NCBI GenBank assembly: GCA_040776905.1
Contig: JAXGZQ010000004.1
Location: 13,667 to 77,666, forward strand
DNA length: 64,000 bases
Direction of reading: 5' to 3'
Source of the DNA: Clostridia bacterium
Lineage (GTDB): Bacteria; Bacillota; Clostridia; Saccharofermentanales; UBA5734
Shown: piece after piece, positions 1 through 64,000 of the stretch
Layout of the letters: each line of letters begins with the position of its first letter
Numbering within the stretch: the stretch's first letter is position 1
The notes under the pieces: generated by a model
The model's database searches: none
The model's input: the letters and a program-made list of their open reading frames with translations, nothing else
What the model was told of the DNA's origin: nothing
Position numbers and translations under genes: made by a program

Positions 1-270
1 CAGTCCCTGTCCGCGCTCACTGTGCCGATCCGGCTCTACCGCGATCTCAACCACACGGGTCAGAATATCAACATAACTGAATGAAACGGTTTCCTGATAC
101 GTTTTATGCTGACAGCAGCGAACGGTAAATACATTGGGATAACAGTTGTCCAGAATGCCTTCCTGAACGATCGTCCGCTTTCTTCCACCGCTGGATTTGA
201 GTTTGACACGTCGCCCGACATAGGCCTGCATACCTCTTCGGCAGATATCAAGATCGGCTTTTGCAATCAT
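1..270 (-). CDS. veg: Veg family small protein (DUF1021); the C-terminus runs off the window
   Basis: My own minus-strand translation from the ATG at 270 (GGAGG at 281-285) reads MIAKADLDICRRGMQAYVGRRVKLKSSGGRKRTIVQEGILDNCYPNVFTVRCCQHKTYQETVSFSYVDILTRVVEI... and stays open to position 1. It fits the Veg pattern (RV.LK..GGRK...G.L...YP.VF.V...S.SY.DILT). It is missing from the ORF track because no stop lies inside the window. Confidence 0.7.
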   Translation of the reverse strand, partial: MIAKADLDICRRGMQAYVGRRVKLKSSGGRKRTIVQEGILDNCYPNVFTVRCCQHKTYQETVSFSYVDILTRVVEIAVEPDRHSERGQGL

Positions 271-454
271 CTTTCATTTACCTCCGGCTGCTGTAATTCC
301 CCCTGTGACTTGAATGAGACCCCTTGACAGCCATTCTAGCACTTTCGTACACTAAAGTCAACGACGGCACCACGCCTTGTGGTTAATCTGCCGAAATTAC
401 CCAAAATATTGTAGAAGCACCTTGACACGCATCAGGGTGTCATGAGGATTATCT

Positions 455-2125
455 ATGCTTTCTGACATCGAAATCGCCCAGAACGCCCGACCCAGACCGA
501 TCAGCGAGATCATCGAATCGCTCGGTATCCGGCCGGATGAATGGGATCCACGGGGACACCATGTCGCCAAACTGGATGACCGGCTTCTGACCCGGCTGCA
601 GGATCGCCCGGACGGACGGCTGGTCCTGGTCACCGCGGTCAATCCGACTCCGTCGGGAGAGGGCAAGACCACCACAACGGTCGGTCTCGGCCAGGCGCTT
701 TGTCAGTTGGGCCAGCAGGCGATCATTGCCCTGCGTGAACCATCGCTCGGGCCGGTTTTCGGAATGAAAGGCGGAGCGGCCGGCGGCGGCTATGCCCAGG
801 TGCTGCCGATGGAATCGATCAATCTTCACTTCACCGGTGATATCCATGCGGTTACGGCCGCGAACAATCTGCTTGCGGCTCTGATCGACAATCACCTTCA
901 GCAGGGCAATCACCTGGGAATCGATCCGCGCCAGATCAGCTGGAAACGATGTCTTGACATGAATGACCGCGCCCTGCGCCATCTGGTGATCGGCCTGGGG
1001 GGGAGCACAAGCGGCGTACCGCGTGAAGACGGTTTCCAGATCAGTGTCGCTTCAGAAGTCATGGCGGTTCTCTGCCTGGCCGACAGCTATTCAGACCTCA
1101 AGCATCGTCTGAGCCGCATCGTGGTCGCACAGACTTATGACGGGCGTCCTGTGACAGCCGAGGATCTTCAGGCGGACGGAGCGATGGCCGCGCTGTTGAC
1201 TGATGCCATGCGTCCGAATCTCGTTCAGACACTTGAGGGAACGCCGGCACTGATGCACGGCGGTCCGTTCGCCAACATCGCGCATGGCTGCAACAGTTTA
1301 TCCGCGACCCGCCTCGGCTTGAAACTGGGCGACATTCTCGTTACGGAAGCGGGCTTCGGCGCCGACCTCGGCGCGGAAAAGTTTTTTGACATAAAATGCC
1401 GCAGCGGTGCCCTGCGCCCCGACGCGGCGGTACTTGTCGCGACTGTCCGGGCCTTAAAATATAACGGTGGAGTCCCCCGTTCACAGCTCAGTCAGGAAAA
1501 TCTCCCAGCTCTACAGCGCGGAATCGTCAATCTGGAAAAACATATTGAGAATATCCGCCAGTTTGGTGTCCCGTGCCTGGTCGCTCTGAATGCCTTCCCG
1601 GATGATACAGAGGCTGAAATTCAGGTGATTCGCGACACCTGTGCCCGGCATGGCGTGGGAGTGTCTGTCTCGGAAGTTTTCAGCCGCGGCGGTGCCGGCG
1701 GCCTTGATCTGGCGGAAAAGCTGCTGCGGTTGTTTGAATCTGAGCCAGCTGATTTCCAGCCTCTCTATCCGCTGGATTGCCCGCTTGAGGAAAAGATGCG
1801 CCGGATCGCCTGCCGCCTTTACGGTGCCGATGACATTGCCCTGACAGCACCGGCGCGCCGCCAGCTTGAATGGCTGGAACAGCATGGATTTTCCAATTTG
1901 CCGGTCTGTATGGCGAAAACCCAGTATTCCCTGTCGGATGATCCGACCAAACTGGGCCGGCCTGAAGGCTTCACCCTGACAGTCCGCGAACTGACGGTTT
2001 CCGCCGGCGCGGGCTTCGTTGTCGCTCTGACCGGCAATATCCTGACCATGCCCGGACTGCCCGCCAAACCGGCCGCCGAGACGATTGATATTGATGATAA
2101 CGGAACCATCAGTGGATTGTTCTGA
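455..2125 (+). CDS. fhs: Formate--tetrahydrofolate ligase
   Basis: 556-aa ORF containing the FTHFS nucleotide loop [15 protein letters not shown] and the later [10 protein letters not shown] motif. The length is typical for the family. Confidence 0.95.
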
Positions 2126-2205
2126 CTCGCATTAACCAGTCAGAGGCCAGCAGCCGCTCAGCGGAAGAACGGGGATCGGCCGCGGCAGACGGACCGGCGA
2201 TTCAT

Positions 2206-2235
2206 CTGGAAGACATCCGTTTGTTGTGATATAAT
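2206..2235 (+). promoter_or_regulatory. Sigma-70-type promoter for the SRP RNA (extended -10)
   Basis: CTGGAA at 2206-2211, an 18-nt spacer, and TGaTATAAT at 2227-2235. This lies about 10-20 nt upstream of the SRP RNA helix. Confidence 0.5.
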
Positions 2236-2244
2236 AGGCAAGCA

Positions 2245-2390
2245 TTGTAACGCCATGTCTGATCTGCAGTCGATCGCCGGTCCTGTGCGATGTGGCCCGT
2301 GAACCCCGTCAGGTCCGGAAGGAAGCAGCGGTAAGCGGTCTCCCACATGTGCCGCGGGGCAACCGGTGTCGGCTGCAGATCAGACAGGGT
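2245..2390 (+). ncRNA. ffs: Small (4.5S-type) signal recognition particle RNA
   Basis: An exact domain IV motif, CAGGTCCGGAAGGAAGCAGC, lies at 2310-2329. It sits inside a long hairpin whose closing stem (2257-2269, GTCTGATCTGCAG) is perfectly complementary to 2373-2385 (CTGCAGATCAGAC). The position directly upstream of dnaX is the classic Firmicutes arrangement. The end coordinates are approximate. Confidence 0.85.
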
Positions 2391-2444
2391 GTTTTCCATA
2401 TCTGGAGGATGATAACATCAGACCAGGGACCAGGGGGTAACAGC

Positions 2445-4283
2445 ATGTCGCATCTCGCTTTATATCGTGCCTGGCGGCCAATGATTTTCGATGAAGTGGT
2501 CGAACAGAAACATGCCGTCTACGCATTACGCCAGGCGGTCATCAGCGGCCAGATCGCGCATGCGTATCTATTCAGCGGAACTCGGGGAACCGGAAAAACA
2601 ACCCTGGCAAAAATTTTCTCCCGTGCCATCAACTGCCTGAACCCGAATGACGGGAATCCCTGCAACCAGTGTGAGATCTGCCGCGGTATCCTGGACGGCA
2701 GCCTGCTCGACGTTGTGGAGATGGACGCAGCTTCCAACAACAGTGTCGACAATATCCGCAGAATCTGTGATGAAGTCATTTTCATGCCGTCACAGGCCCG
2801 TTTCAAAGTCTACATCATTGACGAAGTCCATATGCTTTCGACCGGCGCTTTCAATGCCCTGCTCAAAACACTGGAAGAACCGCCGTCCCACGCTGTCTTT
2901 ATCCTGGCGACAACTGAGCCTCACCGCATTCCGGCAACGATCCTTTCACGCTGCCAGCGGTATGAGTTTCGCCGGATCCCCATCGAAAGCCTGATCAGCC
3001 GCCTGGAAGAAATTGCGCGGACGGACGGCATTGATATTCAGCCGGATGCACTCAGGACCATCGCGCTGCTGGCTGATGGGGCCATGCGGGACGCGATCAG
3101 CCTGCTGGACCAGGCGCGGGGCGGTCTTTCAGGAACGATCCGCCGCGACGATATTCTCAGCCTGGTCGGTGTCGTTCAGGATGAATTCATGCAATCGATC
3201 GCGGAGGCGCTGCACGATGCTGACCCGGCAAAAATTCTGGCACTAATTGATCAACTGGTGATGGCCGGACGCGATATTGTCCGCTTTGTGATTGATCTGG
3301 CCCAATTTTTCCGCGATCTTCTTGTCTGCCGGGTCTCCGATCATCCGGAAGCGCTGATTCACGTCACCGATGAGACCTTGTCCGCCATGCGCGATCTCAG
3401 TTGGCGCGGCCAGGCGTCCGAATGGGTCGGCATGGTTCAGGGTTTGTCCGCTCTGCTGCCGGATCTGCGCTGGGCCGGCGATCCCCGGGTCACATTGGAG
3501 ATCGGCCTTATCCGCCTGATGGGCCAGTCGCAGGCTGCTGAACAAACGCAGGCGCCGTCCGCGCCGACACCGAAAAGCACGGCAAAGACAGCTGGCAGAC
3601 AGGCTGAAACCCGGTCTGATACACCTGTCCCGACCGGCCCCGGCCAGAAAAATCAGCCGCAGACGCCCGCCCGTGAAGAAAAGAAGGCAGATTCCACCAC
3701 GCTGACAGCCCGGGAAGAAATCGAGTTTATCAATGGTGATGCGGTCCAACCGGTCGATACGGCTCAGACCAGTGAGGCTGAACCGGTCCAGGCGGATCGT
3801 CAGCCGAAATCTGTTGATGAACCGCTGCCGGAACCGCCGCCGGATGATGATGAAATCGTTACGCCCATGACGGAGCATGAAGCGCCCGCGCAGAACACCG
3901 CACCGTCAGAGGCGATCACTGAACAGGCACCGCCGAACGCAGCGGCGATCTGGCAGAAGATATCAACCGGGCTGCAGGACAGCGGCCATATGACCCTGTA
4001 CCTGTTCAGCCGGCCGGCCAGGCCCGTCATCAAAGGGCATGCGCTGCAGCTCATATTTGATCAGCAGTCGCAGATCCACTGGCAGGAGGTCAGCCGCCCC
4101 GAATCAGTAAAAATTCTCAAAGACATGTTGAAACAGTCTGGCGGACAAGGCCTGGAGATCGAGCCGATTCTGCCTGAGGCAGGCCAGGCTGATCTGGTTG
4201 AAGCAAATTCGGAGCCTGACTGGATCAGTCAGGTTGTCGCAACAGCCGATGAACTCGGCATACCCATTAAGATGGAGGAATAA
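2445..4283 (+). CDS. dnaX: DNA polymerase III subunit gamma/tau
   Basis: Walker A GTRGTGKTT, Walker B DEVHML, the Zn module CNQCEICRGI, and a P/Q/T/E-rich linker in the C-terminal half. I place the start at ATG 2445 (MSHLALYRAWRP), preceded by CAGGGGG. The track ORF start at 2292 (GTG) overlaps the SRP RNA. Confidence 0.93.
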   Translation: MSHLALYRAWRPMIFDEVVEQKHAVYALRQAVISGQIAHAYLFSGTRGTGKTTLAKIFSRAINCLNPNDGNPCNQCEICRGILDGSLLDVVEMDAASNNSVDNIRRICDEVIFMPSQARFKVYIIDEVHMLSTGAFNALLKTLEEPPSHAVFILATTEPHRIPATILSRCQRYEFRRIPIESLISRLEEIARTDGIDIQPDALRTIALLADGAMRDAISLLDQARGGLSGTIRRDDILSLVGVVQDEFMQSIAEALHDADPAKILALIDQLVMAGRDIVRFVIDLAQFFRDLLVCRVSDHPEALIHVTDETLSAMRDLSWRGQASEWVGMVQGLSALLPDLRWAGDPRVTLEIGLIRLMGQSQAAEQTQAPSAPTPKSTAKTAGRQAETRSDTPVPTGPGQKNQPQTPAREEKKADSTTLTAREEIEFINGDAVQPVDTAQTSEAEPVQADRQPKSVDEPLPEPPPDDDEIVTPMTEHEAPAQNTAPSEAITEQAPPNAAAIWQKISTGLQDSGHMTLYLFSRPARPVIKGHALQLIFDQQSQIHWQEVSRPESVKILKDMLKQSGGQGLEIEPILPEAGQADLVEANSEPDWISQVVATADELGIPIKMEE

Positions 4284-4285
4284 AC

Positions 4286-4636
4286 ATGGCAAAAGGACCC
4301 AGAGGATTTCGCGGAGCCCCCGCGGGCGGCGGTATGAACCAGTACATGCAGCAGGCTCAGAAACTGCAGCGTGATATGGAGAAAGCACAGGAAGACATCG
4401 CCGCCATGACGTGTGAAGGAACAGCCGGCGGACAAGTGGTTCGCGCCGTCATGGACGGCCAGCACCGGCTCGTCGAACTGGCAATTGACCCGGCCGCTGT
4501 AGATGCCGATGATGTCGAGATGCTGCAGGATCTGATCATGGTCGCAGTCAACGCGGCACGTGATAAGCTGGAAGAAGCCTCGAATGAACGAATGAGTCAG
4601 GTAACGGGCGGCCGCGGCCTGCCGTTTGGTCTCTGA
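4286..4636 (+). CDS. ybaB: YbaB/EbfC nucleoid-associated protein
   Basis: 116 aa beginning [23 protein letters not shown]. It sits in the conserved dnaX-ybaB-recR order. Confidence 0.9.
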
Positions 4637-4638
4637 GG

Positions 4639-5241
4639 ATGGCCCGCTACGCCGCGCCGATCGCCAAACTGATCGCTGAACTGGGCCGGTTGCCCGGGAT
4701 CGGCAGCAAATCAGCACAACGGCTCGCTTTTTACCTGCTTGGCCAGCCGGAAGAGCAGGTCAGAAATCTGGCTGAAGCGATTCTCGATGCCCGGACTTCA
4801 ACCAGGCTCTGTTCCGTCTGTTGCAATCTGACCGATCAGGACCCATGCCAGATCTGCCAGTCACCCGGCCGTGACCACAGTACCATCTGTGTTGTCGAGC
4901 AGCCCCGTGATGTCTCGGCCATGGAACGGATTCACGAATATAAGGGACTTTATCATGTTCTTCACGGCGTCATCTCGCCGATGCAGAATATCGGCCCTGA
5001 TCAGATCAAGCTGCGCGAACTGCTGGCCAGACTGCGCAGTGATGATCATGTCAGCGAAGTCATCCTGGCCACCAACTCAACGGTTGAAGGTGAAGCGACG
5101 GCGATGTATATCTCACGGCTGCTCAAGCCGGCCGGAATCAAGACAACCCGTCTGGCCCACGGACTGCCGGTCGGCAGTGATCTCGAATACGCTGATGAAG
5201 TCACGCTGGCCCGCGCGATGGAGGGTCGGCGGGAACTGTAA
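4639..5241 (+). CDS. recR: Recombination protein RecR
   Basis: 200 aa with an HhH N-terminus ([14 protein letters not shown]), the C4 zinc finger [16 protein letters not shown], and a Toprim region. Confidence 0.95.
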
Positions 5242-5289
5242 TCTGATGAGCCCTGCCCCGGCCGGAGCGGCAGAAAAAAAGCCCATGAA

Positions 5290-5318
5290 AAAACCGCATT
5301 CGTTTGGAATGCGGTTTT
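5290..5318. terminator. Bidirectional intrinsic terminator between recR and divIC
   Basis: AAAACCGCATTC ... GAATGCGGTTTT forms a perfect stem flanked by an A-run and a T-run. It lies between convergent genes. Confidence 0.7.
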
Positions 5319-5634
5319 AGTCTTCAAAGACAATTTCGTTCGGTCTGACCATGCCAAGTTGATCCCGGGCGACCCGTTCAATGTATTCATCCGTGTCGAC
5401 CAGGCTGCTCAATTCCAGTAATTCCGCCTGTTCGGCCTGGATGATCAGAAGTTGTCGGTCGAGGATTTCCCGTTGCGCCCGCATCCGCTCAATCCGTTCT
5501 TCCTGTTCAAAATAGATCGCGACCGCTGATGCCGCAGCAAAAACAATAATCAGGCCGATGGTGATGCGAAGCAGCACATGACGGTTTTTCTTCTGGGTAG
5601 CATTTTTTTGTCGGCTGCCTACAAGCATATCCAT
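5317..5634 (-). CDS. divIC: Septum formation initiator (FtsB/DivIC family)
   Basis: 105 aa with one N-terminal TM segment (LLRITIGLIIVFAAASAVAIYF), a coiled coil, and a C-terminal ARDQLGMVRPNEIVF signature. Confidence 0.8.
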   Translation of the reverse strand: MDMLVGSRQKNATQKKNRHVLLRITIGLIIVFAAASAVAIYFEQEERIERMRAQREILDRQLLIIQAEQAELLELSSLVDTDEYIERVARDQLGMVRPNEIVFED

Positions 5635-5772
5635 TCCTTTCGGCCAATCAGTGTCTTTATTCTAATTCGGCTGCTGCTAAAGAACAAGGCTGCAACGCGT
5701 CAGGATGCCCGAAATCATACGATTTTAATGACTGTAATCAAAACGTAACAACCTTTCGGCTGACCAAGTGGC

Positions 5773-6039
5773 TCAGTTCAGTTCACCCGGCTGTCCGCTG
5801 TCCAGAATTACATACAATTCCTGTGCCTGTTCCTTGCGAACGGTCTCGCGGACTTCGCGAATCTGAATGCGCGAGCGTCCCTGGCCAAAGGTGATTTCCA
5901 GGATATCACCCGGCTTGACTTCAGCACCGGGTTTGGCCGGCCGGCCATTCAGGGCAACCCGGCCAGAACTGCAGATTTCATTGGCGACAGACCGTCGCTT
6001 GATCAGTCGCGATACTTTGAGAAATTTATCCAGTCTCAT
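5773..6039 (-). CDS. yabO: S4-domain RNA-binding protein (YabO/Hsp15-like)
   Basis: MRLDKFLKVSRLIKRRSVANEICSSGRVALNGRPAKPG is an S4 motif. The ATG at 6039 directly abuts the mazG stop codon. The track start at 6072 is probably too long. Confidence 0.8.
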   Translation of the reverse strand: MRLDKFLKVSRLIKRRSVANEICSSGRVALNGRPAKPGAEVKPGDILEITFGQGRSRIQIREVRETVRKEQAQELYVILDSGQPGELN

Positions 6040-6923
6040 TTTGCTTTCTCCTTCTCTTTCGCCTGATCCCATAATTGATCAAGCTGTTCAAGGTTCAGAT
6101 CCGCCAGATCATCCCCGGCAGCCTCCGCCTGGTATTCCATAAGGCTGAACCGCTGAACAAAGCGGTTCGAAGCACGGTCCAGGGCAAGCTCCGGCTGTAC
6201 ACCCAGATGGCGTGCATAATTGACGACCGCGAACAACAGATCTCCCACCTCATCCATCAGATGCTCCGACGGGAGCGTGGCATCCGATCCGGTGGATTGA
6301 TCAACCCGGCCATCAGCGTCCTGGCTGTTTGATCCAGCCAGACAGTCGACGATCTCAGCCAGTTCTTCGTGGATTTTGCCCAGTGGTCCCGAGGGGTCGG
6401 GCCAGTCAAATCCAACTCGAGCAGCCCGTTGCTGGATCTTATAGCTGCGCTGCAGGGCCGGCAGGTGGCGCGGCAGATCAGCCAGCACTTCGCTTTGACG
6501 CTTCTGGCCTTTTTCCTGACGTTTATTTTTCTCCCACGTCGCGAGGACTTCCTCAGCGGTTGCCGCCTGATCATCACCGAAAATATGGGTATGCCGGGAA
6601 ATCAGCTTGCGGCTGATCGCGGTCATGACATCTGAAAAATCAAACTGATCGTTTTCTGACGCGATCTGAGCATGAAAGACAACCTGCATCAAAACGTCGC
6701 CCAGCTCATCGCACAGGCGTTCCGGATTCTCACTGTCAATGGCGTCGATGGCCTCATAGGCTTCCTCGATCAGATGCGGCTTCAGTGAGCGATGGGTTTG
6801 TTCACGATCCCAGGGACAACCATCCGGAGCCCGCAGAAGCGCCATGATGTCCAGCAGTTCCTGCATTGAATAGTGCGATTTTAACGGCAGGTGAGTCTTG
6901 TTCGGTATTTGATTCTGATCCAT
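6036..6923 (-). CDS. mazG: MazG-family nucleoside triphosphate pyrophosphohydrolase
   Basis: Tandem MazG motifs are present (EEAYEAIDAI, ELGDVLMQVVFHA, EELAEIVD, EVGDLLFAVVNYA). I place the start at ATG 6923, behind GAGGAG. Confidence 0.88.
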   Translation of the reverse strand: MDQNQIPNKTHLPLKSHYSMQELLDIMALLRAPDGCPWDREQTHRSLKPHLIEEAYEAIDAIDSENPERLCDELGDVLMQVVFHAQIASENDQFDFSDVMTAISRKLISRHTHIFGDDQAATAEEVLATWEKNKRQEKGQKRQSEVLADLPRHLPALQRSYKIQQRAARVGFDWPDPSGPLGKIHEELAEIVDCLAGSNSQDADGRVDQSTGSDATLPSEHLMDEVGDLLFAVVNYARHLGVQPELALDRASNRFVQRFSLMEYQAEAAGDDLADLNLEQLDQLWDQAKEKEKAK

Positions 6924-6937
6924 CTTTATCTCCTCGG

Positions 6938-7210
6938 TCAGTCCATCCACCGTATTTGCAAACGGTCAAACATGATCGGATCGGAAAACTGTTCACGGAA
7001 AAACAGAGTCTGATGAAAGCGGGCAAATTCTTTCGTATTTTTCTCCATCCAGAGCGGGAGCGGGATATTAAGTTCATGGCACGCGTCAACCAGACAGCGC
7101 TCCAGCTGGCGGCTGAAACGCTCATCTGACTGGCCGCGGTCAATCGTAACCGACGCCAGCATCAAATTCGCCCGATAAAGATTTGCCTGCAGTTTCAAAA
7201 ATACCTCCAT
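6938..7210 (-). CDS. Hypothetical protein (90 aa)
   Basis: The ORF sits on the same strand just upstream of mazG. It has no recognisable motif and a weak RBS. Confidence 0.35.
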   Translation of the reverse strand: MEVFLKLQANLYRANLMLASVTIDRGQSDERFSRQLERCLVDACHELNIPLPLWMEKNTKEFARFHQTLFFREQFSDPIMFDRLQIRWMD

Positions 7211-7317
7211 GTCCGCTTAACAGATTATTCACGGATCGACCACGTTATTGCTACATTTGGGTGCTATGATGAATATGCTTCTAAGGAAGCACCCCTAAAT
7301 CATAACCCCCTCCTTAT

Positions 7318-7343
7318 AATACCGGCGGCCCCCCGCCGGTATT
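7318..7343 (-). terminator. GC-rich hairpin downstream of rhaB (possible terminator or processing site)
   Basis: AATACCGGCGG-CCCC-CCGCCGGTATT forms a perfect stem 15 nt after the rhaB stop. The U-tract on the minus strand is poor. Confidence 0.35.
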
Positions 7344-7357
7344 CCTTTGTCCGTTTT

Positions 7358-8851
7358 TTAGATTGTAACACAGATCCCGCCATACCGCTGCCGGTACGAA
7401 TCAAGCGCGCTCCGCCATGCCGGCTGCTCCTGCGGCTGATAGGTCTTCAGTTCACAGGAGGCGGCGGCGACCGCGCGCGCAGCCTTCAAGTCCTTCAGAT
7501 GTCCGCCAGCCATCAGCTGTACGGCCATATTCCCCAGGGCGGTCGCTTCAGCCGGGCCGGCGATTACTGCACAGGCCGTTGCGTTTGCGGTGAATTGAGA
7601 CAACAGGCCGTCCCTGGTTCCCCCGCCGACAATATGCAGCTGCCGGTATGATTTGCCGCTGATCTGTTCAATCTGTTCCAGGGTGATACGATATTTGAGC
7701 GCCAGGCTCTCATAAATACAGCGTGCGACCTCACCACGGCTGCGCGGAACCGGCTGTCCACTGTCGCGGCACAAAGTCCTGATCCGCTCAGGCATGTCAC
7801 CCGGTGCCGCCAGAGAAGCGTCATCAGGGTCGATCAGTGAACGAAACGGCGGACTGGCCAGTGCTTCTCGCTCAATATCAGCATAACTGACTTCCGCGCC
7901 ATCCCGTATCCACTGCCGTCTTGATTCCTGGATCAGCCAGAGGCCCATGATATTTTTCAGCAGCCGTGTTGTTCTGGCAAAACCGCCTTCATTCGTAAAG
8001 TTATACTGTCTGGTTTGATCATTGATCACAGGAGCCTCTGTCTCAATACCCATGAGCGACCAGGTTCCACTGCTGATGTAGATAAAATCCGAGGTTGTCG
8101 CCGGAATGGAGACAACCGCAGCGGCAGTGTCATGTGAAGCGCCGGTCATGACCGTGATGGCATCGATGCCCAATTCGGCGCAGATGGCTGGTGACAAAGT
8201 TCCGGCCGCGGCGCCGGGATGGCGGATCGGGGCAAAAAGCCGGGCCCGCAGCCCCAGACGATCGATCAGGTTCCAGTCCCAGTCACGCTGGTTCGCGTCA
8301 AGCAGCTGTGTGGTCGAGGCCATCGTATACTCCGACTGGCGAATTCCGGTCAGCAGATAGAGCAGCAGATCCGGCATCAGCAGCAGCTGGTCAGCCCGTT
8401 CAAGCAGATCCGGACGATCGCGGCGAAGCGCGGCCAGCTGGAAAATCGTGTTGATGTTCATCAGCTGGATGCCGGTGTGACGGTAAAGTTCATCATCACT
8501 GATGACAGCAAATACATCCGGCATGACGGTTTCTGTCCGGCGGTCCCGGTAATGAACCGGCTGGTCGAGCAGATAGCCGTGTTCGTCAATCAAGCCGAAA
8601 TCAACACCCCAGGTATCAATGGCCATACTGCTGATCGGCGCATGCGGTTTGGCCAGAAGGAGCCCCTGTTTGATTTCATGAACCAGCCGCGGCAGATCCC
8701 AGTACAAAGTCTCACCGAGCATGACGGGATCATTGCTGAACCGATGCAGTTCTTCCAGTCTGATGGTCTGTCCGTCAAAACGACCGAGCATCGCTCGTCC
8801 GCTTGACGCTCCGAGATCAAACGCCAGCAGGCGGATTTCCTGATCCATCAT
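7358..8851 (-). CDS. rhaB: Rhamnulokinase (FGGY family)
   Basis: 497 aa. The N-terminus LLAFDLGASSGRAMLGRFDG...LHRFSN matches the RhaB pattern. It is adjacent to rhaA. Confidence 0.85.
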   Translation of the reverse strand: MMDQEIRLLAFDLGASSGRAMLGRFDGQTIRLEELHRFSNDPVMLGETLYWDLPRLVHEIKQGLLLAKPHAPISSMAIDTWGVDFGLIDEHGYLLDQPVHYRDRRTETVMPDVFAVISDDELYRHTGIQLMNINTIFQLAALRRDRPDLLERADQLLLMPDLLLYLLTGIRQSEYTMASTTQLLDANQRDWDWNLIDRLGLRARLFAPIRHPGAAAGTLSPAICAELGIDAITVMTGASHDTAAAVVSIPATTSDFIYISSGTWSLMGIETEAPVINDQTRQYNFTNEGGFARTTRLLKNIMGLWLIQESRRQWIRDGAEVSYADIEREALASPPFRSLIDPDDASLAAPGDMPERIRTLCRDSGQPVPRSRGEVARCIYESLALKYRITLEQIEQISGKSYRQLHIVGGGTRDGLLSQFTANATACAVIAGPAEATALGNMAVQLMAGGHLKDLKAARAVAAASCELKTYQPQEQPAWRSALDSYRQRYGGICVTI

Positions 8852-8859
8852 GTCCCTCC

Positions 8860-9984
8860 CTACTGCTCTTTTGTCAGGGTCTTGCGATAGGCTTCGCTTT
8901 CCCAGCCGCGGATGAACGCCTGTCCCGCTTCATCCATGGTCTGAACCGTATAGCCGGCCTGACTGATCTGTTGTTGAATGAAAAGAACCGCTGTCAGGGT
9001 CTGTTCGATCGTCTCCGCTTCAATTTGGCCGCAGCGATAGCAGATTGATCCATCAGCGGTCAGGATCGTCGCGGCCGCTGACAGGGGAATATCGGCCGCG
9101 ATAGCGTTCTCAATTGCCGCGTCCATCACACCGAGCTGCCCGGCCAGATAGACCAGCTGATCAGGATACAGCGCCTGTTCGGTCAGTTGTGGCAATTTCC
9201 AGTTTCCTGACGCCAGACGATCCCGCAGCCACACAGTGTCTGAATAGAAACAGTTTTCATCACCATAACATCCGGAGCGGACACGGACATCGGGCCAGGC
9301 TTCAGCCCGGGTGCCGAACGCGGCCGCCAGCCGTTGATTGACCTCTTCATGCAGCCGCACGCACTGTCCGGCGTCATCACCCGTAATGATCAGGCCGTGA
9401 TTTTGCATCAGCAGAATCTGCGGCCGCCGCCCGGTCTGTGATTCGGCGTCAGCCATGGCCCGGGCAATCGCGAATGTCAGGCGGCTGCCGGGATCCAGAT
9501 ACGGAATCCAGACAAAACCCGCCGGACCTTCAGCCAGCGCGTCCGCGGCGATCTTCTGCCCCTGGACCGAGCAGGCCGCCAGGTTCGCGTAGACCGCGTG
9601 GGTATGCAGAACATAGCGATCCAGTATCGCGTGAAATCCGGCCTCAACCGATGGACGCAGCTGAGGCAGACCATCGACAGTCTGAACGTTCTGGCGGACA
9701 TACGACGAGCCACTGGCCTCTACATCGGCAAAATCATCGGGTCGGTGCTGCGCGAAAAATGCGCGGATGGCCTGATAGTCAAGAACGGCATAGGCGTAGT
9801 CTGGCCGCATTTGATCAAGTCGGAAGCCGGACGCCTTGATCGCCATCAGGCGATCATCCAGTTTAACCGATGTATTCCCGCCGCCGCCCTGTACATAGTC
9901 AGAACGCTGACCCGCCAGGCGGGACATTTCCAGCAGGCCTTCAAGATGGGTTCGATGGTCGTCGCTTAATGTGATCGCTGTCAT
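8860..9984 (-). CDS. Class II aldolase/adducin-domain protein; likely rhamnulose-1-phosphate aldolase (RhaE-like domain without a fused dehydrogenase)
   Basis: The YVQGGGGNTSVK motif is typical of the aldolase half of the YuxG/RhaEW type, and the context is rha. I place the start at ATG 9984 (MTAITL), which avoids overlap with the rhaA stop at 9989. Confidence 0.7.
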   Translation of the reverse strand: MTAITLSDDHRTHLEGLLEMSRLAGQRSDYVQGGGGNTSVKLDDRLMAIKASGFRLDQMRPDYAYAVLDYQAIRAFFAQHRPDDFADVEASGSSYVRQNVQTVDGLPQLRPSVEAGFHAILDRYVLHTHAVYANLAACSVQGQKIAADALAEGPAGFVWIPYLDPGSRLTFAIARAMADAESQTGRRPQILLMQNHGLIITGDDAGQCVRLHEEVNQRLAAAFGTRAEAWPDVRVRSGCYGDENCFYSDTVWLRDRLASGNWKLPQLTEQALYPDQLVYLAGQLGVMDAAIENAIAADIPLSAAATILTADGSICYRCGQIEAETIEQTLTAVLFIQQQISQAGYTVQTMDEAGQAFIRGWESEAYRKTLTKEQ

Positions 9985-9988
9985 GTTC

Positions 9989-11272
9989 TCAGCTCCGTTC
10001 CCGCAGAATCTTGCGCTCATACTCATGGATCGGCTCGAGATAATTGAGACCGGCCGGAACCTGTTCGCGAACGCAGAACTCATTCCAGATAGCCTGTGCC
10101 GGCAAATGTTTCGCTTCTTCTGTCAAAGCCAGACGGTCTGCCAAACGGCCGGCAGCCTCAGCTTCACGAATCCGTTCAGTCGGTTCAAGCATGGCCTGCA
10201 GAGCGGCCCGCCGTGTCGCGCGCAGCCCGATCACCCAGGCAGCAATCCGGTTAATGCTGCCATCAAAGAAATCTGTCGCCAGGCTGACACGGTCAAAAGC
10301 ATCTGAACGATGGATCTCCCGCATCAGGTCCTGCAGCGCGTCATCAGTGATCACCACGTGATCACTGTCCCATTTAACCGGCCGGCTCACATGTACGAGC
10401 AGTCGCGGGTAGAAGGTCAGCAGCGCAGATATCTTATCACTGACAGCTTCGGTCGGATGATAATGGCCCATATCCAGGGTCAGCACGACATTCCGGTGGC
10501 CCAGCGCATGGCTGTGTGCCAGATATCCCATGTAAAACTCATGGGAACCGGCGGTGAAGCTTTCCACACCGACACCGAACAATTTGCTTTCAATCGCGTC
10601 AACCAGATGTTCCCCGGGCAGCGCTTCACTCAGGATCGCGTCCAGTGAATCCTTCAGCCGGCGGCGCAGTACACCGCGGTCGGCAGGGATATCCTTGCTT
10701 CCGTCAGGAATCCATATATTGCAAATAGACGGACGGCCCAGCGCCCGGCCGAATCCATCCGCGATCCGCCGGCTGGCCTGGCAGTGGCGGATCCAGAACT
10801 GGCGCGTCGATTCATCAGGATGTGTCAGCGTCATGTTATCGTCTGCCAGACGATGGCCAAACAGCGTCGGGTTGAAATCGACAGCCAGCTGATGCTGTCT
10901 GGCCCAGTTGAGCCATGCCTCGAAATGACGCATCTCATAGCTATCCCGGTCAACCTGATCACTGCCGGTCTCAGCATAGCTGGCATGCAGATTGACCCTG
11001 TGGCGGCCGGGGAGCAGACTGAGTGCCATCGCCATATCGTCACGCAGCTCATCACCGTCGCGGGCAATCCCGGGGCTTGACCCGGTGGACATGATGCCGC
11101 CGGATGTCCCGCCGGCCATCTGTTCCAGGCCGGTGACATCGTCGCCCTGCCAGCAGTGCATGGAGATTTCCAGCTGTTCCAGCTGACGCAAAACCGCTTC
11201 GGTGTCGACTCCCAGCTCCGCATACTGTTCTCTGGCTGCCTGGTACTGTGTCTCAATCTGATGTTTATTCAT
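9989..11272 (-). CDS. rhaA: L-rhamnose isomerase
   Basis: MNKHQIETQYQAAREQYAELGVDTEAVLRQLEQLEISMHCWQGDDV closely parallels the Bacillus-type RhaA N-terminus. I place the start at ATG 11272. Confidence 0.93.
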   Translation of the reverse strand: MNKHQIETQYQAAREQYAELGVDTEAVLRQLEQLEISMHCWQGDDVTGLEQMAGGTSGGIMSTGSSPGIARDGDELRDDMAMALSLLPGRHRVNLHASYAETGSDQVDRDSYEMRHFEAWLNWARQHQLAVDFNPTLFGHRLADDNMTLTHPDESTRQFWIRHCQASRRIADGFGRALGRPSICNIWIPDGSKDIPADRGVLRRRLKDSLDAILSEALPGEHLVDAIESKLFGVGVESFTAGSHEFYMGYLAHSHALGHRNVVLTLDMGHYHPTEAVSDKISALLTFYPRLLVHVSRPVKWDSDHVVITDDALQDLMREIHRSDAFDRVSLATDFFDGSINRIAAWVIGLRATRRAALQAMLEPTERIREAEAAGRLADRLALTEEAKHLPAQAIWNEFCVREQVPAGLNYLEPIHEYERKILRERS

Positions 11273-11313
11273 GCCGCTTACCTCCTGAATGATGTATTGA
11301 TCGATGGTTGGAT

Positions 11314-12624
11314 TCAATGAATCATGTCGTGGCGGGCTTTTCCGGCGTAATGCCGGACCCTCTGTTCAAGTGCCGGCCAGCGCTTTCGGGCGGTTTCCGA
11401 AAACAGGCCCGCATCGTCTCCAGCCCGCTCGTGCGCGATAAGTGCCCAGGCGGCGTCATAGAGATGGGAAAACATCGGGTCGCGCATCGCCTGGCAGACA
11501 AACGCCTGGCGAGGCTGGTTGATATCCTCTCCGCTGATCTGGAACAAGCCGTATTCACGGCACAGTCGCTGAACACGCTCCAGCTGCGCCCGTTGATTGC
11601 GTGACGGCATATAGGTGACCGCCTGGAACCCTAGCTGAGGCAGGCGCTTGAATAGATCATCAAGAAAGTCATCTTCAAAGGCCTGGCTTTTCTTGTCACC
11701 GGTCACTGAATCGGTGACATCGCCCAGATACGCGTAGGCAGGAATCAGGCCGTGTTCAGATGCCCAGGCGGTGACATGTTCCGCCGGCGGACATTCATCG
11801 GAACCGGCATCAAGATAGAACCGCTCCACCAGATGGCCTTTCAGCAGTCCAAGCAAATCATAGCGCCGGTACGGCTGCGGGCTTTGCAGATGCCCGCGTT
11901 GTTTTTCTGTCAGCGGCAGCCGCAGATCATGCTCCAGCCGTTCGACCAGCTGTTTCCCATCCGGTGACTGATCCAGCAGCTGGCCGGCCAACGCGAACAG
12001 AATATGCCGTTCGGTGATCTCGCCACCCTCTTCCCAGCAGGATAGCGGGATGATATCCTGCTCAAAATCCAGTGACAGACCATACGGCTTCATCAGATGA
12101 TTCAGACGCCCGGTCATCGCCAGGCTGCGCTGGAAACGAGCCTGACGGATCGGCTCCAGCCACGCCTGTACAGCCGGGATCTGGTGGTGCGGAACACCGT
12201 GCAGCGCGATATAGGCGACCCCTCTCTGGTCCGGGTTGTTGATATGACGGCCGCTGAAAGGAAGACCCTGCAGCGAGACTCTGCATTCAAGACCAATGGT
12301 CACCGGCAGATGAAGCAGGCGTCCGGCTTCGATGAACTCCAGTGCTCCCGCGATTGAGTCATGATCCATCAGGCCGGCGGTCGCCAGCCCGGCCTGTCTG
12401 GCCTGCCAGGCGGCAGCGGATGGTGAATAGGGCGAGAAAGAATAGATGGTATGGATATGATTGTTCACATCGCGTCCGCCCCCGCCGCCGGCCTGGTCCG
12501 ACGGGTCGGTCCGACGGCACCAATCACGCAAAGCGGACAGCCGCTGCTGCGGCGTCGGCTGGTTGAGCATCTGTGCCAGCGATTCATGCGGCTGGCCCGG
12601 GGTCGTGGTCTGCATCATCATCAC
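11314..12624 (-). CDS. PHP-domain metal-dependent phosphoesterase
   Basis: 436 aa. The N-terminal VNNHIHTIYSFSPYSP...GLMDHDSIAG is a PHP His-motif pattern. Confidence 0.65.
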   Translation of the reverse strand: MMMMQTTTPGQPHESLAQMLNQPTPQQRLSALRDWCRRTDPSDQAGGGGGRDVNNHIHTIYSFSPYSPSAAAWQARQAGLATAGLMDHDSIAGALEFIEAGRLLHLPVTIGLECRVSLQGLPFSGRHINNPDQRGVAYIALHGVPHHQIPAVQAWLEPIRQARFQRSLAMTGRLNHLMKPYGLSLDFEQDIIPLSCWEEGGEITERHILFALAGQLLDQSPDGKQLVERLEHDLRLPLTEKQRGHLQSPQPYRRYDLLGLLKGHLVERFYLDAGSDECPPAEHVTAWASEHGLIPAYAYLGDVTDSVTGDKKSQAFEDDFLDDLFKRLPQLGFQAVTYMPSRNQRAQLERVQRLCREYGLFQISGEDINQPRQAFVCQAMRDPMFSHLYDAAWALIAHERAGDDAGLFSETARKRWPALEQRVRHYAGKARHDMIH

Positions 12625-12642
12625 TCCTGAAATCGCGCCGGA

Positions 12643-15117
12643 TCATACACCCTGGCGGCTGCGCCGGATCATTTCCGTATCGGTAAAACTGTTCTCCGGT
12701 GTATAGCCCAGCAGCGGACGGATCCGCTGATGGTAGGCATCAATCAGCCAGCGAGGCTGGGGAAAGAAATACTCTTCCAGTTCAAATGCCGGGGTAATCC
12801 AGTTGCGCGAACCGACCACAACGACCGGCGCATCAAGGTCATCAAAACAGAGATCGCTGATCGTCCGGGCCAGATCGTTCAGATAGGATCCGCGCTCGCA
12901 GGCATCCCCTGAAACGATGATGCGGCCGGTTTTCCTGACCGACTCGATGACTTTCTCATACTGGAACGGCACGAGCGACCGGGCATCAATAACCTCAACT
13001 GAGACGCCATGGTCACGCTCCAGAATCTCAGCGGCTTCAAGTGCCCGGTACAGGGTCGCTCCGATGGTCAGAACGGTCAGGTCACTGCCGGCCCGCTTGA
13101 CATCCGGTTCACCGATGGCAATTTCATATGAAGTTTCCGGAACCCCTCCGGCATGGAATTGTTCGCCGATATCATAGAGACGCTGGCTTTCGAAAAAGAT
13201 AACCGGATCGGTCCCGTTCAGCGCGCTGGTCATCAGTCCCTTGGCATCATAGGGCGTGACAGGGAAGACAACTTTCAAACCCGGGATATGCGTGCAGAGC
13301 GCTGTCCAGTCCTGGGAATGCTGCGCGCCGTATTTTGATCCGACGGAAACACGCAGAACCACCGGCATCCGCAGAATACCCGCCGACATGGCCTGCCACT
13401 TAGGCAGCTGGTTGAAAACCTCATCACCGGCACGGCCAAGGAAATCAGAATACATCAGTTCAACCAGCGCACGGCCGCCGCTCATGGCATAGCCAACGGC
13501 CGAGCCGACAATCGCGCCCTCCGAAATCGGTGAGTTGAACAGCCTGTGATAGGGAACGGCTTCGGTTAAGCCACGATAGACCGCGAACGCGCCGCCCCAG
13601 TCACGATTCTCCTCACCATAGGCAACCAGTGTCGGATCTTCATAAAACTTATCGAGAATCGCTTCGAACAGCGCGTCTCTCAGCTGGTAGACACGGTTTT
13701 TCGCGATGGCTTGTCCCTGCTCGTCAAAAGCGAAGCGCTGTCTGCGCGCGATCTGCTTGACCCGGGGATTCTCCTCCCGTGTCTGCAGCATATCGGCCGG
13801 CCGGTCATCCATCCGGGCAATGGATTGATTGGAGAACATCAGTGACGCGATCGCGTCCGGCTGACGACGCAGATTCATCCGCGGTGACAGGTCAGCATCA
13901 ATCGCCCATCCGGTCGTCCGTTCAATGGTTTCAATGACCTGCTGGTCGATGGCCGCGAAATCCTCAGGCTTCGCGACAGCAGCATCCAGCAGCTGCTGCC
14001 GGAATGAACTGATCGAATCCTCTGCTTCCCAGGCGGCCTTTTCTTCCTCGGTCCGGTAGGAATCAGCATCTGAAGGCGAATGACCGGCATACCGGTAGGT
14101 CAATGTATCAAGCAGAACCGGACCTCTCCGCTGCTCGATCACCTCGCGCTTGCGGCGAATCGCGTCGATGACAGCCAGTGGCTGATAGCCGTCGATCCGT
14201 TCGGCATGCATCTGATCCGGGTTGATTCCGGCACCCAGCCGTGCGGCCATTTCATAACCCATCGTTTCACCGCGGGTCTGACCGCCCATGGCATACTGGT
14301 TGTTCATGATATTGAAGATCAGAGGCAGGCCGCCTTTCATGTCATCCGGCCACAATTGGCGGAACTGGTCCATCGTGGCCATCATGAAGGCTTCCCAGAC
14401 CGGTCCGCAGCCGAGGGATCCGTCACCGATATTACAGATGACCAGGCCGGGGCGGCGGTTGATTTTCTTGAACAGGGCGGCACCGACTGATATATCTGCG
14501 GAACCACCGACGATCGCGTTATTGGGATAAACGCCGAACGGCAGGAAAAACGCATGCATCGACCCGCCCAGACCGCGGTTGAACCCGGTCGTCCGGGCGA
14601 AAATTTCCGCCAGTGCCCCATAGACAAGAAAATCGACTGCCAGTTCACGCAGCGATTTCCCACTGCCTGACTGTTGTTCGACCACCCGCCACACAGCGCC
14701 GTCCAGAAACTGCTCCATCACCTGCTGCAGTGCTTGTTCATTCATGTGGTGGATCGCCGATAGCCCTTTGGCCAGAATTTCGCCATGGCTGCGATGTGAT
14801 CCGAAAATGAAATCCTGTTCAGTCAGCAGATAGGCTTGGCCGACCGCGGCAGCTTCCTGGCCGATTGAGAGGTGGGCAGGACCCGGATTATTGTAGTTCA
14901 GTTCCCGATACTGATTGGTCGTCTTGATCTCATACAGCATGGTTTCAAATTCACGAATCAGACGCATGTCGCGATAGATGCGAAGAAAATCCGCCGGACT
15001 ATAGCTTTCCGTTTCTTCCGCGATCGTCCGCTGGTACTGATTGACTGGAATATCCGCAAACCTGATCAGATCCGGTTTGCGGACATCTGAGGGATTAATG
15101 AATAATTGACGGGTCAT
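12643..15117 (-). CDS. 2-oxoacid/acetoin-type dehydrogenase E1 component; alpha and beta fused in one 824-aa chain
   Basis: The N-terminal half has the TPP-binding region (NIGDGSLGCGPVWEAFMMA ... NNQYAMGG). The C-terminal half is transketolase-like E1-beta (FNSPISEGAIVGSAVGYAMSG). Confidence 0.85.
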   Translation of the reverse strand: MTRQLFINPSDVRKPDLIRFADIPVNQYQRTIAEETESYSPADFLRIYRDMRLIREFETMLYEIKTTNQYRELNYNNPGPAHLSIGQEAAAVGQAYLLTEQDFIFGSHRSHGEILAKGLSAIHHMNEQALQQVMEQFLDGAVWRVVEQQSGSGKSLRELAVDFLVYGALAEIFARTTGFNRGLGGSMHAFFLPFGVYPNNAIVGGSADISVGAALFKKINRRPGLVICNIGDGSLGCGPVWEAFMMATMDQFRQLWPDDMKGGLPLIFNIMNNQYAMGGQTRGETMGYEMAARLGAGINPDQMHAERIDGYQPLAVIDAIRRKREVIEQRRGPVLLDTLTYRYAGHSPSDADSYRTEEEKAAWEAEDSISSFRQQLLDAAVAKPEDFAAIDQQVIETIERTTGWAIDADLSPRMNLRRQPDAIASLMFSNQSIARMDDRPADMLQTREENPRVKQIARRQRFAFDEQGQAIAKNRVYQLRDALFEAILDKFYEDPTLVAYGEENRDWGGAFAVYRGLTEAVPYHRLFNSPISEGAIVGSAVGYAMSGGRALVELMYSDFLGRAGDEVFNQLPKWQAMSAGILRMPVVLRVSVGSKYGAQHSQDWTALCTHIPGLKVVFPVTPYDAKGLMTSALNGTDPVIFFESQRLYDIGEQFHAGGVPETSYEIAIGEPDVKRAGSDLTVLTIGATLYRALEAAEILERDHGVSVEVIDARSLVPFQYEKVIESVRKTGRIIVSGDACERGSYLNDLARTISDLCFDDLDAPVVVVGSRNWITPAFELEEYFFPQPRWLIDAYHQRIRPLLGYTPENSFTDTEMIRRSRQGV

Positions 15118-16544
15118 ACCTTACCTCCAGTGATTGAATCGTGTTCGTCTGTGGGTTGATCGCCAGCCGGTGTCCCTGTTTCCGGCAGTCGGAAGACGGC
15201 TTCACGAATAATTTCCGCGACGGTCGGATGCGGAAAAATAAACTTCTTGATTTCTGACAGCGGCATCTGATGTTCAATCATCATACCGGCTGTCAGGATG
15301 ATTTCCGACGCGCAGCTGCCGAGAAGATGACAGCCCAGAAGGATCTGTCGCCGGGGATGGACCAGCAAATGGATCTGACCGCCAGCCTGCGCGTTTTCAG
15401 CCATGAACCGTCCGCTGTACTGCATGGGCAGCCGTACCTCAAGATAAGGAATTCCCTTCTCCCGGCAGGCATCTGCCGTCAGGCCGACTGAAGCCAGCTC
15501 CGGCTGGGTGTAGATCACGGATGGCATCGCGTCATATGACATCCTGTCATTTTCCCCAAGGATCGAAGCGATCGCGACCTCCGCTTCGCGATAGGCGGCA
15601 TGGGCCAGCATCCACAGGCCGTTGACATCACCGACCGCATAAACGTCCGGCCAGTTGGTCCGACCTTTCTCATCGGTCACGATGCGTCCCTTTTCGGTGT
15701 AAACGCCAATGTTTTCCAGGCCGATGCCCCTGATTCTGGGACGCCGCCCGACACTGAGCAGAATTTTTTCAGCGTTGAGCCATTTTGTTTCGCCATCCTG
15801 CTGAAACTCGACACCATCGCCCGAGACCCGGCTGACCCGGCTCTGCAGGAAAACCTGCATTCCCTTTTTCTCAAGCTGGCGCTGCAGCAGTCCGACCTGT
15901 TCACGGTCGGCCTGCCCAGCCAGTTGATCCAGCATTTCCACAATGGCCACCTGGCTGCCGATACTCTGATAAAGGCTGGCCATTTCCAGCCCGATCACAC
16001 CACCGCCGATCACAACAAGCTGCTCCGGGATCTGTTCCAGATCGAGCATCTCACGGCTCGTCAGCACAAAGCCGGACTCAAGGCCTTCCTGAATTCCCGT
16101 GATCGGAGGAATGACCGGTTCCGAACCGGTCGCGATGATCAGCCAACGGCTGCTGTACTGCTCATTGCCGGCCTGAACCGTAATGCGGCCCGGCTCACGG
16201 CTGATGATCCGTCCCTCCCCGCTGACCACAACCACACCGTGCTGTTTCAACTGCTGTTTGATCCCCGCCACCAGTCCGCGGACAACTTTGTTTTTCCGCT
16301 TGACCGCGACCGCGGGATCGTAACGGGCCGATTCAACCGTTACACCATAGGCCTTGCCATGCAGGGCATACTCATAGATCTTAGCGCCATTGAGCAGCGT
16401 TTTCGATGGAATACAGCCCTCGTTCAGGCAGACGCCGCCGAGCTTGTCTTTTTCGATCAGCAGAACCGCCAGTCCGGCCTGGCCAGCCCGTTCCGCGGCC
16501 AGGTAACCACCAGGCCCGCCGCCAAGAACAATCAGATCATACAT
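15114..16544 (-). CDS. lpdA: Dihydrolipoyl dehydrogenase (E3)
   Basis: GGGPGGYLAAERAG FAD motif and redox-active CLNEGCIPSK. It overlaps the E1 start by 4 nt (ATGA). Confidence 0.93.
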   Translation of the reverse strand: MYDLIVLGGGPGGYLAAERAGQAGLAVLLIEKDKLGGVCLNEGCIPSKTLLNGAKIYEYALHGKAYGVTVESARYDPAVAVKRKNKVVRGLVAGIKQQLKQHGVVVVSGEGRIISREPGRITVQAGNEQYSSRWLIIATGSEPVIPPITGIQEGLESGFVLTSREMLDLEQIPEQLVVIGGGVIGLEMASLYQSIGSQVAIVEMLDQLAGQADREQVGLLQRQLEKKGMQVFLQSRVSRVSGDGVEFQQDGETKWLNAEKILLSVGRRPRIRGIGLENIGVYTEKGRIVTDEKGRTNWPDVYAVGDVNGLWMLAHAAYREAEVAIASILGENDRMSYDAMPSVIYTQPELASVGLTADACREKGIPYLEVRLPMQYSGRFMAENAQAGGQIHLLVHPRRQILLGCHLLGSCASEIILTAGMMIEHQMPLSEIKKFIFPHPTVAEIIREAVFRLPETGTPAGDQPTDEHDSITGGKV

Positions 16545-17883
16545 GTTCAGGTTCCTCCGCCGTTTCTGTCTCCGGCACGGCTTGCCACAACATCAAGGTC
16601 AGATGTTCAAGTGCCCAGACAAGATCCTTGAGAAAACGGGCGGCCGGCGCGCCATCCAGCGCGCGATGGTCAAAGGTCAGCGACAGACCAATCGCCGGAT
16701 AGGTGCTGATCGTACCGTTTTCAGCGCGGACGCGCTCAACAGCGCAGCCGACCCCGAGAATACAGGTCTGCGGCGGATTGATCACCGGAGTGAAATTTTC
16801 GACGCCGAGTGTTCCGAGATTGGTCACGGTAAATGTCCCGCCTTGAAGCAGGTCCGGTTTGATGGTTCCCGTCTGGCAGTCGGCCGCCAGTTTTCGCGTC
16901 TGTTCCGTGATTTTTTCGAGTGTCAGTTGATCCGCAGCGCGCAGTGTCGGAACCATCAGACCCCGTGGTGTATCAATCGCGACACCCAGATGGACTCTGC
17001 GGAACAAGGTCAGTCCGGCATCATCGTACCAGGCATTACAGGCCGAATGAAGCGGCAGCACTCGGGAAACCGCCCAGAGAATCAAATCATTTACGGTCGG
17101 TATGCGGCGGGACTGCGGCCAGTCCAGGCTCAACGGGTGCTGGTCGGCCGCCGCGGCTTTCAACTGGCCGCGCAGTCTGAACAGCTCAGTGGCGTCAAAA
17201 CTGCTGTTCAATGTCAATTGAGCCATCGTGGACAATGATTCATGCATGGAACGGGCGATCAACTGGCGAACGCGGCTGTGTGGAACCTGCCGGATTTCGT
17301 CATCAACCGGCATCACCGGCGCAGCCGGCTCCGGTTCATGTCCTGCGGCCGATTGCCCCTCCGTACTGCCGGAGAGGCTGATCTTCAGAATATCGTCCTC
17401 AATCACCCGGCCCCCCGGTCCGCTGCCGCTGGCCTGCTGCCAGGAAACATTTTTCTGCTTTGCCAGCCGGCGCGCACGGGGGCTGCTGCCGCTTTGTGCC
17501 GGCGGTACCGGGATGGCCGGTTCACGCTTTACGGATTCAGGTTGGACGGTAGCGGCCACCGGCTCCGCAGCGGCGGCCGCATCTTCAGACGCATCAGCCG
17601 CCCGGTCGCCTGCCGGACGCGGATCATAAGGATCAACAGATTCTCCGGGCTCACCGATCACCGCGACATGGTTGAGGCAGGGTACATCATCCCCTTCCTG
17701 ATAGAAAACAGCCAGCAGGGTTCCGGCAACACGTGCCTTCTCATCAAAGGCGGCTTTATCCGTTTCATAGGTGAATAAAAGATCATCCACCTTGACCCGG
17801 TCACCGACTTTACGATGCCATTCTCCAATGATGCAGCTTTCAACCGACTGGCCCTGACGGGGCATGATCACAGGTGTTGCCAT
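16537..17883 (-). CDS. Dihydrolipoamide acyltransferase (E2)
   Basis: Lipoyl domain with ETDKA, a Pro/Ala linker, and a catalytic domain with DHRALDG. Confidence 0.9.
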   Translation of the reverse strand: MATPVIMPRQGQSVESCIIGEWHRKVGDRVKVDDLLFTYETDKAAFDEKARVAGTLLAVFYQEGDDVPCLNHVAVIGEPGESVDPYDPRPAGDRAADASEDAAAAAEPVAATVQPESVKREPAIPVPPAQSGSSPRARRLAKQKNVSWQQASGSGPGGRVIEDDILKISLSGSTEGQSAAGHEPEPAAPVMPVDDEIRQVPHSRVRQLIARSMHESLSTMAQLTLNSSFDATELFRLRGQLKAAAADQHPLSLDWPQSRRIPTVNDLILWAVSRVLPLHSACNAWYDDAGLTLFRRVHLGVAIDTPRGLMVPTLRAADQLTLEKITEQTRKLAADCQTGTIKPDLLQGGTFTVTNLGTLGVENFTPVINPPQTCILGVGCAVERVRAENGTISTYPAIGLSLTFDHRALDGAPAARFLKDLVWALEHLTLMLWQAVPETETAEEPEHV

Positions 17884-17909
17884 AATGATGATTCCTCTCT
17901 CTAAATCGC

Positions 17910-19016
17910 CTAATTCAACATGACCTGGCCGCCCGTCACCGGGATCGCCTGGCCTGTTTCATACTCTTGTTCAACACAGTAGAAAATGGCCCGGGCGACA
18001 TCGATCGGACGACAGCCGCGGCGCATGGGAACTTTCGCCGTATAGGCTCGATACACGTCATCAATGCTCGCCGCGCCTTCTATTTTTCCTGCTTTCAGAT
18101 ACTGGACAAACAGACCCTTATCCGGATCGCTCCACAGCGGTCCCTCGTAATAATTTCCGGGGCAGATCGCGTTGACCTTGATCCGCCAGCTGACCAGTTC
18201 TTTGGCGAAACTCTGAACCAGGCCGATGCCGCCGAATTTACTTCCGGCATAGGCAAAATTCCGATCTGAGCCTTCGAGACCTGATTTCGAGTTGATCTGA
18301 ATGATATCGGCGCTGTAGCCGGGGCATTCCTCAGCCTGCCGCTTCATCGGGCGGCAGCCGGCCCGGGCAACCAGAAAAAACCCGGTGTAGTTGACACGGG
18401 TCACGAACTCAAAATCCTCCGGCCTCAGTTCATCCAATCCGCCGGCACGAAGCACACCGGCATTGCTGATGATCAGATCCAATCCGCCATACAGGAGTGT
18501 CATGGTTTCGATCAGGGTGTTGACGGAGGATTCACTGGCGACATCAACCGGAAGTGCCAAAGCCTCCCCGCCGCTTTCATTGATCGATTCGGCCACAAAC
18601 CGGGCCCGTTCCAGATTCAGGTCCGCGATCACGACAGCCGCTCCGGCTGTGGCCAGCTCACGGGCAATGCCCTCACCGAAGCCTTGTGCCGCTCCGGTCA
18701 CCAGAGCGATTCGACCGCTCAGGCGGTCCGGGCCGCTCTGGCGCTGGCGCAGATGAAAACAGCCGGCCGGTGCGATCCGGATACATTCAGGCTGGTGGCC
18801 TCCGGCATGGTCCAGCTGCTGCCGCAAAGCGCTGAGAAGCTGTTCAGGGCTGTCATAATCCGACGCGTCGATCGTCCAGACCGTCTTTTCATTCACGTCA
18901 GACGTTAAAGTTTCTTCAAACCTGACCTGCTTGAGCTTTGGCCAGAACAGGCCGCGCAGCCGCGGCGCCAGTTCCAGCGCAATCTGCTGTGGTGTCAGAT
19001 GTTCTATCCAGTGCAT
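17910..19016 (-). CDS. Short-chain dehydrogenase, sorbitol-6-phosphate dehydrogenase (SrlD)-like, with a roughly 110-aa N-terminal extension
   Basis: TGAAQGFG cofactor motif. NSKSGLEGSDRNFAYAGSKFGGIGLVQSFAKEL closely resembles the SrlD active-site block and contains YxxxK. Confidence 0.75.
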   Translation of the reverse strand: MHWIEHLTPQQIALELAPRLRGLFWPKLKQVRFEETLTSDVNEKTVWTIDASDYDSPEQLLSALRQQLDHAGGHQPECIRIAPAGCFHLRQRQSGPDRLSGRIALVTGAAQGFGEGIARELATAGAAVVIADLNLERARFVAESINESGGEALALPVDVASESSVNTLIETMTLLYGGLDLIISNAGVLRAGGLDELRPEDFEFVTRVNYTGFFLVARAGCRPMKRQAEECPGYSADIIQINSKSGLEGSDRNFAYAGSKFGGIGLVQSFAKELVSWRIKVNAICPGNYYEGPLWSDPDKGLFVQYLKAGKIEGAASIDDVYRAYTAKVPMRRGCRPIDVARAIFYCVEQEYETGQAIPVTGGQVMLN

Positions 19017-19047
19017 TGAAATTCCTCCATCACCGCGTCAGCCTGAG

Positions 19048-20313
19048 TCAGATCGGCTGGGCCTGCTCAAGCAGGCAGCGTTCAGCTTCAGCGCACCACA
19101 GCTGCCGGTTCGCCGCGACAATGTCCGCCAATTCGCGAAACAGCGGGTCCTTCCCGCCCAGACGGGCAAAATCACTGATCGCGGTCAGGGGAAGCCGAAT
19201 TTGTGTATAAATCAATTTTTTACCGCCTGGAATCTTCGGCAGATTCAACGTGGTGTCGATGACGCTGTTCAGACCGCCGATATGCGTGATCATCGCCGAA
19301 GGATCGATCTGTCCGGCCGACATCATCTCCAGCGCTTCGATCAGGTCATCCGTATTGCCGCCGCTGTTCCCGGCAACATGAGTCGCCCGGTAATGGACAT
19401 CGTAAAAATTGAGACGGGCTGAGAATTCCGGATCGGTCGGTCCGGCGAAGAAATTGAGGCACCCGTCATGGGCCAGAATCTGAACCGCCTGTTCCACCAC
19501 GGCACTGACCGGTGCGTAGACATAAACATCATCGTATCCGTGACCGTCGCCGATTGACAGAAGATGCCCGGGGACATCGGATACATCACGCGTGTTGACA
19601 TACACCAGACGGACACCGCAGCGCTCAGCTTCTGCCTCACTGTAGATCTCACGGGCCCGCTGCAGCCGGTCGTCATCAATATCCGTTACGACCAGCAGGC
19701 CAGGCCTCCTGTCACAGTGCAGGGCATAGTCGATCGCGCCAAGTCCCATCGGTCCGACCCCGGCCAGCAAGGCCATCTGACCGCCTTTGACAATCCCCAT
19801 CCGGTGCTCATAACTGCCGGCCCGGGTGTGATAGTTGACATGAAACCCGCCGATGATGCAGGATACCGGCTCAGCCAGTGAGCCGTGGTAAAACGCCTCT
19901 CCCCGGTAAGGCAGGAGGCAGCCATGTTCCATCACCGTCTCAGGAATGATGATGCGGGTCGCCGCCCCGCCGATATGGCGAAAACTGTAGCCGGGTGCCG
20001 CGTATGGGTCGGCCGGATCATTGATCGCCGGCTGGATCGCGAACCGGTCTCCGGCCTTGAACTGATGCTGCCAGCGGGAACCGACCTCGAGAATACGGCC
20101 GCAGAACTCGTGTCCGATGATCACCGGGTCGGTCGCGATCGTTTCCGGAACACGCTTATGGTCCGCTCCCTGTATCGCTGCTTTATAGGAAGACATGCAG
20201 ATACTGTCAGAGACAATTTCTGCCAGGATTTCTCCGGAACCGATTGGTGGAAGCTCAAACTGCTCCAGTCTCAAGTCATTTTTCCCATATAAACGAACGG
20301 CTTTTGTCTCCAT
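19048..20313 (-). CDS. Zn-dependent dehydrogenase, long (about 420 aa) sorbose-1-phosphate-reductase-like subtype
   Basis: GHEFCGRILEVG zinc motif, an N-terminus typical of polyol/sugar-phosphate MDRs, and GVGPMGLGAI in the Rossmann region. Confidence 0.7.
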   Translation of the reverse strand: METKAVRLYGKNDLRLEQFELPPIGSGEILAEIVSDSICMSSYKAAIQGADHKRVPETIATDPVIIGHEFCGRILEVGSRWQHQFKAGDRFAIQPAINDPADPYAAPGYSFRHIGGAATRIIIPETVMEHGCLLPYRGEAFYHGSLAEPVSCIIGGFHVNYHTRAGSYEHRMGIVKGGQMALLAGVGPMGLGAIDYALHCDRRPGLLVVTDIDDDRLQRAREIYSEAEAERCGVRLVYVNTRDVSDVPGHLLSIGDGHGYDDVYVYAPVSAVVEQAVQILAHDGCLNFFAGPTDPEFSARLNFYDVHYRATHVAGNSGGNTDDLIEALEMMSAGQIDPSAMITHIGGLNSVIDTTLNLPKIPGGKKLIYTQIRLPLTAISDFARLGGKDPLFRELADIVAANRQLWCAEAERCLLEQAQPI

Positions 20314-20382
20314 GGTCGTTCTCCTTCCGGCCGGTTATTCGGGCAGGCCGGGCATCAGCGCCTGTCGGCCCTACAACCGGCA

Positions 20383-20446
20383 TTCTGATTATATCATAGC
20401 GATAATTTCCCAAAGCGAAAAGAATCGCGCCGGGATTGGTATAATC
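20383..20446. promoter_or_regulatory. Back-to-back divergent promoters (13-kb minus-strand operon and PAS-GGDEF gene)
   Basis: On the minus strand, TGATATAAT is read from 20383-20391. On the plus strand, TGGTATAAT lies at about 20438-20446. Both are extended -10 elements. Confidence 0.45.
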
Positions 20447-20484
20447 AATACGAAATGTGACACGATACGGCATGGAGGACAAAC

Positions 20485-21253
20485 ATGAACATGGCTTATT
20501 CAGAATGGACCCGGCAGCAGCTGGTCGATCGAATCCGTGAGCTGGACGCCTTGAATCAAGCGTTGCTGCGGGAGCAGGAACAGGAGGTCCGGCTGGAATT
20601 CGCCTGGAGCGGAAAATCTTGGTCATTGGTACTGGGATGTGGTCAGCAATACCGTGACATTCAATCCGCTCAAAGTCACTACGCTCGGATATCAGATGGA
20701 TGAACTGCCTGGCCAGGTCAGCTATCAGTTTTTCACCGACAAGCTGCATCCCGATGATTTTCAAAAAACAATGGACATCATGTTGGATCATCTTCATGGA
20801 AAAACTCCGGTCTATGAAGCTGAATATCGAATCAGAGCAAAAGACGGCCGCTACCGCTGGTACTACGACCGTGGCAAGGTCACGCGATATGATGCCGATG
20901 GCAAGCCGGTTTTCCTCTCCGGTATTGTCTTCGACATTACTGAGAAGAAAGCCACACAGGTTGAACTGGAGGAAAAAAACAAGCTGTTGGCCAAGATGTC
21001 AGAGCTTGATGGACTGACAAGGATCAGCAACCACCGCGCTCTGGTCGAGCGCCTGAAGAGTGAAACAGAGCGTTCCGACCAGAAGCAGACCCCGCTGGCG
21101 ATCGCGGCCTTTCCGTTTGGTGAAACGCTCTCAATCTCGGTCAGCGGCGGGGTACAGGACTACCGGGGCCAGAGTACGACGGAACTGATTCATGAAGCCG
21201 ATATGAAAATGTATCAAGCCAAACGGAATGGCAAGAACCAGATTGTGATCTGA
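20485..21253 (+). pseudogene. PAS-GGDEF diguanylate cyclase pseudogene (frameshift plus internal in-frame deletion)
   Basis: Two overlapping ORFs cover this region. Removing one A from the A4 run at 20613-20616 fuses them and gives AWSG-NLGHWYWDVVSNTVTFNP, a PAS-type sequence. The GGDEF domain jumps from ...QTPLAIA straight to AFPFGETLSISVSGG, so the DxxFK...GGDEF core is missing. Confidence 0.75.
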
Positions 21254-21402
21254 TTCGTTTTGCTCCTCTTTCACGTGCCGCAGTCATCTATTGTCAAGAG
21301 AAGGTTCATATGATATTCTGTTTTTACTTTGATACTCAAATTATTTGGGTTTAGAACCATTGTCCGGCACAGCCGGCACAGCCAGGAGGAGGATCACCCC
21401 CT

Positions 21403-23211
21403 ATGCAGACGGTTAAAGGAACACAACATTATCAGCGTCAGCGCTTTCGAGATCTGCGTGAGTTGCTGCGCTACTGCGCCACGGAGTACGCGGATCTGCC
21501 TGTCTACCGCTATCATGATTCGCCGGGCGGCCGGGAAACGGTCCATACCTATCGTGAGTATGTCCGGACCATCGATGAGATGGGAACCGGTCTGGCGCAG
21601 TTGGGCCTGAAAGGCGCTTTTGTGGCGATCGTCGGTGCCAATGCCTATGAATGGGCTGTCTCATTCAACAGTGTTGTCAATGGACTTGGTGTCGCGGTGC
21701 CGCTTGACCGGCAGCTGCCCGAACCGGAGGTCATCAGCCTGTGCGAACGGGGCAAAGCCGAGGTGTTCATTTACAATAGCGGTCATCAGGCAATCGCTGA
21801 AGCCGTTGCCGCGACCAACCCGAAAATCCGTTATTTCATCTGTATGAAAGCGGAGACGATCACCCCTGAACTGCGCTTGCGTGATCCCCGTTTCATTGAG
21901 TACCAGGAGGTCATCGAGCGCGGCCGGACAGCGCTGGCCGATGGCGACCGCAGTTTTGTCGAGGCTGATATCGATCCGGAAGCCCTGTGCTCTCTGCTTT
22001 TCACCTCGGGAACGACCGCGATGTCCAAAGGCGTCATGCTGTCACATCGCAATATCACTCATAATGTGCATGCCGTGACCAGTACGATCAATGTTGAAAA
22101 AGGCCAGAGGGCGCTCTCAGTACTGCCCCTGCACCATACGTTTGAGAATACCGTCGGTATGTACATGATGCAGGCCTACGGCTGCTCTATCTGCTTTACG
22201 GACGGACTTCGCTATATCTCGGATAATTTCAAGGAATGGGAGATCAACATTCTGCTGGCCGTACCGCTGCTCTTTGAGAATATCTATCACCAGATCCAGA
22301 AGACCCTGCAGCGCAGCGGCAAACTGCGGCTGGTCAATGCCATGCGCAAAATCTCCAATGTGCTGCGCTTCTTCGGCATTGATATCCGACGCAAACTATT
22401 TCACCAGATCATCGACGCGCTCGGCGGCGGCCTGAAACTCGGCGTCAGCGGCGCGGCTGCGATAGATAAGGAAATCGTCCGTTTCTTCAATGAGATCGGG
22501 ATTGACTTCTTTGCCGGATACGGGTTGACTGAAACGTCACCTGTCGTGGCCGCCTGCAATGAATTTGTCAATGTCTACGGCAGTGTCGGTCAGCCTTTGA
22601 GCACCGTAGAAGTCGCGATTGATACCGATGATCCCAAGCCCGGCGCGGTTGGTGAAATTCTCACACGAAGCGAAAGTGTCATGATGGGATATTATGAAAA
22701 TGAAAGCGCGACGGCCGAAGCGATGACCGCGGACGGCTGGTTCCGTACCGGAGACAGTGGCTACCTGGATAAAAAAGGCTGCCTGTTCATCACCGGGCGG
22801 ATTAAGTCGATGATCGTACTGACGAACGGCAAAAAAGCCTTCCCGGAAGAAATCGAATTTCTCATTGCCCATATTCCCGGTGTCAAGGAGTCCATCGTCT
22901 GGGGCGAATCGTCGAGCCGCGGCGCGGTTGATATCTGCGCCAAACTGGTGCTTGACCCTGACAGCCTGCCACAGGAAACAGCCGGAGATATGGAAAAAAT
23001 CAGTGTCTACATGAATCAGCAGATCAGCGAAATCAATCGCCAGATACCGCCTTATAAGGCCATCAAATATTTCGTTCTTTCAGAAACCGATCTGGTCAAG
23101 ACCACAACGCTGAAAGTCAAACGTCCAATGGAGCATGATCTCATTCACCAGCGGCTGGAAGCGCTCTCCAGTGATATGCGCTCATTAAGCGGCAAGATGA
23201 TCGACGCCTGA
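21403..23211 (+). CDS. Long-chain fatty acid--CoA ligase (AMP-binding)
   Basis: 602 aa with LFTSGTTAMSKGVMLSH and GYGLTETSP motifs, plus a C-terminal TTTLKVKR. Confidence 0.85.
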   Translation: MQTVKGTQHYQRQRFRDLRELLRYCATEYADLPVYRYHDSPGGRETVHTYREYVRTIDEMGTGLAQLGLKGAFVAIVGANAYEWAVSFNSVVNGLGVAVPLDRQLPEPEVISLCERGKAEVFIYNSGHQAIAEAVAATNPKIRYFICMKAETITPELRLRDPRFIEYQEVIERGRTALADGDRSFVEADIDPEALCSLLFTSGTTAMSKGVMLSHRNITHNVHAVTSTINVEKGQRALSVLPLHHTFENTVGMYMMQAYGCSICFTDGLRYISDNFKEWEINILLAVPLLFENIYHQIQKTLQRSGKLRLVNAMRKISNVLRFFGIDIRRKLFHQIIDALGGGLKLGVSGAAAIDKEIVRFFNEIGIDFFAGYGLTETSPVVAACNEFVNVYGSVGQPLSTVEVAIDTDDPKPGAVGEILTRSESVMMGYYENESATAEAMTADGWFRTGDSGYLDKKGCLFITGRIKSMIVLTNGKKAFPEEIEFLIAHIPGVKESIVWGESSSRGAVDICAKLVLDPDSLPQETAGDMEKISVYMNQQISEINRQIPPYKAIKYFVLSETDLVKTTTLKVKRPMEHDLIHQRLEALSSDMRSLSGKMIDA

Positions 23212-23237
23212 TTTTCTCCGTGCAGGCGCATCGACAG

Positions 23238-24248
23238 TCAAACAGCTCCTCCTTTGAAGCGATCTCCCGGCTGATACCGCCAGGAGGTCGCTTCTTTGAC
23301 ACCAAAATCAGGCAGCGGCTGGTACCAGGTCGGGATCAATTCGCGAAAATTCTGATACGACGCGATCATCTGGAGAAGGCCCTGCTGCTCAGTCCGTGTT
23401 GGTGATGCCGCTCGCCATCTTTCGATACGCCAGAGAATCTCAATCGCGATGAAGAGGCGCAGAATCTGATAGGAACGGCTGCCGGCCGCTCCTGCGAAGT
23501 AGCTGTCGAGCACACCGGTCAGGAAAACAGATCCGCTGGCACCTGTATTCAGGACAAGCGCCGCCAAATCACGATATGGATGCCCGGTGACCCGACCGGT
23601 CACACCCGTGAGAACCAGGCCGGATCGAGGTGTCAGGACACCATGCTCCGGCCCCGGCCGTCCATGCAGCCAGGCTGTGCCGTGCCGGGTCCAGATTTTC
23701 GCCAGGGAACGGATCAGGCTGATCATCCGGTCCGGCACAGGGAGGGCCAGTCCGCAGCGTTCAGCACGTGTCAGCAAGTCGGCAGTTTGCCGGCTCCAGT
23801 CAGATGATCCGCAAGCCGGTGGCGGCATCTGGATCTGATGGGGTATCAGTCGATCCGCCGCGTGCAGTTGTCTCAGCACCAGTCCGTAATCAATGCCTGA
23901 GGCATAATCATCCTGAGGTCCGTACTGCCCGAGCCGTCGGCGAACCGGCTCGCCGCGGATCCAACGGCTCAGCAGATATTGAAATTGCCGATCGGCACTG
24001 AGACCGTGCCGGACCGGCTGCGGGACGCAGGCGAACCGTTGGAAAAGAAACTGCAGGCGCTGATAACTGGCGCTGGATCGGTCAATCGATGAATCGGGAA
24101 ACCATCTCAGGCAATACAGCCGGCCAGAGTGAGTTTCGACATAGCAGCTGCGGTGATCATCACGGTCCGACGGCAGTTCGATCAGTCGCCAGCCACCTTC
24201 ATCGGCAAGCAGTTCACTGAGAAGTCTGTCGTTGTCCGGATTGCTCAT
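23238..24248 (-). CDS. Aminoglycoside/choline kinase-fold protein with apparently substituted catalytic residues
   Basis: 336 aa. By eye, the region WLHGRPGPEHGVL...LTGVTGRVTGHPYRDLA aligns to the HGDxxxxN ... iDwe...plyDla pattern of the APH fold. Confidence 0.4.
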   Translation of the reverse strand: MSNPDNDRLLSELLADEGGWRLIELPSDRDDHRSCYVETHSGRLYCLRWFPDSSIDRSSASYQRLQFLFQRFACVPQPVRHGLSADRQFQYLLSRWIRGEPVRRRLGQYGPQDDYASGIDYGLVLRQLHAADRLIPHQIQMPPPACGSSDWSRQTADLLTRAERCGLALPVPDRMISLIRSLAKIWTRHGTAWLHGRPGPEHGVLTPRSGLVLTGVTGRVTGHPYRDLAALVLNTGASGSVFLTGVLDSYFAGAAGSRSYQILRLFIAIEILWRIERWRAASPTRTEQQGLLQMIASYQNFRELIPTWYQPLPDFGVKEATSWRYQPGDRFKGGAV

Positions 24249-24502
24249 ACACCGTCCTCCGCTCGTATCGTTCCTTCATTATAGAGTTCTCTTGCGCCGG
24301 TGGCCCCGGATGTAGATCAACATCGTGTCAACCAGGTCAAAACAAGGACAGACACGCCGGGGTTTCATACGACAATTTTTCGGACACGGTGCATCTGAGC
24401 AAGCTTTCCTGCGGAACTTGCCAAGATAGGGATGCAGGGGGTGGACTTGTCCTTTATAATGGACTCAGACAAAGCAGTGGATCAACCATAAGGCGGTATG
24501 AA

Positions 24503-26011
24503 ATGGCAGATAACTACTATCTCGGCATCGACCTCGGAACATCGAGTGTCAGGGCAGTTCTATTCAATCACGACGGGCAGCCCGTTCATGCTGAGCAGCG
24601 TGAGACACCTCTGATGACGGAAACGGCGGCAACAGCCGAGCTTGATCCTGATCTGATATTCGACCAGCTGATCGAAGTGGTCAGCCAGAGCACTCGCTTC
24701 GCCCGGGAGCACAACCACCATATTCGCGCCATCGGCTGGAGCACTCAGCTGCACAGTCTGATGGCGGTGGATAAGAGCGGCCGCCCCCTGACCCGGCTGA
24801 TGACCTGGGCGGACAGCCGCGCCAATGACCAGGCCGACGAGATCAGCCGCCAGTTTGATTCTGACCGCCTGTACTCAATTACCGGCTGCCGGGCACAGCA
24901 TCCGCTGTATCCACTCAGCAAAATTCTCTGGCTGAAGGAATGCCAGCCGGACGTTTTCGCCAGAGCTCACCGTTTCATCTCCATCAAGACGTATCTGACT
25001 GAACGCCTGTGTGGTGAATATCTGATTGATATCACCGACGCGTCAGCCACAGCGTGCTTCAATATCCGGGAATTTCGCTGGGACCCCTATATTTTGAAGG
25101 AAATACTCGGGCTTGAACCACACCACTTCGCCCGTCCGGTAGCCTGCGAAGCGGTCTTGCCGCCGTTGAAACCTCAGATGCGTCTGCGGCTCGGCCTTGA
25201 ACCGGAAACACTGATTGTCGCCGGAACCGGAGACGGCATCGCGGCTAATCTTGGCTGTGGCATTTTTAATGACAGCGCCATGACCAGTACAATCGGCACG
25301 AGCGGCGCGATCCGCACAACAGTCCGCCAGCCGCTGCTGGATCCGCGGCAGCGAACCTGGTGCTACTGTCTGTCCGATCATCTCTGGGTAGCCGGCGGAG
25401 CGATCAACAATGGCGGAATCGTTCTGCGCTGGCTGCGCGATCAATTCCTGGAAACATTCAAGGCCGATGCCGCGGCTTCAGATCTCAACTCCGTCTACGC
25501 CCAGTTCGACCGCTACGCCGCTGATCTTCCGGCCGGCAGTGACGGCTTGATCTTCCTTCCTCTGTTGACCGGCGAACGTTCACCCAACTGGAACGCCCGT
25601 ACACGCGGTGTTCTGTATGGCCTGGATATCAGGCACAGCCGCGCGCATATTGTCAGAGCAGCCATGGAAGGGATCCTATACCAGATGTATTCGGTCTATC
25701 AGGTACTGGCTTCGATCAGCGGATCATCCATTCAGATCCGCGCCAATGGCGGGTATGCCCGCTCTGAAATATGGCTGCAGATGCAGGCTGACCTGTTCGG
25801 TCAGCCGATCGCGGTCAGTACGGTCAGCGAGGCTTCAGCGTTAGGTGCCGCCTACCTTGGCATGCTGGCCGCCGGTTCCGTATCCCATTTGGGAGAGACG
25901 CTGCCGGCCATGGCCGTCCATAAAATTTTCCAGCCTGATCCAGCCCAGTCCGCGGTGTATCAATCCGGATTCCAGCTGTATCAGGACATCTATCAGCGGC
26001 TGTACCGCTAA
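24503..26011 (+). CDS. gntK: Gluconokinase (FGGY family)
   Basis: MADNYYLGIDLGTSSVRAVLF N-terminus and gnd in the same operon. The track ORF start at 24389 is upstream, so I use ATG 24503. Confidence 0.8.
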   Translation: MADNYYLGIDLGTSSVRAVLFNHDGQPVHAEQRETPLMTETAATAELDPDLIFDQLIEVVSQSTRFAREHNHHIRAIGWSTQLHSLMAVDKSGRPLTRLMTWADSRANDQADEISRQFDSDRLYSITGCRAQHPLYPLSKILWLKECQPDVFARAHRFISIKTYLTERLCGEYLIDITDASATACFNIREFRWDPYILKEILGLEPHHFARPVACEAVLPPLKPQMRLRLGLEPETLIVAGTGDGIAANLGCGIFNDSAMTSTIGTSGAIRTTVRQPLLDPRQRTWCYCLSDHLWVAGGAINNGGIVLRWLRDQFLETFKADAAASDLNSVYAQFDRYAADLPAGSDGLIFLPLLTGERSPNWNARTRGVLYGLDIRHSRAHIVRAAMEGILYQMYSVYQVLASISGSSIQIRANGGYARSEIWLQMQADLFGQPIAVSTVSEASALGAAYLGMLAAGSVSHLGETLPAMAVHKIFQPDPAQSAVYQSGFQLYQDIYQRLYR

Positions 26012-26021
26012 GGAGGATCCC

Positions 26022-27293
26022 ATGCCAATCATCATCGAACGCCCTGAAGCGGCGATTTCAGATCAGGAGCTGCGCGAAGCCCTGCAACAGACGCTGTCAG
26101 GCCGAAACCTGAAAAAAGTTTTGCTGCTGCCTCCCGATCTGACACGCCTCCACTCTGGTGCCGGCCGGATCACGCAGTTATGCTATCAGCTGCTCAGTCC
26201 GGACTGCCAGGTGGACATCATGCCCGCGCTCGGAACACATGACGCGATGACCGAAGCGGAATGCCGCCTGTTTTTCGGCCCCGACATTCCCTGGTCCTCG
26301 TTCATCGCCCATCGTTGGAAAACCGATGTCGTCAAAATCGGTGAGGTGCCGGCCGACTTTATCAGAACCGTCTCTGAGGGACGGATTGATGAAGCATTGC
26401 AGATTGAAATCAACCGTCGCCTGCTCGACCCGCAGTATGACCTGATTCTCTCGATCGGCCAGGTTGTACCGCACGAAGTCGTCGGTATGGCCAACTACAG
26501 CAAGAACATTCTGGTCGGCTGCGGCGGACGAACGGCAATCAACCAGTCACATTTTCTCGGAGCTGTCTATGGACTGGAACGACTGATGGGACGTGACCAT
26601 TCGCCGGTGCGCCAGGTCTTTGATTATGCTGAAGAACATTTCCTCAGCCGGCTGCCGCTGGAATATATCCTGACCGTGACCACCCTGCAGGAGCAGACAG
26701 TTAATCTCGAAGGCCTCTATATCGGGCGTGACCGGTCTTTGTTTGAACAGGCAGTCAAACTGAGCCAGGCGCGGAACTTCATCCATCTTGACCGTGAGCC
26801 GAAAAAAATGGTGGTCTATCTGGATGAACGTGAATTCCGCAGCACCTGGCTCGGCAACAAGGCCGTTTACCGGACACGAATGGCCATTGCTGACGGAGGC
26901 GAACTGCTGATTCTCGCCCCCGGTGTCAAAAAATTCGGCGAGGATCCTGAGATTGACGCACTGCTGCGCCGCTACGGTTATGTCGGCCGGGATCAGATCC
27001 TTGACCTGTATCAGGCTCATGAAGATCTGAGATCGAATCCTTCGGCGGCCGCTCATCTGATTCACGGCTCATCGGACGGACGCTTTACCATCACATACGC
27101 CGTTCGCCATCTCAGCCGTGAAGCGGTCGAAAAGGCCGGTTATCAATACGCTTCGCTGGATGACATGTTAAAGCGATACGACCCGGACCATCTGAAACCG
27201 GGTTATAATCAATTACCGGATGGTGAGGAAATCTACTTTATCAGCAATCCGGCCGTCGGTCTCTGGGCCAGCCGCCAGCGACTGGCCCACTGA
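26022..27293 (+). CDS. LarA-like (DUF2088) nickel-pincer-dependent 2-hydroxyacid racemase/epimerase family protein
   Basis: 424 aa from ATG 26022, preceded by AGGAGG. ALGTHDAMT corresponds to the LarA ATGxHR His. In VPHEVVGMANYSKNILVG the His and Lys are exactly 10 residues apart, like LarA His174/Lys184. Confidence 0.65.
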   Translation: MPIIIERPEAAISDQELREALQQTLSGRNLKKVLLLPPDLTRLHSGAGRITQLCYQLLSPDCQVDIMPALGTHDAMTEAECRLFFGPDIPWSSFIAHRWKTDVVKIGEVPADFIRTVSEGRIDEALQIEINRRLLDPQYDLILSIGQVVPHEVVGMANYSKNILVGCGGRTAINQSHFLGAVYGLERLMGRDHSPVRQVFDYAEEHFLSRLPLEYILTVTTLQEQTVNLEGLYIGRDRSLFEQAVKLSQARNFIHLDREPKKMVVYLDEREFRSTWLGNKAVYRTRMAIADGGELLILAPGVKKFGEDPEIDALLRRYGYVGRDQILDLYQAHEDLRSNPSAAAHLIHGSSDGRFTITYAVRHLSREAVEKAGYQYASLDDMLKRYDPDHLKPGYNQLPDGEEIYFISNPAVGLWASRQRLAH

Positions 27294-27355
27294 ACAGCAG
27301 ATAGCCGGCTGACCCTGCGAAGCAGCATGGCGGCCGCGTCACAAGGAGGACAACT

Positions 27356-28807
27356 ATGAAAAAAGCAGATATCGGATTGATCGGTTTGGCCGTCATGGGT
27401 GAGAACCTGGTGATGAACATGGAAAGTCACGGATTCACCGTCGCGGTATTCAATCGTTCAGCGGATAAAGTGCGCCGCTTTATCGGTGGCAGAGCCAGCG
27501 GACGACAGATCATCGGCACCTACAGTCTTGAAGAACTGACTGCCCAGCTGCAGACGCCGCGTAAAATCATGCTGATGGTCAAGGCCGGCCAGCCGGTCGA
27601 CCAGCTGATTGAGCAGCTGATCCCGCTGCTTGACGCCGGTGATGTGATCATCGATGGCGGCAACTCTCATTTTCCGGACACGATTCGCCGGACACGCCAT
27701 GTTGAGGCAGCCGGTCTTCTCTATATCGGCACCGGTGTTTCCGGTGGTGAGGAAGGCGCGTTGAAAGGACCGAGTATCATGCCTGGCGGTTCTGAAGCCG
27801 CCTGGCCGCTGGTTCAGCCGATCTTTCAGGCAATCGCCGCCAAAGTTGAAGACGGCAGCCCCTGCTGTGACTGGGTCGGGTCAGATGGAGCCGGTCATTT
27901 TGTCAAAATGGTTCATAACGGGATTGAATATGGTGATATGCAGCTGATCTGCGAAGCCTATCATCTGATGCGCGATTATCTGAAAATGACCGCGGACGAG
28001 ATGCACGACGTTTTCACCGACTGGAACCAGGGCGATCTGGACAGCTATCTGATCGAGATCACCCGCGATATTCTGGCATACAAAGATGAAGACGGTGAGC
28101 CGATGATTGACAAGATTCTTGACGCGGCCGGCCAGAAGGGGACAGGCAAATGGACCTCGGTCGCGTCTTTGGATGAAGGTGTCCCCCTGACCCTGATCAG
28201 TGAAGCTGTCTACTCCCGTTTTCTTTCCGCATTGAAATCAGAGCGTGTCGCGGCGTCAAAGATCCTGCAGGGACCTTCGGCTACATTCACCGGGGACAGG
28301 GAGGCGTTTCTTGTTCATCTGCGCAGCGCGCTCTACGCCGCGAAGATTGTGTCGTATGCCCAGGGTTATGCGCTGATGAAAGCGGCAGCCGAAACCTACG
28401 GATGGCAGCTCGACTTCGGCGGTATCGCGAAAATGTGGCGCGGCGGCTGCATCATCCGTTCGATCTTCCTCAATCGGATCAGCGACGCGTTTGCCGCGCA
28501 GCCTGACTTGCAGAACCTGCTGCTCGCTCCGTTTTTCCAGGAACAGGTCAGCCAGGCGCAGTCCGGCTGGCGTCAGGTGATCGCCGCTGCAGCGCTTGCC
28601 GGTATTCCGGTGCCGGCCATGGCAACCTCACTCAGTTATTTCGACGGCTATCGCAGCGAATGGCTGCCGGCTAATCTGCTCCAGGCGCAAAGAGATTATT
28701 TCGGTGCGCATACCTATGAGCGGGTCGATCGCGAACGCGGGGAATTCTTTCATACGAACTGGACCGGCGAGGGCGGCGATACCGCCTCATCGACCTATAA
28801 CGCGTAA
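27356..28807 (+). CDS. gnd: 6-phosphogluconate dehydrogenase, decarboxylating
   Basis: 483 aa with IGLIGLAVMGENLVMN, GTGVSGGEEGA and HNGIEYGDMQLI motifs. Confidence 0.95.
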   Translation: MKKADIGLIGLAVMGENLVMNMESHGFTVAVFNRSADKVRRFIGGRASGRQIIGTYSLEELTAQLQTPRKIMLMVKAGQPVDQLIEQLIPLLDAGDVIIDGGNSHFPDTIRRTRHVEAAGLLYIGTGVSGGEEGALKGPSIMPGGSEAAWPLVQPIFQAIAAKVEDGSPCCDWVGSDGAGHFVKMVHNGIEYGDMQLICEAYHLMRDYLKMTADEMHDVFTDWNQGDLDSYLIEITRDILAYKDEDGEPMIDKILDAAGQKGTGKWTSVASLDEGVPLTLISEAVYSRFLSALKSERVAASKILQGPSATFTGDREAFLVHLRSALYAAKIVSYAQGYALMKAAAETYGWQLDFGGIAKMWRGGCIIRSIFLNRISDAFAAQPDLQNLLLAPFFQEQVSQAQSGWRQVIAAAALAGIPVPAMATSLSYFDGYRSEWLPANLLQAQRDYFGAHTYERVDRERGEFFHTNWTGEGGDTASSTYNA

Positions 28808-28836
28808 GCAACAGCGCCCTGATGATGTGATGACAG

Positions 28837-28864
28837 CAGCCCGGATCGACCATGATCCGGGCTG
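28837..28864. terminator. Hairpin between convergent gnd and the GGDEF/HD-GYP gene
   Basis: CAGCCCGGATC-GACCAT-GATCCGGGCTG forms a perfect 11-bp stem. Confidence 0.5.
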
Positions 28865-28865
28865 T

Positions 28866-30839
28866 TCATATCTTGAGCGGTTTCGACTGAGCCAGAAAAC
28901 GCCGGAACAGTGCCACTACAGCTGGATCGAACTGGCTGCCGGCGCCCTTCTCCAGTTCATTCATCGCCTGAAATGACGACATATTCTTTTTGTGCAGCAT
29001 GGCGTCAAACGCCACAGCGACACTGACCATCCGGCTGATCAGCGGAATTTCATGCTGACGCAGACCTCGCGGATAGCCGAGACCGTCCGGACGCTCATGA
29101 TGGGTCAGAATAATCTCAGCGACATCCGCGTAGTGATGGATATTTTTCGCGATCTGGTAACCGATCTCGACATGACGCTGTATTTCACGCCAGTCATCGT
29201 CATTCAGGGGCTCTTTCTTCATCATAATGCGTTGATCAATCGCGATTTTCCCGATATCATGCAGCCGGCCGGCCAGCCCGGCCAGCCGGATCTCTTCACG
29301 TGAAAGCCCGCTCTGCACTGCCAGTTGCTGGCAGATCTGGCCGATCCGCTCGCTCCGTTCCTTCTCCCGCGGGTCACGAATTGCCAGCTGCTGACGAATA
29401 TGAGTGGCCAGACGGCGTTCAAATCCCCGGCGGTCCCTCATTTTCTGATGGTACATCTCTTCTTCAGCCTTGATGAACTGTTCAGCGAATATCTGATCCG
29501 GCAGCGTTTTGACCGCGATACCACAGGAAACCGACAGAACCGACTGCGCGAGCTTCTTCTGGTCAATCAGCTGCATGATGCGGTCCCGGATCATCATCAC
29601 CTGTTCCTGGCCGGTGTTCGGCAGCAGAACAATGAACTCATCCCCGCCGATCCGGGCGATGATGTCATCGGCGCGGCAGGCCTGGCGCAGAATGTCCGCG
29701 TAGGCGATCAGCAGGGTGTCGCCGGGGGTATGACCAAAAATATCATTTGTGGCTTTCAGACCGTTGATATCTGATAGGATCATGGCGATCGGCAGATTGC
29801 GCGGAACGTCGAGCCGCTGCAGTTCAGCGCTGTAAAAATGACGATTGTACAAATGAGTCATCTGGTCGTGATAGCTGAGGTAGAGAATCCGGCTTTCATG
29901 TTTTTTCCGGTCTTCAATATTGCGGGCCGATCCGATCAGTTCCAGTTCTTTTTGCTCATTCAAGCGAAACCTGTAGGCAATCTCACTCCAGACAGGATGA
30001 CCGTCGCGATGCTGCAGCTGCAATTCCAGATACGGGTGGAGCGGCTGTTCGCCATAGCGAAGAAACCGTTCCAGATACTGGCCGAACAGGTCAAGCAGGT
30101 GCGGACGCTGATAGGGGTCGGTCAGCTCACGATGAGACAGTCGAAGCGCATCGGCCACCGGATAGCCCAGCAGCTGCGTCACAGCCGGACTCACATAAGT
30201 CAGGGCATTGCGCTGAACATTGTATCGCCAGACCGTATCGAGTGAGAACTCAGTCAGCAGACGGTACAGATCCCGGCTGTCACGCAGTTCAGACTCACTC
30301 TGGCGCTGTCTGCTGATATCAATCTGTATCGCCAGGACACCGATCAGCTGGCCGTGCTCATTATACAGGCAGACTGAATCAATCATCATCCAGGCCGAAG
30401 TCTGGTCATGGCGGATAATCTTGACCTCTTGACGCAATTCACCCAGTTCAAACAGCTGAAACCAGCTCTGGCTGCTCTCATCCGACAGGTCTCCATAAAG
30501 ATCGGCAGGACTTCTGCCGATCAGCCCGATGCGCTCAATGGCACGAAACTGGTGCAGGGCCGTCGCGTTCACCCAGGTCAGCGGCATGGTGAGATACATG
30601 GTCTTGAGTGTGGTTTCCCGATCGGCCGCATGCTGCCAGTCGACGGGTTCTCTGAGCTGGAACAAATAAATGCCGGCCATCGGCTGACTGACCAGAGCGT
30701 CAATCACACCCGGCTGAACATGATTCGTACAACTTTCCTGGATCATCGCCGCGAACTCAGCGTTGATCAGATTATCCCGCATTTCCTGAATTTTCATCTG
30801 CCGGCTCCCATTCAAACAGTGGATCGGGACAGTATTCAA
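28866..30839 (-). CDS. PAS-GGDEF-HD-GYP c-di-GMP turnover protein
   Basis: An intact RIGGDEFIVLL motif, then HDIGKIAI and HHERPDGLGYPRGL (HD-GYP). PAS-like regions lie at the N-terminus. The start could instead be at 30797. Confidence 0.85.
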   Translation of the reverse strand: MNTVPIHCLNGSRQMKIQEMRDNLINAEFAAMIQESCTNHVQPGVIDALVSQPMAGIYLFQLREPVDWQHAADRETTLKTMYLTMPLTWVNATALHQFRAIERIGLIGRSPADLYGDLSDESSQSWFQLFELGELRQEVKIIRHDQTSAWMMIDSVCLYNEHGQLIGVLAIQIDISRQRQSESELRDSRDLYRLLTEFSLDTVWRYNVQRNALTYVSPAVTQLLGYPVADALRLSHRELTDPYQRPHLLDLFGQYLERFLRYGEQPLHPYLELQLQHRDGHPVWSEIAYRFRLNEQKELELIGSARNIEDRKKHESRILYLSYHDQMTHLYNRHFYSAELQRLDVPRNLPIAMILSDINGLKATNDIFGHTPGDTLLIAYADILRQACRADDIIARIGGDEFIVLLPNTGQEQVMMIRDRIMQLIDQKKLAQSVLSVSCGIAVKTLPDQIFAEQFIKAEEEMYHQKMRDRRGFERRLATHIRQQLAIRDPREKERSERIGQICQQLAVQSGLSREEIRLAGLAGRLHDIGKIAIDQRIMMKKEPLNDDDWREIQRHVEIGYQIAKNIHHYADVAEIILTHHERPDGLGYPRGLRQHEIPLISRMVSVAVAFDAMLHKKNMSSFQAMNELEKGAGSQFDPAVVALFRRFLAQSKPLKI

Positions 30840-30957
30840 AGCGTCATGGATCTTCTATTTTCATTATCAATGGTTCAGACTCACATGTCAAACTTTGTCA
30901 TATCAAGACGCCTGATGATGACTTTCGAGTATAATAAGGTTGTCGGAGGAAACGAAA

Positions 30958-31902
30958 ATGAGTCAGTCTTTCAACCAGCAGCTGGTCAATGATCTGGCGG
31001 ACATGATTGACGCCGCCCCGGATCCATTGCCTGATGGCCGTACCTGTGCCGGCCTGGTTCTGATCGCTCATGGCTATGACACGAAGATAACCGGAGAACC
31101 CGGATGGACCGGCTATATGCAGCAGTCGATCATCCATCGCCTGCGCTCACACGGACGGGCAGGCTGTCTTCGCGTCCGGCGCAGTCATGACACAGGCTGG
31201 AAGGTCGACCTCGAGTGGCTGGAGCCGCATCCGGCAGACCCCAGTGACTGTGAATGTTTTCTGCGCGTCGACTGGACCGCCGCGGCCAATCATCTGATTC
31301 ATCCGGTCAGTACAGGATGGCTGGCTCAGATACTGATGACATCACTAATGGACCACCAGTCTGAACTGCCTGATCCGGGCCGCCATCCCATCCATCTGAT
31401 CGGGCATAGCCGCGGAGCCTCACTTGTCTGTGAAATGGCCGCTCTGTTCGGTCAGCAGGGGATCTTCGTTGACCAGGTCACAACCCTCGATCCGCACCCG
31501 CTGACGACCGACGACCCCCAACCGCCGCTGCGGCCTGCTGTTGAAGACGCGGCGGTCCGCAGGCACCCCTGTATCCGATTCATGGATAATTACTGGCAGG
31601 ATATCGCCTATCCGCGGGGACAGGCGGTCAGCGGGGCCTTCAACCATGCCTGGCATCATCTGCCTGACGGCTACCACGGAACGCTGCACAGTGCCTTCGC
31701 GGATCATATGAATGTCATCCTCGCGTATCAGGCGACGATCAGTGACAGGCTGCCTATCCACAACGAAGAAGCCCGTCTCGATGCCGTCACCTTGGAACGA
31801 TGGTGTACAGAAAATAACCTGGCGGAGCTGCCGCCAGGTTATCGCTTCAGTCAGGCGATAGAGCCTGAACTGCGCCGCAGTGTCGATCAACCGGTTATCT
31901 GA
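30958..31902 (+). CDS. Alpha/beta-hydrolase-like hypothetical protein
   Basis: HLIGHSRGAS is a nucleophile-elbow-like motif (GHSRG). ATG 30958 sits behind GGAGGA, and TATAAT lies at 30929-30934. Confidence 0.5.
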   Translation: MSQSFNQQLVNDLADMIDAAPDPLPDGRTCAGLVLIAHGYDTKITGEPGWTGYMQQSIIHRLRSHGRAGCLRVRRSHDTGWKVDLEWLEPHPADPSDCECFLRVDWTAAANHLIHPVSTGWLAQILMTSLMDHQSELPDPGRHPIHLIGHSRGASLVCEMAALFGQQGIFVDQVTTLDPHPLTTDDPQPPLRPAVEDAAVRRHPCIRFMDNYWQDIAYPRGQAVSGAFNHAWHHLPDGYHGTLHSAFADHMNVILAYQATISDRLPIHNEEARLDAVTLERWCTENNLAELPPGYRFSQAIEPELRRSVDQPVI

Positions 31903-32809
31903 CCTGTCGCCAGGCCTGGTTGAGGGTCCGCTTCGCGTTGGCAATGACCATGTCCGGTGTCTCATCGCCCCAGGGCTTCACTTCAAAGCTGACAATCGGC
32001 CGCTTCTCAGGATGAATAAAGCCGATATCCTTCAATTTTTGCAGATAAGCAGTCAGTTGGGGGACATCATTTTCCGAATTGGGGAATCCGAAACGCGGAT
32101 GTGTGTCGCCATACGCTTCATACGACGGGTCGGCTATGACGGTATTGCCCATATGCGCATGGACCAGATAGGGCTGCAGCGGCAGAATATGCTCGTCATT
32201 GGTCTCATGAATCATCGGAATATGTGAAAGGTCGATCATCAGGCCGAAATGATCATATTCCGGACGGATCATCTCAGCGAAGCGGCGGGCACGATCAGCC
32301 GGTCCGATCAGCGACTTCTTGTCAATGTCATAATCAAAGACTTCCAGGGCGACCGTGAGGTCTCCCTTTTCCTGTGCATAGCGGCAGAGTTCACGTGTTG
32401 AGCTTGCCAGTGCTGCCATGGCCTCTTCCAGCCGGGCCTCCTCATAATGGCCGGAAAGGAACGCGAAGCCAGTGGCCCCGAGTTCCACGGCTTCATCCAT
32501 GCCTGCCTTAAGGCTAGCAACCGCCGCCAAACGCTTCGTTTCGTCCAGATCGTTGATATTCATGCCAGTGGTCAGCAGACGCGGCTGCGCGCCATAAGCG
32601 ACCGTCATGCCGGACGTCTGCAGGCGTTTTGCTACGGTTGCCCTCACAGCGCCGTCTTTGATCCAGGTCAGCTCAATCGCTTCGAAATAGGGATCCCGGG
32701 CGATCGATTCGACCGTTTCCAGAATCGGACCTTCGCCCTGCATGGTTTCTGGAAACGCCATAAAATGGACAATCCCGACTTTCATATAATGATTGATTGG
32801 TTCGATCAT
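31895..32809 (-). CDS. Sugar phosphate isomerase/epimerase (xylose isomerase-like TIM barrel)
   Basis: 304 aa with the pattern typical of AP endonuclease 2/xylose isomerase-like barrels (IELTW, GATGFAFLSG, DLSHIP, HAHMGN). Confidence 0.65.
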   Translation of the reverse strand: MIEPINHYMKVGIVHFMAFPETMQGEGPILETVESIARDPYFEAIELTWIKDGAVRATVAKRLQTSGMTVAYGAQPRLLTTGMNINDLDETKRLAAVASLKAGMDEAVELGATGFAFLSGHYEEARLEEAMAALASSTRELCRYAQEKGDLTVALEVFDYDIDKKSLIGPADRARRFAEMIRPEYDHFGLMIDLSHIPMIHETNDEHILPLQPYLVHAHMGNTVIADPSYEAYGDTHPRFGFPNSENDVPQLTAYLQKLKDIGFIHPEKRPIVSFEVKPWGDETPDMVIANAKRTLNQAWRQVR

Positions 32810-32973
32810 ATTGACCTCCTGTTATTAATTGACCCCGGCAGCGGGGTATGCGCGTTCCGGTTTGAAGTACTATTTCATTATAGCAGAACCAACTGAAGGC
32901 TTCGTATCACAGGTTCACATCTTTCCACGCGGCCACCGTTGAGAATGAGCGCGGAAAATAACTGCAAATTCCC

Positions 32974-33002
32974 GTTGACTTTACGTCAACGTGATCTATA
33001 CT
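32974..33002 (+). promoter_or_regulatory. Promoter with a perfect palindrome over the -35 element
   Basis: GTTGAC-TTTAC-GTCAAC lies at 32974-32990. TTGACT, a 17-nt spacer and TATACT (32997-33002) lie upstream of the 33073 ORF and hppA. Confidence 0.5.
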
Positions 33003-33072
33003 GAATTTGGTTTTACTTGTCCTTCAGTCGCAGTCAGCGTTATTCTGATTTTTGCAGGAAAGGGTGAGACAT

Positions 33073-33837
33073 TTGAACTACCATATCTATCTGACACTGA
33101 TCCCGGAAACACTGGTCATCTCAATGCTCAATCCTGAAGAATTTGCCGCTTATTACGCGATCGGCGAGCGCGGTAAATCGAGCGGACAGGTTCTTTTCGT
33201 CGAAATCGACCCGGCCTTCAGGCATCCTTTCTTCCAGATTGACCAGGGCATTGCCCGCTGTGTCCCCACAGCAGACGGCCAGCCGAAATCATCGGTCTAT
33301 GTCGCGATCTACCGTGTGCTTGAGCATCTCCCGCTGGCGGCGATGGGAACGCTGTACTATGTTGCCCGCGACGGCCGCTCACTGGGGGTCAGTAAAGTAC
33401 CTGCCCTGAACAATGAAGGGGGTCTCCATCTCTATTTCGAACTGGCGCCCACGCGTCCGGCGGTTGTCAGTTCACTGGGGCCGCTGGATTATACGAATCT
33501 GATGATGGGCCGTCCCGGAGGTTTCCAGGGAATTCCGGCGATCGCGTTTGCTGAACTCAGACTGGGCCGTCTTGCTGAAGATCCCGATCAGGGATCCGCT
33601 GACGACCTCCCCTACGAAAACCTGCCGCATCTGCGCAATTGTCTCCAGGAAGTCAAAACCAAGGATATCTCGTCAAAGATGTTTGACTTGAGCGGCGGAC
33701 AGATCCTGACGTTCCGTATGGTCAAGAATGGTGTATTCGTCGGGAATTCAACCGAAGGACTCTATCTTTATCCCCTGCCGTCCATGAGCGAACTTCGCCA
33801 GAACAATTATGACTGGTGGCGCTCCATCAATACGTAA
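33073..33837 (+). CDS. Conserved hypothetical protein
   Basis: The ORF is open from TTG 33052. TTG 33073 is the better start because it follows AAGGGTGAG. No motif recognised. Confidence 0.5.
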   Translation: MNYHIYLTLIPETLVISMLNPEEFAAYYAIGERGKSSGQVLFVEIDPAFRHPFFQIDQGIARCVPTADGQPKSSVYVAIYRVLEHLPLAAMGTLYYVARDGRSLGVSKVPALNNEGGLHLYFELAPTRPAVVSSLGPLDYTNLMMGRPGGFQGIPAIAFAELRLGRLAEDPDQGSADDLPYENLPHLRNCLQEVKTKDISSKMFDLSGGQILTFRMVKNGVFVGNSTEGLYLYPLPSMSELRQNNYDWWRSINT

Positions 33838-33867
33838 TTCATAAATATATTATCGTTTCGGAGGTTC

Positions 33868-35949
33868 ATGCACATGACAACAGATGTTTGGCTCATCTCA
33901 GGCATGGTCCTGGGAATCATCTCATTCGGTATCGCCCTTCTTATCTACGGCTGGGTCAGAAAACAGGATGATGGATCAGAGCGATCCCGCAAGATCGCCC
34001 GTGCCATCAAAGATGGTGCCTGGGCTTATCTGCGCCATCTCTATAGCGCGCTGGCAGGAGTGGCGGTTGTTTTCGGGGTGATACTCGCGATTGTCTTCTC
34101 GCTCAAGGGAGAGAGGTTCAATCTGCTGACAGGTCTGGAGACCGCTCTGGCATTTGTCGTCGGAGCGCTTTGCTCCGCCATCGCCGGGTTTCTCGGGATG
34201 TCAGTCGCGGTTCGCGCTAATGTCCGGACAGCAGTCGCGGCCGTCAACAGCCTGAACAAGGCCTTCAATACCGCGTATCGCGCCGGAGCGGTTCTGGCCC
34301 TGGCGATGGTTGGCATCGCCGTCTTCGGCATGTGCCTGATCTACCTGGTGACAGGAAATCCTGAGGTTGTGCTGGGATTTTCCTTTGGTGCTTCATCACT
34401 GGCCCTTCTGGCGAAAGCCGGCGGCGGTATCTATACGAAAACCGCCGATATCGCGGCCGATCTGGTCGGAAAAATTGAAGCGGGAATACCCGAAGATGAC
34501 CCCCGCAATCCGGCTGTCATCGCGGATAATGTCGGTGATAATGTCGGCGATGTCGCCGGAATGGGCGCTGATATTTTTGATTCTTATGTCGCCGCGACAG
34601 TCGCTGCCATGCTGATCGGTTTCACCGGGTTCCTATCCTCGCCTAAGGAAACTCAGATCCTATATACCATTCTCCCGCTCATTCTCTGTCTTGTCGGTAT
34701 CATCTCATCCATCATCGGACTCCAACTGGTTCGTGTCGGCAGGAACGGCAAACCCGGAACAGCCCTGAATATGGCCACCGTCATCTCCTGTGTGATTTTC
34801 GCCGTGCTGGCCACGGTTCTCTTCCTGGTCATGCAATGGAATATCGGTGCCCTGATCGCGACCGTGGCCGGACTGGCGATTGGTGTCATCATCGGCTTTA
34901 CCACCGGTTACTTTACCGATGATAATTATAAACCGGTTCGCAAAACGGCTGATATCGCCAAATCAGGGGCCGCGCTTAATATCATCTCAGGCATGTCCTT
35001 CGGATTTATTTCAATCGGGCCGTCGCTGTTCGGCATCGCCGCCGCCACACTTGTCTCCTATTTTTCCGCGGAAGCTTTCGGGCTTCCCGGAGTCTACGGA
35101 GTCGGTATCGCCGCGGTTGGCATGCTGTCACTGACCGGGATCGTTGTCGCCAATGACGCGTATGGCCCGATCGTTGACAACGCCAAAGGGATCGCTGAAA
35201 TGTCCAATCTGGGGGATGAAGTCGTCAGCCGATGTGATGTCCTCGATTCCGCAGGAAATACCGCCAAGGCCATCACCAAGGGATTTGCCATCAGCGCCGC
35301 TGCCCTGACGGTCCTGGCGCTGTTCGTGGCCTATAAGGAGCAAATTGAGCACTATCTGCCGAATGGCCAGGAGCTGACTCTGAGTCTGCTCGATCCGCTG
35401 GTCCTCGCGGGTATTCTGCTCGGCGCGATGGTTCCGCCGATTTTCTCGGCGCTGCTCATGCTCGCTGTCACCCGCAACGCCTTCACGATGATTGAGGAAA
35501 TCCGGCGCCAGTTCCGCGATATACCCGGCATTCTACTGGGCACCGTCGATCCTGATTACGCCACTTGCGTCGGGCTCGCGTCACAAGGAGCGCTGAAATC
35601 ACTCATCCTGCCGGCGCTGCTGGCGGTTCTGCTGCCCCTGTTGATCGGCTTCATCCTCGGTCCCGCCGCGCTAGGTGGATTTCTGGGCGGCGCGATCTTC
35701 GTCGGTATCGTCTTCGCTCTGTTTATGGCCAATGCCGGCGGTTTATGGGATAACGCGAAGAAATATGTTGAAGCCGGTAATTGCGGTGGTACGGGTTCTG
35801 ACGCGCATAAGGCCACCGTCATCGGTGATACGGTCGGCGATCCTTTCAAGGATACCGCCGGGCCATCCATCAATACACTGATCACCGTCATGACACTGAC
35901 ATCGAGTCTTTTCGCGCCGCTGATCGCGGTTGTTCACCTGTTCGGCTGA
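33868..35949 (+). CDS. hppA: Membrane-bound proton-translocating pyrophosphatase (K+-independent signature)
   Basis: 693 aa, multi-TM. Motifs present are DNVGDNVGDVAGMGADIFDSY, DNAKKYVE and GDTVGDPFKDTAGPS. GNTAKAITKG (35254-35283) carries the Lys/Thr pair. Confidence 0.93.
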   Translation: MHMTTDVWLISGMVLGIISFGIALLIYGWVRKQDDGSERSRKIARAIKDGAWAYLRHLYSALAGVAVVFGVILAIVFSLKGERFNLLTGLETALAFVVGALCSAIAGFLGMSVAVRANVRTAVAAVNSLNKAFNTAYRAGAVLALAMVGIAVFGMCLIYLVTGNPEVVLGFSFGASSLALLAKAGGGIYTKTADIAADLVGKIEAGIPEDDPRNPAVIADNVGDNVGDVAGMGADIFDSYVAATVAAMLIGFTGFLSSPKETQILYTILPLILCLVGIISSIIGLQLVRVGRNGKPGTALNMATVISCVIFAVLATVLFLVMQWNIGALIATVAGLAIGVIIGFTTGYFTDDNYKPVRKTADIAKSGAALNIISGMSFGFISIGPSLFGIAAATLVSYFSAEAFGLPGVYGVGIAAVGMLSLTGIVVANDAYGPIVDNAKGIAEMSNLGDEVVSRCDVLDSAGNTAKAITKGFAISAAALTVLALFVAYKEQIEHYLPNGQELTLSLLDPLVLAGILLGAMVPPIFSALLMLAVTRNAFTMIEEIRRQFRDIPGILLGTVDPDYATCVGLASQGALKSLILPALLAVLLPLLIGFILGPAALGGFLGGAIFVGIVFALFMANAGGLWDNAKKYVEAGNCGGTGSDAHKATVIGDTVGDPFKDTAGPSINTLITVMTLTSSLFAPLIAVVHLFG

Positions 35950-35981
35950 TCTGAGACGCAGCCCTGTCCGAAGATCAATGA

Positions 35982-36020
35982 ACACGCCTGTCATCTCATG
36001 GGGTGACAGGCGTGTTTTTT
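35982..36020 (+). terminator. Intrinsic terminator of hppA
   Basis: ACACGCCTGTCA ... TGACAGGCGTGT stem followed by TTTTTT. Confidence 0.8.
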
Positions 36021-36066
36021 ATGATCGCTCTGCTCGAGGTCAGACAGTGAAATATGCAATGGACAG

Positions 36067-37746
36067 CTATTGATAATTCCGTTTGATCTTTCTGGTCGTC
36101 GTTTTCTCAAACTCTGTTTCGCGGATGATAACCTGAGAGATCCGTTTGAATTTGGCCAGATGACCGTTAACCTTCTCAATATCCGCCTTCAGCTGAACAC
36201 GGGCCCGCTCCAGACCCGTTTCACTGATAAATTGCGGATCGAGAAAAGCATCCGCCGCGATGATCCGCTCATGGCCGAATTTATCTTTCGGAGCGAAGAC
36301 AATGACTTCACGAAGGTAGGGAATCTGATTCATCAGGCATTCCTCCAGCTCCTCAGGATAGACATTTTTGCCATTCGAACTGATAATCAGGTTTTTGGCG
36401 CGCCCTGTGATATACACGTTATTTGCCTTATCAATACAACCGATGTCACCGGTTTTGAACCATCCGTCCTCAGTGAATGATTGGCGGGTTGCCGCTTCAT
36501 CTTTATAGTAGCCGAGCATGACATTATCACCTTTGACCTGAATTTCGCCTGCACCATCGTCATCAGGATCACTGATCCGGACCTGACAATCGGGTGCGAC
36601 AGCTCCGACACTCCCCGGCACTTGAGAAATCGGACTGTTGCTCGATACGAGCGGGGAGCATTCCGTAATGCCATACCCGTTGTAAATATCGATTCCAATA
36701 TCAGCAAACGCTTTAATCCGTTGGGGATTCAACGGTGCGCCACCACAAAAAATCATTTTCAGATGACCGCCCAACCCGTCAAGGATCGGCTTGAAAAACT
36801 GGTCACGACGATCGATTCCGAATACTCTGAGAAAATTACTGAGTAGGATGCCCAGCTTGAGCCGTGTTGCCTGGCCGGCCTTTTCAGCTTCCTTCCAGAT
36901 ATTCTTATGCAGGTGGTCAACGACCATGGGAACCATCATGGTCATGTCCGGCTTGAAAATTCTCAGGTTCTCCTTGAAATTCTTGAGTTCATCATTAAAG
37001 CAGACGGTAAACCCTGCATAAAGACTCCCCAGGATAAACAAATTCATCTCAACCGTGTGATTGATCGGCAGTAATGAAAAATACGTTTCAGCCTGTCTGA
37101 ACATCGCCAGCGCGGAGTGGAGAACGGCGGTGATGTTCCGATGGCACAGCATCACGCCTTTATTGGCACCCGTTGTGCCCGAGGTAAAAATGATTGAGCA
37201 CACTTTGTTTACATCCACTTCAGGATCAAAATCCACTGGGTCTCCCTGTGCCAGAATCTGCTGACCGGAATGAATCAGCTGCATCACGTCAGGCACACCC
37301 GCATCTTGATTGGTGTACCCGGTTTTGACAGCCATCCGGACATCCGGACACTGCTCCAGGATAACGGGTATCCGTGCGGCCTGGGATTGCGAATAGAAAA
37401 CAGCATCGGCATCGCTTAATTGCAGCTGTTTGGTCATTTCATCAACCGACAGTTCTTTGTCAATCGGAATGATCACGCCAACCCAGTTGACAACCGCCAG
37501 ATAACAGACGACATAATGGTAGGAACTTTCACCGATCAGCGCGAAATGTTTCCCCTTCCAGCCGTCGGCAACCAGTTTGGCGCCCAGAGCATCGACATCT
37601 GTCTGCAGCTGTCGGTCTGTGTGTTCAACAAGTTCCCGTTTCGTGTTGAATTCCCGGATAGCCACTTTGTCGCTGTGCGTTTCTGCCGCATACGCGACCA
37701 GTTCACGCAGATCGCTTAACCGGACACTGTCATAGTACTCCATCAT
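36067..37746 (-). CDS. AMP-dependent long-chain acyl-CoA synthetase
   Basis: IFTSGTTGANKGVMLCH and GYGITECSP motifs, plus a C-terminal TTTRKIKR. The probable start is ATG 37746 (MMEYYDSV). The track start at 37803 is TTG. Confidence 0.85.
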   Translation of the reverse strand: MMEYYDSVRLSDLRELVAYAAETHSDKVAIREFNTKRELVEHTDRQLQTDVDALGAKLVADGWKGKHFALIGESSYHYVVCYLAVVNWVGVIIPIDKELSVDEMTKQLQLSDADAVFYSQSQAARIPVILEQCPDVRMAVKTGYTNQDAGVPDVMQLIHSGQQILAQGDPVDFDPEVDVNKVCSIIFTSGTTGANKGVMLCHRNITAVLHSALAMFRQAETYFSLLPINHTVEMNLFILGSLYAGFTVCFNDELKNFKENLRIFKPDMTMMVPMVVDHLHKNIWKEAEKAGQATRLKLGILLSNFLRVFGIDRRDQFFKPILDGLGGHLKMIFCGGAPLNPQRIKAFADIGIDIYNGYGITECSPLVSSNSPISQVPGSVGAVAPDCQVRISDPDDDGAGEIQVKGDNVMLGYYKDEAATRQSFTEDGWFKTGDIGCIDKANNVYITGRAKNLIISSNGKNVYPEELEECLMNQIPYLREVIVFAPKDKFGHERIIAADAFLDPQFISETGLERARVQLKADIEKVNGHLAKFKRISQVIIRETEFEKTTTRKIKRNYQ

Positions 37747-37891
37747 CGTTTTACCCGTTGCCTCAATGGTCAAATCAAACTCATGTTCACCGGCAAAAAT
37801 CAATGTAGAGATGATGATGTGAGAGCTGTTATCATGATCATGTACTGACTATTATGATATCAAAATATGATATGATTATCACGCATGTAAT

Positions 37892-37910
37892 TTGATGATC
37901 AAATCATCAA
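37892..37910. promoter_or_regulatory. Palindromic operator candidate in the divergent AT-rich control region
   Basis: TTGATGAT-CAA-ATCATCAA is a perfect inverted repeat. Further TGAT/ATCA repeats occur between 37830 and 37890. Confidence 0.45.
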
Positions 37911-37962
37911 TCATTTGAGCCGTTTAGCTGGTCATGAGACACCATCAATTTCAGGAGGAGCG

Positions 37963-39195
37963 ATGAGCATGGACTTATTTCAAAAATGCGACGATTTCAC
38001 ACGGGTCGATCAAGCAAAAGCATTAGGGCTGTATCCATATTTCCACATGCTGACCTCCGGTCAGGATACAGAAGTCGACATGGACGGACATCGCACCCTC
38101 ATGTTTGGCTCCAATAATTATCTGGGGCTGACTTCCGACCCCCGGGTCAAAGAAGCTTCAATCAAGGCAGTGGAAAAATATGGATCCGGCTGTTCCGGTT
38201 CCCGCTTTCTCAATGGCACGCTTGATCTGCACGTCGAGCTGGAAGCGGCTCTGGCCAGATTTCTTCAGAAAGAGGACGCCCTTGTCGTCTCAACAGGCTT
38301 CCAGACGAACCTTTCGATCATATCCGCCATCACCGGCCGCAATGACTATATTCTTTCAGATGCCATGAATCACGCCAGTATTGTAGATGGTACACGCTTG
38401 TCGTTTGCCAAGACGCTCAAGTTCAAACACAGTGATATGGACGATCTGGAACGTTTACTGATCCACTGTGCCGCCGACGAGAAAGCCGGCATCCTGATTG
38501 TAACCGATGGTGTGTTCAGCATTGAGGGCGAAATCTGCAAATTGCCGGATATTGTCCGTCTGGCTGGGAAATATGGCGCACGTGTCATGGTGGACGATGC
38601 CCATGCGATCGGTGTTCTCGGCCAACACGGGCGCGGGACAGCTGAATATTTCGGCTTGAATGATGGCGTTGATATTATCATGAACACCTTTTCAAAAACA
38701 CTGGCGTCTCTGGGCGGCTGCATCGCGGCCAGCAAAAAGGTGATTGACTATATCAAGCACAATGCCCGGCCATTCATCTTCAGCGCGTCCATCGCACCGG
38801 CCCAGGTCGCGGCCGCACGCGAAGCGCTGCGGATTCTTGAAAACGAACCTCAGCGTGTTCACCGGCTCAACGAGATCGCCGCTTATATGAAGCGTGGACT
38901 GAGCCAATTGCCCAATGTCCATATTTTTGACAATGGCAATGATATCGTCCCGATCGTACCGATCCTGACCGGTTCGATCGGACGGACGCTATATACCGCC
39001 CATCTTCTGCTGGAAAACGGAGTTTATGTTAACCCGGTCCTGCCCCCCGCGGTTCATAAAGATTCCTGTCTGCAGCGCACAAGCTATTCCGCGACCCACA
39101 CAAACGCCCAGCTGGATGAAGGAATTGCCATTATCAATAACGTGTTGACCCAGATCGCCGAGATGACGGATGTCAACTTCGATATTGATCTTTGA
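37963..39195 (+). CDS. Alpha-oxoamine synthase family PLP enzyme, serine palmitoyltransferase-like
   Basis: ATG 37963 sits behind GGAGGAG. LGLYPYFH...QDTEVDMDG...MFGSNNYLGLT...KYGSGCSGSRFLNGT and the PLP-Lys block NTFSKTLASLGG resemble SPT/CFAT more than BioF or Kbl. Confidence 0.75.
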   Translation: MSMDLFQKCDDFTRVDQAKALGLYPYFHMLTSGQDTEVDMDGHRTLMFGSNNYLGLTSDPRVKEASIKAVEKYGSGCSGSRFLNGTLDLHVELEAALARFLQKEDALVVSTGFQTNLSIISAITGRNDYILSDAMNHASIVDGTRLSFAKTLKFKHSDMDDLERLLIHCAADEKAGILIVTDGVFSIEGEICKLPDIVRLAGKYGARVMVDDAHAIGVLGQHGRGTAEYFGLNDGVDIIMNTFSKTLASLGGCIAASKKVIDYIKHNARPFIFSASIAPAQVAAAREALRILENEPQRVHRLNEIAAYMKRGLSQLPNVHIFDNGNDIVPIVPILTGSIGRTLYTAHLLLENGVYVNPVLPPAVHKDSCLQRTSYSATHTNAQLDEGIAIINNVLTQIAEMTDVNFDIDL

Positions 39196-39302
39196 TCACT
39201 TGAACAACGGCTGAATCACCCGGGCTTTGCGCGCGATCAAAACATCACAATAAGACTCATGGAAAAGGGCTCCGGTATTTGATTGAAATGAGGACTGTCA
39301 AT

Positions 39303-40427
39303 ATGAGCGGCACGGTTGATCTCTTCGGTCAATTTTTTCAAAACATCGAAGATGAGGAAAAGCGAATGAAAACAGCCAACCTGATGGTCATCGGTAAAAC
39401 CGGTGTCGGCAAGAGCACATTGATCAACTGTGTCTTCCGGGATGATCTCGCTGACACGGGGGTTGGAACCCCCGTCACACGACATCTGCAGAAAATCACA
39501 AAGCCCGGCATTCCCCTGACCCTTTACGATACCAAGGGAATTGAACTGGATCAGGCCGTTCAGGCCGAAATCAAGCATGAGATTCTCGATGAAATCAACC
39601 GGCTGATCCAGCAAAATGAAAAAGAACACCTGATCCACATGATCTGGTTTTGCATCAACAGCCTGTCCAGGCGGATTGAAGAGGTTGAGGTCGAATGGAT
39701 CCGTTCATTCGCCGATAAAATTCCGGTCATCATTGTTCTGACGCAATGCGTCGGCGTTGACTACAAGGAGCTGGAGAACTATATCCGGGATCTCAATCTT
39801 CCGGTCAGAAATGTCCGGCCGGTGCTGGCACACGACATGCCAATCACTGACGAATACACATTACCATCTTTCGGCCTTAAAGAACTGGTCGACACCACGT
39901 TCGACTGTCTGCCGGAAGCCGCCCATGCCGCGTTCATCAATGCCCAGAAGGTCAACATAGAACGTAAACTCGATACCGCCAATAAAGCGGTGCTGCCGTT
40001 TGTCACCGCGGCATTCGCGGAAGGCTTCAATCCGCTCCCCTTTGCCGACGCGGCTCTGCTGGTCCCCACTCAGCTGGCGATGCTGGCCAGGCTGACCGTC
40101 ATCTTTGGTGTCCCGATCAATAAATCACTGATGACCAGCACGATCTCAGGGGTCTTGGGCACTGGCGGCGCGACGCTGCTCGGCAGAACCATCGTGGCCA
40201 ATATTGTCAAGTTCATCCCGGGTGTCGGAACAGTCGCCGGAGGAACCATCAGCGGAACAACGGCGGCCATGATCACAGCGGCGCTTGGCTTCGCCTACAA
40301 CCGGGTGATGGTGAACATGGCCAAACGGCTCTATTCCGGCAAGACGATCACAGAAAAAGAAATGGTCGATCTCATGAAGGAAGCTTACAGCGAGCAGATG
40401 AGAAAAGGAAAAGACTTGCTTAAATGA
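39303..40427 (+). CDS. P-loop GTPase with a C-terminal DUF697-like membrane domain
   Basis: GKTGVGKSTLIN (G1) and YDTKG (G3). The C-terminal 140 aa are Gly/Ala-rich and hydrophobic. I place the start at ATG 39303. Confidence 0.7.
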   Translation: MSGTVDLFGQFFQNIEDEEKRMKTANLMVIGKTGVGKSTLINCVFRDDLADTGVGTPVTRHLQKITKPGIPLTLYDTKGIELDQAVQAEIKHEILDEINRLIQQNEKEHLIHMIWFCINSLSRRIEEVEVEWIRSFADKIPVIIVLTQCVGVDYKELENYIRDLNLPVRNVRPVLAHDMPITDEYTLPSFGLKELVDTTFDCLPEAAHAAFINAQKVNIERKLDTANKAVLPFVTAAFAEGFNPLPFADAALLVPTQLAMLARLTVIFGVPINKSLMTSTISGVLGTGGATLLGRTIVANIVKFIPGVGTVAGGTISGTTAAMITAALGFAYNRVMVNMAKRLYSGKTITEKEMVDLMKEAYSEQMRKGKDLLK

Positions 40428-41422
40428 AACTGTACGCGGTGTTGGTCATCGCGGTCGCGCTGCTGCTGTCCAGCTGCGGAGCGCCATCTGTGGAAACGAC
40501 TGAAACGTCTGTTGCCAGGCAGCCAGCAGAACCATCACCTGAAATCATGGAGACAACCGCAGGCGAAATAGAGCCGGTTGTTACCGCGAAACGAGACTAT
40601 TCAATCATGCTGAAACGAGACATCTTTGTCCTGATGATGGCTTATCCGGACCATGTGACCGGAGCTGAACAGGCCGACAATCAAGTCTGGCTGGTCATGA
40701 AATCCGGCCAGCGTATTCTCTACGATGACCAGAAAGAGAAATCGGATGATGAAAAGCTGGTCGACGCGGATCTTCAGGATGCACTTGAGACGCACTATCC
40801 GTTAGACGAACTCAACACTCTCATGGATCCCGGAATGGATCCGGGCCGGGTCAGGGCCTATCCACTGTTTGATGAAATCTATGGCCATTCGCAGGACACG
40901 ATCTCAAAAAAACTGGTCCCGGTCGACTTCGGGAATGAACATCTGCCGTTCACCCGGGAAGCCGGCGCAGCCGCAGCGCTTGCGTCTGCTGCAGCGGGTG
41001 CGGCCGATCTGATCTTCGATCAGCCGGACATCGCGGAATTCCTTTATCCGACCAGCGGAACATTTAATTACCGGGTTATCGCCGGAACGAACCGGCTGAG
41101 TCCCCATGCCTATGGCATCGCCATCGACCTCAAGAGCAGTGCGGATGGCTACTGGCGCTGGGCCGAGCCTGATGCCGGCGAAGAACTCATCCGGCACTAT
41201 CCCGCGGATCTTGTTCGCCTGTTCGAAAAACACGGCTTCATCTGGGGCGGTAAATGGCATCATTTCGATATTTTCCATTTTGAATACCGCCCGGAGTTGA
41301 TCCTCAAAGCGACGTATTTCTCAACAAAGATTGATCCAGCCCGACCTTGGCATGACGGTGTCGACACCGATAATGAAACCATTCGTAAAGTGATCAAACA
41401 GATTGACAAGAGCCTTGGTTGA
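40424..41422 (+). CDS. M15-family (VanY-like) metallopeptidase lipoprotein
   Basis: Lipobox LLLSSCG, plus HAYGIAIDL and GGKWHHFDIFHFEY metal-ligand motifs. There is an ATGA overlap with the GTPase stop. Confidence 0.75.
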   Translation: MKLYAVLVIAVALLLSSCGAPSVETTETSVARQPAEPSPEIMETTAGEIEPVVTAKRDYSIMLKRDIFVLMMAYPDHVTGAEQADNQVWLVMKSGQRILYDDQKEKSDDEKLVDADLQDALETHYPLDELNTLMDPGMDPGRVRAYPLFDEIYGHSQDTISKKLVPVDFGNEHLPFTREAGAAAALASAAAGAADLIFDQPDIAEFLYPTSGTFNYRVIAGTNRLSPHAYGIAIDLKSSADGYWRWAEPDAGEELIRHYPADLVRLFEKHGFIWGGKWHHFDIFHFEYRPELILKATYFSTKIDPARPWHDGVDTDNETIRKVIKQIDKSLG

Positions 41423-41487
41423 GGGCAGATCACGTGTCAGTGATAACAGTGTTGGCCGGGTTTCAGATGACAATTCCTCGCTCGATT

Positions 41488-43473
41488 TCAATGGGATTTG
41501 AGCTGTGGTTTCTTTACTCTCTCACCCAATACCCATGCGAAACAACAAATCGCCGCAGCCGCTGCCAGCAGCAGCCATCCGATCACGAGTCCAAAAGGCC
41601 GTTCATCGTATGGCTCTCCCGTAACCGGAATCTCCGGGTTGTCTGGGAGATGATCCGTTCTGACAGTCAGTCCTTCACTGGCCAGGGATGCCAGTGCGAC
41701 AGGAGTTTCTGCCAGGCGGACATAAAAGGTATACACTGTATCCGGTTCCAGACCGGTAAATTCAGGACTGGCCTGCCACTGCCCCTCTCCGTTCCGATAG
41801 TCCGCACCGGGGATCGTCGTCAGAGTCACCGATGCTGCGGTTTTGCCAGCCACAGTTGGCGGTGCCGGTGCTTCTGCTGCTGGCGGGGTGACAATAGGTT
41901 TTGCCAAAACAGAAAGTCCAGCCGATGCCGTTTGCCCACCTACGGCATAGCTGACGATGGTTCGACCCGCTGTGAGTCCTGTAAACAGGTAGCCTTCCCT
42001 TGACAAAACAGTGTGGTCATACGTCCATGTCCCGCCTGCAATATTGGGGGTGACCGTTATTTGTCCACCGGTCGTTATCTCCCCTTCTGAAGGAAGAATC
42101 GCAAGAGCCAGCACCTCATTGATCGTTACAACAGACGATGTACTGATACCATTTACAGAATAGGTGATCGTCGACAGACCTTTTTTCAGCGCCGTAAAGA
42201 CAGCAGAACCTGAAAACGAACCAGTGAAATATTCACTGTCCCACTGCCATGTTCCGCCAGTCGGCAGGGGTTTGAACGTCAGATTTTCGCCCACAACGAT
42301 TACGTTCGCTGAAGGCATCCCCGTGACTACGGTCGTATTGATGATATTCAGTGAAATAAACGGATCAACGCCGTTGGAGAAGTCCAGCTCCAAATCGTGC
42401 TCCCCCAATGGCTGACCGAAGAGATATTCTGCAGATAGTGCCAGGCTGTCATTTGATAAGATGTAATCCGTTCCTGCCGACAGTGCGGTCGTGCCGTTGT
42501 AGATATCCAGCAGGGTCGCGCTGTACGGTTTGATGGCCAGAACAATATCCGTTCCGCCGTTCTTGTCGAAAGTAGCTGAAGTGGGTGTTGCTTCGGGATG
42601 GTTTTTCAGGTAAACGCGGGTGCCGATGCCAGAAAAAATAAGGTAGTCAGCTAAGTCACCTGTTCCGATCCCGTCATAGTCATCTAAAGATTTTTCTTTT
42701 CCCTCTACAACAATGACAACAGGTGCAGTGATGATGCCATCAACGATGATCGTTTCGTTATAAGCACCATTCACACCGGTTCCAGAGGCGTTGATATTGC
42801 CCCTGATGATCACGGACGAACTTTCATCCGAGTAGACACCGTTGCCGGTTTCTGCGACGACATTGCCATTTACAGTAATACGTGCGCTCTTCAAGGCACT
42901 CACACCGTTATGTTTGGAAAGAACATCACCACCAATGACAATCGCCGCACGATCACCAGACAAAACACCTGTGGAATTGGCACCGGTCGATACGGCATTT
43001 CCTACGACAGTGATGCTGCTTCCGGTGCCAAGGGCAGAACACGCGTACAAGGGAGAAATGGCACTCGATACAACAGCAGCGCTCCCACGAACAGAAACAC
43101 CAAAGGTGGTGCCCGAAACGTTGAGACTGCCCGCTCCGGCAATATCAACCGAGCTGCCGCCCTCAACGCTCAGACCGATCCCATCAACCGCCATGTTATT
43201 GATATTCACCGTAAATCCGTTCAGATCAAAGGTAACGGATCGGCCATCATCGATGTTGATCCTGCCGTCATAGTCTATGTTGTTGAGAATTTTAATGGTC
43301 TTGCTTTCGCCACTGCCAACCATGGCAAGCGCTTCTGTGAGCGTTCCGTACTGGAGGACATCCATTTCACACGCATATCCTGATGCCATCGCAGCAGTGG
43401 GAGCAATACATGATATCAGCAAAAGAAAGAGCAGTGATGTCAGTATTTTTTCAACATGGTGCAAATACTTCAA
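41488..43473 (-). CDS. Large cell-surface protein (beta-helix, Ig-like and FN3-like regions, C-terminal membrane anchor or sorting-like signal)
   Basis: Signal peptide KILTSLLFLLLISCIAPTAAMA, Gly/Ser/Asn-rich beta-helix-like repeats, and a C-terminal IPVTGE followed by a hydrophobic stretch and KKPQLKSH. The start is uncertain: only TTG candidates (43473 or 43575), and no clear RBS. Confidence 0.6.
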   Translation of the reverse strand: MKYLHHVEKILTSLLFLLLISCIAPTAAMASGYACEMDVLQYGTLTEALAMVGSGESKTIKILNNIDYDGRINIDDGRSVTFDLNGFTVNINNMAVDGIGLSVEGGSSVDIAGAGSLNVSGTTFGVSVRGSAAVVSSAISPLYACSALGTGSSITVVGNAVSTGANSTGVLSGDRAAIVIGGDVLSKHNGVSALKSARITVNGNVVAETGNGVYSDESSSVIIRGNINASGTGVNGAYNETIIVDGIITAPVVIVVEGKEKSLDDYDGIGTGDLADYLIFSGIGTRVYLKNHPEATPTSATFDKNGGTDIVLAIKPYSATLLDIYNGTTALSAGTDYILSNDSLALSAEYLFGQPLGEHDLELDFSNGVDPFISLNIINTTVVTGMPSANVIVVGENLTFKPLPTGGTWQWDSEYFTGSFSGSAVFTALKKGLSTITYSVNGISTSSVVTINEVLALAILPSEGEITTGGQITVTPNIAGGTWTYDHTVLSREGYLFTGLTAGRTIVSYAVGGQTASAGLSVLAKPIVTPPAAEAPAPPTVAGKTAASVTLTTIPGADYRNGEGQWQASPEFTGLEPDTVYTFYVRLAETPVALASLASEGLTVRTDHLPDNPEIPVTGEPYDERPFGLVIGWLLLAAAAAICCFAWVLGERVKKPQLKSH

Positions 43474-43823
43474 TTTGCTGCAAACACCCGTATGATGACG
43501 ATGATTCGGTTCGGATGTCCAGGTCAGATTGAAACCGATGCTGCCAAACGTTCGTATGTTCCCTCCCCAAAACAAGAAAACCGACCCAATGGCCGGTTAC
43601 GCGGATTGCTCTTGCCTGATTCAAGCGTCCAGATGAAGTCAGACCGTCTTCGCATACATCACTGATTCATATCACTTCAGTATAAACACATTTTAGGCCA
43701 TAACAAGAGCTTGAAGCATAATCATCAGTCATTTTTCAGGGTTTCAGTCGTTAATTACAGGAAAAGGACGGACGCAGCCGAGCGCATCCATGCCGGGGGC
43801 ATTGCTGTGAATCCAACTGGAGG

Positions 43824-43868
43824 CCACAATACAAAAGGCTCCCACAAGGGGAGCCTTTTGTATTGTGT
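43824..43868. terminator. Long bidirectional terminator hairpin at the island border
   Basis: CCACAATACAAAAGGCTCCC-ACAA-GGGGAGCCTTTTGTATTGTG. The GC core stem is flanked by T-runs in both orientations. Confidence 0.7.
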
Positions 43869-44039
43869 ATCTGCACGACGCGTTGGATACAATTTCACGA
43901 TTTGCCTTGGGTGTGTGCACTTTTGCACGATTACTGATTATGACAAATAATATAATATTATTAACATATATCCGATTTTTAAAATATTCTTCTGTTCTTA
44001 TAGCCTGACATTGATGCGTCTAGTCAATAATTTGAGATA

Positions 44040-44771
44040 TTACCAATCTTTCCACGCGTAGTAATATTTTATACCGCCTTGTTTTCCTTGATTGCTAACA
44101 ACAACAAAAATCACCATTTTTTGATTGCCAGAACCTTTTGGCGCAGCAATTGACACTTCTTTATTTGCCTGGCCTATTATAATCTTTCCGTTATTGATTG
44201 TTGCAGAGCAAGTGCCTTCACCATTGATGTCCCGCAATGCCTGATTGGTTGCTGATCCTAATGGTGTGTTTTCCGAACCCAGATAAGCATAGACATTAAC
44301 ACCGCTAAAATTGGTCCATTTCCGCTCGAATCTTTTTATGGCAGCAGATAAATCGAGTCGGATTGTATGACCGGCAAAATACTCTTTTTCAGGTGAAGAC
44401 CAACTGCCATAAGTGTCGATCGTTTCGACGCCACCGGTTCCTGTCCGAACCATGTTGAGACTAATCGAATTCTTGCTTGATGAAAATCCATATTCAATTA
44501 GATCCTTTTGGTCACCTATCGTTTGATTCTGAGGAACGATAATTTGCACATCATATTGTTCCCAATAGCCATCCTGGGCATTCTGAGTTGTCGTCGGTTC
44601 TGCAGTTGTTAAGGCATTTGTGTTTGTGGCTGCTTGGGTTAAATCTGAATTGTCTGTAGTTGTTGTATTCTTATCCGCTCCTAATAGTCCCATCATGCCA
44701 AACAAGCTAGTGCAACCAGATAGATTGAACACCAATACAATAAATACCAACATGACTACTGATTTTTTCAT
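44040..44771 (-). CDS. Lipoprotein whose domain is paralogous to the ectodomain of the 45058-47085 protein
   Basis: ATG 44771 sits behind GGAGG. Lipobox FNLSGC and a Thr/Asn-rich linker. The C-terminal ...VSIAAPKGSGNQKMVIFVVV...GGIKYYYAWKD parallels ...KITAIAPEGKRGDRIALRLK...GTDYIYELKD. Confidence 0.6.
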   Translation of the reverse strand: MKKSVVMLVFIVLVFNLSGCTSLFGMMGLLGADKNTTTTDNSDLTQAATNTNALTTAEPTTTQNAQDGYWEQYDVQIIVPQNQTIGDQKDLIEYGFSSSKNSISLNMVRTGTGGVETIDTYGSWSSPEKEYFAGHTIRLDLSAAIKRFERKWTNFSGVNVYAYLGSENTPLGSATNQALRDINGEGTCSATINNGKIIIGQANKEVSIAAPKGSGNQKMVIFVVVSNQGKQGGIKYYYAWKDW

Positions 44772-44806
44772 AGCTTTAAACCTCCTTCCATAATCGGTGT
44801 TTTCTT

Positions 44807-45043
44807 TCACAATTTTCGAGCAGCTAATTTGCTGCGTACTGCATTGAGCTGATTCTTCTGTTTTTCGGCCTCTTTCATTTCTTGTGTTAATTGTTCAATT
44901 ATTCTGGCTGAGTCAAACTTTGTTTTGATATTCTCAAAGGTTTTTTCGGCTTTCGCCACAGGCTGCGCCCAGGGATCATCAGAAAAATCAGCTATTGCCA
45001 GTTTATTCTCCAATTGCCTGTTTAGTCCAAATATTTCGAGCAT
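44807..45043 (-). CDS. Small coiled-coil protein (78 aa)
   Basis: AGGAG RBS and a K/E/Q-rich helical sequence. Its stop overlaps the possible GTG start of the next ORF. Confidence 0.5.
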   Translation of the reverse strand: MLEIFGLNRQLENKLAIADFSDDPWAQPVAKAEKTFENIKTKFDSARIIEQLTQEMKEAEKQKNQLNAVRSKLAARKL

Positions 45044-45057
45044 AATTTTAACACTCC

Positions 45058-47085
45058 TTATTTAGCGTTGAGTCTGTTTTCCAGCTGCTTGTTGTACCAG
45101 TCGTTGTACCGACCTAATTCACTTCTAAATTGTTCCGGACCAGCATTCTGAATACTGCCATCCGGTTTCTTGATCAGGTTCTGACCATCTGGTGTACTTT
45201 GAAAAACTGTTCCGTCAGGCATGCTGACAACAGCTGAGCCATCGGGTGCAACCTGTGCTGAACGACCGTCTGGCAACTGCATATTTTCAGTGCCATCCGG
45301 GTTTTGCACAACAACAACCCCATCTTTCGTTCTGAAATCCATTGTTCCATCCGCATGATGAGTCATTGAAGCTTTATCGTTTTCGATTTTACAATAGCCA
45401 TCACTCTGATAAGTGCCTCTCATACCGTTCTCTTTGTCATCAAAACTGCCATTGCCATCTGCGTCCTTTTTCCAATAGGAATCATCTGCCATTTTGGCAT
45501 CCAATTCACCGGTCTGTGCGTTCCATTTGATGTAACTGCCATCAGGCTTTTGAAACTCACCATCACCGGTTTTGATATTACCTGAAAAAGTTGTTCCGTC
45601 ATCACCTTTGAAATTCACGCGGCCATCTGCGAATTCCTCGTATGAAACACCATTTGCCCCCACCATTTTCCGATTGCCGTAACTGTCTTCACGGTACCAG
45701 GATCCATCGTCATGCTGACCTTCTTTCGATCCATCGGGCTTGATGGTCCATGTGACATTTTCGATTCGAATCGTGCCTTCAATAGTTTGCCTTTCGACTT
45801 GGGTTCGTTCCAAACGTCCATCGGAATTAAGTCTGGTCACATCGACTGTTATTGTTTTTACGACCACACTTCCGCCATGAGGAGATGTATAAACATACGC
45901 ATCCGGATCCTCAGGATGTTTTGTTATAACCATACCGTTCGGCGTAACGACTGACAACACATCCATCTCCTCATTTCGAATGATTGTGATGCCATCGACT
46001 TTCTTTTCTGCAATTGTACCATCTGATTGCCATCCCCAGATTGAGCCATCTGGAGTTTTCATTGCCTCCAGGTCTCCATTCGGGAAATGTGTGGCGATTT
46101 CGCCTGTTGGATAAGTGATCTGAATATTGCCGTTTGGCAATTTCGATAAATGTTCTCCCTCCCGACCGACAACATATTCTGGATATCCTGGTATTTTGGA
46201 CTTTTCGTAAGCCGGATCCTTGTCGTCATCAGTCGGGACTGCATAATCAGCATCATTAGCTGGTGTTCCGCCTATCGCTGTGCCCAAAATTGCAGCTAAA
46301 GCAGCGGCGATGGAAACCGCGATGGTTGCCAAAGGCCCGGCGTGCGTCCAAGGATCTGTTTTATTCCCGTCTGTCTCGCTGTCTGTGGGTTCGCCTGGCT
46401 GTGTTTCTTTTCCCGGGCCTGTAATCACAGGGATATTATCTTTTAGCTCATAGATATAGTCCGTTCCAATCGCTAAAGACGCTATATTGAATTTTAACCG
46501 CAGTGCGATTCGGTCACCTCGCTTCCCCTCCGGCGCTATAGCCGTGATTTTAGTCTCGACAGAAGAGATCCCCTTCTGTGCATCAAGCGTTTGTTGCCAG
46601 CTTTCCGCGCTGCCTGTATTGTCTCTAAACGAGATATCGCTTGAGCTCGACCCGGTAAATGACTGCTCGGCATCGACAAATTTTGCATATCCATGAGCAA
46701 GGCCCGTCCACCCCGACAAGGTGTTTTCTGTTTCCGTCATAAAAACATCAAGCGTTACCGTTTCGCCGACATCAATGGTTTGGGGAGGTTCGTCAAACTC
46801 GCACCGCGCACCATAGGTTTCGCCGTGAACATATTTTTCATCGAAAACTTCTCTCGACTCCCCGTCATAAACCCTTCTAACGCTGTAGCTTCCACGACTG
46901 TATTCAAAGGTAAATGTGAATTCAGAATTCTCTTCGGTACTTTTTATAACCGACTGCTCGTAATCTTTAACATCCACAAGCACCCATGCATAATCACTCT
47001 TTTGGCTCCCAGCGGCCACGATTGTCGATGGTATTAGCAGGAAAACAAGTATAAAAATAAGGGAAAAAGCAAATTTACTCTTCAT
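45058..47085 (-). CDS. Type I membrane protein: signal peptide, ectodomain, one TM segment, and a cytoplasmic PDG-repeat (Tcp10_C/G-box- or MORN-like) domain
   Basis: ATG 47085 (MKSKFAFSLIFILVFLL) overlaps the upstream stop (ATGA). The TM segment is PLATIAVSIAAALAAILGTAIGG. The C-terminal approximately 370 aa contain many P/x-DG-S/T repeats (PDGSIWGW, KPDGSKEG, KPDGSYIKW, NPDGTENMQLPDGRSAQVAPDGSAVVSMPDGTVFQSTPDGQNLIKKPDGS). Confidence 0.65.
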   Translation of the reverse strand: MKSKFAFSLIFILVFLLIPSTIVAAGSQKSDYAWVLVDVKDYEQSVIKSTEENSEFTFTFEYSRGSYSVRRVYDGESREVFDEKYVHGETYGARCEFDEPPQTIDVGETVTLDVFMTETENTLSGWTGLAHGYAKFVDAEQSFTGSSSSDISFRDNTGSAESWQQTLDAQKGISSVETKITAIAPEGKRGDRIALRLKFNIASLAIGTDYIYELKDNIPVITGPGKETQPGEPTDSETDGNKTDPWTHAGPLATIAVSIAAALAAILGTAIGGTPANDADYAVPTDDDKDPAYEKSKIPGYPEYVVGREGEHLSKLPNGNIQITYPTGEIATHFPNGDLEAMKTPDGSIWGWQSDGTIAEKKVDGITIIRNEEMDVLSVVTPNGMVITKHPEDPDAYVYTSPHGGSVVVKTITVDVTRLNSDGRLERTQVERQTIEGTIRIENVTWTIKPDGSKEGQHDDGSWYREDSYGNRKMVGANGVSYEEFADGRVNFKGDDGTTFSGNIKTGDGEFQKPDGSYIKWNAQTGELDAKMADDSYWKKDADGNGSFDDKENGMRGTYQSDGYCKIENDKASMTHHADGTMDFRTKDGVVVVQNPDGTENMQLPDGRSAQVAPDGSAVVSMPDGTVFQSTPDGQNLIKKPDGSIQNAGPEQFRSELGRYNDWYNKQLENRLNAK

Positions 47086-47969
47086 GCTGTTGCCACCGCC
47101 TTTCCAGGTTTGATAACAATTTGAAAAACCAGTCCGATCAGTATCAGCAAACCACCAATCATATAAGGTATATATGCTACCAAAGTGTGATTTGGCCACG
47201 GCACAGCAGACAAAGCCACACCAGAAGCGCTTCCTATTGCATAGCCTGTCATTATTCTGCTAACAATCTTCTGAGATGCTGCTCCTGTCCGTGATTTGTT
47301 TCGAACTAACAAAAGCAATAACCCCCATAGAAAGCCTCCCTTTCTTATGATCGAACGTATCGCCAATACCAGTCCTACCACACCCGCCATGCTGTTGATG
47401 ATATTCGCGTTACCGGTGATAAAATTGTAAATGACAAGCGCTAAGCCTAAACCGATAACCAACGGAGATACTGCGCTTGCTTTGTCATCATCCGGGCCTC
47501 GACCGGTGTTGCTGCCCGTTCTGCGAAACGGTTTTTTGCTGCTAAACAGCGGTAAAATCAGTGCGCTGATGAAATAAGCGTAGATTGCTTTGCCGATCAC
47601 TCCGCCAATTGCTCCCCATATGCCGCCGAACATGCCGCCCTGAGCGAATGTTAACAGAGAAAGTATTTTAACTGGCAATGGATTCACACCAAACACCGGC
47701 AAAATCGCGAGAATTAGCCAGGACACACTCAGGACGGCAACGGGAATCAGCTGCTTGGGATTTTTGAAAAGTTGTTGCAAAGAACTCTTTCCGGCTCTTA
47801 ACCGTTCGTGTAAATAGCCAGACAACCCTAGTTCTTTTTGATTATGTTTTACTTCAGACTGGTTATCCTTAGGCGGCAACATAACCGCCTGAGTTCTCAT
47901 ACCGCAGGCGTTACAGAACTGATCGTCTGGTTTAAGGGATGCACCGCAGTTTGTGCAAAATTGACCCAT
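47082..47969 (-). CDS. N-terminal zinc-ribbon, polytopic membrane protein
   Basis: GGAGGG RBS. The N-terminus is MGQFCTNCGASLKPDDQFCNACG, followed by about six hydrophobic segments rich in GxxxG. Confidence 0.65.
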   Translation of the reverse strand: MGQFCTNCGASLKPDDQFCNACGMRTQAVMLPPKDNQSEVKHNQKELGLSGYLHERLRAGKSSLQQLFKNPKQLIPVAVLSVSWLILAILPVFGVNPLPVKILSLLTFAQGGMFGGIWGAIGGVIGKAIYAYFISALILPLFSSKKPFRRTGSNTGRGPDDDKASAVSPLVIGLGLALVIYNFITGNANIINSMAGVVGLVLAIRSIIRKGGFLWGLLLLLVRNKSRTGAASQKIVSRIMTGYAIGSASGVALSAVPWPNHTLVAYIPYMIGGLLILIGLVFQIVIKPGKAVATA

Positions 47970-48017
47970 CTATCAAACCCTCCTCTGACATGCTAAATAG
48001 CCGACGCGATCATTGAA

Positions 48018-49229
48018 TTATTTGAACAAAGGCAACCGGCAGGATTTGCAGGTATCACTTGTGATATCATTTATTGTTCCGCAAATATTGCAAAACAGCA
48101 CGGAATCTCTGGACTTATCATATTTCTCATATGTACTGAAAGCCATATGACAGCGGACCCGGTCGCCAATATTGAGGTAGTCATATAGCGCACGGTTGTC
48201 AGTATAGTTGAGTTTATGCTTCTTTCCGTTGTCTTCTGTCAGAACAAGGGTATAAACCGTCCTGTATCGAGTGTGGCTGTCATCTTGGTCGTGTTCAACT
48301 TTCTGTCTGTGTTTCTTATCGGTTACAGTGCCATCCCATGTGCCTGATTTCATACGAGATATCCGCACAAGGCCGATCAACAGCATGAGTAACCCTAAGC
48401 CGATGCCAATAATGATTGCCTCGTTCAATGGCAGATCATCCGTAAGATTACCGGCTATAAAGAAACCGACGGGAAAAGCAATCGTGAGGAACACGGTGAA
48501 GATCCAGGCAGCTTTCTTGTTCTTTGCTGCCCTTGCCAGGACGGCCGGTTCAAGATGTCGATTCGTCCAGCCGACAAGGGATTGCTGGCGGTCCTGCCGA
48601 AAATCAGATACCTGCTGTCGGACATCTGATTGTACAGCATTTCCGCATGCTGAGCAGAAACGAGTGCTTTCTGAAATCGCAGCCCCACATTTTGAACAAA
48701 ACTTACCCATGTTACCCTCCGTATGATATCGTTCCTCGATCGAGTCATCATAATCAGTTATTGGCTGAAAATTTAGATCTCCAGTATTGGCTGTTTTTCG
48801 TTGTTTGTTGCTTTTCCCTTGTCTGCTATTCATCACGACCAAACAAAACGCACCAGCTGCAAACATGACCAATTGCCCGAGGTTAGGTCTTGCAGTATCC
48901 TCCAGTGTATTGATGAATGGAGCGAAAGAGAAATACCGCACCTTATTTTCGACCGATACGTTTGTTGCGCTGCCAAGCTTCGTGAGATGGCCTTCATAGA
49001 TTAGGCCACTATCTGCTGTAAATGTATAATCAACATACCAGGTATAGCGATTTTCGTTGACAGCACCCTGCCTTTCACCACCATATCGGCGTGTAGATAT
49101 TGAAGCTGTAGCATGTAAGCCAACAATATACAGCATCAGGTTACTTAGCGCCATTATCATCAGCGCGAGCCCGACAGCCGATATAATGACGCGCCAGAAT
49201 ATGCTTTTCTGATGTGCTGCGCTCATCAA
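48018..49229 (-). CDS. Membrane protein with a DUF3592-like N-terminal module and two zinc ribbons
   Basis: The N-terminal module is TM, beta region, TM. The internal ribbon is FCSKCGAAISESTRFCSACG. Two more TM segments follow, then a soluble domain ending in FCNICGTINDITSDTCKSCR. Confidence 0.6.
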   Translation of the reverse strand: MMSAAHQKSIFWRVIISAVGLALMIMALSNLMLYIVGLHATASISTRRYGGERQGAVNENRYTWYVDYTFTADSGLIYEGHLTKLGSATNVSVENKVRYFSFAPFINTLEDTARPNLGQLVMFAAGAFCLVVMNSRQGKSNKQRKTANTGDLNFQPITDYDDSIEERYHTEGNMGKFCSKCGAAISESTRFCSACGNAVQSDVRQQVSDFRQDRQQSLVGWTNRHLEPAVLARAAKNKKAAWIFTVFLTIAFPVGFFIAGNLTDDLPLNEAIIIGIGLGLLMLLIGLVRISRMKSGTWDGTVTDKKHRQKVEHDQDDSHTRYRTVYTLVLTEDNGKKHKLNYTDNRALYDYLNIGDRVRCHMAFSTYEKYDKSRDSVLFCNICGTINDITSDTCKSCRLPLFK

Positions 49230-49903
49230 TTAGCCGTCGCATAGATATTTCTCATGAAGACAAACTGGCCTTCATCAAAAGTAAGCGTTATGGATCCAAA
49301 TGGATCTACCTGTGTTTGAGAAATCAAAGATCCCTCTTTATTTTCCAAGTCACTCATGACAGCTAAATGTGTCCAGCTTTTGCTCATCCCGCTATAGGTT
49401 TTTATCAAATAAGATCCAGCCGGTATATCTTGACCAACTTCGTAGAGGCCACTTAAATAGATACCGTCCTCGTTCTTTATAGGAACTACATCCTCAGCCT
49501 TGTATATAATGAGGTTTTCTGAAAGCAGAATCTGGCCGCGTTTAAGCGTCACTTTTACACAAGCGTCGAATTCAGATCCTTCGATTAGCGAACCTTTGCT
49601 TTCACTATCCTCGTTATAATTGAAAAGCTCGTATTTCCCCTTTGTTCCACATTCAAATGCCACTAAAACATAATCACCTGCTGGAAGATCTGGCCCAATC
49701 ACATCATCAAAATAGTTTTGCCTATACCAAACAGTGATATCAGGTGCAGGAAGTTGTGTTTCAATTGGTGCGGTCGTATTCGTATTATTGATATTCGCTG
49801 AGGTTGTAGTGGTCGTTGTACTCGATTTTGGAGCGGCACAGGATGAAAGTAAAAACAGCAAGGCAGTTAATATTGTTATAAAATATAACGATTGACGCTT
49901 CAT
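49226..49903 (-). CDS. Lipoprotein with two tandem (D/G)xPAGxY beta-domains
   Basis: Lipobox LLSSCA and a Thr/Asn linker. The duplicated motifs are GPDLPAGDYVLV and GQDIPAGSYLIK. There is an ATGA overlap with the next gene. Confidence 0.6.
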   Translation of the reverse strand: MKRQSLYFITILTALLFLLSSCAAPKSSTTTTTTSANINNTNTTAPIETQLPAPDITVWYRQNYFDDVIGPDLPAGDYVLVAFECGTKGKYELFNYNEDSESKGSLIEGSEFDACVKVTLKRGQILLSENLIIYKAEDVVPIKNEDGIYLSGLYEVGQDIPAGSYLIKTYSGMSKSWTHLAVMSDLENKEGSLISQTQVDPFGSITLTFDEGQFVFMRNIYATAN

Positions 49904-50185
49904 AAATTGTCCAGCCTTTCTGAAGTAGCTTTATATATTTTACCAAAAACAAGCAACTGCATAAAGATGCTTTCAAATCATCATAATGCATATTGGGAAT
50001 TGTCGATCACATGTTTTATAATGATGCTAAATACCGTGCAGCAGTTTATTTGAAAGTGGGTGACGTAAGCAATATGACAAGAAGAATTTCTGATGATTTT
50101 GACGATTATGAAAATTATTGAAGGATAGATTCATGCCTGATGTTTTAGGTTAACCCACCCTCAATAACCGGTCAATAAAACCTCG

Positions 50186-50287
50186 TTGGTGTCAAATGAA
50201 CAGACAAACCAGACAGCAGAACGAATTTATGGTAAGTGTGGAAGCCCGATATCAACTGGTAGCCAAATCTGTGCGAAATACGGATAA
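50186..50287 (+). other. Decayed zinc-ribbon coding remnant
   Basis: My translation reads ...NEQTNQTAERIYGKCGSPISTGSQICAKYG*. It follows the FCxxCG-x10-FCxxCG pattern of the neighbouring genes, but Tyr replaces the first and fourth Cys (TAT/TAC instead of TGT/TGC). Confidence 0.35.
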
Positions 50288-50305
50288 AAAGTAGGAGACC
50301 AACAT

Positions 50306-51640
50306 ATGCGAGTGAAGACTGTTTTATTCATCACCATTATTTCAACCATTTTGCTTTTTTGTACACCCGTTCAAGCCTTTAATTCCTGGGACATTCCCGG
50401 GACCTATGCGGTCACGAGTGAAAATCCGGCAACCTTTGTCATTGCTTTTGTCGAAGATCACAAGACAGGCAGCAATATGACGGTTACGATGATTCGTGAA
50501 GACAGCGATGGATCTGTTAGCGAAAGCCCGCCGCTTGCGTTCTATTATGATAACGTGAAAGGTGAAGCATATCATTTGCAACAAGTTGGCGATAAGCTTT
50601 TCGATGACTGGATGTATATCAAGTTTGATTTCTCTGGATATGCCATGCGCGGCGAGGGCTATATGCGCTGGGGAGAAAAGGGTGAAGAAAAAATCCCCTT
50701 TACAATGGTCAGGACGGATGGGGAAGCCAATAAAAAATGGCCTTCAGCAGGACTCATTGAAGTCCCGAGAGACGAAAAAGGGAACCCTATTGATTGTGGC
50801 CACAGAATTAGCGATATATCAGGAGAAGTGCGTATCCGGCCGGGGGATGACGTGCTGGCCTGGGGTATGGCAGAATTGGATATGACTCTCTATCACGGCG
50901 ATGTCATGCGTTTGGAAAGAGGGGCGGAGGTTCACTTCATAACGAACGACTTAGTGCCTTTTGTAATCAGAGGTCCGGCGGAGATCATCGTATCTTTAGG
51001 TCCTGGTGAAGAAGAAAACAAACTGCTGCTATTGGCTGGTAAGGTGATCAGAAACGTGAAAAAAATGGTAATGGAAGGAACCTTGGAATTTGAAATGAGC
51101 CAGGGAGTTGCCGGAATCAAAGGCACAACCTTTGTCATGGAAGAAGACGGAACGACATCTACCCTTAAAGTGCTGGAAGGAACCGTTTCCTTTAAACCAA
51201 CCAACGGAGAGGAACTCATTCTGACCGACGGACAGATGGTATCTGCTACGAATGGCCTAGCCGGTGAAATCACCAAGTTTTCTATAAATGACGAGCTTTC
51301 CAATTGGAGCGAAAAGACCAGGTTGATCTTTGGGCAGATTCTTCAAGAAGCCGGACACGTTTCGGAGAATGAACCTGAAGATATAACTTCTGATAAAGGA
51401 AATGGTAATCGTTCCACAATCATGATTTATATGTTCGTGATTGTCATCTTGCTCATTGCGGGTGTAATGACTGGATTGATTGTTTCCAGAAAAAAGAGAA
51501 CAAAGCCACAAGCTGCAGTGGCTAATGGGTCAAGATTGCGGACAATGCATAATCCTTTGCCTAGATTCTGTAGTCACTGTGGCAGCCAGATTAGCGCTGA
51601 GAATGCTTTTTGTGGAACTTGTGGTCAAAGGATTCATTGA
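50306..51640 (+). CDS. FecR-domain ectoprotein with a C-terminal TM segment and cytoplasmic zinc ribbon
   Basis: AGGAG RBS and a signal peptide. The FecR-like blocks are GEVRIRPGDDVLAWGMAEL...GDVMRLERGAEVHF and GIKGTTFVMEEDGTTSTLKVLEGTVSF. The TM segment is IMIYMFVIVILLIAGVMTGLIV, followed by RFCSHCGSQISAENAFCGTCG. Confidence 0.7.
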   Translation: MRVKTVLFITIISTILLFCTPVQAFNSWDIPGTYAVTSENPATFVIAFVEDHKTGSNMTVTMIREDSDGSVSESPPLAFYYDNVKGEAYHLQQVGDKLFDDWMYIKFDFSGYAMRGEGYMRWGEKGEEKIPFTMVRTDGEANKKWPSAGLIEVPRDEKGNPIDCGHRISDISGEVRIRPGDDVLAWGMAELDMTLYHGDVMRLERGAEVHFITNDLVPFVIRGPAEIIVSLGPGEEENKLLLLAGKVIRNVKKMVMEGTLEFEMSQGVAGIKGTTFVMEEDGTTSTLKVLEGTVSFKPTNGEELILTDGQMVSATNGLAGEITKFSINDELSNWSEKTRLIFGQILQEAGHVSENEPEDITSDKGNGNRSTIMIYMFVIVILLIAGVMTGLIVSRKKRTKPQAAVANGSRLRTMHNPLPRFCSHCGSQISAENAFCGTCGQRIH

Positions 51641-51880
51641 GGACAATGAATAACAAAAGCTCCACCATCATATGGGGTCTGGAATTATTCTGAATCAGAA
51701 TTGGATTGCATAAACTTGCAGTTCATCTGTTGAAGCGCCTTTGTTGGGTTGATAAAGCAGGCAAGGTCAACGTGCTACTAAGTATTTGTATACTTGTTCC
51801 TTACGAGGTCGTCAAAATCGTACCTTGACTTCTGCACGCCTTCGAGGGATTACTACAATAAAAAATCGAAGGGTGATGTA

Positions 51881-53101
51881 ATGCCAGCCAATCATGTGCA
51901 AATAAAGACGGTTAAGGAGCTTAGGCGTAAACCACGATCTGTTTCGGATTCCCGTCTAATCCGAGTCTGTGCCTATATCCGAGTCTCGACTGGACATGAA
52001 AAGCAACAGGACTCTTTACATAGCCAAGCTGAATATTATGAACAAAGATTATCCATAAACCCGCAATACCAGTTTGTCGGCATCTTTTCGGACTCGGGCA
52101 TCTCAGGATCCAAGGAGAATCGACCTGCCTTTCAGAAGATGATCGAGAAGGCAAAGGCAGGCAAGATCGATCTCATCTACACCAAGTCCATCTCCCGGTT
52201 TGCACGAAACACCCTGATTCTCTTGAAAACAGTCCGTGAGCTCAAGTCAATCGGTGTGGGGATTATATTCGAAGAGCAAAATATCAACACGTTAAACGCT
52301 GAAGGCGAGCTGATGTTGTCCGTGCTGGCCGGTATTGCCGAGGAGGAACGCCGGTCAGTACGTACCGATATACAATGGTCTATCCAGCGCAGATACCAGC
52401 GTGGTGAAGTCGTGGTTGATACCAATCGCCTGTTGGGTTATGGCAAGGATGAATCAAAGAACCTGATCATTATTCCAGAGGAAGCTGAGATCATCCGTCA
52501 AATATTCCAGCTATATCTGTCAGGCGTTTCCGCTTACAAAATAGCCAAGATCCTGACTGATCAGAATAATCCATACTGCCAGGCCAAGGTCTGGAATTCG
52601 ACTCGCATTACCAGCATCCTCTCCAACGAAAAATACGCCGGCTCTTTCCTGATGCAAAAAAGTTATGTCAATGAAAATGGCAAACAGGTCAAAAACCATG
52701 GCGAGCGTGCGAAATATTGGATCGAGCATGCACATGAAGCAATTATCTCCCAGTCAGATTGGGACCAGGCTCAACAGATCAGGAAAGAACGTGCCCGCAA
52801 GACTTATCCCTACACCAGTTTGCTGCGTTGTTCCTATTGCGGCAGTACGCTGATTCGATATGTTCATCAGAAGCGTTGGGTTAGTTGGATCTGCGGTCGA
52901 TCTCTGAGTCAGGGAATATCTTCCTGCATCGGCTCCCGAATTTCCGAAACATGCTTGGTTGCCTTAACCAAAGAAAAGCCCATAACAGAACCCGTGATCG
53001 TCGAGGAGGTACGACAAGATGAAAACCGCAAGCAAACCCGCCAAAAAGATTACCGTTTTATCCCTGTCACCGCCAACCCAGCCAGTAAACCCGGAAGTTA
53101 G
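51881..53101 (+). CDS. Large serine recombinase (short form, 406 aa)
   Basis: RVCAYIRVST catalytic Ser block, YTKSISRFARNT, a recombinase domain, and the Zn-ribbon CSYCGSTL...WICG. I place the start at ATG 51881. Confidence 0.9.
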   Translation: MPANHVQIKTVKELRRKPRSVSDSRLIRVCAYIRVSTGHEKQQDSLHSQAEYYEQRLSINPQYQFVGIFSDSGISGSKENRPAFQKMIEKAKAGKIDLIYTKSISRFARNTLILLKTVRELKSIGVGIIFEEQNINTLNAEGELMLSVLAGIAEEERRSVRTDIQWSIQRRYQRGEVVVDTNRLLGYGKDESKNLIIIPEEAEIIRQIFQLYLSGVSAYKIAKILTDQNNPYCQAKVWNSTRITSILSNEKYAGSFLMQKSYVNENGKQVKNHGERAKYWIEHAHEAIISQSDWDQAQQIRKERARKTYPYTSLLRCSYCGSTLIRYVHQKRWVSWICGRSLSQGISSCIGSRISETCLVALTKEKPITEPVIVEEVRQDENRKQTRQKDYRFIPVTANPASKPGS

Positions 53102-54443
53102 GAGAAAGCTGAGGGTGGCAGCCTACTGCCGGGTATCCAGTTCCAGTGATGAGCAGCTATCCAGTTACCAGGCGCAGCTCCGAAATTACGACCAATATAT
53201 CCGGTCCAGACCGGATTTTTCCCTGACAGGCATATTCGCTGATGAAGGCATATCTGGCACAGACCTAAAAAAGCGAACTGCCTTTAATGAAATGATGCAA
53301 AAGGCCAGAGAAGGCCAGATTGATCTGATCATAACCAAGAGCATCTCCCGATTTGGTCGAAACACACTGGATTGCCTGAAATGCATACGCGAACTAAAGC
53401 AGTTGAATGTGGACGTGTTTTTTGAAAAGGAAAACGTCCATAGTAATAATAAAGATGGAGAAATTCTGCTGACCTTGATTTCTGCGGTTGCTCAAAATGA
53501 AAGCATGAACCAGTCTGAGAATGTAAAATGGGGTATCCGTCGAAAGTACGAACGCAAGTCCGTCAGGAGTGTCCCATCTGGTAAATTCCTGGGCTACCGA
53601 AAGGACCAGCAAGGAAACCTCATCATCAACGAACAACAGGCAGAGACTGTCAAGCGGATCTATCAGGCATTTCTACACGGGCTTGGAACCTTCCAGATCG
53701 CGACTATTCTGACAAAAGAGAATGTACCAATGGCCTATGGCGGGAAAGAGTGGTGTGCAAGCCATATTCTGAAAGTACTGATGAATGAAAAATACCAAGG
53801 TGACACCCGATTCCAGAAGACTTTCAATACGGATTACCTGACCAAACACCGGGCGAAAAACCTGGGCCAATTACCTCAACCTTATCTCAAGGATTCCCAT
53901 CCGGCCATTATCGACCGTAAGACCTGGTCGCTTGTTCAGCTGGAGCTAGTACGCCAGAAGCAGTTTGTTGATTGTCATAGCATCGATAAATTTCATCATC
54001 ATAGTGAACAGTGCCCACTTTCGGGAAAAATCTTCTGCCAGACTTGTGGTCATCCGTTCGCGTTAAGGCAGTCGTTTCGAAAGCGTAATTATGGTCAGAA
54101 ATACTGGGTTTGCCGAGAATATAGAGCGGGCCGATATGGACCTGTTGGGCCAGACTGTTGCAGTAATGGTCATCGCGTCCCTGCTGAAGACATCGATCGT
54201 GTCATTATAAGCAGCTGGAACGAGCTGGTTGATCGCAGGAGAGACTTACTACGATCAACGGGCAAAACAGGTGATCAACTGACAGATTATCGGATCATGG
54301 ATTTGAAACGTCAGGTTAGAAAATATGGACACTTAAGGGTCATGGCATATGACCTATTGATCCGCGTACTTGATCATGTTGAAATCAGAGCAGACGGAAA
54401 GCTTTCAGTCATTTTTCTGGCCGGTATCCGATTGGACCGGTGA
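53019..54443 (+). CDS. Large serine recombinase (474 aa, TnpX/TndX-like C-terminus)
   Basis: GAGGAGG at 53003-53009 precedes ATG 53019. Motifs are RVAAYCRVSS and ITKSISRFGRNT, with the Zn-ribbon CQTCGHPF...WVCREY. It overlaps the upstream gene by 83 nt. Confidence 0.9.
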   Translation: MKTASKPAKKITVLSLSPPTQPVNPEVRRKLRVAAYCRVSSSSDEQLSSYQAQLRNYDQYIRSRPDFSLTGIFADEGISGTDLKKRTAFNEMMQKAREGQIDLIITKSISRFGRNTLDCLKCIRELKQLNVDVFFEKENVHSNNKDGEILLTLISAVAQNESMNQSENVKWGIRRKYERKSVRSVPSGKFLGYRKDQQGNLIINEQQAETVKRIYQAFLHGLGTFQIATILTKENVPMAYGGKEWCASHILKVLMNEKYQGDTRFQKTFNTDYLTKHRAKNLGQLPQPYLKDSHPAIIDRKTWSLVQLELVRQKQFVDCHSIDKFHHHSEQCPLSGKIFCQTCGHPFALRQSFRKRNYGQKYWVCREYRAGRYGPVGPDCCSNGHRVPAEDIDRVIISSWNELVDRRRDLLRSTGKTGDQLTDYRIMDLKRQVRKYGHLRVMAYDLLIRVLDHVEIRADGKLSVIFLAGIRLDR

Positions 54444-54453
54444 GCACAAGCTA

Positions 54454-56058
54454 TCACAATTTGCTGTGTAATCTGCTAATGATCTTTTGTCCGGACTTCA
54501 GCGAAAACACCAATTCTCCAGAAGGTTTCACCAGCACCTCATCAACCGTGACGTTCCACAGTGTTTCGTCAAAGGCGAGAAGCAGGTCTTCATGCTCCGA
54601 CAGGTTTTCGATGAATTGGTCAATCTGATTCTTTCTGGCCAAGCGTTCTTGAACAGCATTGTCCGCTTGCTCAAACTCGGCTTTGGCCTGCTTCACTGCA
54701 TCTTCCAAGGCAGTATATGTTTTCTGGTACTCTGTCTGATCTGATAGCTGCCATTTATTTGCTTCAACATAATCGGCCAGTTCGTTATGTGCCTTGTCAT
54801 AAACTGACTCAGCATCTTTTTGTTTTTGTAAAAGAGAAGGATCCTGGAAAAGCGAGCCCAGGAATGTCTTGGAGGTGTCCAGAATCATCAGTCGATCTGA
54901 AATCATCTGATTCTGGACATCCAGGCAAATGCGTATCAGTTCAGTCTCATAAATGTGTGGCGTCGCGCACTTCTCGCCATTTATGAATTTGTGGTTACAC
55001 TGCCAGAGTGTCTTTCGGTACTGACTGGTTGAATGCCAAACCTTACTGCCGTAATATCCACCGCAACATTCGCAGCGCAGCCTGCTCGAGAAGCAATGCC
55101 GGCTGCTTGATTTTCTGGCTTTTTCAGCTCGCTTTTGGATCTCAAGCTGAGCCAGTTCAAAAACTGCTTTACTGACGATTGGTGGATGGCTGTTTTCGAC
55201 ATAATATTGAGGCACTTCGCCTTCGTTGATTTTCATTTTTTTATTCAAGAAATCGACGGTGAACTTCTTCTGCAAAAGAGCGTCACCCTTGTACTTTTCG
55301 TTGCTAAGGATACTCAGAATAGTACTCTTGGACCATTCTTTCTTTTTCCTTGGTGTAAGAATATGATCGTCCATCAACGATCGGACTATGTCGCCGTATG
55401 TGGCCCCTTCTAGAAACATTCTGTAGATTCTGCGCACAATTTCGGCCTCTCTTGGCACTATTTCGGGTTGACCATCGATTCCTCGCTTGTATCCAAGGAA
55501 GCTGGCATAGGGCATATTGACCTTGCCATCCGAGAATCTTTTGCGTTGACCCCAAGTTACATTTTCGGAAATTGACCGGCTTTCTTCCTGCGCAAGGCTG
55601 GAGAGCAACGTTATTAACAACTCTCCTTTGGGGTCCATCGTATAAATATTTTCTTTTTCAAAGAACACTTCTACGTCTTTACTTTTCAGATCTCGAACTG
55701 CCGTCAGAGTATCAACTGTATTACGTGCAAAACGAGAGACCGACTTCGTGATGATTCGATCGATTTTGCCGGCCAGTGCATCTCTAATCATGCGATTGAA
55801 GCCATCGCGTTTTTTGGTATTAGTAGCCGATATGCCCTCATCCGTATAAATCTCAACAAAATCCCAATCGGGATTGTTCTGGATGTACTGGGTATAATAA
55901 TCAACCTGAGCCTCATAGCTTGAAAGTTGTTCTTCAGTATCGGTTGAAACCCGCGCATATGCTGCCACGCGGAGTCTGGTATTGGGTTTAATCTGATTTG
56001 TCGAAGGACGCGCTTTTGTTGGGGGTATGCAAGTAACTGCACGATCGCCATTATTCAT
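54454..56058 (-). CDS. Large serine recombinase (534 aa, long coiled-coil C-terminus)
   Basis: Motifs RVAAYARVST and ITKSVSRFARNT, with CECCGGYYG...WQCNHK. There is an ATGA overlap with the upstream recombinase. Confidence 0.9.
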   Translation of the reverse strand: MNNGDRAVTCIPPTKARPSTNQIKPNTRLRVAAYARVSTDTEEQLSSYEAQVDYYTQYIQNNPDWDFVEIYTDEGISATNTKKRDGFNRMIRDALAGKIDRIITKSVSRFARNTVDTLTAVRDLKSKDVEVFFEKENIYTMDPKGELLITLLSSLAQEESRSISENVTWGQRKRFSDGKVNMPYASFLGYKRGIDGQPEIVPREAEIVRRIYRMFLEGATYGDIVRSLMDDHILTPRKKKEWSKSTILSILSNEKYKGDALLQKKFTVDFLNKKMKINEGEVPQYYVENSHPPIVSKAVFELAQLEIQKRAEKARKSSSRHCFSSRLRCECCGGYYGSKVWHSTSQYRKTLWQCNHKFINGEKCATPHIYETELIRICLDVQNQMISDRLMILDTSKTFLGSLFQDPSLLQKQKDAESVYDKAHNELADYVEANKWQLSDQTEYQKTYTALEDAVKQAKAEFEQADNAVQERLARKNQIDQFIENLSEHEDLLLAFDETLWNVTVDEVLVKPSGELVFSLKSGQKIISRLHSKL

Positions 56059-57356
56059 TTTCTGGACCTCGCTTTACTAATTGATCGTTGTTTAGCCTGT
56101 TCGCGCATTTCGTGGGTCCATGAGTCTCGGCGTGAACGATCTTCCCAGTTTCGATGCACTATCTTTCCATCTACCAGATGAAAATCAAGTTCATTCCTCT
56201 TGGGAACAGTGATATGCGCTATTTTTTGACCGAAAACCTGGGCATTAAAAACGGGGATACCCAGAACATCAGCCGATAGGTTTTCCAATACTGTTTCTGG
56301 GATAAGCTTGGCGTCCGTGCAAGCATCCTTTCCTATTTCCCAATATGTGTTGCATTGCCATTTTTTCACACCATTGATCGTTCTGCGCATATAATGGCAA
56401 CCGCAGCTTCCACATGTAATTTTGCCTGAGAATGGTGTTACAGTCGCCTTGTTACGTGATTTCGGCCGCCTTGAGTCTAAAACGGACTGAGCTTTCTGAA
56501 ATAACTCCATCGAAACAATTGCTGGATGGTGATCATGAATGATGTATCGTGAAAGCTCGCCCGTATTGGGTCTTAACCTTTTGCTGATATGATCCTCAAC
56601 AAAATACCGCTGCAACTCAACCTGTCCCGTATAGAAGCAGTTTCGTATGATGTTCCTGATGAGTACCCGACTCCATTTGGTGTCCCAAAATGTCGAAGCA
56701 TTCATGCTATTCAACATCATGCAGATTTGCTTAACCTGCATTTCGGCAGCATATGCCTCGAAAATGATCTTTACAATCTCAGCCTGATGGGTATCGACGA
56801 CATACTCATTATTGCGGACTTTATATCCGAATACCGGTTGTAGTTGATATACTTCTCCTTTTTCAAATCGCTTGCGGATCCGCCATTTTCCGTTCTCACT
56901 GGCTGATCGGCTTTCCTCCTGGGCATAGGATGCCAAAATGGTCAGCATGAGTTCGCCATCGCTTGATAAACTATGGATATTCTCCCGTTCGAAAAACACA
57001 TCAATTCCTAACCCTTTTAGTTCGCGTACGGATGCCAAAAGGGTAACCGTATTCCTTGCAAACCGGGATATTGACTTTGTGATGATCAGATCGATTTTAC
57101 CTACCCGGCAGTCATCCAGCAGATGGTTGAATTCAACTCGGTCTGATCGAGTGCCTGTCAGACCTTCATCTGTGTAGATACCGGCCAAAGTCCAATCCCG
57201 ACGCTTTCCAATATATTGATTGTAATAGCTAATTTGTGCAGACATGGAATGAATCATGCTTTCTTTCTCGTTTGAGACGCGTATGTATGCGGCGACTCTT
57301 TTCTTAACCTGAATCTTCGGTTTTGCTTTTATCACTTTGACTGTTTTTGTCGGCAT
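56055..57356 (-). CDS. Large serine recombinase (433 aa)
   Basis: GGAGG RBS and ATG 57356 (MPTKTVKV). Motifs RVAAYIRVSN and ITKSISRFARNT, with CGSCGCHY...WQCNTY. Confidence 0.9.
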   Translation of the reverse strand: MPTKTVKVIKAKPKIQVKKRVAAYIRVSNEKESMIHSMSAQISYYNQYIGKRRDWTLAGIYTDEGLTGTRSDRVEFNHLLDDCRVGKIDLIITKSISRFARNTVTLLASVRELKGLGIDVFFERENIHSLSSDGELMLTILASYAQEESRSASENGKWRIRKRFEKGEVYQLQPVFGYKVRNNEYVVDTHQAEIVKIIFEAYAAEMQVKQICMMLNSMNASTFWDTKWSRVLIRNIIRNCFYTGQVELQRYFVEDHISKRLRPNTGELSRYIIHDHHPAIVSMELFQKAQSVLDSRRPKSRNKATVTPFSGKITCGSCGCHYMRRTINGVKKWQCNTYWEIGKDACTDAKLIPETVLENLSADVLGIPVFNAQVFGQKIAHITVPKRNELDFHLVDGKIVHRNWEDRSRRDSWTHEMREQAKQRSISKARSRK

Positions 57357-57419
57357 GAGTTCGCCTCCTTCCATACACATGAACGCTCTAAAACCCCTTT
57401 GTATCAACGAATTTTAAGC

Positions 57420-57575
57420 CTACATACTGCCGATTATCGGATTGAATTTTTCTACTAATTGTCGATTCAGCCAGGCGTATTCTTTTGAGGTTAGCAAGCC
57501 TTTTTCCAGCATCGACCTTATGATGGAGAGGGCTGCACGGTACTTTACCTCGCTGTCAAAATCAGATGGTGTCAT
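57420..57575 (-). CDS. Small SHOCT-like protein (51 aa), not in the ORF track
   Basis: My translation reads MTPSDFDSEVKYRAALSIIRSMLEKGLLTSKEYAWLNRQLVEKFNPIIGSM*. The ATG overlaps the upstream stop (ATGA at 57572-57575). Confidence 0.55.
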   Translation of the reverse strand: MTPSDFDSEVKYRAALSIIRSMLEKGLLTSKEYAWLNRQLVEKFNPIIGSM

Positions 57576-57982
57576 GAGCTAGCCCTCCCGAAACGCGCCT
57601 GAATATAGCAGCTATGCGAGCAGTACTTGCGATGCCGATTCCCATAACTGTGAAATGTCTTGCGGCAAAAACCGCATTTTGTCTCATACCAAGCAGATTG
57701 TTTTACCGTGTTCCGGTTGGCTTTCCACCACGCCATTCGGCAAACATCGGAGCAGAAGCTCTTTTTCTTTTTCCCCGAAATATGTATCAGCGCTTTACCA
57801 CAGAACAGGCATTGTGAGCACTCATTTGGTTTATCCAAGCCAAAATCATCATTGCCAAGTTTATTTCGGCGACAATATGACTTTACAGAATTGATTGAAA
57901 CATCCAGTGTTTTAGCTATCTGAGCATAGCTTTGACCAGCGGTTCGAAGATGTGTAATTCGCTCTTTAAGTAAACTGTCCAT
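57572..57982 (-). CDS. Sigma-70 region-4-like HTH protein with a Cys-rich zinc-binding tail
   Basis: The HTH region is LRTAGQSYAQIAKTLDVSINSVKSYCRRN. It is followed by CSQCLFCGK...CSDVC...CGFC...CSHSC. I place the start at ATG 57982. Confidence 0.65.
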   Translation of the reverse strand: MDSLLKERITHLRTAGQSYAQIAKTLDVSINSVKSYCRRNKLGNDDFGLDKPNECSQCLFCGKALIHISGKKKKSFCSDVCRMAWWKANRNTVKQSAWYETKCGFCRKTFHSYGNRHRKYCSHSCYIQARFGRASS

Positions 57983-58051
57983 GCAGGGTCCCCCAATCAA
58001 AGGATTGATTTCATCACCATCCACAGGACAGAAAGGACTGGATTGAGTACC

Positions 58052-58101
58052 AAAAATAAAAAAAGACCCACAGAACGAAGACGTGCTTCGCGCTGTGGGT
58101 C
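58052..58101 (-). terminator. Intrinsic terminator after the lysis cassette
   Basis: On the minus strand, a GACCCACAG...CTGTGGGTC stem (58065-58073 and 58093-58101) is followed by a T-run (the A-run at 58052-58064 on the plus strand). Confidence 0.75.
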
Positions 58102-58115
58102 TATGACATGCTTCG

Positions 58116-58571
58116 TTATTCTTCCGGACTGTGATCGTCAGGATTGCCTTTGGTTTTCAGCTGTTCGAACTTGGTTTTCACGAAGTCGGGGAGAGGTAGT
58201 CCCATAATGCCAAGATTCTCCACAATTGACAGCCCTTCATTACCGCAGAAGAATAAGACAATCGCTGTTCGGCAGAAAGCCTGCAGACCGAGGATAGCAT
58301 CGAGCTGTACGCCGATCAACACGACCAACAGAATCAAGCCCTTGCGGACCAGCCCTTTGAAGCCGGCTCGCGACTCGAGCGCACCGGTTTTTGACTTGCT
58401 GGACTTCTGCCAGACGGCCGCGATCAGGATCCCGGTGATGTAATCAATGGCCATCAGGATAACAAGTGTCTGCAATGCTGTATCCCACCCTCCCAGTGCC
58501 TTGGCCAAAAAACTGCCAGCCACTGAGATCGCCACCAGCACTGTATCTTTGATTATTAGTGTTTTGTTCAT
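58116..58571 (-). CDS. Phage holin (LL-H/phage_holin_4 type)
   Basis: 151 aa with three or four TM segments. ...LVILMAIDYITGILIAAVWQKSSKSKTGALESRAGFKGLVRKG... is typical of this holin family. Confidence 0.85.
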   Translation of the reverse strand: MNKTLIIKDTVLVAISVAGSFLAKALGGWDTALQTLVILMAIDYITGILIAAVWQKSSKSKTGALESRAGFKGLVRKGLILLVVLIGVQLDAILGLQAFCRTAIVLFFCGNEGLSIVENLGIMGLPLPDFVKTKFEQLKTKGNPDDHSPEE

Positions 58572-58581
58572 GTTGATCTCC

Positions 58582-59409
58582 TCATTCCTTCGGTATTCTT
58601 AAAATCTGGCCGGTATAGATGGTATACGGTTGCTTGAGGCCATTTAGCTCAATGATCTCCTGATAGCGCCGACCATTGCCAAGCAGTTCCTGTGCAATTC
58701 GCCACGGACTATCACCGGTCTTGACCGTGTACAATCTCTCGCCCTCGACCGAAAGCACCTGGCCGGCATAAATCGTGTATGGTGCGGAAATTCCATTGAG
58801 TTTGGCCAGTTCAAGATACCGCTTACCATCACCCAGCAGTGATTTGGCAATCGACCAGAGCGAATCACTTTTCTGGACAACATAGACATCCGTTTTCTCA
58901 GTGACATAATCAATGAACGGACACTTTAACCAGCGGGTCCAGCCTGTTTCATTGGCGGTCTTGGTCAACCTGGTCTTGATGACGCCAGACTTGGTGCCAT
59001 GCGCCTCGATGACCTCGCCATTTCCGATATAGACACCGACATGACCGTTTTTTGATACGATCAGACCCTTGATCTCAGGGAATGTAGCAATCGGGCCCTT
59101 TTCAGTGGCAGCATTATACATACCGTTGGCCGATACATCCGGCAGGCCGTCCAGCTTGTAGACGATCTTGCCATCATCATCGGTCCAGTAATGCCCCTTG
59201 ATCAGGCCAACACAGTCCTGGACCGGCTTACCCAGCCAGTTGGCGCGGATAAATGACAGGTACGGCATGACCTTCAGTGGATACTGCTTCAGCTTGCCTG
59301 CCAGAAGCGACTCGGTCAGCACATGGCCATACGTGCCATATACATAGCCGGTGCCGAGTCGAGCAATCGCATGACCGACCAGTGATAGATTCGTTTTTCT
59401 TTTCGACAT
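58582..59409 (-). CDS. Endolysin: NlpC/P60 peptidase plus two LysM domains
   Basis: Catalytic Cys in QDCVGLIKG and His in HVGVYIGNGEVIEAH. There are two C-terminal LysM repeats (YVVQKSDSLWSIAK..., YTVKTGDSPWRIAQ...). Confidence 0.88.
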   Translation of the reverse strand: MSKRKTNLSLVGHAIARLGTGYVYGTYGHVLTESLLAGKLKQYPLKVMPYLSFIRANWLGKPVQDCVGLIKGHYWTDDDGKIVYKLDGLPDVSANGMYNAATEKGPIATFPEIKGLIVSKNGHVGVYIGNGEVIEAHGTKSGVIKTRLTKTANETGWTRWLKCPFIDYVTEKTDVYVVQKSDSLWSIAKSLLGDGKRYLELAKLNGISAPYTIYAGQVLSVEGERLYTVKTGDSPWRIAQELLGNGRRYQEIIELNGLKQPYTIYTGQILRIPKE

Positions 59410-59478
59410 GATGATTTCCTCCATAAAAAATGGAGCCCTTTCGACTCCTTTGAATCTTCGATATTCTGCTACAAGCCT

Positions 59479-59626
59479 TTATAGCTTTGTTTCTGGTTCA
59501 GGCTGATCCTCAACGACCTTGATATCCTGTTGAATGGCTGCGATCAGTTGTGCCACTTCGTTGTAGGGTTTGGTCACCAGATAATTGATCATCTGTTCCA
59601 GCAAGGTTTTATCAATCGTAAACCGC
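59479..59626 (-). CDS. Small phage protein
   Basis: Short ORF between the tail and lysis genes, in the same position as XkdX-type genes. No motif recognised. Confidence 0.4.
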
Positions 59627-59638
59627 ATATGTTCCTCC

Positions 59639-59929
59639 TCAAATTTCTCTTGCTCCGGCAAATTCAGGAATTTCCGCTGCCAGTCTGTTGTAAATGTCTG
59701 TGCGTGTATAACCTAGTTCATCCTTTTCGGTTAGATATACTTCCCTGAACGAATTGGCCAGGTTTTGTCCTTCCAGCTTTTCCCGATCCCGGTACGTTGC
59801 ATCGGCATAGCCCATGAGCTGAACAGTAATGGTAGGAATATCCGTCATGTACTGCTCGATAATTGCAACTACACGAAAATAGGAAGCTGTAATCCCTCGT
59901 TCGTCGGTAATGACTTTTTGTAAGGCCAC
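59639..59929 (-). CDS. Small phage protein (97 aa, GTG start)
   Basis: GGAGG followed by GTG 59929 (VALQKVITDERG...). The longer track ORF up to 60115 would overlap the tail gene. Confidence 0.5.
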   Translation of the reverse strand: MALQKVITDERGITASYFRVVAIIEQYMTDIPTITVQLMGYADATYRDREKLEGQNLANSFREVYLTEKDELGYTRTDIYNRLAAEIPEFAGAREI

Positions 59930-59942
59930 GTTTCTACCTCCT

Positions 59943-62900
59943 TTACACCAAAATGGCGAACCAATTAGCGGCAATACCAGAAAAACCAGAACCGCCGATC
60001 GTTGCCTGAAAACTTGTTGTTGTAATATTTCGAATTTTGAGCATGCCAATATCACCAGTAAAATCGTGTGTGTATTGACCAAACACCCTGGGTGCAGATG
60101 GAAATGTCTTGCCAAATGATACGGTCGTCCAAGATGCAGTTGTCAATGACATTGTTCCTGCCGCCCAGCAAGTATTGGTTCCGATGGTAAGTTTATTAAA
60201 ATATCCTTCCAAAGCGTGCACCGCTTGCCAGCGCTTTGTAGTCGTCCCGCAGCGGTCGTTATTATCCAAATGCGGCTCGACACGCCAGCAAGAAACAACA
60301 CCGCTGGCCGAAATGGCACCACTCGTCAGTGCACCACAGGAAAGCGGGTGACCATTGAAGGATGTCGTCCCCCAAAAGTTATGGGTGGCGGATGTGCTTC
60401 CGGTGCTGCCCCAGTCGATCTTGTAGGCTGTGTAAAGGCTGGTTCCGACTACCTTGGCCAGATTAATCGTCGTCGCGCCAGCCGCTGCGGTCAGCCATGG
60501 TCCGGTTGGCCCCACGGTCTGGATCGACAAATAACCCAGCTCGACACTCGAGTTCAAAAGCCGAATAGACCCCGCATCGAGTTTTGCCGACTGCGTTCCA
60601 GAAATGGCTTCAAACGTACCTTTCGCTGTCAGGGCCGATCCGTTCCAAGCAAGTGCTCCGCTGCCAAAGCTGAAGGTTCCGTCATTTAGGTTGATCTGGC
60701 TTCGGCTATCCACACTTTTCAAGGTGCCCGCTACGACGTTCTCTGCACGAATGAGACCCGAATTGACAGGCGTCACAACAGGGCTGAAATGATACGAGGT
60801 CCTAGAAACACCTGCCGTGCCATAGTTCAAATACCGTAGACGGATCCGGTGACAGGTTGACGGCATCCGGCAATAGCTTGTCGCCACTTTTCCCACCGGC
60901 ACCTCGGTTTGGTCTATCACATCACAACCAAGGATGTAAGCTTCAATATTCAACCAGCTCCCGGTCGATCCCGACTTTGACCAGAAATAGAAGTTGGTCG
61001 TCGCCGTTCCAAAGGCGCGTGAGCTGACTGTAAAGGGCGTCACTGAAACAGCAGCGCCGCTTCGATCAATCGCGCTGATGCCAAAATATCGAATTCCGTC
61101 TGCGTCAGCGCAATATATGCTCAAGGTCACCTTGTACGTTTGATTTGGATCAACCTCGAAATAGTCTGAATAGATCACCCGATTTGTCGTTGTCACGATC
61201 CGATGAGCAAGCCCAAGAGATACCGAAACCACACTGCCATCAGTATCCGTCCAGCCGGTTAGCACGCCTGAATTTGAGTAGTTATTGACCAGGCTTTTTG
61301 CCCGGACATCCAGTTTATCGACAGTGATCGACTCTGCAGCGATCCTTGCCGCATCAAGACTTCCTGTCGTTATCTTGCCCGCATCGATGCTGGCAATCTT
61401 CGCACTGGTGATGGTGGCATTGTCGATCTTGGCATCCGTCACGGCCAGGTCCGCAATCTTGGCGTTCGTGACAGCAAGGCTCGCGATTTTACCTTCCGTC
61501 ACCGCCAGGTTTCCAATCTTCCCATTGGTCACGGCAAGGCTCCCTATCTTGGCTTCGGTGACCGCCAGACTGTTGATCTTAGCATCGGTTACCGCGAGGT
61601 CAGATATCTTGGCGGTCGTAATAGCTGCATCAGCCAGGATCCCACTCGCAGCCGTGATCGTCCCTGCCACGAGGTTGTTGGCAGTGATGGTCGAAGCAGC
61701 AATCTTATCGCCCGTGATTGCCGATGCCACAATTTTGTCGCCCGTGATCGCATCAGCCGCAATAAGCGTGGCAGAAATGGCTCCTAGTGCTACTTTTTCT
61801 GTGGTGATGGCACTCGCGGCAATCTTTTCCGTTGATACCGCTCCATCGCCGATTTGCTGGCCGTTGATTGTGCCGACGGTCAGATTGCTGGCGTTTAGAT
61901 TGATGACGTTGATGTTGGCAGCATCGATCGTGCCGGCAGTGATCTTGCTGGCGGTAAGCCCGACTATCTTGGCGTCCGTGATCGAGCCGTCCGCGATCTG
62001 GGCTGTGCCAATGGCCCCGGTTTCAATCAGGGCGTTGGTGATCGCACCGGCCGCTATCTTGGCGGTTGTGATCTGAGCATCCCCGATCTTGGCTGAGGTG
62101 ATAGCACCAGCGGCAATGATCGCGGAATCAACCCCGATCGCACCAGCGATGATCTTGTCCGCGGTTACCGCACCGGCTGCCAGTTTGTCCGTGGTGATGG
62201 ACCCGGCTGCCAGCTTATTAGTCGTGACGCAGCCTGCCTCGATACGTTCTGCTGCCAGGTAACCAGTGGCTATCTTAGCAGCATCAATACTGACTATCTT
62301 GGCATTGGCCACCGCCAGATCGGCAATGACACCGCTTTCCGCAGTGATGGTCCCGGTCGCCAGCTTATCTGCAGTCAGGCTATGTGTCGCGATCCGGTCA
62401 GCTGACAGGGTGCCCGTACTGATAAAGTTGGCGACGATCTGACCATCCATGGTGATCGCAGTGGTGTACGGCCCTGCATAACCATTACCTGAGAAGCTAA
62501 GCCCACTCAGGTTCCAGCGCCAGACACGAGTGGCCGTGTTGATATCAGCTGTGTCCATGATCAGGATCTCGTACGGCTGGTTTAGCTCATCGTAGCGCAT
62601 CACCACATTCCCGGACTCGCCGTTCATGACGAGTGCTGTCACCTGATCGATCGCCAGATTCAGTTCCGCTTTGGTGCTGGAAAGGATCTGGCCCAGGTCA
62701 GCAATCTGCTTGGAGCTATTGCCGCTGTACTTGATCGGGCTATTGGAAAAATCCGCCTTGTTCTTCTCCGGTGTTAACGGATATTCGACCAGACGAACGA
62801 TCCGCTGGGTGTCTGTATACTGATTGGCCTTGTCAAAAATCCGGACTGTGTCGCCCAGCTGGAAATCCAGGATCGCATACTCCGGCCGGCTGCCGACGAG

Positions 62901-63689
62901 GTTCAGGACATCCATGCGAAATGACACGCGTGGTTTACTTAAAACATCCAGGACAGCGATCGCATCATCGTATAGTGCCTGAGCGTTGGTGTATCGCTCA
63001 TCGACCCACTTTCGCTCAATGACCTTACTGGTGTACTGATGGTTATCGATATACTCCTGCCCGCCATTGACAGAGGCGATCGAAAGTCCATCCTTGCCGA
63101 TTGGGTAGAGCCGGGTTGCCAGCTCATAAGAATCTGACTGATAATCACGATCCTTCAGGTTCAGTTCACTGTAAACATACGCCCCACGATCCATCCCACG
63201 CCTGGTATAGAATCTGGCAGTCTTATTTAAGGTATCGAACCAGACTTCACAGCCATAGACCGTGCAGCATTCCAGAACGATCTGGTAGACTGATACATTG
63301 GTCAGCTTAATCGTTCGCAGTTTGCTGTTGGCATCAACCAATTGATATGTCCACCCGGTTCCAGCCAAAACAGAAGCAAGTGTCGCTTCGAGGGTTCCTG
63401 ATTCTATTTCTAAGGTCAGGTATGCCTTCCCGCGCAAGCTGTCGAGGTTGAGTTTCCCAAAAACCTCGTAGAAGTCCTCGTCGCTAGTGTTGATTTCCTT
63501 AATCACAAACTCATCGGTTGCCGATTGCAGGTAGAATTCCTGCTGAAGCAGCGACCGCGAAATGGCTGACTTGGGCAGGTTGAAGTGAATCAGCTTGTCG
63601 GCGGTGGCCAGATCCGACTCGATGGAGAAGTCTTTAAGCTGTGAAAGCAGGGCAACCATCGCCCCGCTTTCGTTTATGAGTTTGAGCAT
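59943..63689 (-). CDS. Phage tail-associated protein / tail fibre (prophage tail endopeptidase-type N-terminus, decapeptide-repeat shaft, C-terminal H-type lectin-like domain)
   Basis: 1248 aa. The N-terminus resembles phage minor structural / prophage-tail proteins. There are about 370 aa of xAITxxKIxx repeats. The C-terminal WTTVSFGKTFPSAPRVFGQ...MLKIRNITTTSFQATI...ANWFAI fits the H-type lectin pattern. Confidence 0.85.
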   Translation of the reverse strand: MLKLINESGAMVALLSQLKDFSIESDLATADKLIHFNLPKSAISRSLLQQEFYLQSATDEFVIKEINTSDEDFYEVFGKLNLDSLRGKAYLTLEIESGTLEATLASVLAGTGWTYQLVDANSKLRTIKLTNVSVYQIVLECCTVYGCEVWFDTLNKTARFYTRRGMDRGAYVYSELNLKDRDYQSDSYELATRLYPIGKDGLSIASVNGGQEYIDNHQYTSKVIERKWVDERYTNAQALYDDAIAVLDVLSKPRVSFRMDVLNLVGSRPEYAILDFQLGDTVRIFDKANQYTDTQRIVRLVEYPLTPEKNKADFSNSPIKYSGNSSKQIADLGQILSSTKAELNLAIDQVTALVMNGESGNVVMRYDELNQPYEILIMDTADINTATRVWRWNLSGLSFSGNGYAGPYTTAITMDGQIVANFISTGTLSADRIATHSLTADKLATGTITAESGVIADLAVANAKIVSIDAAKIATGYLAAERIEAGCVTTNKLAAGSITTDKLAAGAVTADKIIAGAIGVDSAIIAAGAITSAKIGDAQITTAKIAAGAITNALIETGAIGTAQIADGSITDAKIVGLTASKITAGTIDAANINVINLNASNLTVGTINGQQIGDGAVSTEKIAASAITTEKVALGAISATLIAADAITGDKIVASAITGDKIAASTITANNLVAGTITAASGILADAAITTAKISDLAVTDAKINSLAVTEAKIGSLAVTNGKIGNLAVTEGKIASLAVTNAKIADLAVTDAKIDNATITSAKIASIDAGKITTGSLDAARIAAESITVDKLDVRAKSLVNNYSNSGVLTGWTDTDGSVVSVSLGLAHRIVTTTNRVIYSDYFEVDPNQTYKVTLSIYCADADGIRYFGISAIDRSGAAVSVTPFTVSSRAFGTATTNFYFWSKSGSTGSWLNIEAYILGCDVIDQTEVPVGKVATSYCRMPSTCHRIRLRYLNYGTAGVSRTSYHFSPVVTPVNSGLIRAENVVAGTLKSVDSRSQINLNDGTFSFGSGALAWNGSALTAKGTFEAISGTQSAKLDAGSIRLLNSSVELGYLSIQTVGPTGPWLTAAAGATTINLAKVVGTSLYTAYKIDWGSTGSTSATHNFWGTTSFNGHPLSCGALTSGAISASGVVSCWRVEPHLDNNDRCGTTTKRWQAVHALEGYFNKLTIGTNTCWAAGTMSLTTASWTTVSFGKTFPSAPRVFGQYTHDFTGDIGMLKIRNITTTSFQATIGGSGFSGIAANWFAILV
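61396..61635 (-). repeat. Eight in-frame 30-nt tandem repeats (most regular part of a 1.1-kb decapeptide-repeat region, 61310-62430)
   Basis: ATCTTGGC-like cores recur at 61396, 61426, 61456, 61486, 61516, 61546, 61576 and 61606. They encode LAVT(D/E/N)(A/G)KI(x)(x). Confidence 0.85.
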
Positions 63690-63702
63690 GCTTGCCCTCC
63701 TT

Positions 63703-64000
63703 TCAGTTGTAAATGGGATAGTACTGGATCGTGATGTTGGCTGTTGAATGGCTAAAAATCACATCCGTCGTACCGGTCGGCAGCACTGGCCACTCGAACG
63801 CATTGTAGTTGGCTATGTCATTCACGCCATTTTTCAGGTAACGGTAGAGATACCCGTCAATCTCATGCGGTTTATTGGCCTCAAGATTCCTGATCCGAAA
63901 GTCGGTTGTACCCAGCCCATAAATCACAAATTCCGTGATCGCCACGGACGGGGTCACGGTGATCAGGCAAGGAGCAGGCAATACACCGAGGTTGGTGATG
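63703..64000 (-). CDS. Phage distal tail protein (Dit), C-terminal part; the N-terminus lies beyond the window
   Basis: The ORF is open to the window edge and sits immediately upstream of the tail-associated protein, the usual siphovirus order. Confidence 0.6.
   Translation of the reverse strand, partial: ITNLGVLPAPCLITVTPSVAITEFVIYGLGTTDFRIRNLEANKPHEIDGYLYRYLKNGVNDIANYNAFEWPVLPTGTTDVIFSHSTANITIQYYPIYN

Follow-up and report, generated by a model that had tools for sequence, protein, structure and literature searches.

A nine-gene Clostridia operon combining predicted L-rhamnose genes with an E1–E2–E3 complex and two sugar-phosphate-type dehydrogenases

Gene Content and Layout

The window, meaning the whole stretch of DNA analyzed, is 64,000 nt long and covers positions 13,667–77,666 of contig JAXGZQ010000004.1 (assembly GCA_040776905.1). 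An ORF check with Pfam and NCBIfam profile searches placed a nine-gene operon at 7358–20313, with all genes co-directional on the minus strand. In order, they encode a SorE-family Zn-dehydrogenase (Zn-ADH), a SorD/SrlD-like SDR, E2, E3, a fused E1 alpha-beta, a PHP-fold protein, RhaA, a RhaE-type class II aldolase, and RhaB (Table 1). The first-pass annotation had described nine co-directional genes of these families separated by tiny gaps or overlaps; all nine ORFs were present and their families matched. The starts of RhaA and the aldolase were set by start codons with ribosome-binding sites. After this correction, the junctions comprised gaps of 31, 26, 18–21, 41, 4, and 8 nt and overlaps of 8 and 4 nt.

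A promoter-like element had been claimed solely for the 20.38-kb end of the operon. An extended −10 element is present there, and it is absent from the list of our consensus scan because its −35 is poor. That scan returned 9 promoter-like sites in the region, where chance would give 8.2, and therefore cannot show that the promoter is the only one; the claim is confirmed in part. The hairpin after the rhaB stop is likely the operon end.

Beyond the first gene lies a frame that the first-pass annotation read as a decayed PAS-GGDEF gene. ORF 20276–20797 had no match in a Pfam profile search. A divergent DeoR regulator (and LplA) occupies the position of this frame in relatives L001, L007, and L088; the best DeoR of the source genome, 31–33% identical, is located elsewhere.

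Table 1. Genes and sequence features of the operon region.
Feature	Position	Strand	Basis
Extended −10 promoter-like element, TGATATAAT	20396–20388	−	Perfect match, read from sequence; 75 nt upstream of first ATG
Frame without family match	20485–21253	−	
SorE/YggP-family Zn-dependent dehydrogenase, 421 aa	19048–20313	−	Pfam ADH_N + ADH_zinc_N
SorD/SrlD-like SDR, 368 aa	17910–19016	−	Best NCBIfam model: sorbitol-6-P dehydrogenase, 222 bits (cut-off 307)
E2 dihydrolipoyl acyltransferase, 448 aa	16537–17883	−	Pfam lipoyl, E3-binding, and catalytic domains
E3 dihydrolipoyl dehydrogenase, 476 aa	15114–16544	−	TIGR01350, 474 bits (cut-off 409)
Fused E1 alpha-beta thiamine-diphosphate component, 824 aa	12643–15117	−	Pfam E1_dh, Transket_pyr, and Transketolase_C in one chain
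PHP-fold metal-dependent hydrolase-like protein, about 435 aa	11314–12621	−	Pfam PHP, 23.8 bits (under the 26.4 cut-off)
L-rhamnose isomerase RhaA, 427 aa	9989–11272	−	NF002203, 625 bits (cut-off 572); start ATG 11272 by AGGAGG
RhaE-type class II aldolase-fold protein, 374 aa	8860–9984	−	Pfam Aldolase_II; start ATG 9984
Rhamnulokinase RhaB, 497 aa	7358–8851	−	TIGR02627, 511 bits (cut-off 528); FGGY_N + FGGY_C
GC-rich hairpin	7340–7321	−	Read from sequence, after rhaB stop; weak T-tract

Features of the Encoded Proteins

By family membership, RhaA is predicted to isomerize L-rhamnose and RhaB to phosphorylate L-rhamnulose, and the aldolase is the only candidate within the operon for cleavage of rhamnulose-1-phosphate. 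In NCBIfam, the aldolase matched best to models of bifunctional aldolase/SDR proteins, over their N-terminal halves. Bacteroidota loci carry 655-aa aldolase-SDR fusions, and residues 50–404 of the aldolase are homologous to the first 380 aa of these. The other five to six genes appear to form a separate conserved unit. Among them, the PHP-like protein gave an AlphaFold model with a pLDDT of 90.7, for which the top Foldseek matches were TrpH/Cv1693/RNase AM-type PHP proteins (TM 0.7 by target, 14–18% identity). Residues H56, H58, D87, E113, H207, D302, N369, and H398 were invariant in 26 homologues.

The two dehydrogenases had been likened to hexitol- or ketose-phosphate enzymes, and both indeed belong to sugar-phosphate families, SorE and SorD/SrlD. 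Along its full length, the Zn-ADH shares 50% identity with annotated sorE (411–422 bits); it is 52.5% identical to E. coli yggP and 57–74% identical to the copies adjoining E1 in other loci; a match to (R,R)-butanediol dehydrogenase was weak (41 bits). The core of the SDR is 37–39% identical to annotated srlD, with a structural-database match to SrlD (PDB 5o3z, E 1e-41). It also matched acetoin reductases (PDB 1geg, 122 bits).

The best NCBIfam models for E2 were those of pyruvate dehydrogenase (PDH) E2, with every score below cut-off. Against the curated NCBIfam PDH cut-offs, E1 alpha scored 200/394, E1 beta 237/321, and E2 242/445 bits. When E1 was aligned with human E1 alpha, 46 residues (122–167) remained unaligned and a 12-residue insert interrupted the GDG...NN motif. 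E1 is 63–76% identical across phyla and ordinary E1 beta follows at 33–37%, with a clean gap between, which suggests one conserved special substrate. Since it is the only E1_dh protein in its genome, which also has a pyruvate:ferredoxin oxidoreductase (PFOR), the complex is unlikely to be the housekeeping pyruvate dehydrogenase.

Conservation and Co-Occurrence

The linkage also occurs in other genomes. Identical nine-gene order was found in five Clostridia MAG loci, and a core (regulator, Zn-ADH, SDR, E2, E3, and E1, often with the PHP-like protein and aldolase) was also found in Bacteroidota, Kiritimatiellia, and Lentisphaerae. Zn-ADH, SDR, and E2-E3-E1 are co-located in Clostridia, Bacteroidota, and Lentisphaerae, and at locus L092 a free-standing DeoR-ZnADH-SDR-E2-E3-E1 set lies among housekeeping genes. 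Across loci, the regulators belong to sugar-phosphate types, DeoR or GntR/UTRA, and transaldolase/FSA-family genes repeatedly adjoin the unit. So do three aldolase types: the RhaE type, a 430-aa tandem class II type (Bacteroidota rha operons), and HpcH/HpaI, the last in betaproteobacterial-labelled loci with E1 71–72% identical. The aldolase fold is fused to the orthologous SDR in Bacteroidota and some Clostridia.

The linkage tracks 6-deoxyhexose isomerase genes across genomes. E1 orthologues occurred in 44 of 199 sampled Clostridia; RhaA or FucI was present in 38/44 E1-positive and 61/155 E1-negative genomes (odds ratio 9.8, counts uncorrected for shared ancestry). The corresponding figures for RhaA in one Bacteroidota order were 19/24 and 18/127 (odds ratio 23, likewise uncorrected). 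Neither RhaA nor FucI was found in 6 of the 44 E1-positive Clostridia. Three E1-bearing genomes lacking both isomerases have the two dehydrogenases elsewhere in the genome. Another, G257, from the same family as the source genome, carries the complex together with DeoR and LplA and no Zn-ADH or SDR orthologue.

Comparison with Known Systems

The gene set was first noticed in Caldicellulosiruptor (van de Werken 2008, as cited in PMC4187192). Judged by gene content, the operon is a further copy of this widespread rhamnose-linked set and of the 6-deoxyhexose (L-rhamnose) catabolic type first seen there. The observation itself is not new, as the complex was earlier listed by Rodionov et al. 2021 (PMC8579813). 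By annotation alone, Csac_0865–0876 of C. saccharolyticus and Athe_0695–0706 of C. bescii have the same gene content (PMC3561251, PMC8579813), namely two class II aldolases, a hypothetical protein, SrlD-like and SorE-like proteins, E2, E3, E1, DeoR, and RhaA (supplement of PMC8579813). The complex has been named ‘keto-acid dehydrogenase’ or, by Rodionov et al., ‘predicted dehydrogenase in rhamnose utilization’ (PMC8579813), and the supplement of that paper lists AcoC, AcoL, and an acetoin dehydrogenase as its closest characterized homologues, at 33–42% identity. The cluster is reported to be upregulated on rhamnose (PMC4187192). In Caldicellulosiruptor, rhaB lies elsewhere and lipA/lipB are within the cluster, whereas here nine genes form one operon with no DeoR regulator.

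The L-sorbose operon of Klebsiella/E. coli likewise has SorE and SorD/SrlD families as an adjacent pair, but there is no PTS here. Here the SorE/SorD-type pair occurs together with a lipoate complex and deoxyhexose genes, so its substrate is probably a 6-deoxy analogue. Compared with SorD/SrlD, our SDR has about 100 extra N-terminal aa, which are poorly conserved (sole match 27% in one relative); in relatives there is an aldolase-fold fusion.

A RhaE-type aldolase fold and an SrlD-like SDR in a rhamnose locus are also features of RhaEW (B. subtilis YuxG, Chloroflexus), a rhamnulose-1-phosphate aldolase/L-lactaldehyde dehydrogenase that gives DHAP and lactate and requires NAD+ (PMC3870299). The 655-aa fused form in Bacteroidota relatives aligns end to end to TIGR02632, whereas here the aldolase and SDR are separate genes, five genes apart. 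Against the NCBIfam RhaEW cut-off of 568 bits, the Bacteroidota fusions scored 232–257, the window's SDR 148, and its aldolase 42. The SDR resembles SrlD more than RhaW.

AcoABCL of Clostridium magnum, Pelobacter, and Cupriavidus shares with the operon a thiamine-diphosphate E1, lipoyl E2, and E3 in anaerobes. It differs in that our E1 alpha and beta are fused, the order is E2-E3-E1, E1 carries family-specific insertions, and the context is sugar catabolism with no AcoR.

A Possible Route from the Deoxy End to Acetyl-CoA

In the Klebsiella sor operon, SorE and SorD turn a ketose-1-phosphate into a ketose-6-phosphate (L-sorbose-1-P to fructose-6-P), and SorE-family enzymes reduce the C2 keto group. 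Acetoin-type E1 enzymes cleave a CH3-CO-CHOH-R motif to acetyl-CoA and an aldehyde. Our favored reading, to which we give a probability of roughly 0.35, is that the SorE/SorD-type pair acts on a 6-deoxy-ketohexose 1-phosphate, relocating its carbonyl to the deoxy end, and that the acetoin-type complex removes that end as acetyl-CoA. The SorE-family enzyme would reduce the C2 keto group of L-rhamnulose-1-P, L-fuculose-1-P, or 6-deoxy-L-sorbose-1-P resynthesized from DHAP plus L-lactaldehyde, and the SDR would re-oxidize the hexitol phosphate at the methyl-adjacent carbon, in parallel with the sorbose pathway. The product would be a 1-deoxy-2-ketohexose 6-phosphate, which presents the motif cleaved by acetoin-type E1. 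E1 would then pass the two-carbon unit to lipoyl-E2 for release as acetyl-CoA, with E3 electrons going to NAD+ and a tetrose 4-phosphate left over.

The first-pass annotation had proposed acetoin-type cleavage of the methyl end by way of a diketone, 6-deoxy-5-ketofructose-1-phosphate. We keep the cleavage in similar form and replace the intermediate, since C2 keto reduction by SorE-family enzymes makes the 1-deoxy-2-ketohexose 6-phosphate likelier. Because L-rhamnulose-1-P and L-fuculose-1-P differ solely at C4, which would end up as the aldehyde carbon, both rhamnose and fucose could be processed by one unit. The transaldolase/FSA-family neighbors would fit a tetrose phosphate or 1-deoxy-ketose intermediate. 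If the route operates, the deoxy end would yield acetyl-CoA, and thus extra ATP, instead of excreted 1,2-propanediol, which would matter most at low hydrogen.

The main evidence against this route comes from C. saccharolyticus, in which each rhamnose gives one excreted 1,2-propanediol; the products are 1,2-propanediol, acetate, H2, and CO2 at 1:1:1:1 (PMC4187192). The methyl end thus goes to propanediol there, not to acetyl-CoA, and the lactaldehyde bypass proposed in the first-pass annotation does not hold for that organism under the conditions used. A direct start from L-rhamnulose-1-P or L-fuculose-1-P would leave D-threose-4-P or L-erythrose-4-P, which are not central metabolites, and there is no tetrose-phosphate isomerase among the genes of the unit. 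The PHP-fold protein has no place in the scheme. The six E1-positive Clostridia without RhaA or FucI, and the G257 complex without either dehydrogenase, also count against it.

Alternative Explanations

The aldolase-SDR fusions have the architecture of RhaEW, whose SDR half oxidizes free L-lactaldehyde (PMC3870299), and this favors action at the C3 level. Such salvage is possible and only slightly less likely than our favored reading: the aldolase would give DHAP and L-lactaldehyde, the dehydrogenases would act on the free three-carbon unit, and the complex would form acetyl-CoA and a one-carbon fragment, or an acyl-CoA. The Zn-ADH could be a lactaldehyde/propanediol oxidoreductase, and the SDR could make a methyl ketone (methylglyoxal or acetol) from the CH3-CHOH end, or lactate from lactaldehyde like RhaW. 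Rodionov's suggestion that the complex does the ‘final step’ on lactaldehyde is near to this (PMC8579813). All three aldolase types beside the unit are able to release lactaldehyde, and Caldicellulosiruptor produces propanediol with no known lactaldehyde reductase or dehydrogenase (PMC8579813, PMC4187192), so some cluster enzyme must handle lactaldehyde. However, the expected ligand of a Zn-ADH so close to SorE is a hexose phosphate, not a C3 aldehyde, cleavage of acetol would release formaldehyde, and the PHP-fold protein and sugar-phosphate-type regulators are left without explanation. No E1 is known to act on lactaldehyde, acetol, or methylglyoxal. Passage via lactate would need a lactate dehydrogenase among the two dehydrogenases, and neither family is known for this activity.

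It is improbable that the complex is a pyruvate dehydrogenase dedicated to this pathway, making NADH instead of reduced ferredoxin from pyruvate that arises from DHAP or lactate during deoxyhexose growth. In NCBIfam and the PDB, E1 and E2 match PDH components best, lactaldehyde reduction consumes NADH, and the C. saccharolyticus product ratio is compatible with either PFOR or PDH (PMC4187192). However, E1 and E2 score far under the curated cut-offs, the host has PFOR, and the strict pairing with SorE/SorD-type dehydrogenases is not accounted for. The hosts of loci L015 and L019, if their betaproteobacterial labels are right, presumably have ordinary pyruvate oxidation, so a second PDH would be redundant there.

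Known aco/bdh loci do combine two alcohol dehydrogenases with E1E2E3. An ordinary 2,3-butanediol/acetoin unit, with the Zn-ADH and SDR as butanediol dehydrogenases and an acetoin complex beside the rha genes by chance, would fit the acetoin-reductase and butanediol-dehydrogenase matches and the Aco-type homologues listed for Caldicellulosiruptor, but it is very improbable: the Zn-ADH is much nearer SorE, the regulators are DeoR or GntR rather than AcoR, the genes are translationally coupled within the rha operon, RhaA or FucI co-occurs in two phyla, and the Caldicellulosiruptor cluster is reported to be rhamnose-induced (PMC4187192).

Organization of the operon

Pfam and NCBIfam searches recovered nine ORFs on the minus strand at 7358-20313, in the same families as the first-pass annotation had listed: a Zn-dependent dehydrogenase (Zn-ADH), a short-chain dehydrogenase (SDR), E2, E3 and E1 of a lipoate complex, a PHP-like protein, RhaA, an aldolase and RhaB. 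Each of the nine genes is preceded by a GGAG-type ribosome-binding site. When better starts, chosen by these sites, are used for RhaA (ATG 11272) and for the aldolase (ATG 9984), neighboring genes are separated by 4-41 nt or overlap by 4 or 8 nt. A single promoter for the whole operon, as first proposed, is plausible. The extended -10 element is indeed perfect, but a generic promoter scan did not list it and found sites in the region only at chance level.

Features of the operon and its immediate flanks, in window positions
Feature	Position	Strand	Details
Frame without a Pfam match	20276-21253		first annotated as a decayed PAS-GGDEF gene; spot of the divergent DeoR (and LplA) genes of relatives
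Extended -10 element, TGATATAAT	20396-20388	minus	perfect; upstream of the operon's first gene
Zn-dependent dehydrogenase		minus	operon; 421 aa
Short-chain dehydrogenase (SDR)	17910-19016	minus	368 aa
E2		minus	operon; lipoyl, E3-binding and catalytic domains
Fused E1 alpha-beta	12643-15117	minus	824 aa
Class II aldolase-fold protein	8860-9984	minus	best matches are the N-terminal halves of bifunctional aldolase/short-chain dehydrogenase families
GC-rich hairpin	7340-7321	minus	3' of rhaB

The syntenic place in relatives reads AMP-binding gene, DeoR, operon, and DeoR is missing from it in the window. Since a search of the rest of the genome also returned no close DeoR orthologue (best identity 31-33%), the operon may have lost its repressor.

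The dehydrogenases and the rhamnose enzymes

Over residues 3-421 the Zn-ADH is 50% identical to annotated SorE of Klebsiella and Citrobacter, and it is 52.5% identical to E. coli YggP. By sequence it is a predicted member of the SorE/YggP family of L-sorbose-1-phosphate reductases, which are long-type Zn-ADHs of about 410 aa. The core of the SDR is 37-39% identical to SrlD, and the SrlD model NF009050 is its best-scoring model, although its 222 bits fall below the cut-off of 307. The N-terminal 100 or so residues of the SDR matched nothing besides a weak hit in one relative, and comparison with the aldolase domain ruled out that they are a remnant of such a domain.

RhaA passes the NCBIfam cut-off for NF002203 (625 vs 572 bits) and scores 587 bits with Pfam PF06134. 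RhaB, whose family is recognized by FGGY N and C domains, reaches 511 bits against the TIGR02627 cut-off of 528, far ahead of the next model, fuculokinase, at 159 bits. The aldolase-fold protein is, as judged from its model matches, of the RhaE type. It is not part of a RhaEW fusion, a single chain of about 680 aa: the aldolase and the SDR are separate ORFs five genes apart, and both score below the RhaEW cut-off of 568 (TIGR02632/NF006189; SDR 148 bits, aldolase 42 bits). The only other class II aldolase in the genome sits in an unrelated context, beside acyl-CoA-synthetase-like and radA-like genes, which leaves the operon's aldolase as the only candidate for cleaving rhamnulose-1-phosphate. 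A search of the genome for a second rhamnose locus found no RhaT and one RhaM-like ORF, the latter among unrelated genes.

The PHP-like protein scores 23.8 with Pfam, under the 26.4 cut-off. Its structural model (pLDDT 90.7) resembles in Foldseek a PHP barrel of the TrpH/Cv1693/RNase AM type with an inserted helical domain, and it matches 3e0f, 2yb1 and 9etk with probability 1.0 and TM scores of 0.69-0.73 by target. The HxH motif, D87, E113, H207, D302 and H398 are invariant. The modeled fold suggests a putative metal-dependent phosphoesterase. For a hint of its substrate, the fold search returned only generic TrpH-type phosphoesterases at 14-18% identity.

Conservation of the unit in other genomes

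E1 has thousands of relatives, the best 120 of which are 71-100% identical, and we compared 80 genome loci around E1 orthologues. ORFs in these loci were called by a longest-ORF rule, under which an antisense ORF displaced E3/E1 in three of them (L002, L015 and L019); the tblastn table is safer. The linkage is not unique to this genome. Five loci from Clostridia metagenome-assembled genomes (MAGs; L001, L003, L005, L007 and L012) have the same nine-gene order, and several contigs that end inside the operon match it as far as they extend. Most of the loci with this order carry a divergent DeoR, and several a lipoate-protein ligase. The initial observation holds and is well above chance.

In Bacteroidota (Prolixibacteraceae, Marinilabiliaceae and others) the order is GntR/UTRA, E2, sometimes E3, E1, a 410-aa protein, SDR and Zn-ADH. 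The 410-aa protein, which lacks a Pfam match, is distantly homologous to the PHP-like protein; both contain the HxH motif, and some dozen invariant residues are common to the two. In some of these loci the SDR is a separate protein, in others it follows an aldolase-fold domain in a 655-aa fusion. At one Bacteroidota locus (L084), rhaB-rhaA-rhaT and three further ORFs are followed by GntR, E2, E3, E1, the PHP-like gene, an aldolase-SDR fusion and Zn-ADH; the unit is similarly contiguous with rhamnose genes at a second (L085). A Clostridia locus (L092) has a minimal DeoR-ZnADH-SDR-E2-E3-E1 set isolated among housekeeping genes. The best-conserved parts are E1 (63-76% identity), Zn-ADH (57-74%) and SDR (56-72%), with much lower conservation of E2, E3, the PHP-like protein and the aldolase. 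What is conserved is a five-to-seven-gene unit with a whole lipoate complex, in or near rhamnose/fucose pathways.

An E1 orthologue was found in 44 of 199 sampled Clostridia genomes, about a fifth, and in 24 of 151 genomes of a Bacteroidota order, about a sixth. Identity in the latter was 63-67%, clearly set apart from ordinary E1 beta (33-37%). Among the Clostridia, RhaA was present in 27/44 E1-positive vs 53/155 E1-negative genomes, FucI in 30/44 vs 50/155, and either isomerase in 38/44 vs 61/155 (odds ratio 9.8, ignoring kinship). In the Bacteroidota order, RhaA accompanied E1 in 19/24 genomes vs 18/127 of the others (odds ratio 23, again with kinship ignored). The direction of the association is identical in the two phyla, with p-values that are overstated because shared ancestry is uncorrected. 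The unit is tied to the catabolism of 6-deoxyhexoses as a whole and not just to that of rhamnose; FucI is also encoded in the window's genome. Six of the 44 E1-positive Clostridia have neither isomerase, and in three of those six Zn-ADH and SDR lie elsewhere. Another of the six (G257) has only DeoR, LplA and E2-E3-E1, and neither Zn-ADH, SDR, RhaA nor FucI was found in it.

Relation to the Caldicellulosiruptor cluster

Caldicellulosiruptor saccharolyticus has the same genes grouped around RhaA and a keto-acid dehydrogenase complex (Csac_0865-0876), with orthology judged by annotation only. For C. bescii and C. saccharolyticus, the supplement of Rodionov et al. 2021 (PMC8579813) lists FucA (Athe_0695 / Csac_0865), RhaD1 (Athe_0696), a hypothetical protein (Athe_0697), SrlD (Athe_0698), SorE (Athe_0699), LipB (Athe_0700), LipA (Athe_0701), E2, E3 and E1 (Athe_0702-0704), a DeoR regulator (Athe_0705) and RhaA (Athe_0706). 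Elsewhere the complex is simply named keto-acid dehydrogenase (PMC3561251). Our full-text literature search returned mentions in Caldicellulosiruptor papers only, and no paper assigning a function to the unit. By its gene content, then, the operon appears as a further example of a known, functionally unexplained cluster of the Caldicellulosiruptor type, and as an observation the linkage was already known. The module was first noticed in 2008, is now seen to be widespread, and is directly testable by a handful of enzyme assays.

A possible route for the deoxy end

In the sorbose operon, SorE and SorD together shift the carbonyl of a ketose 1-phosphate from one chain end to the opposite one (L-sorbose-1-phosphate to glucitol-6-phosphate to fructose-6-phosphate), and acetoin-type E1 cleaves a CH3-CO-CHOH-R motif. 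A SorE/SorD-type pair would likewise convert a 6-deoxy-ketohexose 1-phosphate to a 1-deoxy-2-ketohexose 6-phosphate, which has the form CH3-CO-CHOH-R. E1 would then cleave this compound into a two-carbon piece, released as acetyl-CoA by way of lipoyl-E2, and a residual tetrose 4-phosphate. One such substrate would be 6-deoxy-L-sorbose-1-phosphate, the D-threo aldolase product of DHAP and L-lactaldehyde; both dehydrogenases could then keep their native stereochemistry, with 1-deoxy-D-fructose-6-phosphate and D-erythrose-4-phosphate as products. Transaldolase/FSA-family genes recur beside the unit.

We infer with a probability of roughly 35% that such a carbonyl shift is followed by acetyl-CoA cleavage of the deoxy end by the complex. 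The scheme would explain the pairing of these two dehydrogenase families with the complex, the ability of the unit to stand alone, and the sugar-phosphate-type regulators. Since L-rhamnulose-1-phosphate and L-fuculose-1-phosphate differ only at C4, the future aldehyde carbon, it would also account for the unit tracking both rhamnose and fucose genes. The first-pass annotation had proposed cleavage of a deoxy-ketose via 6-deoxy-5-ketofructose-1-phosphate. That pathway idea gains partial support from the comparative genomics and from enzyme-family logic, and the present scheme refines it; SorE-type enzymes are reductases of C2, which makes the proposed diketone less likely.

One solid piece of physiology weighs against the pathway: from rhamnose, C. 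saccharolyticus forms 1,2-propanediol, acetate, H2 and CO2 at 1:1:1:1 (PMC4187192). Batch-grown cells of this species reduce the deoxy end rather than cleaving it. To suppose that flux through an oxidative branch might be confined to low-hydrogen conditions would be special pleading. Propanediol formation speaks instead for salvage of lactaldehyde at the C3 level, a possible reading and close to the guess of Rodionov et al. that the complex performs a final, lactaldehyde-consuming step (PMC8579813). The aldolase-SDR fusion of many genomes has the design of RhaEW, whose SDR half oxidises free lactaldehyde (PMC3870299), and the unit also adjoins other lactaldehyde-releasing aldolases, such as HpcH/HpaI at loci labeled betaproteobacterial (E1 71-72% identical). 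The RhaEW model aligns to the fused Bacteroidota proteins over the full length at 232-257 bits, against a cut-off of 568, which makes these proteins paralogues of RhaEW, not members. The SDR of the operon scores higher with the SrlD model (222 bits) than with RhaEW (148 bits). Salvage fits a SorE-like enzyme poorly, and we know of no E1 chemistry behind it.

An unlikely third reading, a dedicated pyruvate dehydrogenase (PDH), explains less. Only E3 passes its curated cut-off (474 vs 409 bits); E1 alpha (200 vs 394), E1 beta (237 vs 321) and E2 (242 vs 445) are all below the PDH cut-offs. E1 is the only clear E1_dh protein in the 2.9-Mb genome (four contigs; the window is C4:13667-77666), one other match being marginal at 21.8 bits, and the genome encodes a 1187-aa NifJ-type pyruvate:ferredoxin oxidoreductase. 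On these grounds a housekeeping PDH is largely rejected. Aligned with human PDH E1 alpha, E1 keeps the GHS loop; a segment of 46 residues that follows the HRSHGEILAKG loop is unaligned, and 12 residues are inserted within the GDG...NN thiamine-diphosphate (ThDP) motif. Across 74 orthologues no part of the alpha half is less conserved than the 46-residue segment (mean column identity 0.62), and the insertion is moderately conserved (0.79); in this alignment none of the unusual segments points to a substrate.

That the genes form an ordinary butanediol/acetoin unit also explains less and is very improbable. The acetoin dehydrogenase system, which splits acetoin into acetyl-CoA and acetaldehyde, has separate acoA and acoB, the order E1-E2-E3 and usually the activator AcoR, whereas E1 is fused here, the order is E2-E3-E1, and relatives of the operon carry DeoR or GntR. 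The only sequence link to that system is second-hand, the 33-42% identity of the Caldicellulosiruptor proteins to AcoC, AcoL and acetoin dehydrogenase. None of these readings accounts for the PHP-fold protein.

Pectin, algal polysaccharides and mucus contain rhamnose and fucose as major sugars, half of whose carbon, according to textbooks, anaerobes excrete as 1,2-propanediol. If the complex cleaves the deoxy end, deoxy-sugar fermentation would have a different carbon and ATP balance, there would be an explanation for why some degraders seem to lack lactaldehyde enzymes, and this would be the first complex of its class to act on a sugar phosphate. We hold only tentatively that such a B12-independent rhamnose/fucose route bypassing lactaldehyde could be widespread in anaerobic Clostridia and Bacteroidota. 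Should the complex serve only as a dedicated dehydrogenase of pyruvate or lactaldehyde, a useful annotation would be gained and nothing beyond.

Variant loci and genomic surroundings

Two MAG contigs labeled Accumulibacter (L019:4036-14181) and Propionivibrio (L015:944-8593) carry an E1 that is 71-72% identical, in the setting LysR, TAL/FSA-family aldolase, SDR, E2, E3, E1, second SDR and HpcH/HpaI aldolase. A TRAP transporter lies upstream in L015 and a further ThDP enzyme downstream in L019. These loci could represent a non-phosphorylated version of the same chemistry. In L085 (5116-8878), E1 and the PHP-like gene are separated by four extra genes, for a mannitol-dehydrogenase-family protein, two HAD phosphatases and an aldo-keto reductase. 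A 430-aa protein containing two class II aldolase stretches (L083:6510-7805, L024:14861-16153, L026:853-2145) occurs in Bacteroidota rhaT-rhaA-kinase operons and, in one Bacillota MAG, directly 3' of the RhaE-type aldolase, so that some genomes have two different aldolase-fold proteins in the pathway. E1 is split into alpha (427 aa) and beta (421 aa) in one Clostridia genome (G196:C2:939586-942046), and G257, from the same family as the window's genome, has two E1 copies of 74% and 54% identity (C2:475332-477803).

The window's genome also encodes Fe-ADHs, including an AdhE-sized one, aldehyde dehydrogenases, a GH78 rhamnosidase and a lipoate ligase. A protein with a lactate racemase N-terminal domain (Lar_N; window 25845-27293) lies between an FGGY kinase and a 6-phosphogluconate dehydrogenase. 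G+C content is 0.52-0.59 over most of the first 42 kb, dipping to 0.48-0.51 in two 2-kb windows near 36-40 kb, vs 0.42-0.49 at 42000-59000, a stretch that may be an island of foreign DNA.

What the first reader, a model, noticed from the sequence alone, without database searches (positions are those of the whole stretch)
44040..51640. AT-rich island encodes a seven-protein envelope module (zinc ribbons, lipoproteins, FecR ectodomain, PDG repeats) with no recognisable enzyme or known system
SEEN:
- A tightly packed six-gene minus-strand operon spans 49903 to 44040, with ATGA/GTGA overlaps at 49226, 47082 and 44807. A divergent gene lies at 50306-51640.
- All sit in DNA that is much more AT-rich than the flanks, between a strong terminator and a recombinase pair.
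- Every product is predicted to be membrane-bound or lipid-anchored.
- The same cytoplasmic motif, FCxxCG-x10-FCxxCG, appears four times in three proteins: 47082-47969 (N-terminus), 48018-49229 (internal and C-terminal), and 50306-51640 (C-terminal).
- There are two lipoproteins, a FecR-type sensor ectodomain, a DUF3592-like module and a PDG-repeat cytoplasmic domain.
- I could not recognise any kinase, ATPase, nuclease, protease, transporter signature or DNA-binding domain.

INFERENCE:
- This looks like a self-contained trans-envelope sensing or scaffolding complex carried on a mobile island.
- Its location beside recombinases and a prophage fits an accessory role such as phage exclusion, surface modification sensing or envelope-stress handling. 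The function is unknown.
Basis: partly seen in the sequence, partly recalled or inferred. Interest (0 to 1): 0.7.

Follow-up and report, generated by a model that had tools for sequence, protein, structure and literature searches.

The report
Enzyme-less membrane-protein operon on mobile island
A low-GC, recombinase-flanked island in a Clostridia chromosome carries a tight operon of membrane proteins with no enzymes. Its conserved core is a gene pair that is often fused into one protein elsewhere and belongs to a large, undescribed family; what it does is still unknown.

Summary
The genes, their tight spacing, the low GC, four zinc ribbons, two lipoproteins, a FecR ectodomain and PDG repeats are all present. 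No enzyme or known defence family was found. There are three corrections. The 78-aa product is soluble. "DUF3592-like" has no HMM support. The seven genes are not a conserved unit.

The invariant core is G4 (zinc ribbon plus glycine-rich polytopic domain) translationally coupled to G3 (signal peptide, swappable ectodomain, TM, cytoplasmic beta-hairpin repeats resembling the CPAP TCP/G-box).
- In 22 of 22 relatives the G3-position gene starts on a 4-nt overlap with the G4 stop.
- 48 of the 150 best family representatives are single fused proteins.
- The G4 domain has 332 clusters at E<=1e-10 and no Pfam model.

G2 follows only PDG-type G3. G5, itself a fusion of two independent modules, and FecR-type G7 recur nearby in shuffled orders. 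G1 and G6 are orphans.

Relatives sit on an ICE, on serine-recombinase elements and also in plain chromosomal contexts, usually behind a membrane-embedded LuxR regulator.

Function is inferred only: a membrane-spanning receptor or scaffold assembly acting on the envelope. Phage exclusion has no direct support.

The parts
43824..43867 (-). Perfect 19-bp-stem palindrome downstream of G1. It is the likely end of the operon transcript and could act in either direction. No U-tract follows the stem.
   Evidence: Read from the sequence. RNA fold dG -33.6 kcal/mol, z -6.95. The consensus terminator scan did not list it.
44040..44810 (-). G1, a 256-aa lipoprotein with lipobox LSGC. It is an orphan with no relatives in any fetched locus. 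GC 40.5%.
44807..45043 (-). G2, a 78-aa soluble helical protein. It lies downstream of G3 in the loci whose contig reaches past the G3 stop.
   Evidence: No hydrophobic segment. BLAST-detected after G3 in L007, L010 and L046. A small ORF of 76-82 aa occupies the same position in L011 and L012 but gave no tblastn hit to G2. A remnant follows G5 in L008/L009. dN/dS 0.16 against L007.
45058..47085 (-). G3, 675 aa: signal peptide, ectodomain (residues ~30-240), HAGPL-TM (253-271), cytoplasmic beta-hairpin PDG repeats (~310-650), terminal helix.
   Evidence: Tcp10_C 36.7 bits. Cake/CPAP sequence hits. AF2 pLDDT 70-93 for residues 310-675. Foldseek to the CPAP TCP domain at E 2.8e-9. The ectodomain is replaced in P0064-P0067 while the cytoplasmic part stays 57-69% identical.
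47082..47969 (-). G4, 295 aa: N-terminal zinc ribbon, KNPKQxxP motif, and a polytopic domain carrying the glycine-zipper motif FAQGGxxGGxxGAxGGxxGK. It is translationally coupled to G3.
48018..49229 (-). G5, 403 aa, a fusion of two modules. G5N is TM, small beta domain, TM (residues 1-145). G5C is zinc ribbon, TM hairpin, small beta-barrel, second zinc ribbon (170-403). The probable start is the ATG at 49226.
   Evidence: AF2 pLDDT 77.5. The halves are separate genes in L038, L042, L043 and L013. About 38 of 60 homologues are the C-terminal half alone.
49226..49903 (-). G6, a 225-aa lipoprotein with lipobox LSSC. Its C-terminal domain matches phage family phrog_23726. Only a 69-nt remnant survives in L007.
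49904..50305 (.). Divergent control region. It holds promoter-like sites on both strands around 49977-50022. It also holds a decayed zinc-ribbon relic (RIYGKCGSPISTGSQICAKYG*) at about 50228-50287 (+).
   Evidence: Window 49893-49985 is conserved directly upstream of G5 in L007.
50306..51640 (+). G7, 444 aa: signal peptide, N-terminal ectodomain plus FecR domain, TM (376-394), C-terminal cytoplasmic zinc ribbon.
   Evidence: Homologues at 65-66% identity sit beside G5N-like genes in L038-L042.
51794..54443 (+). Two overlapping large serine recombinase genes (435 and 474 aa), the likely mobility genes of the island. An N-terminal remnant of the first survives next to the cassette in L007.

Best explanation
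SHOWN
- The stretch is horizontally acquired cargo of a small low-GC element. It is bounded by a palindrome on the left and two large serine recombinase genes on the right, and it lies against the end of a prophage in a Clostridia chromosome.
- It is a composite, not one seven-part machine.
- The core is G4 plus G3, effectively one membrane protein encoded in two translationally coupled genes. G4 contributes a cytoplasmic zinc ribbon and a glycine-zipper polytopic domain. G3 crosses out through its signal peptide, displays an exchangeable ectodomain, crosses back, and ends in a long cytoplasmic beta-hairpin repeat array with a TCP/G-box-like fold.
- G2 is a small soluble helical protein found only with this PDG type of G3.
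- G5 fuses two independent modules that recur near G4/G3 in many gene orders.
- G7 is a FecR-ectodomain, zinc-ribbon protein that recurs next to G5N-type genes.
- G1 and G6 are lineage-specific lipoproteins.

INFERRED
- The proteins assemble in the cytoplasmic membrane into a non-enzymatic receptor or scaffold.
- Variable extracytoplasmic domains (G3 ectodomain, FecR, the G5N beta domain, the lipoproteins) bind or sense something in the wall or at the outer membrane face.
- The G4 helices couple this to a cytoplasmic platform made of the G3 sheet, G2 and the zinc ribbons, which recruits or sequesters a partner.
- The likeliest physiological field is envelope surveillance or protection. In most relatives this is inducible through a membrane-embedded LuxR regulator; here the module has no such regulator.
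For: ACQUIRED AND MOBILE
- GC is 43.8% against 56.4% for the backbone.
- Four large serine recombinases lie at 51794-57407 and prophage lysis/tail genes at 58-64 kb.
- L007 keeps a recombinase remnant beside the cassette.

GENES ARE REAL
- dN/dS is 0.16-0.25 for G5, G4, G3 and G2 against L007.

G4+G3 ACT AS ONE UNIT
- G4-G3-G2 is found in L007, L010, L011, L012 and L046.
- In 22 of 22 loci with an unfused G4 relative, the next gene starts on an ATGA/GTGA overlap. All 16 complete products there have a signal peptide and one later TM; six products are cut by the contig end.
- 48 of the 150 best representatives are 726-1679 aa with the G4 domain N-terminal. One of them, P0117, carries Tcp10_C repeats. 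A. noterae has a 1576-aa fusion.

FAMILY SIZE
- There are 332 clusters at E<=1e-10.
- No Pfam domain beyond zinc ribbons or Tcp10_C was found in 48 fusions.

G5 LINKAGE
- G5 or one of its halves co-occurs with G4 in seven different architectures: window/L007, L011, L013, L015, L038, L043 and L060.

G7 LINKAGE
- L038-L042.

ECTODOMAIN EXCHANGE
- The G3 cytoplasmic part is 57-69% identical where the ectodomain is unrelated.
- The P0064-type ectodomain is 34% identical (E 6e-24) to the N-terminus of a FecR protein in L038.

FOLD
-.

REGULATOR CONTEXT AND TRANSFER
- The order membrane LuxR, p176, G4, G3-like is seen in more than 10 loci.
- An ICE copy is 99.93% identical between Robinsoniella and Anaerotignum.
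Against: - No experiment and no homology to any characterised protein supports the functional part.
- G5 is solitary or paired with YkuD at 54-79% identity.
- G1 and G6 are unique to this locus, so a seven-protein complex is unproven.
- Window G3 and the commoner L015-type partner share only position, architecture and the HAGPL-TM motif. Pairwise BLAST gives E 0.33.
- The G3 ectodomain model has low confidence.
- Sequence similarity to propeller-derived Cake designs means a closed propeller, rather than an open sheet, is not excluded.
- Several relatives are chromosomal, next to glycogen and sugar genes, so mobility is not intrinsic to the module.
- Co-transcription is inferred from spacing only.
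Confidence: 0.45

Rival explanations
1. It is an anti-phage or entry-exclusion system. Ectodomains or lipoproteins detect or block an incoming phage or conjugative DNA. The G4 glycine-zipper domain then opens a pore (abortive infection), or the complex blocks injection.
For: - The module lies on a mobile island beside a prophage and on an ICE in L015.
- Ectodomains are exchanged between relatives.
- The G6 C-terminus matches a phage protein family at E 9.7e-12.
- Glycine-zipper helices are typical of pore formers (own knowledge).
Against: - No PADLOC hit for any of the seven proteins.
- No relatives in 50,697 phage records or in IMG/VR.
- Many relatives are chromosomal, next to housekeeping genes, with a dedicated LuxR regulator.
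- No nuclease, NTPase or other usual defence partner is present.
Confidence: 0.15
2. There is no joint function. The region is a patchwork of unrelated hypothetical membrane and lipoprotein genes that accumulated in a recombination hot spot. The shared zinc ribbon is only a very common Firmicute membrane-protein tag.
For: - The seven-gene set is not conserved as a unit.
- G1, G2 and G6 have about 40% GC against about 46% for G3, G4, G5 and G7.
- G1 and G6 are orphans.
- A decayed zinc-ribbon relic lies upstream of G7.
- PF13240 occurs in very many unrelated proteins.
Against: - G4/G3 coupling is seen in 22 of 22 loci, and 48 fused representatives exist.
- G5N, G5C and FecR parts recur around G4/G3 in at least seven architectures across four orders of Clostridia.
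- The core genes are under purifying selection.
Confidence: 0.15
3. It is a FecR-type anti-sigma signalling pathway. G7 senses an extracytoplasmic signal and controls a sigma factor or regulator, and the other proteins are its regulon.
For: - G7 carries a FecR domain.
- Small sigma-70 region-4 proteins lie near the recombinases here (57572-58024) and in L038 and L042.
Against: - No ECF sigma gene is adjacent.
- G7 has a cleavable signal peptide and a C-terminal zinc ribbon instead of an N-terminal anti-sigma domain.
- G7 is absent from most G4/G3 loci, where a membrane LuxR protein is the regulator.
- The region-4 proteins travel with the recombinases, not with G7.
Confidence: 0.07
4. It is part of a secretion or conjugation apparatus, for example a VirB6/TcpH-like channel or a T7SS membrane component.
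For: - In L015 the module follows the relaxase, Toprim protein and coupling protein of an ICE.
- The polytopic-plus-bitopic architecture loosely recalls TcpH or EsaA (own knowledge).
- G4 gives a weak EssA hit at E 0.045.
Against: - No VirB4, FtsK or EssC ATPase, cell-wall hydrolase or WXG protein is present in the window or in most relatives.
- The EssA hit is far below its cutoff (13.6 bits against 32.45).
- Chromosomal copies lack any transfer genes.
Confidence: 0.05

Closest known systems
B. subtilis PspA-YdjGHI (SamGHI) envelope-stress complex (PMC8581546)
   Same: - It is a non-enzymatic operon in which integral membrane proteins anchor a soluble cytoplasmic scaffold to the membrane under envelope stress.
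- Zinc-finger motifs are present in its components. The paper reports one in YdjI, and the ydjG primer sequence encodes CPNC near the N-terminus.
- A Band_7/SPFH gene lies 1.5 kb upstream of a G5 homologue in L003-L005.
   Different: - There is no PspA or SPFH gene in the window.
- No sequence or profile match links G1-G7 to Psp or Ydj families.
- Here the cytoplasmic scaffold is a beta-hairpin repeat array tethered by its own TM helix.
- The comparison is an analogy for how it may work, not a membership claim.
FecR / sigma-regulator family (PF04773), e.g. FecR-FecI, LipL45
   Same: G7 has a FecR-type extracytoplasmic domain (E 6.5e-5; LipL45 model E 1.5e-6).
   Different: - G7 has no N-terminal anti-sigma domain.
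- No ECF sigma gene and no TonB-dependent partner is present, and the host has a single membrane.
- A zinc ribbon sits at the cytoplasmic C-terminus.
CPAP/SAS-4 TCP (G-box) domain, PF07202
   Same: The G3 cytoplasmic repeats score above the Pfam cutoff (36.7 against 36). They hit CPAP chains at E 1.8e-8, and the AF2 model matches 4bxr at Foldseek E 2.8e-9.
   Different: - The eukaryotic domain is a centriole protein of about 20 strands.
- G3 has about 35 strands, is membrane-tethered, and is bacterial.
- Equal or stronger sequence hits go to Cake designs derived from a propeller template, so the quaternary form is uncertain.
Zinc-ribbon-anchored Firmicute membrane proteins such as S. aureus TcaA
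   Same: G5 shares the layout of a PF13240 zinc ribbon followed by TM segments, and gives a weak TcaA model hit (E 0.027).
   Different: The score of 13.3 bits is far below the 550-bit cutoff. The similarity is limited to the ribbon and there is no TcaA ectodomain.
Lipoprotein exclusion factors of prophages and ICEs (Ltp of phage TP-J34, YddJ of ICEBs1; own knowledge)
   Same: G1 and G6 are small lipoproteins encoded by a mobile element. The G6 C-terminus matches a phage protein family.
   Different: There is no sequence relation to Ltp or YddJ. phrog_23726 has no known function. G1 and G6 are not conserved with the core.

Membership tests
Zn_Ribbon_1 (PF13240) domain | CxxC-x(8-12)-CxxC ribbon scoring above the Pfam gathering cutoff (25 bits) | tested here: met
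   G4 scores 29.6, the internal G5 copy 30.7 and G7 25.9 bits. The fourth copy, at the G5 C-terminus, was found by motif only.
FecR / anti-sigma signalling system | FecR domain scoring above the Pfam cutoff (24 bits) | tested here: inconclusive
   G7 scores 23.7 bits, E 6.5e-5. 42 of 46 homologues carry PF04773.
FecR / anti-sigma signalling system | Cognate ECF sigma factor gene adjacent, and an N-terminal cytoplasmic anti-sigma domain | tested here: not met
   No sigma-70 r2/r4 ECF gene lies within 44-51.7 kb. The G7 N-terminus is a signal peptide.
TCP / G-box (PF07202 Tcp10_C) | Repeats above the Pfam cutoff and a single-layer beta-sheet fold | tested here: met
   36.7 bits against a cutoff of 36. 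Foldseek to 4bxr at E 2.8e-9 on a model region with pLDDT 70-93. Open sheet versus closed propeller is not resolved.
DUF3592 (PF12158) | HMM match to the family | tested here: not met
   No hit at E<=0.1 for G5 or at E<=0.01 for 31 family members. Only the TM, beta domain, TM layout is similar.
Known anti-phage defence systems (PADLOC-DB v2) | At least one component matching a defence-system model | tested here: not met
   No family hit for any of the seven proteins at E<=0.1.
Type IV / type VII secretion | VirB4, FtsK or EssC-type ATPase and signature membrane components | tested here: not met
   No ATPase domain is present. The EssA hit scores 13.6 bits against a cutoff of 32.45.
Psp / YdjGHI envelope-stress module | PspA/IM30 or SPFH protein encoded with the membrane anchors, and homology to YdjG/YdjH | tested here: not met
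   No PspA or Band_7 hit occurs in the window genes. Direct comparison with YdjG/YdjH sequences was not possible because those sequences were not on hand.
Bacterial lipoproteins | Signal peptide ending in a lipobox [LVI][ASTVI][GAS]C | tested here: met
   G1 has LSGC at residue 30 and G6 has LSSC at residue 19.
Serine-recombinase integrative element | Large serine recombinase genes (Resolvase + Recombinase + Zn_ribbon_recom) | tested here: met
   Genes at 51794-53101 and 53019-54443 carry all three domains.
Serine-recombinase integrative element | Defined att ends, or an empty site in a related genome | tested here: inconclusive
   Only a 13-nt direct repeat (TCAGTCATTTTTC at 43725 and 54405; BLAST E 0.26) was found. 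No empty site was found, and the collection scans were exhausted.

The most novel reading that the evidence does not exclude
G4 plus its coupled or fused partner define an undescribed, Clostridia-wide class of modular transmembrane receptor. It has a conserved glycine-zipper membrane core, cassette-like exchangeable ectodomains that are shared even with FecR proteins, and interchangeable cytoplasmic output domains. The outputs seen are a TCP-like sheet here, a coiled-coil/Gly-rich domain in most relatives, and an HExxH-containing domain in L038. The class spreads between genera on ICEs and recombinase elements. It would act as a new kind of surface-recognition, exclusion or envelope-protection system.
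Probability: 0.3. Interest if true: 0.75.

Novelty: categorically new. Interest (0 to 1): 0.5.

Why it matters
- The G4 domain family has at least 332 clusters at 50% identity, no Pfam model and no literature. It is common in gut and digester Clostridia, and it moves between genera on conjugative elements (99.93% identity between Robinsoniella and Anaerotignum).
- Rosetta-stone fusions and strict translational coupling give a concrete, testable protein pair.
- The exchangeable ectodomains and the dedicated membrane LuxR regulators suggest a signal-responsive envelope function that is currently unannotated in thousands of genomes.
- It also places a long TCP/G-box-like repeat array, so far studied in centriole proteins, on the inner face of a bacterial membrane.
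- If the function turns out to be exclusion or envelope protection, it would add a new class of accessory trait to Gram-positive mobile elements.

Tried and rejected
DATABASE SEARCHES THAT FOUND NOTHING USEFUL
- Pfam, NCBIfam, PADLOC and PHROGs scans of all seven proteins gave only generic domains.
- PDB sequence searches for G4 and G7 found nothing significant.
- Foldseek of the G5 model found no match at E<=0.001; only small OB-like barrels appeared.
- Phage records and IMG/VR held no relatives, so a phage-borne origin is rejected.
- PLSDB gave one record, and it is really a 2.6-Mb replicon.
- An exact look-up of G3 found nothing on record.
- Literature searches on DUF3592, on DUF4352 with zinc ribbon, on FecR with zinc ribbon and Clostridia, and on LuxR with conjugative elements found no description of such a module.

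CLAIMS TESTED AND NOT SUPPORTED
- DUF3592 membership.
- Homology between window G3 and the L015-type partner is not demonstrable by BLAST. It is treated as positional and architectural only.
- An Rfam scan of 43.4-52 kb found no RNA element inside the module.

LEFT UNRESOLVED
- Element ends could not be fixed from repeats; a 13-nt repeat is the only lead.
- The idea that the module always rides on mobile elements is rejected, because L047 and L060 are flanked by glycogen and sugar metabolism genes.

Full report
WHAT IS AT THE COORDINATES

The six minus-strand ORFs are labelled as follows:
- G6, 49226-49903
- G5, 48018-49229
- G4, 47082-47969
- G3, 45058-47085
- G2, 44807-45043
- G1, 44040-44810

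The divergent gene G7 (50306-51640) is also present as described.

The junctions are tight. G4/G3 share ATGA and G2/G1 share GTGA. The G6 stop overlaps a TTG, or by 1 nt the ATG that the closest relative uses. The remaining gaps are 48 nt and 14 nt.

GC is 43.8% for 43851-51700 against 56.4% for the first 36 kb. The low-GC tract continues through the recombinases at 45.4%.

Downstream of G1 lies a perfect 19-bp-stem palindrome (43824-43867, dG -33.6 kcal/mol, z -6.95). It has no trailing U-tract.

To the right are two convergent pairs of large serine recombinase genes (51794-54443 on the plus strand, 54454-57407 on the minus strand). Beyond them are a small HTH protein, a holin, a LysM/NlpC lysin and a tail endopeptidase, which together mark the end of a prophage.

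DOMAIN CONTENT

- Pfam finds Zn_Ribbon_1 in G4, G5 and G7, FecR in G7 (23.7 bits against a cutoff of 24), and Tcp10_C in G3 (36.7 against 36). It finds nothing for G1, G2 or G6.
- A motif scan finds exactly four CxxC-x10-CxxC ribbons in real genes. The one at the G5 C-terminus is a degenerate variant.
- G1 and G6 carry lipoboxes. G2 has no hydrophobic segment and is soluble.
- NCBIfam, PADLOC and PHROGs add nothing functional. The only notable hit is the G6 C-terminus to phrog_23726, which has unknown function.
- DUF3592 is not matched by G5 or by 31 of its relatives.

IS THE SEVEN-GENE SET A UNIT? NO.

- G5 has 60 homologues, all in Clostridia metagenome bins. About two thirds are only the C-terminal half.
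- At 78-79% identity G5 stands alone. At 54% identity it follows a YkuD transpeptidase gene.
- A contig with 92% nucleotide identity (L007) keeps G5-G4-G3-G2 only. It also holds a 69-nt remnant of G6 and an N-terminal remnant of the first recombinase, and it has no G1 or G7. L007 is therefore a decayed copy of a window-like element.
- G3 has only seven homologues. In each context fetched, G4 precedes G3 and a small ORF follows it; that ORF is BLAST-detectably G2 in L007 and L010.
- All four core genes are under purifying selection against L007, with dN/dS of 0.16-0.25.

THE REAL CORE IS THE G4/G3 PAIR

Scans with a G4 alignment found about 30 further loci.
- In 22 of 22 loci with an unfused G4 relative, the next gene starts on a 4-nt ATGA/GTGA overlap with the G4 stop. 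All 16 complete products have a signal peptide and one later TM helix; six are cut by the contig end.
- An exhaustive HMMER search finds 590 clusters at 50% identity at E<=0.001 and 332 at E<=1e-10. Of the 150 best, 48 are 726-1679 aa long with the G4 domain at the N-terminus.
- One such fusion (P0117) carries Tcp10_C repeats like the window's G3. The 1576-aa protein of Acetoanaerobium noterae is another fusion, seen by direct inspection.
- Because the two genes overlap out of frame, these fusions cannot be gene-calling artefacts.
- Apart from zinc ribbons and Tcp10_C, no Pfam domain is found in 48 fusions. This family has no curated annotation.

ACCESSORY PARTS RECUR IN SHUFFLED ORDERS

A seed-based neighbourhood survey shows that the commonest arrangement has five genes in this order:
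1. a membrane-embedded LuxR/GerE regulator of about 480 aa
2. a 2-TM protein of about 176 aa
3. G4
4. a G3-like protein
5. a DUF4352 lipoprotein

G5 or one of its halves lies near G4 in seven different architectures: window/L007, L011, L013, L015, L038, L043 and L060.

G7 homologues (65-66% identity) sit beside G5N-type genes in L038-L042. Those loci also hold a G4 relative, a 997-aa partner with an HExxH motif, a second FecR/zinc-ribbon protein and a serine recombinase.

Ectodomains are exchanged between components.
- The G3 cytoplasmic domain stays 57-69% identical where the ectodomain is unrelated.
- That alternative ectodomain is 34% identical (E 6e-24) to the N-terminus of the L038 FecR protein.

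G1 and G6 have no relatives in any fetched locus or in IMG/VR.

GENOMIC CONTEXTS

- In Anaerotignum sp. MB30-C6 and Robinsoniella peoriensis the module follows the MobL relaxase, Toprim protein and coupling protein of an ICE. The two copies are 99.93% identical over 20.9 kb.
- In L038-L042 the module lies next to a sigma-region-4 protein and a serine recombinase.
- In L047 and L060 it is flanked by glycogen and sugar-metabolism genes.
- The module is therefore accessory and often mobile, but not obligatorily so.
- No relatives occur in phage genomes or viral contigs.

STRUCTURE

- The AF2 model of G3 is confident for residues 310-675 (pLDDT 70-93). It shows short strands every 9-10 residues and a terminal helix.
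- Foldseek places it with the CPAP/SAS-4 TCP (G-box) single-layer sheet at E 2.8e-9.
- Sequence searches also hit the Cake designer propellers at E 9e-26. These derive from a natural propeller template, so a closed propeller is not excluded.
- The G3 ectodomain model has low confidence.
- The G5 model (pLDDT 77.5) shows TM, small beta domain, TM, ribbon, TM hairpin, small beta-barrel, ribbon. It has no significant PDB neighbour.
- Topology follows from the cytoplasmic ribbons and the signal peptides. The G3 ectodomain, the G5N beta domain, the G7 FecR region and the two lipoproteins face outward. The ribbons, the G5C barrel, the G3 repeat array and G2 face the cytoplasm. This is inference.

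MECHANISM

Shown: G4 and G3 are two halves of one functional membrane protein. Ectodomains are swappable. No catalytic domain is detectable.

Inferred: the proteins form a non-enzymatic receptor or scaffold in the single membrane of a Clostridia cell. It would link an extracytoplasmic binding event to a cytoplasmic protein-binding platform.

The nearest working analogy is the B. subtilis YdjG/YdjH anchor for the PspA-YdjI envelope-stress complex (PMC8581546). There is no homology to it and no PspA or SPFH gene here.

Phage or conjugation exclusion remains possible but has no positive evidence. I put about 0.85 on the structural and evolutionary statements and about 0.3 on the envelope-surveillance function.

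VERDICT

The 'seven-protein self-contained system' is not.

What is there is a mobile copy of an undescribed, widespread Clostridial membrane module whose core is the G4/G3 pair. It fits no known system.

Its interest is moderate. It is a well-defined, testable, unannotated family, but nothing yet shows what it does.

Noticed in passing
window 43585-43666 (-): A full-length but sub-threshold match to the c-di-GMP-II riboswitch (RF01786, 29.3 bits against a gathering score of 53.5, E 0.005). It sits in the 5' leader of the CBM_X2/beta-helix surface protein gene 41488-43575 (-). That placement is typical for c-di-GMP control of Clostridial surface proteins.
   Followed up: partly
window 51794-57407: Four large serine recombinase genes form two convergent, internally overlapping pairs whose stops are only 10 nt apart (54443 and 54454). 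This suggests two integrative elements, the island and the prophage, abutting tail to tail.
   Followed up: partly
window 43725-43737 and 54405-54417: A 13-nt direct repeat, TCAGTCATTTTTC, brackets the island plus its two recombinase genes. These are candidate element ends, but the match is compatible with chance (BLAST E 0.26) and no empty site was available.
   Followed up: partly
window 43853-43934 versus L007 3103-3191: An ~80-nt non-coding segment next to the palindrome is conserved in L007. There it lies on the other side of the cassette, beyond the recombinase remnant. Such a permutation would be expected if the element passes through a circular form.
   Followed up: partly
window ~50228-50287 (+): A decayed zinc-ribbon remnant (RIYGKCGSPISTGSQICAKYG*, with two of the four cysteines lost) lies just upstream of G7. 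It is probably the relic of another ribbon-bearing gene.
   Followed up: partly
L014 and L015 (Robinsoniella peoriensis; Anaerotignum sp. MB30-C6): A 20.9-kb ICE segment (relaxase, Toprim, coupling protein, membrane LuxR, G4 module) is 99.93% identical between two genera of different families. This indicates very recent horizontal transfer.
   Followed up: partly
L038 6247-9240: The G3-position partner in this element (997 aa) carries a HELAH (HExxH) motif in its cytoplasmic part, a possible metalloprotease output domain. No Pfam family was on record for it.
   Followed up: no
L003-L006 (G5 homologue at 54% identity): The G5 homologue lies 2 nt downstream of a YkuD L,D-transpeptidase gene and near a Band_7/SPFH gene and a class B PBP gene. 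This is a weak hint of a cell-wall connection.
   Followed up: no
window 39279-41422: A GTPase with a DUF697 domain is followed, with a start-stop overlap, by a VanY-like M15 D-Ala-D-Ala carboxypeptidase. The region has intermediate GC (about 0.50-0.55) just left of the island.
   Followed up: no
window 49226-49903 (G6): The lipoprotein has two copies of a short 'D(L/I)PAG(D/S)Y' motif domain. Its C-terminal part matches phage family phrog_23726 (E 9.7e-12), although no relatives were found in phage records or IMG/VR.
   Followed up: partly
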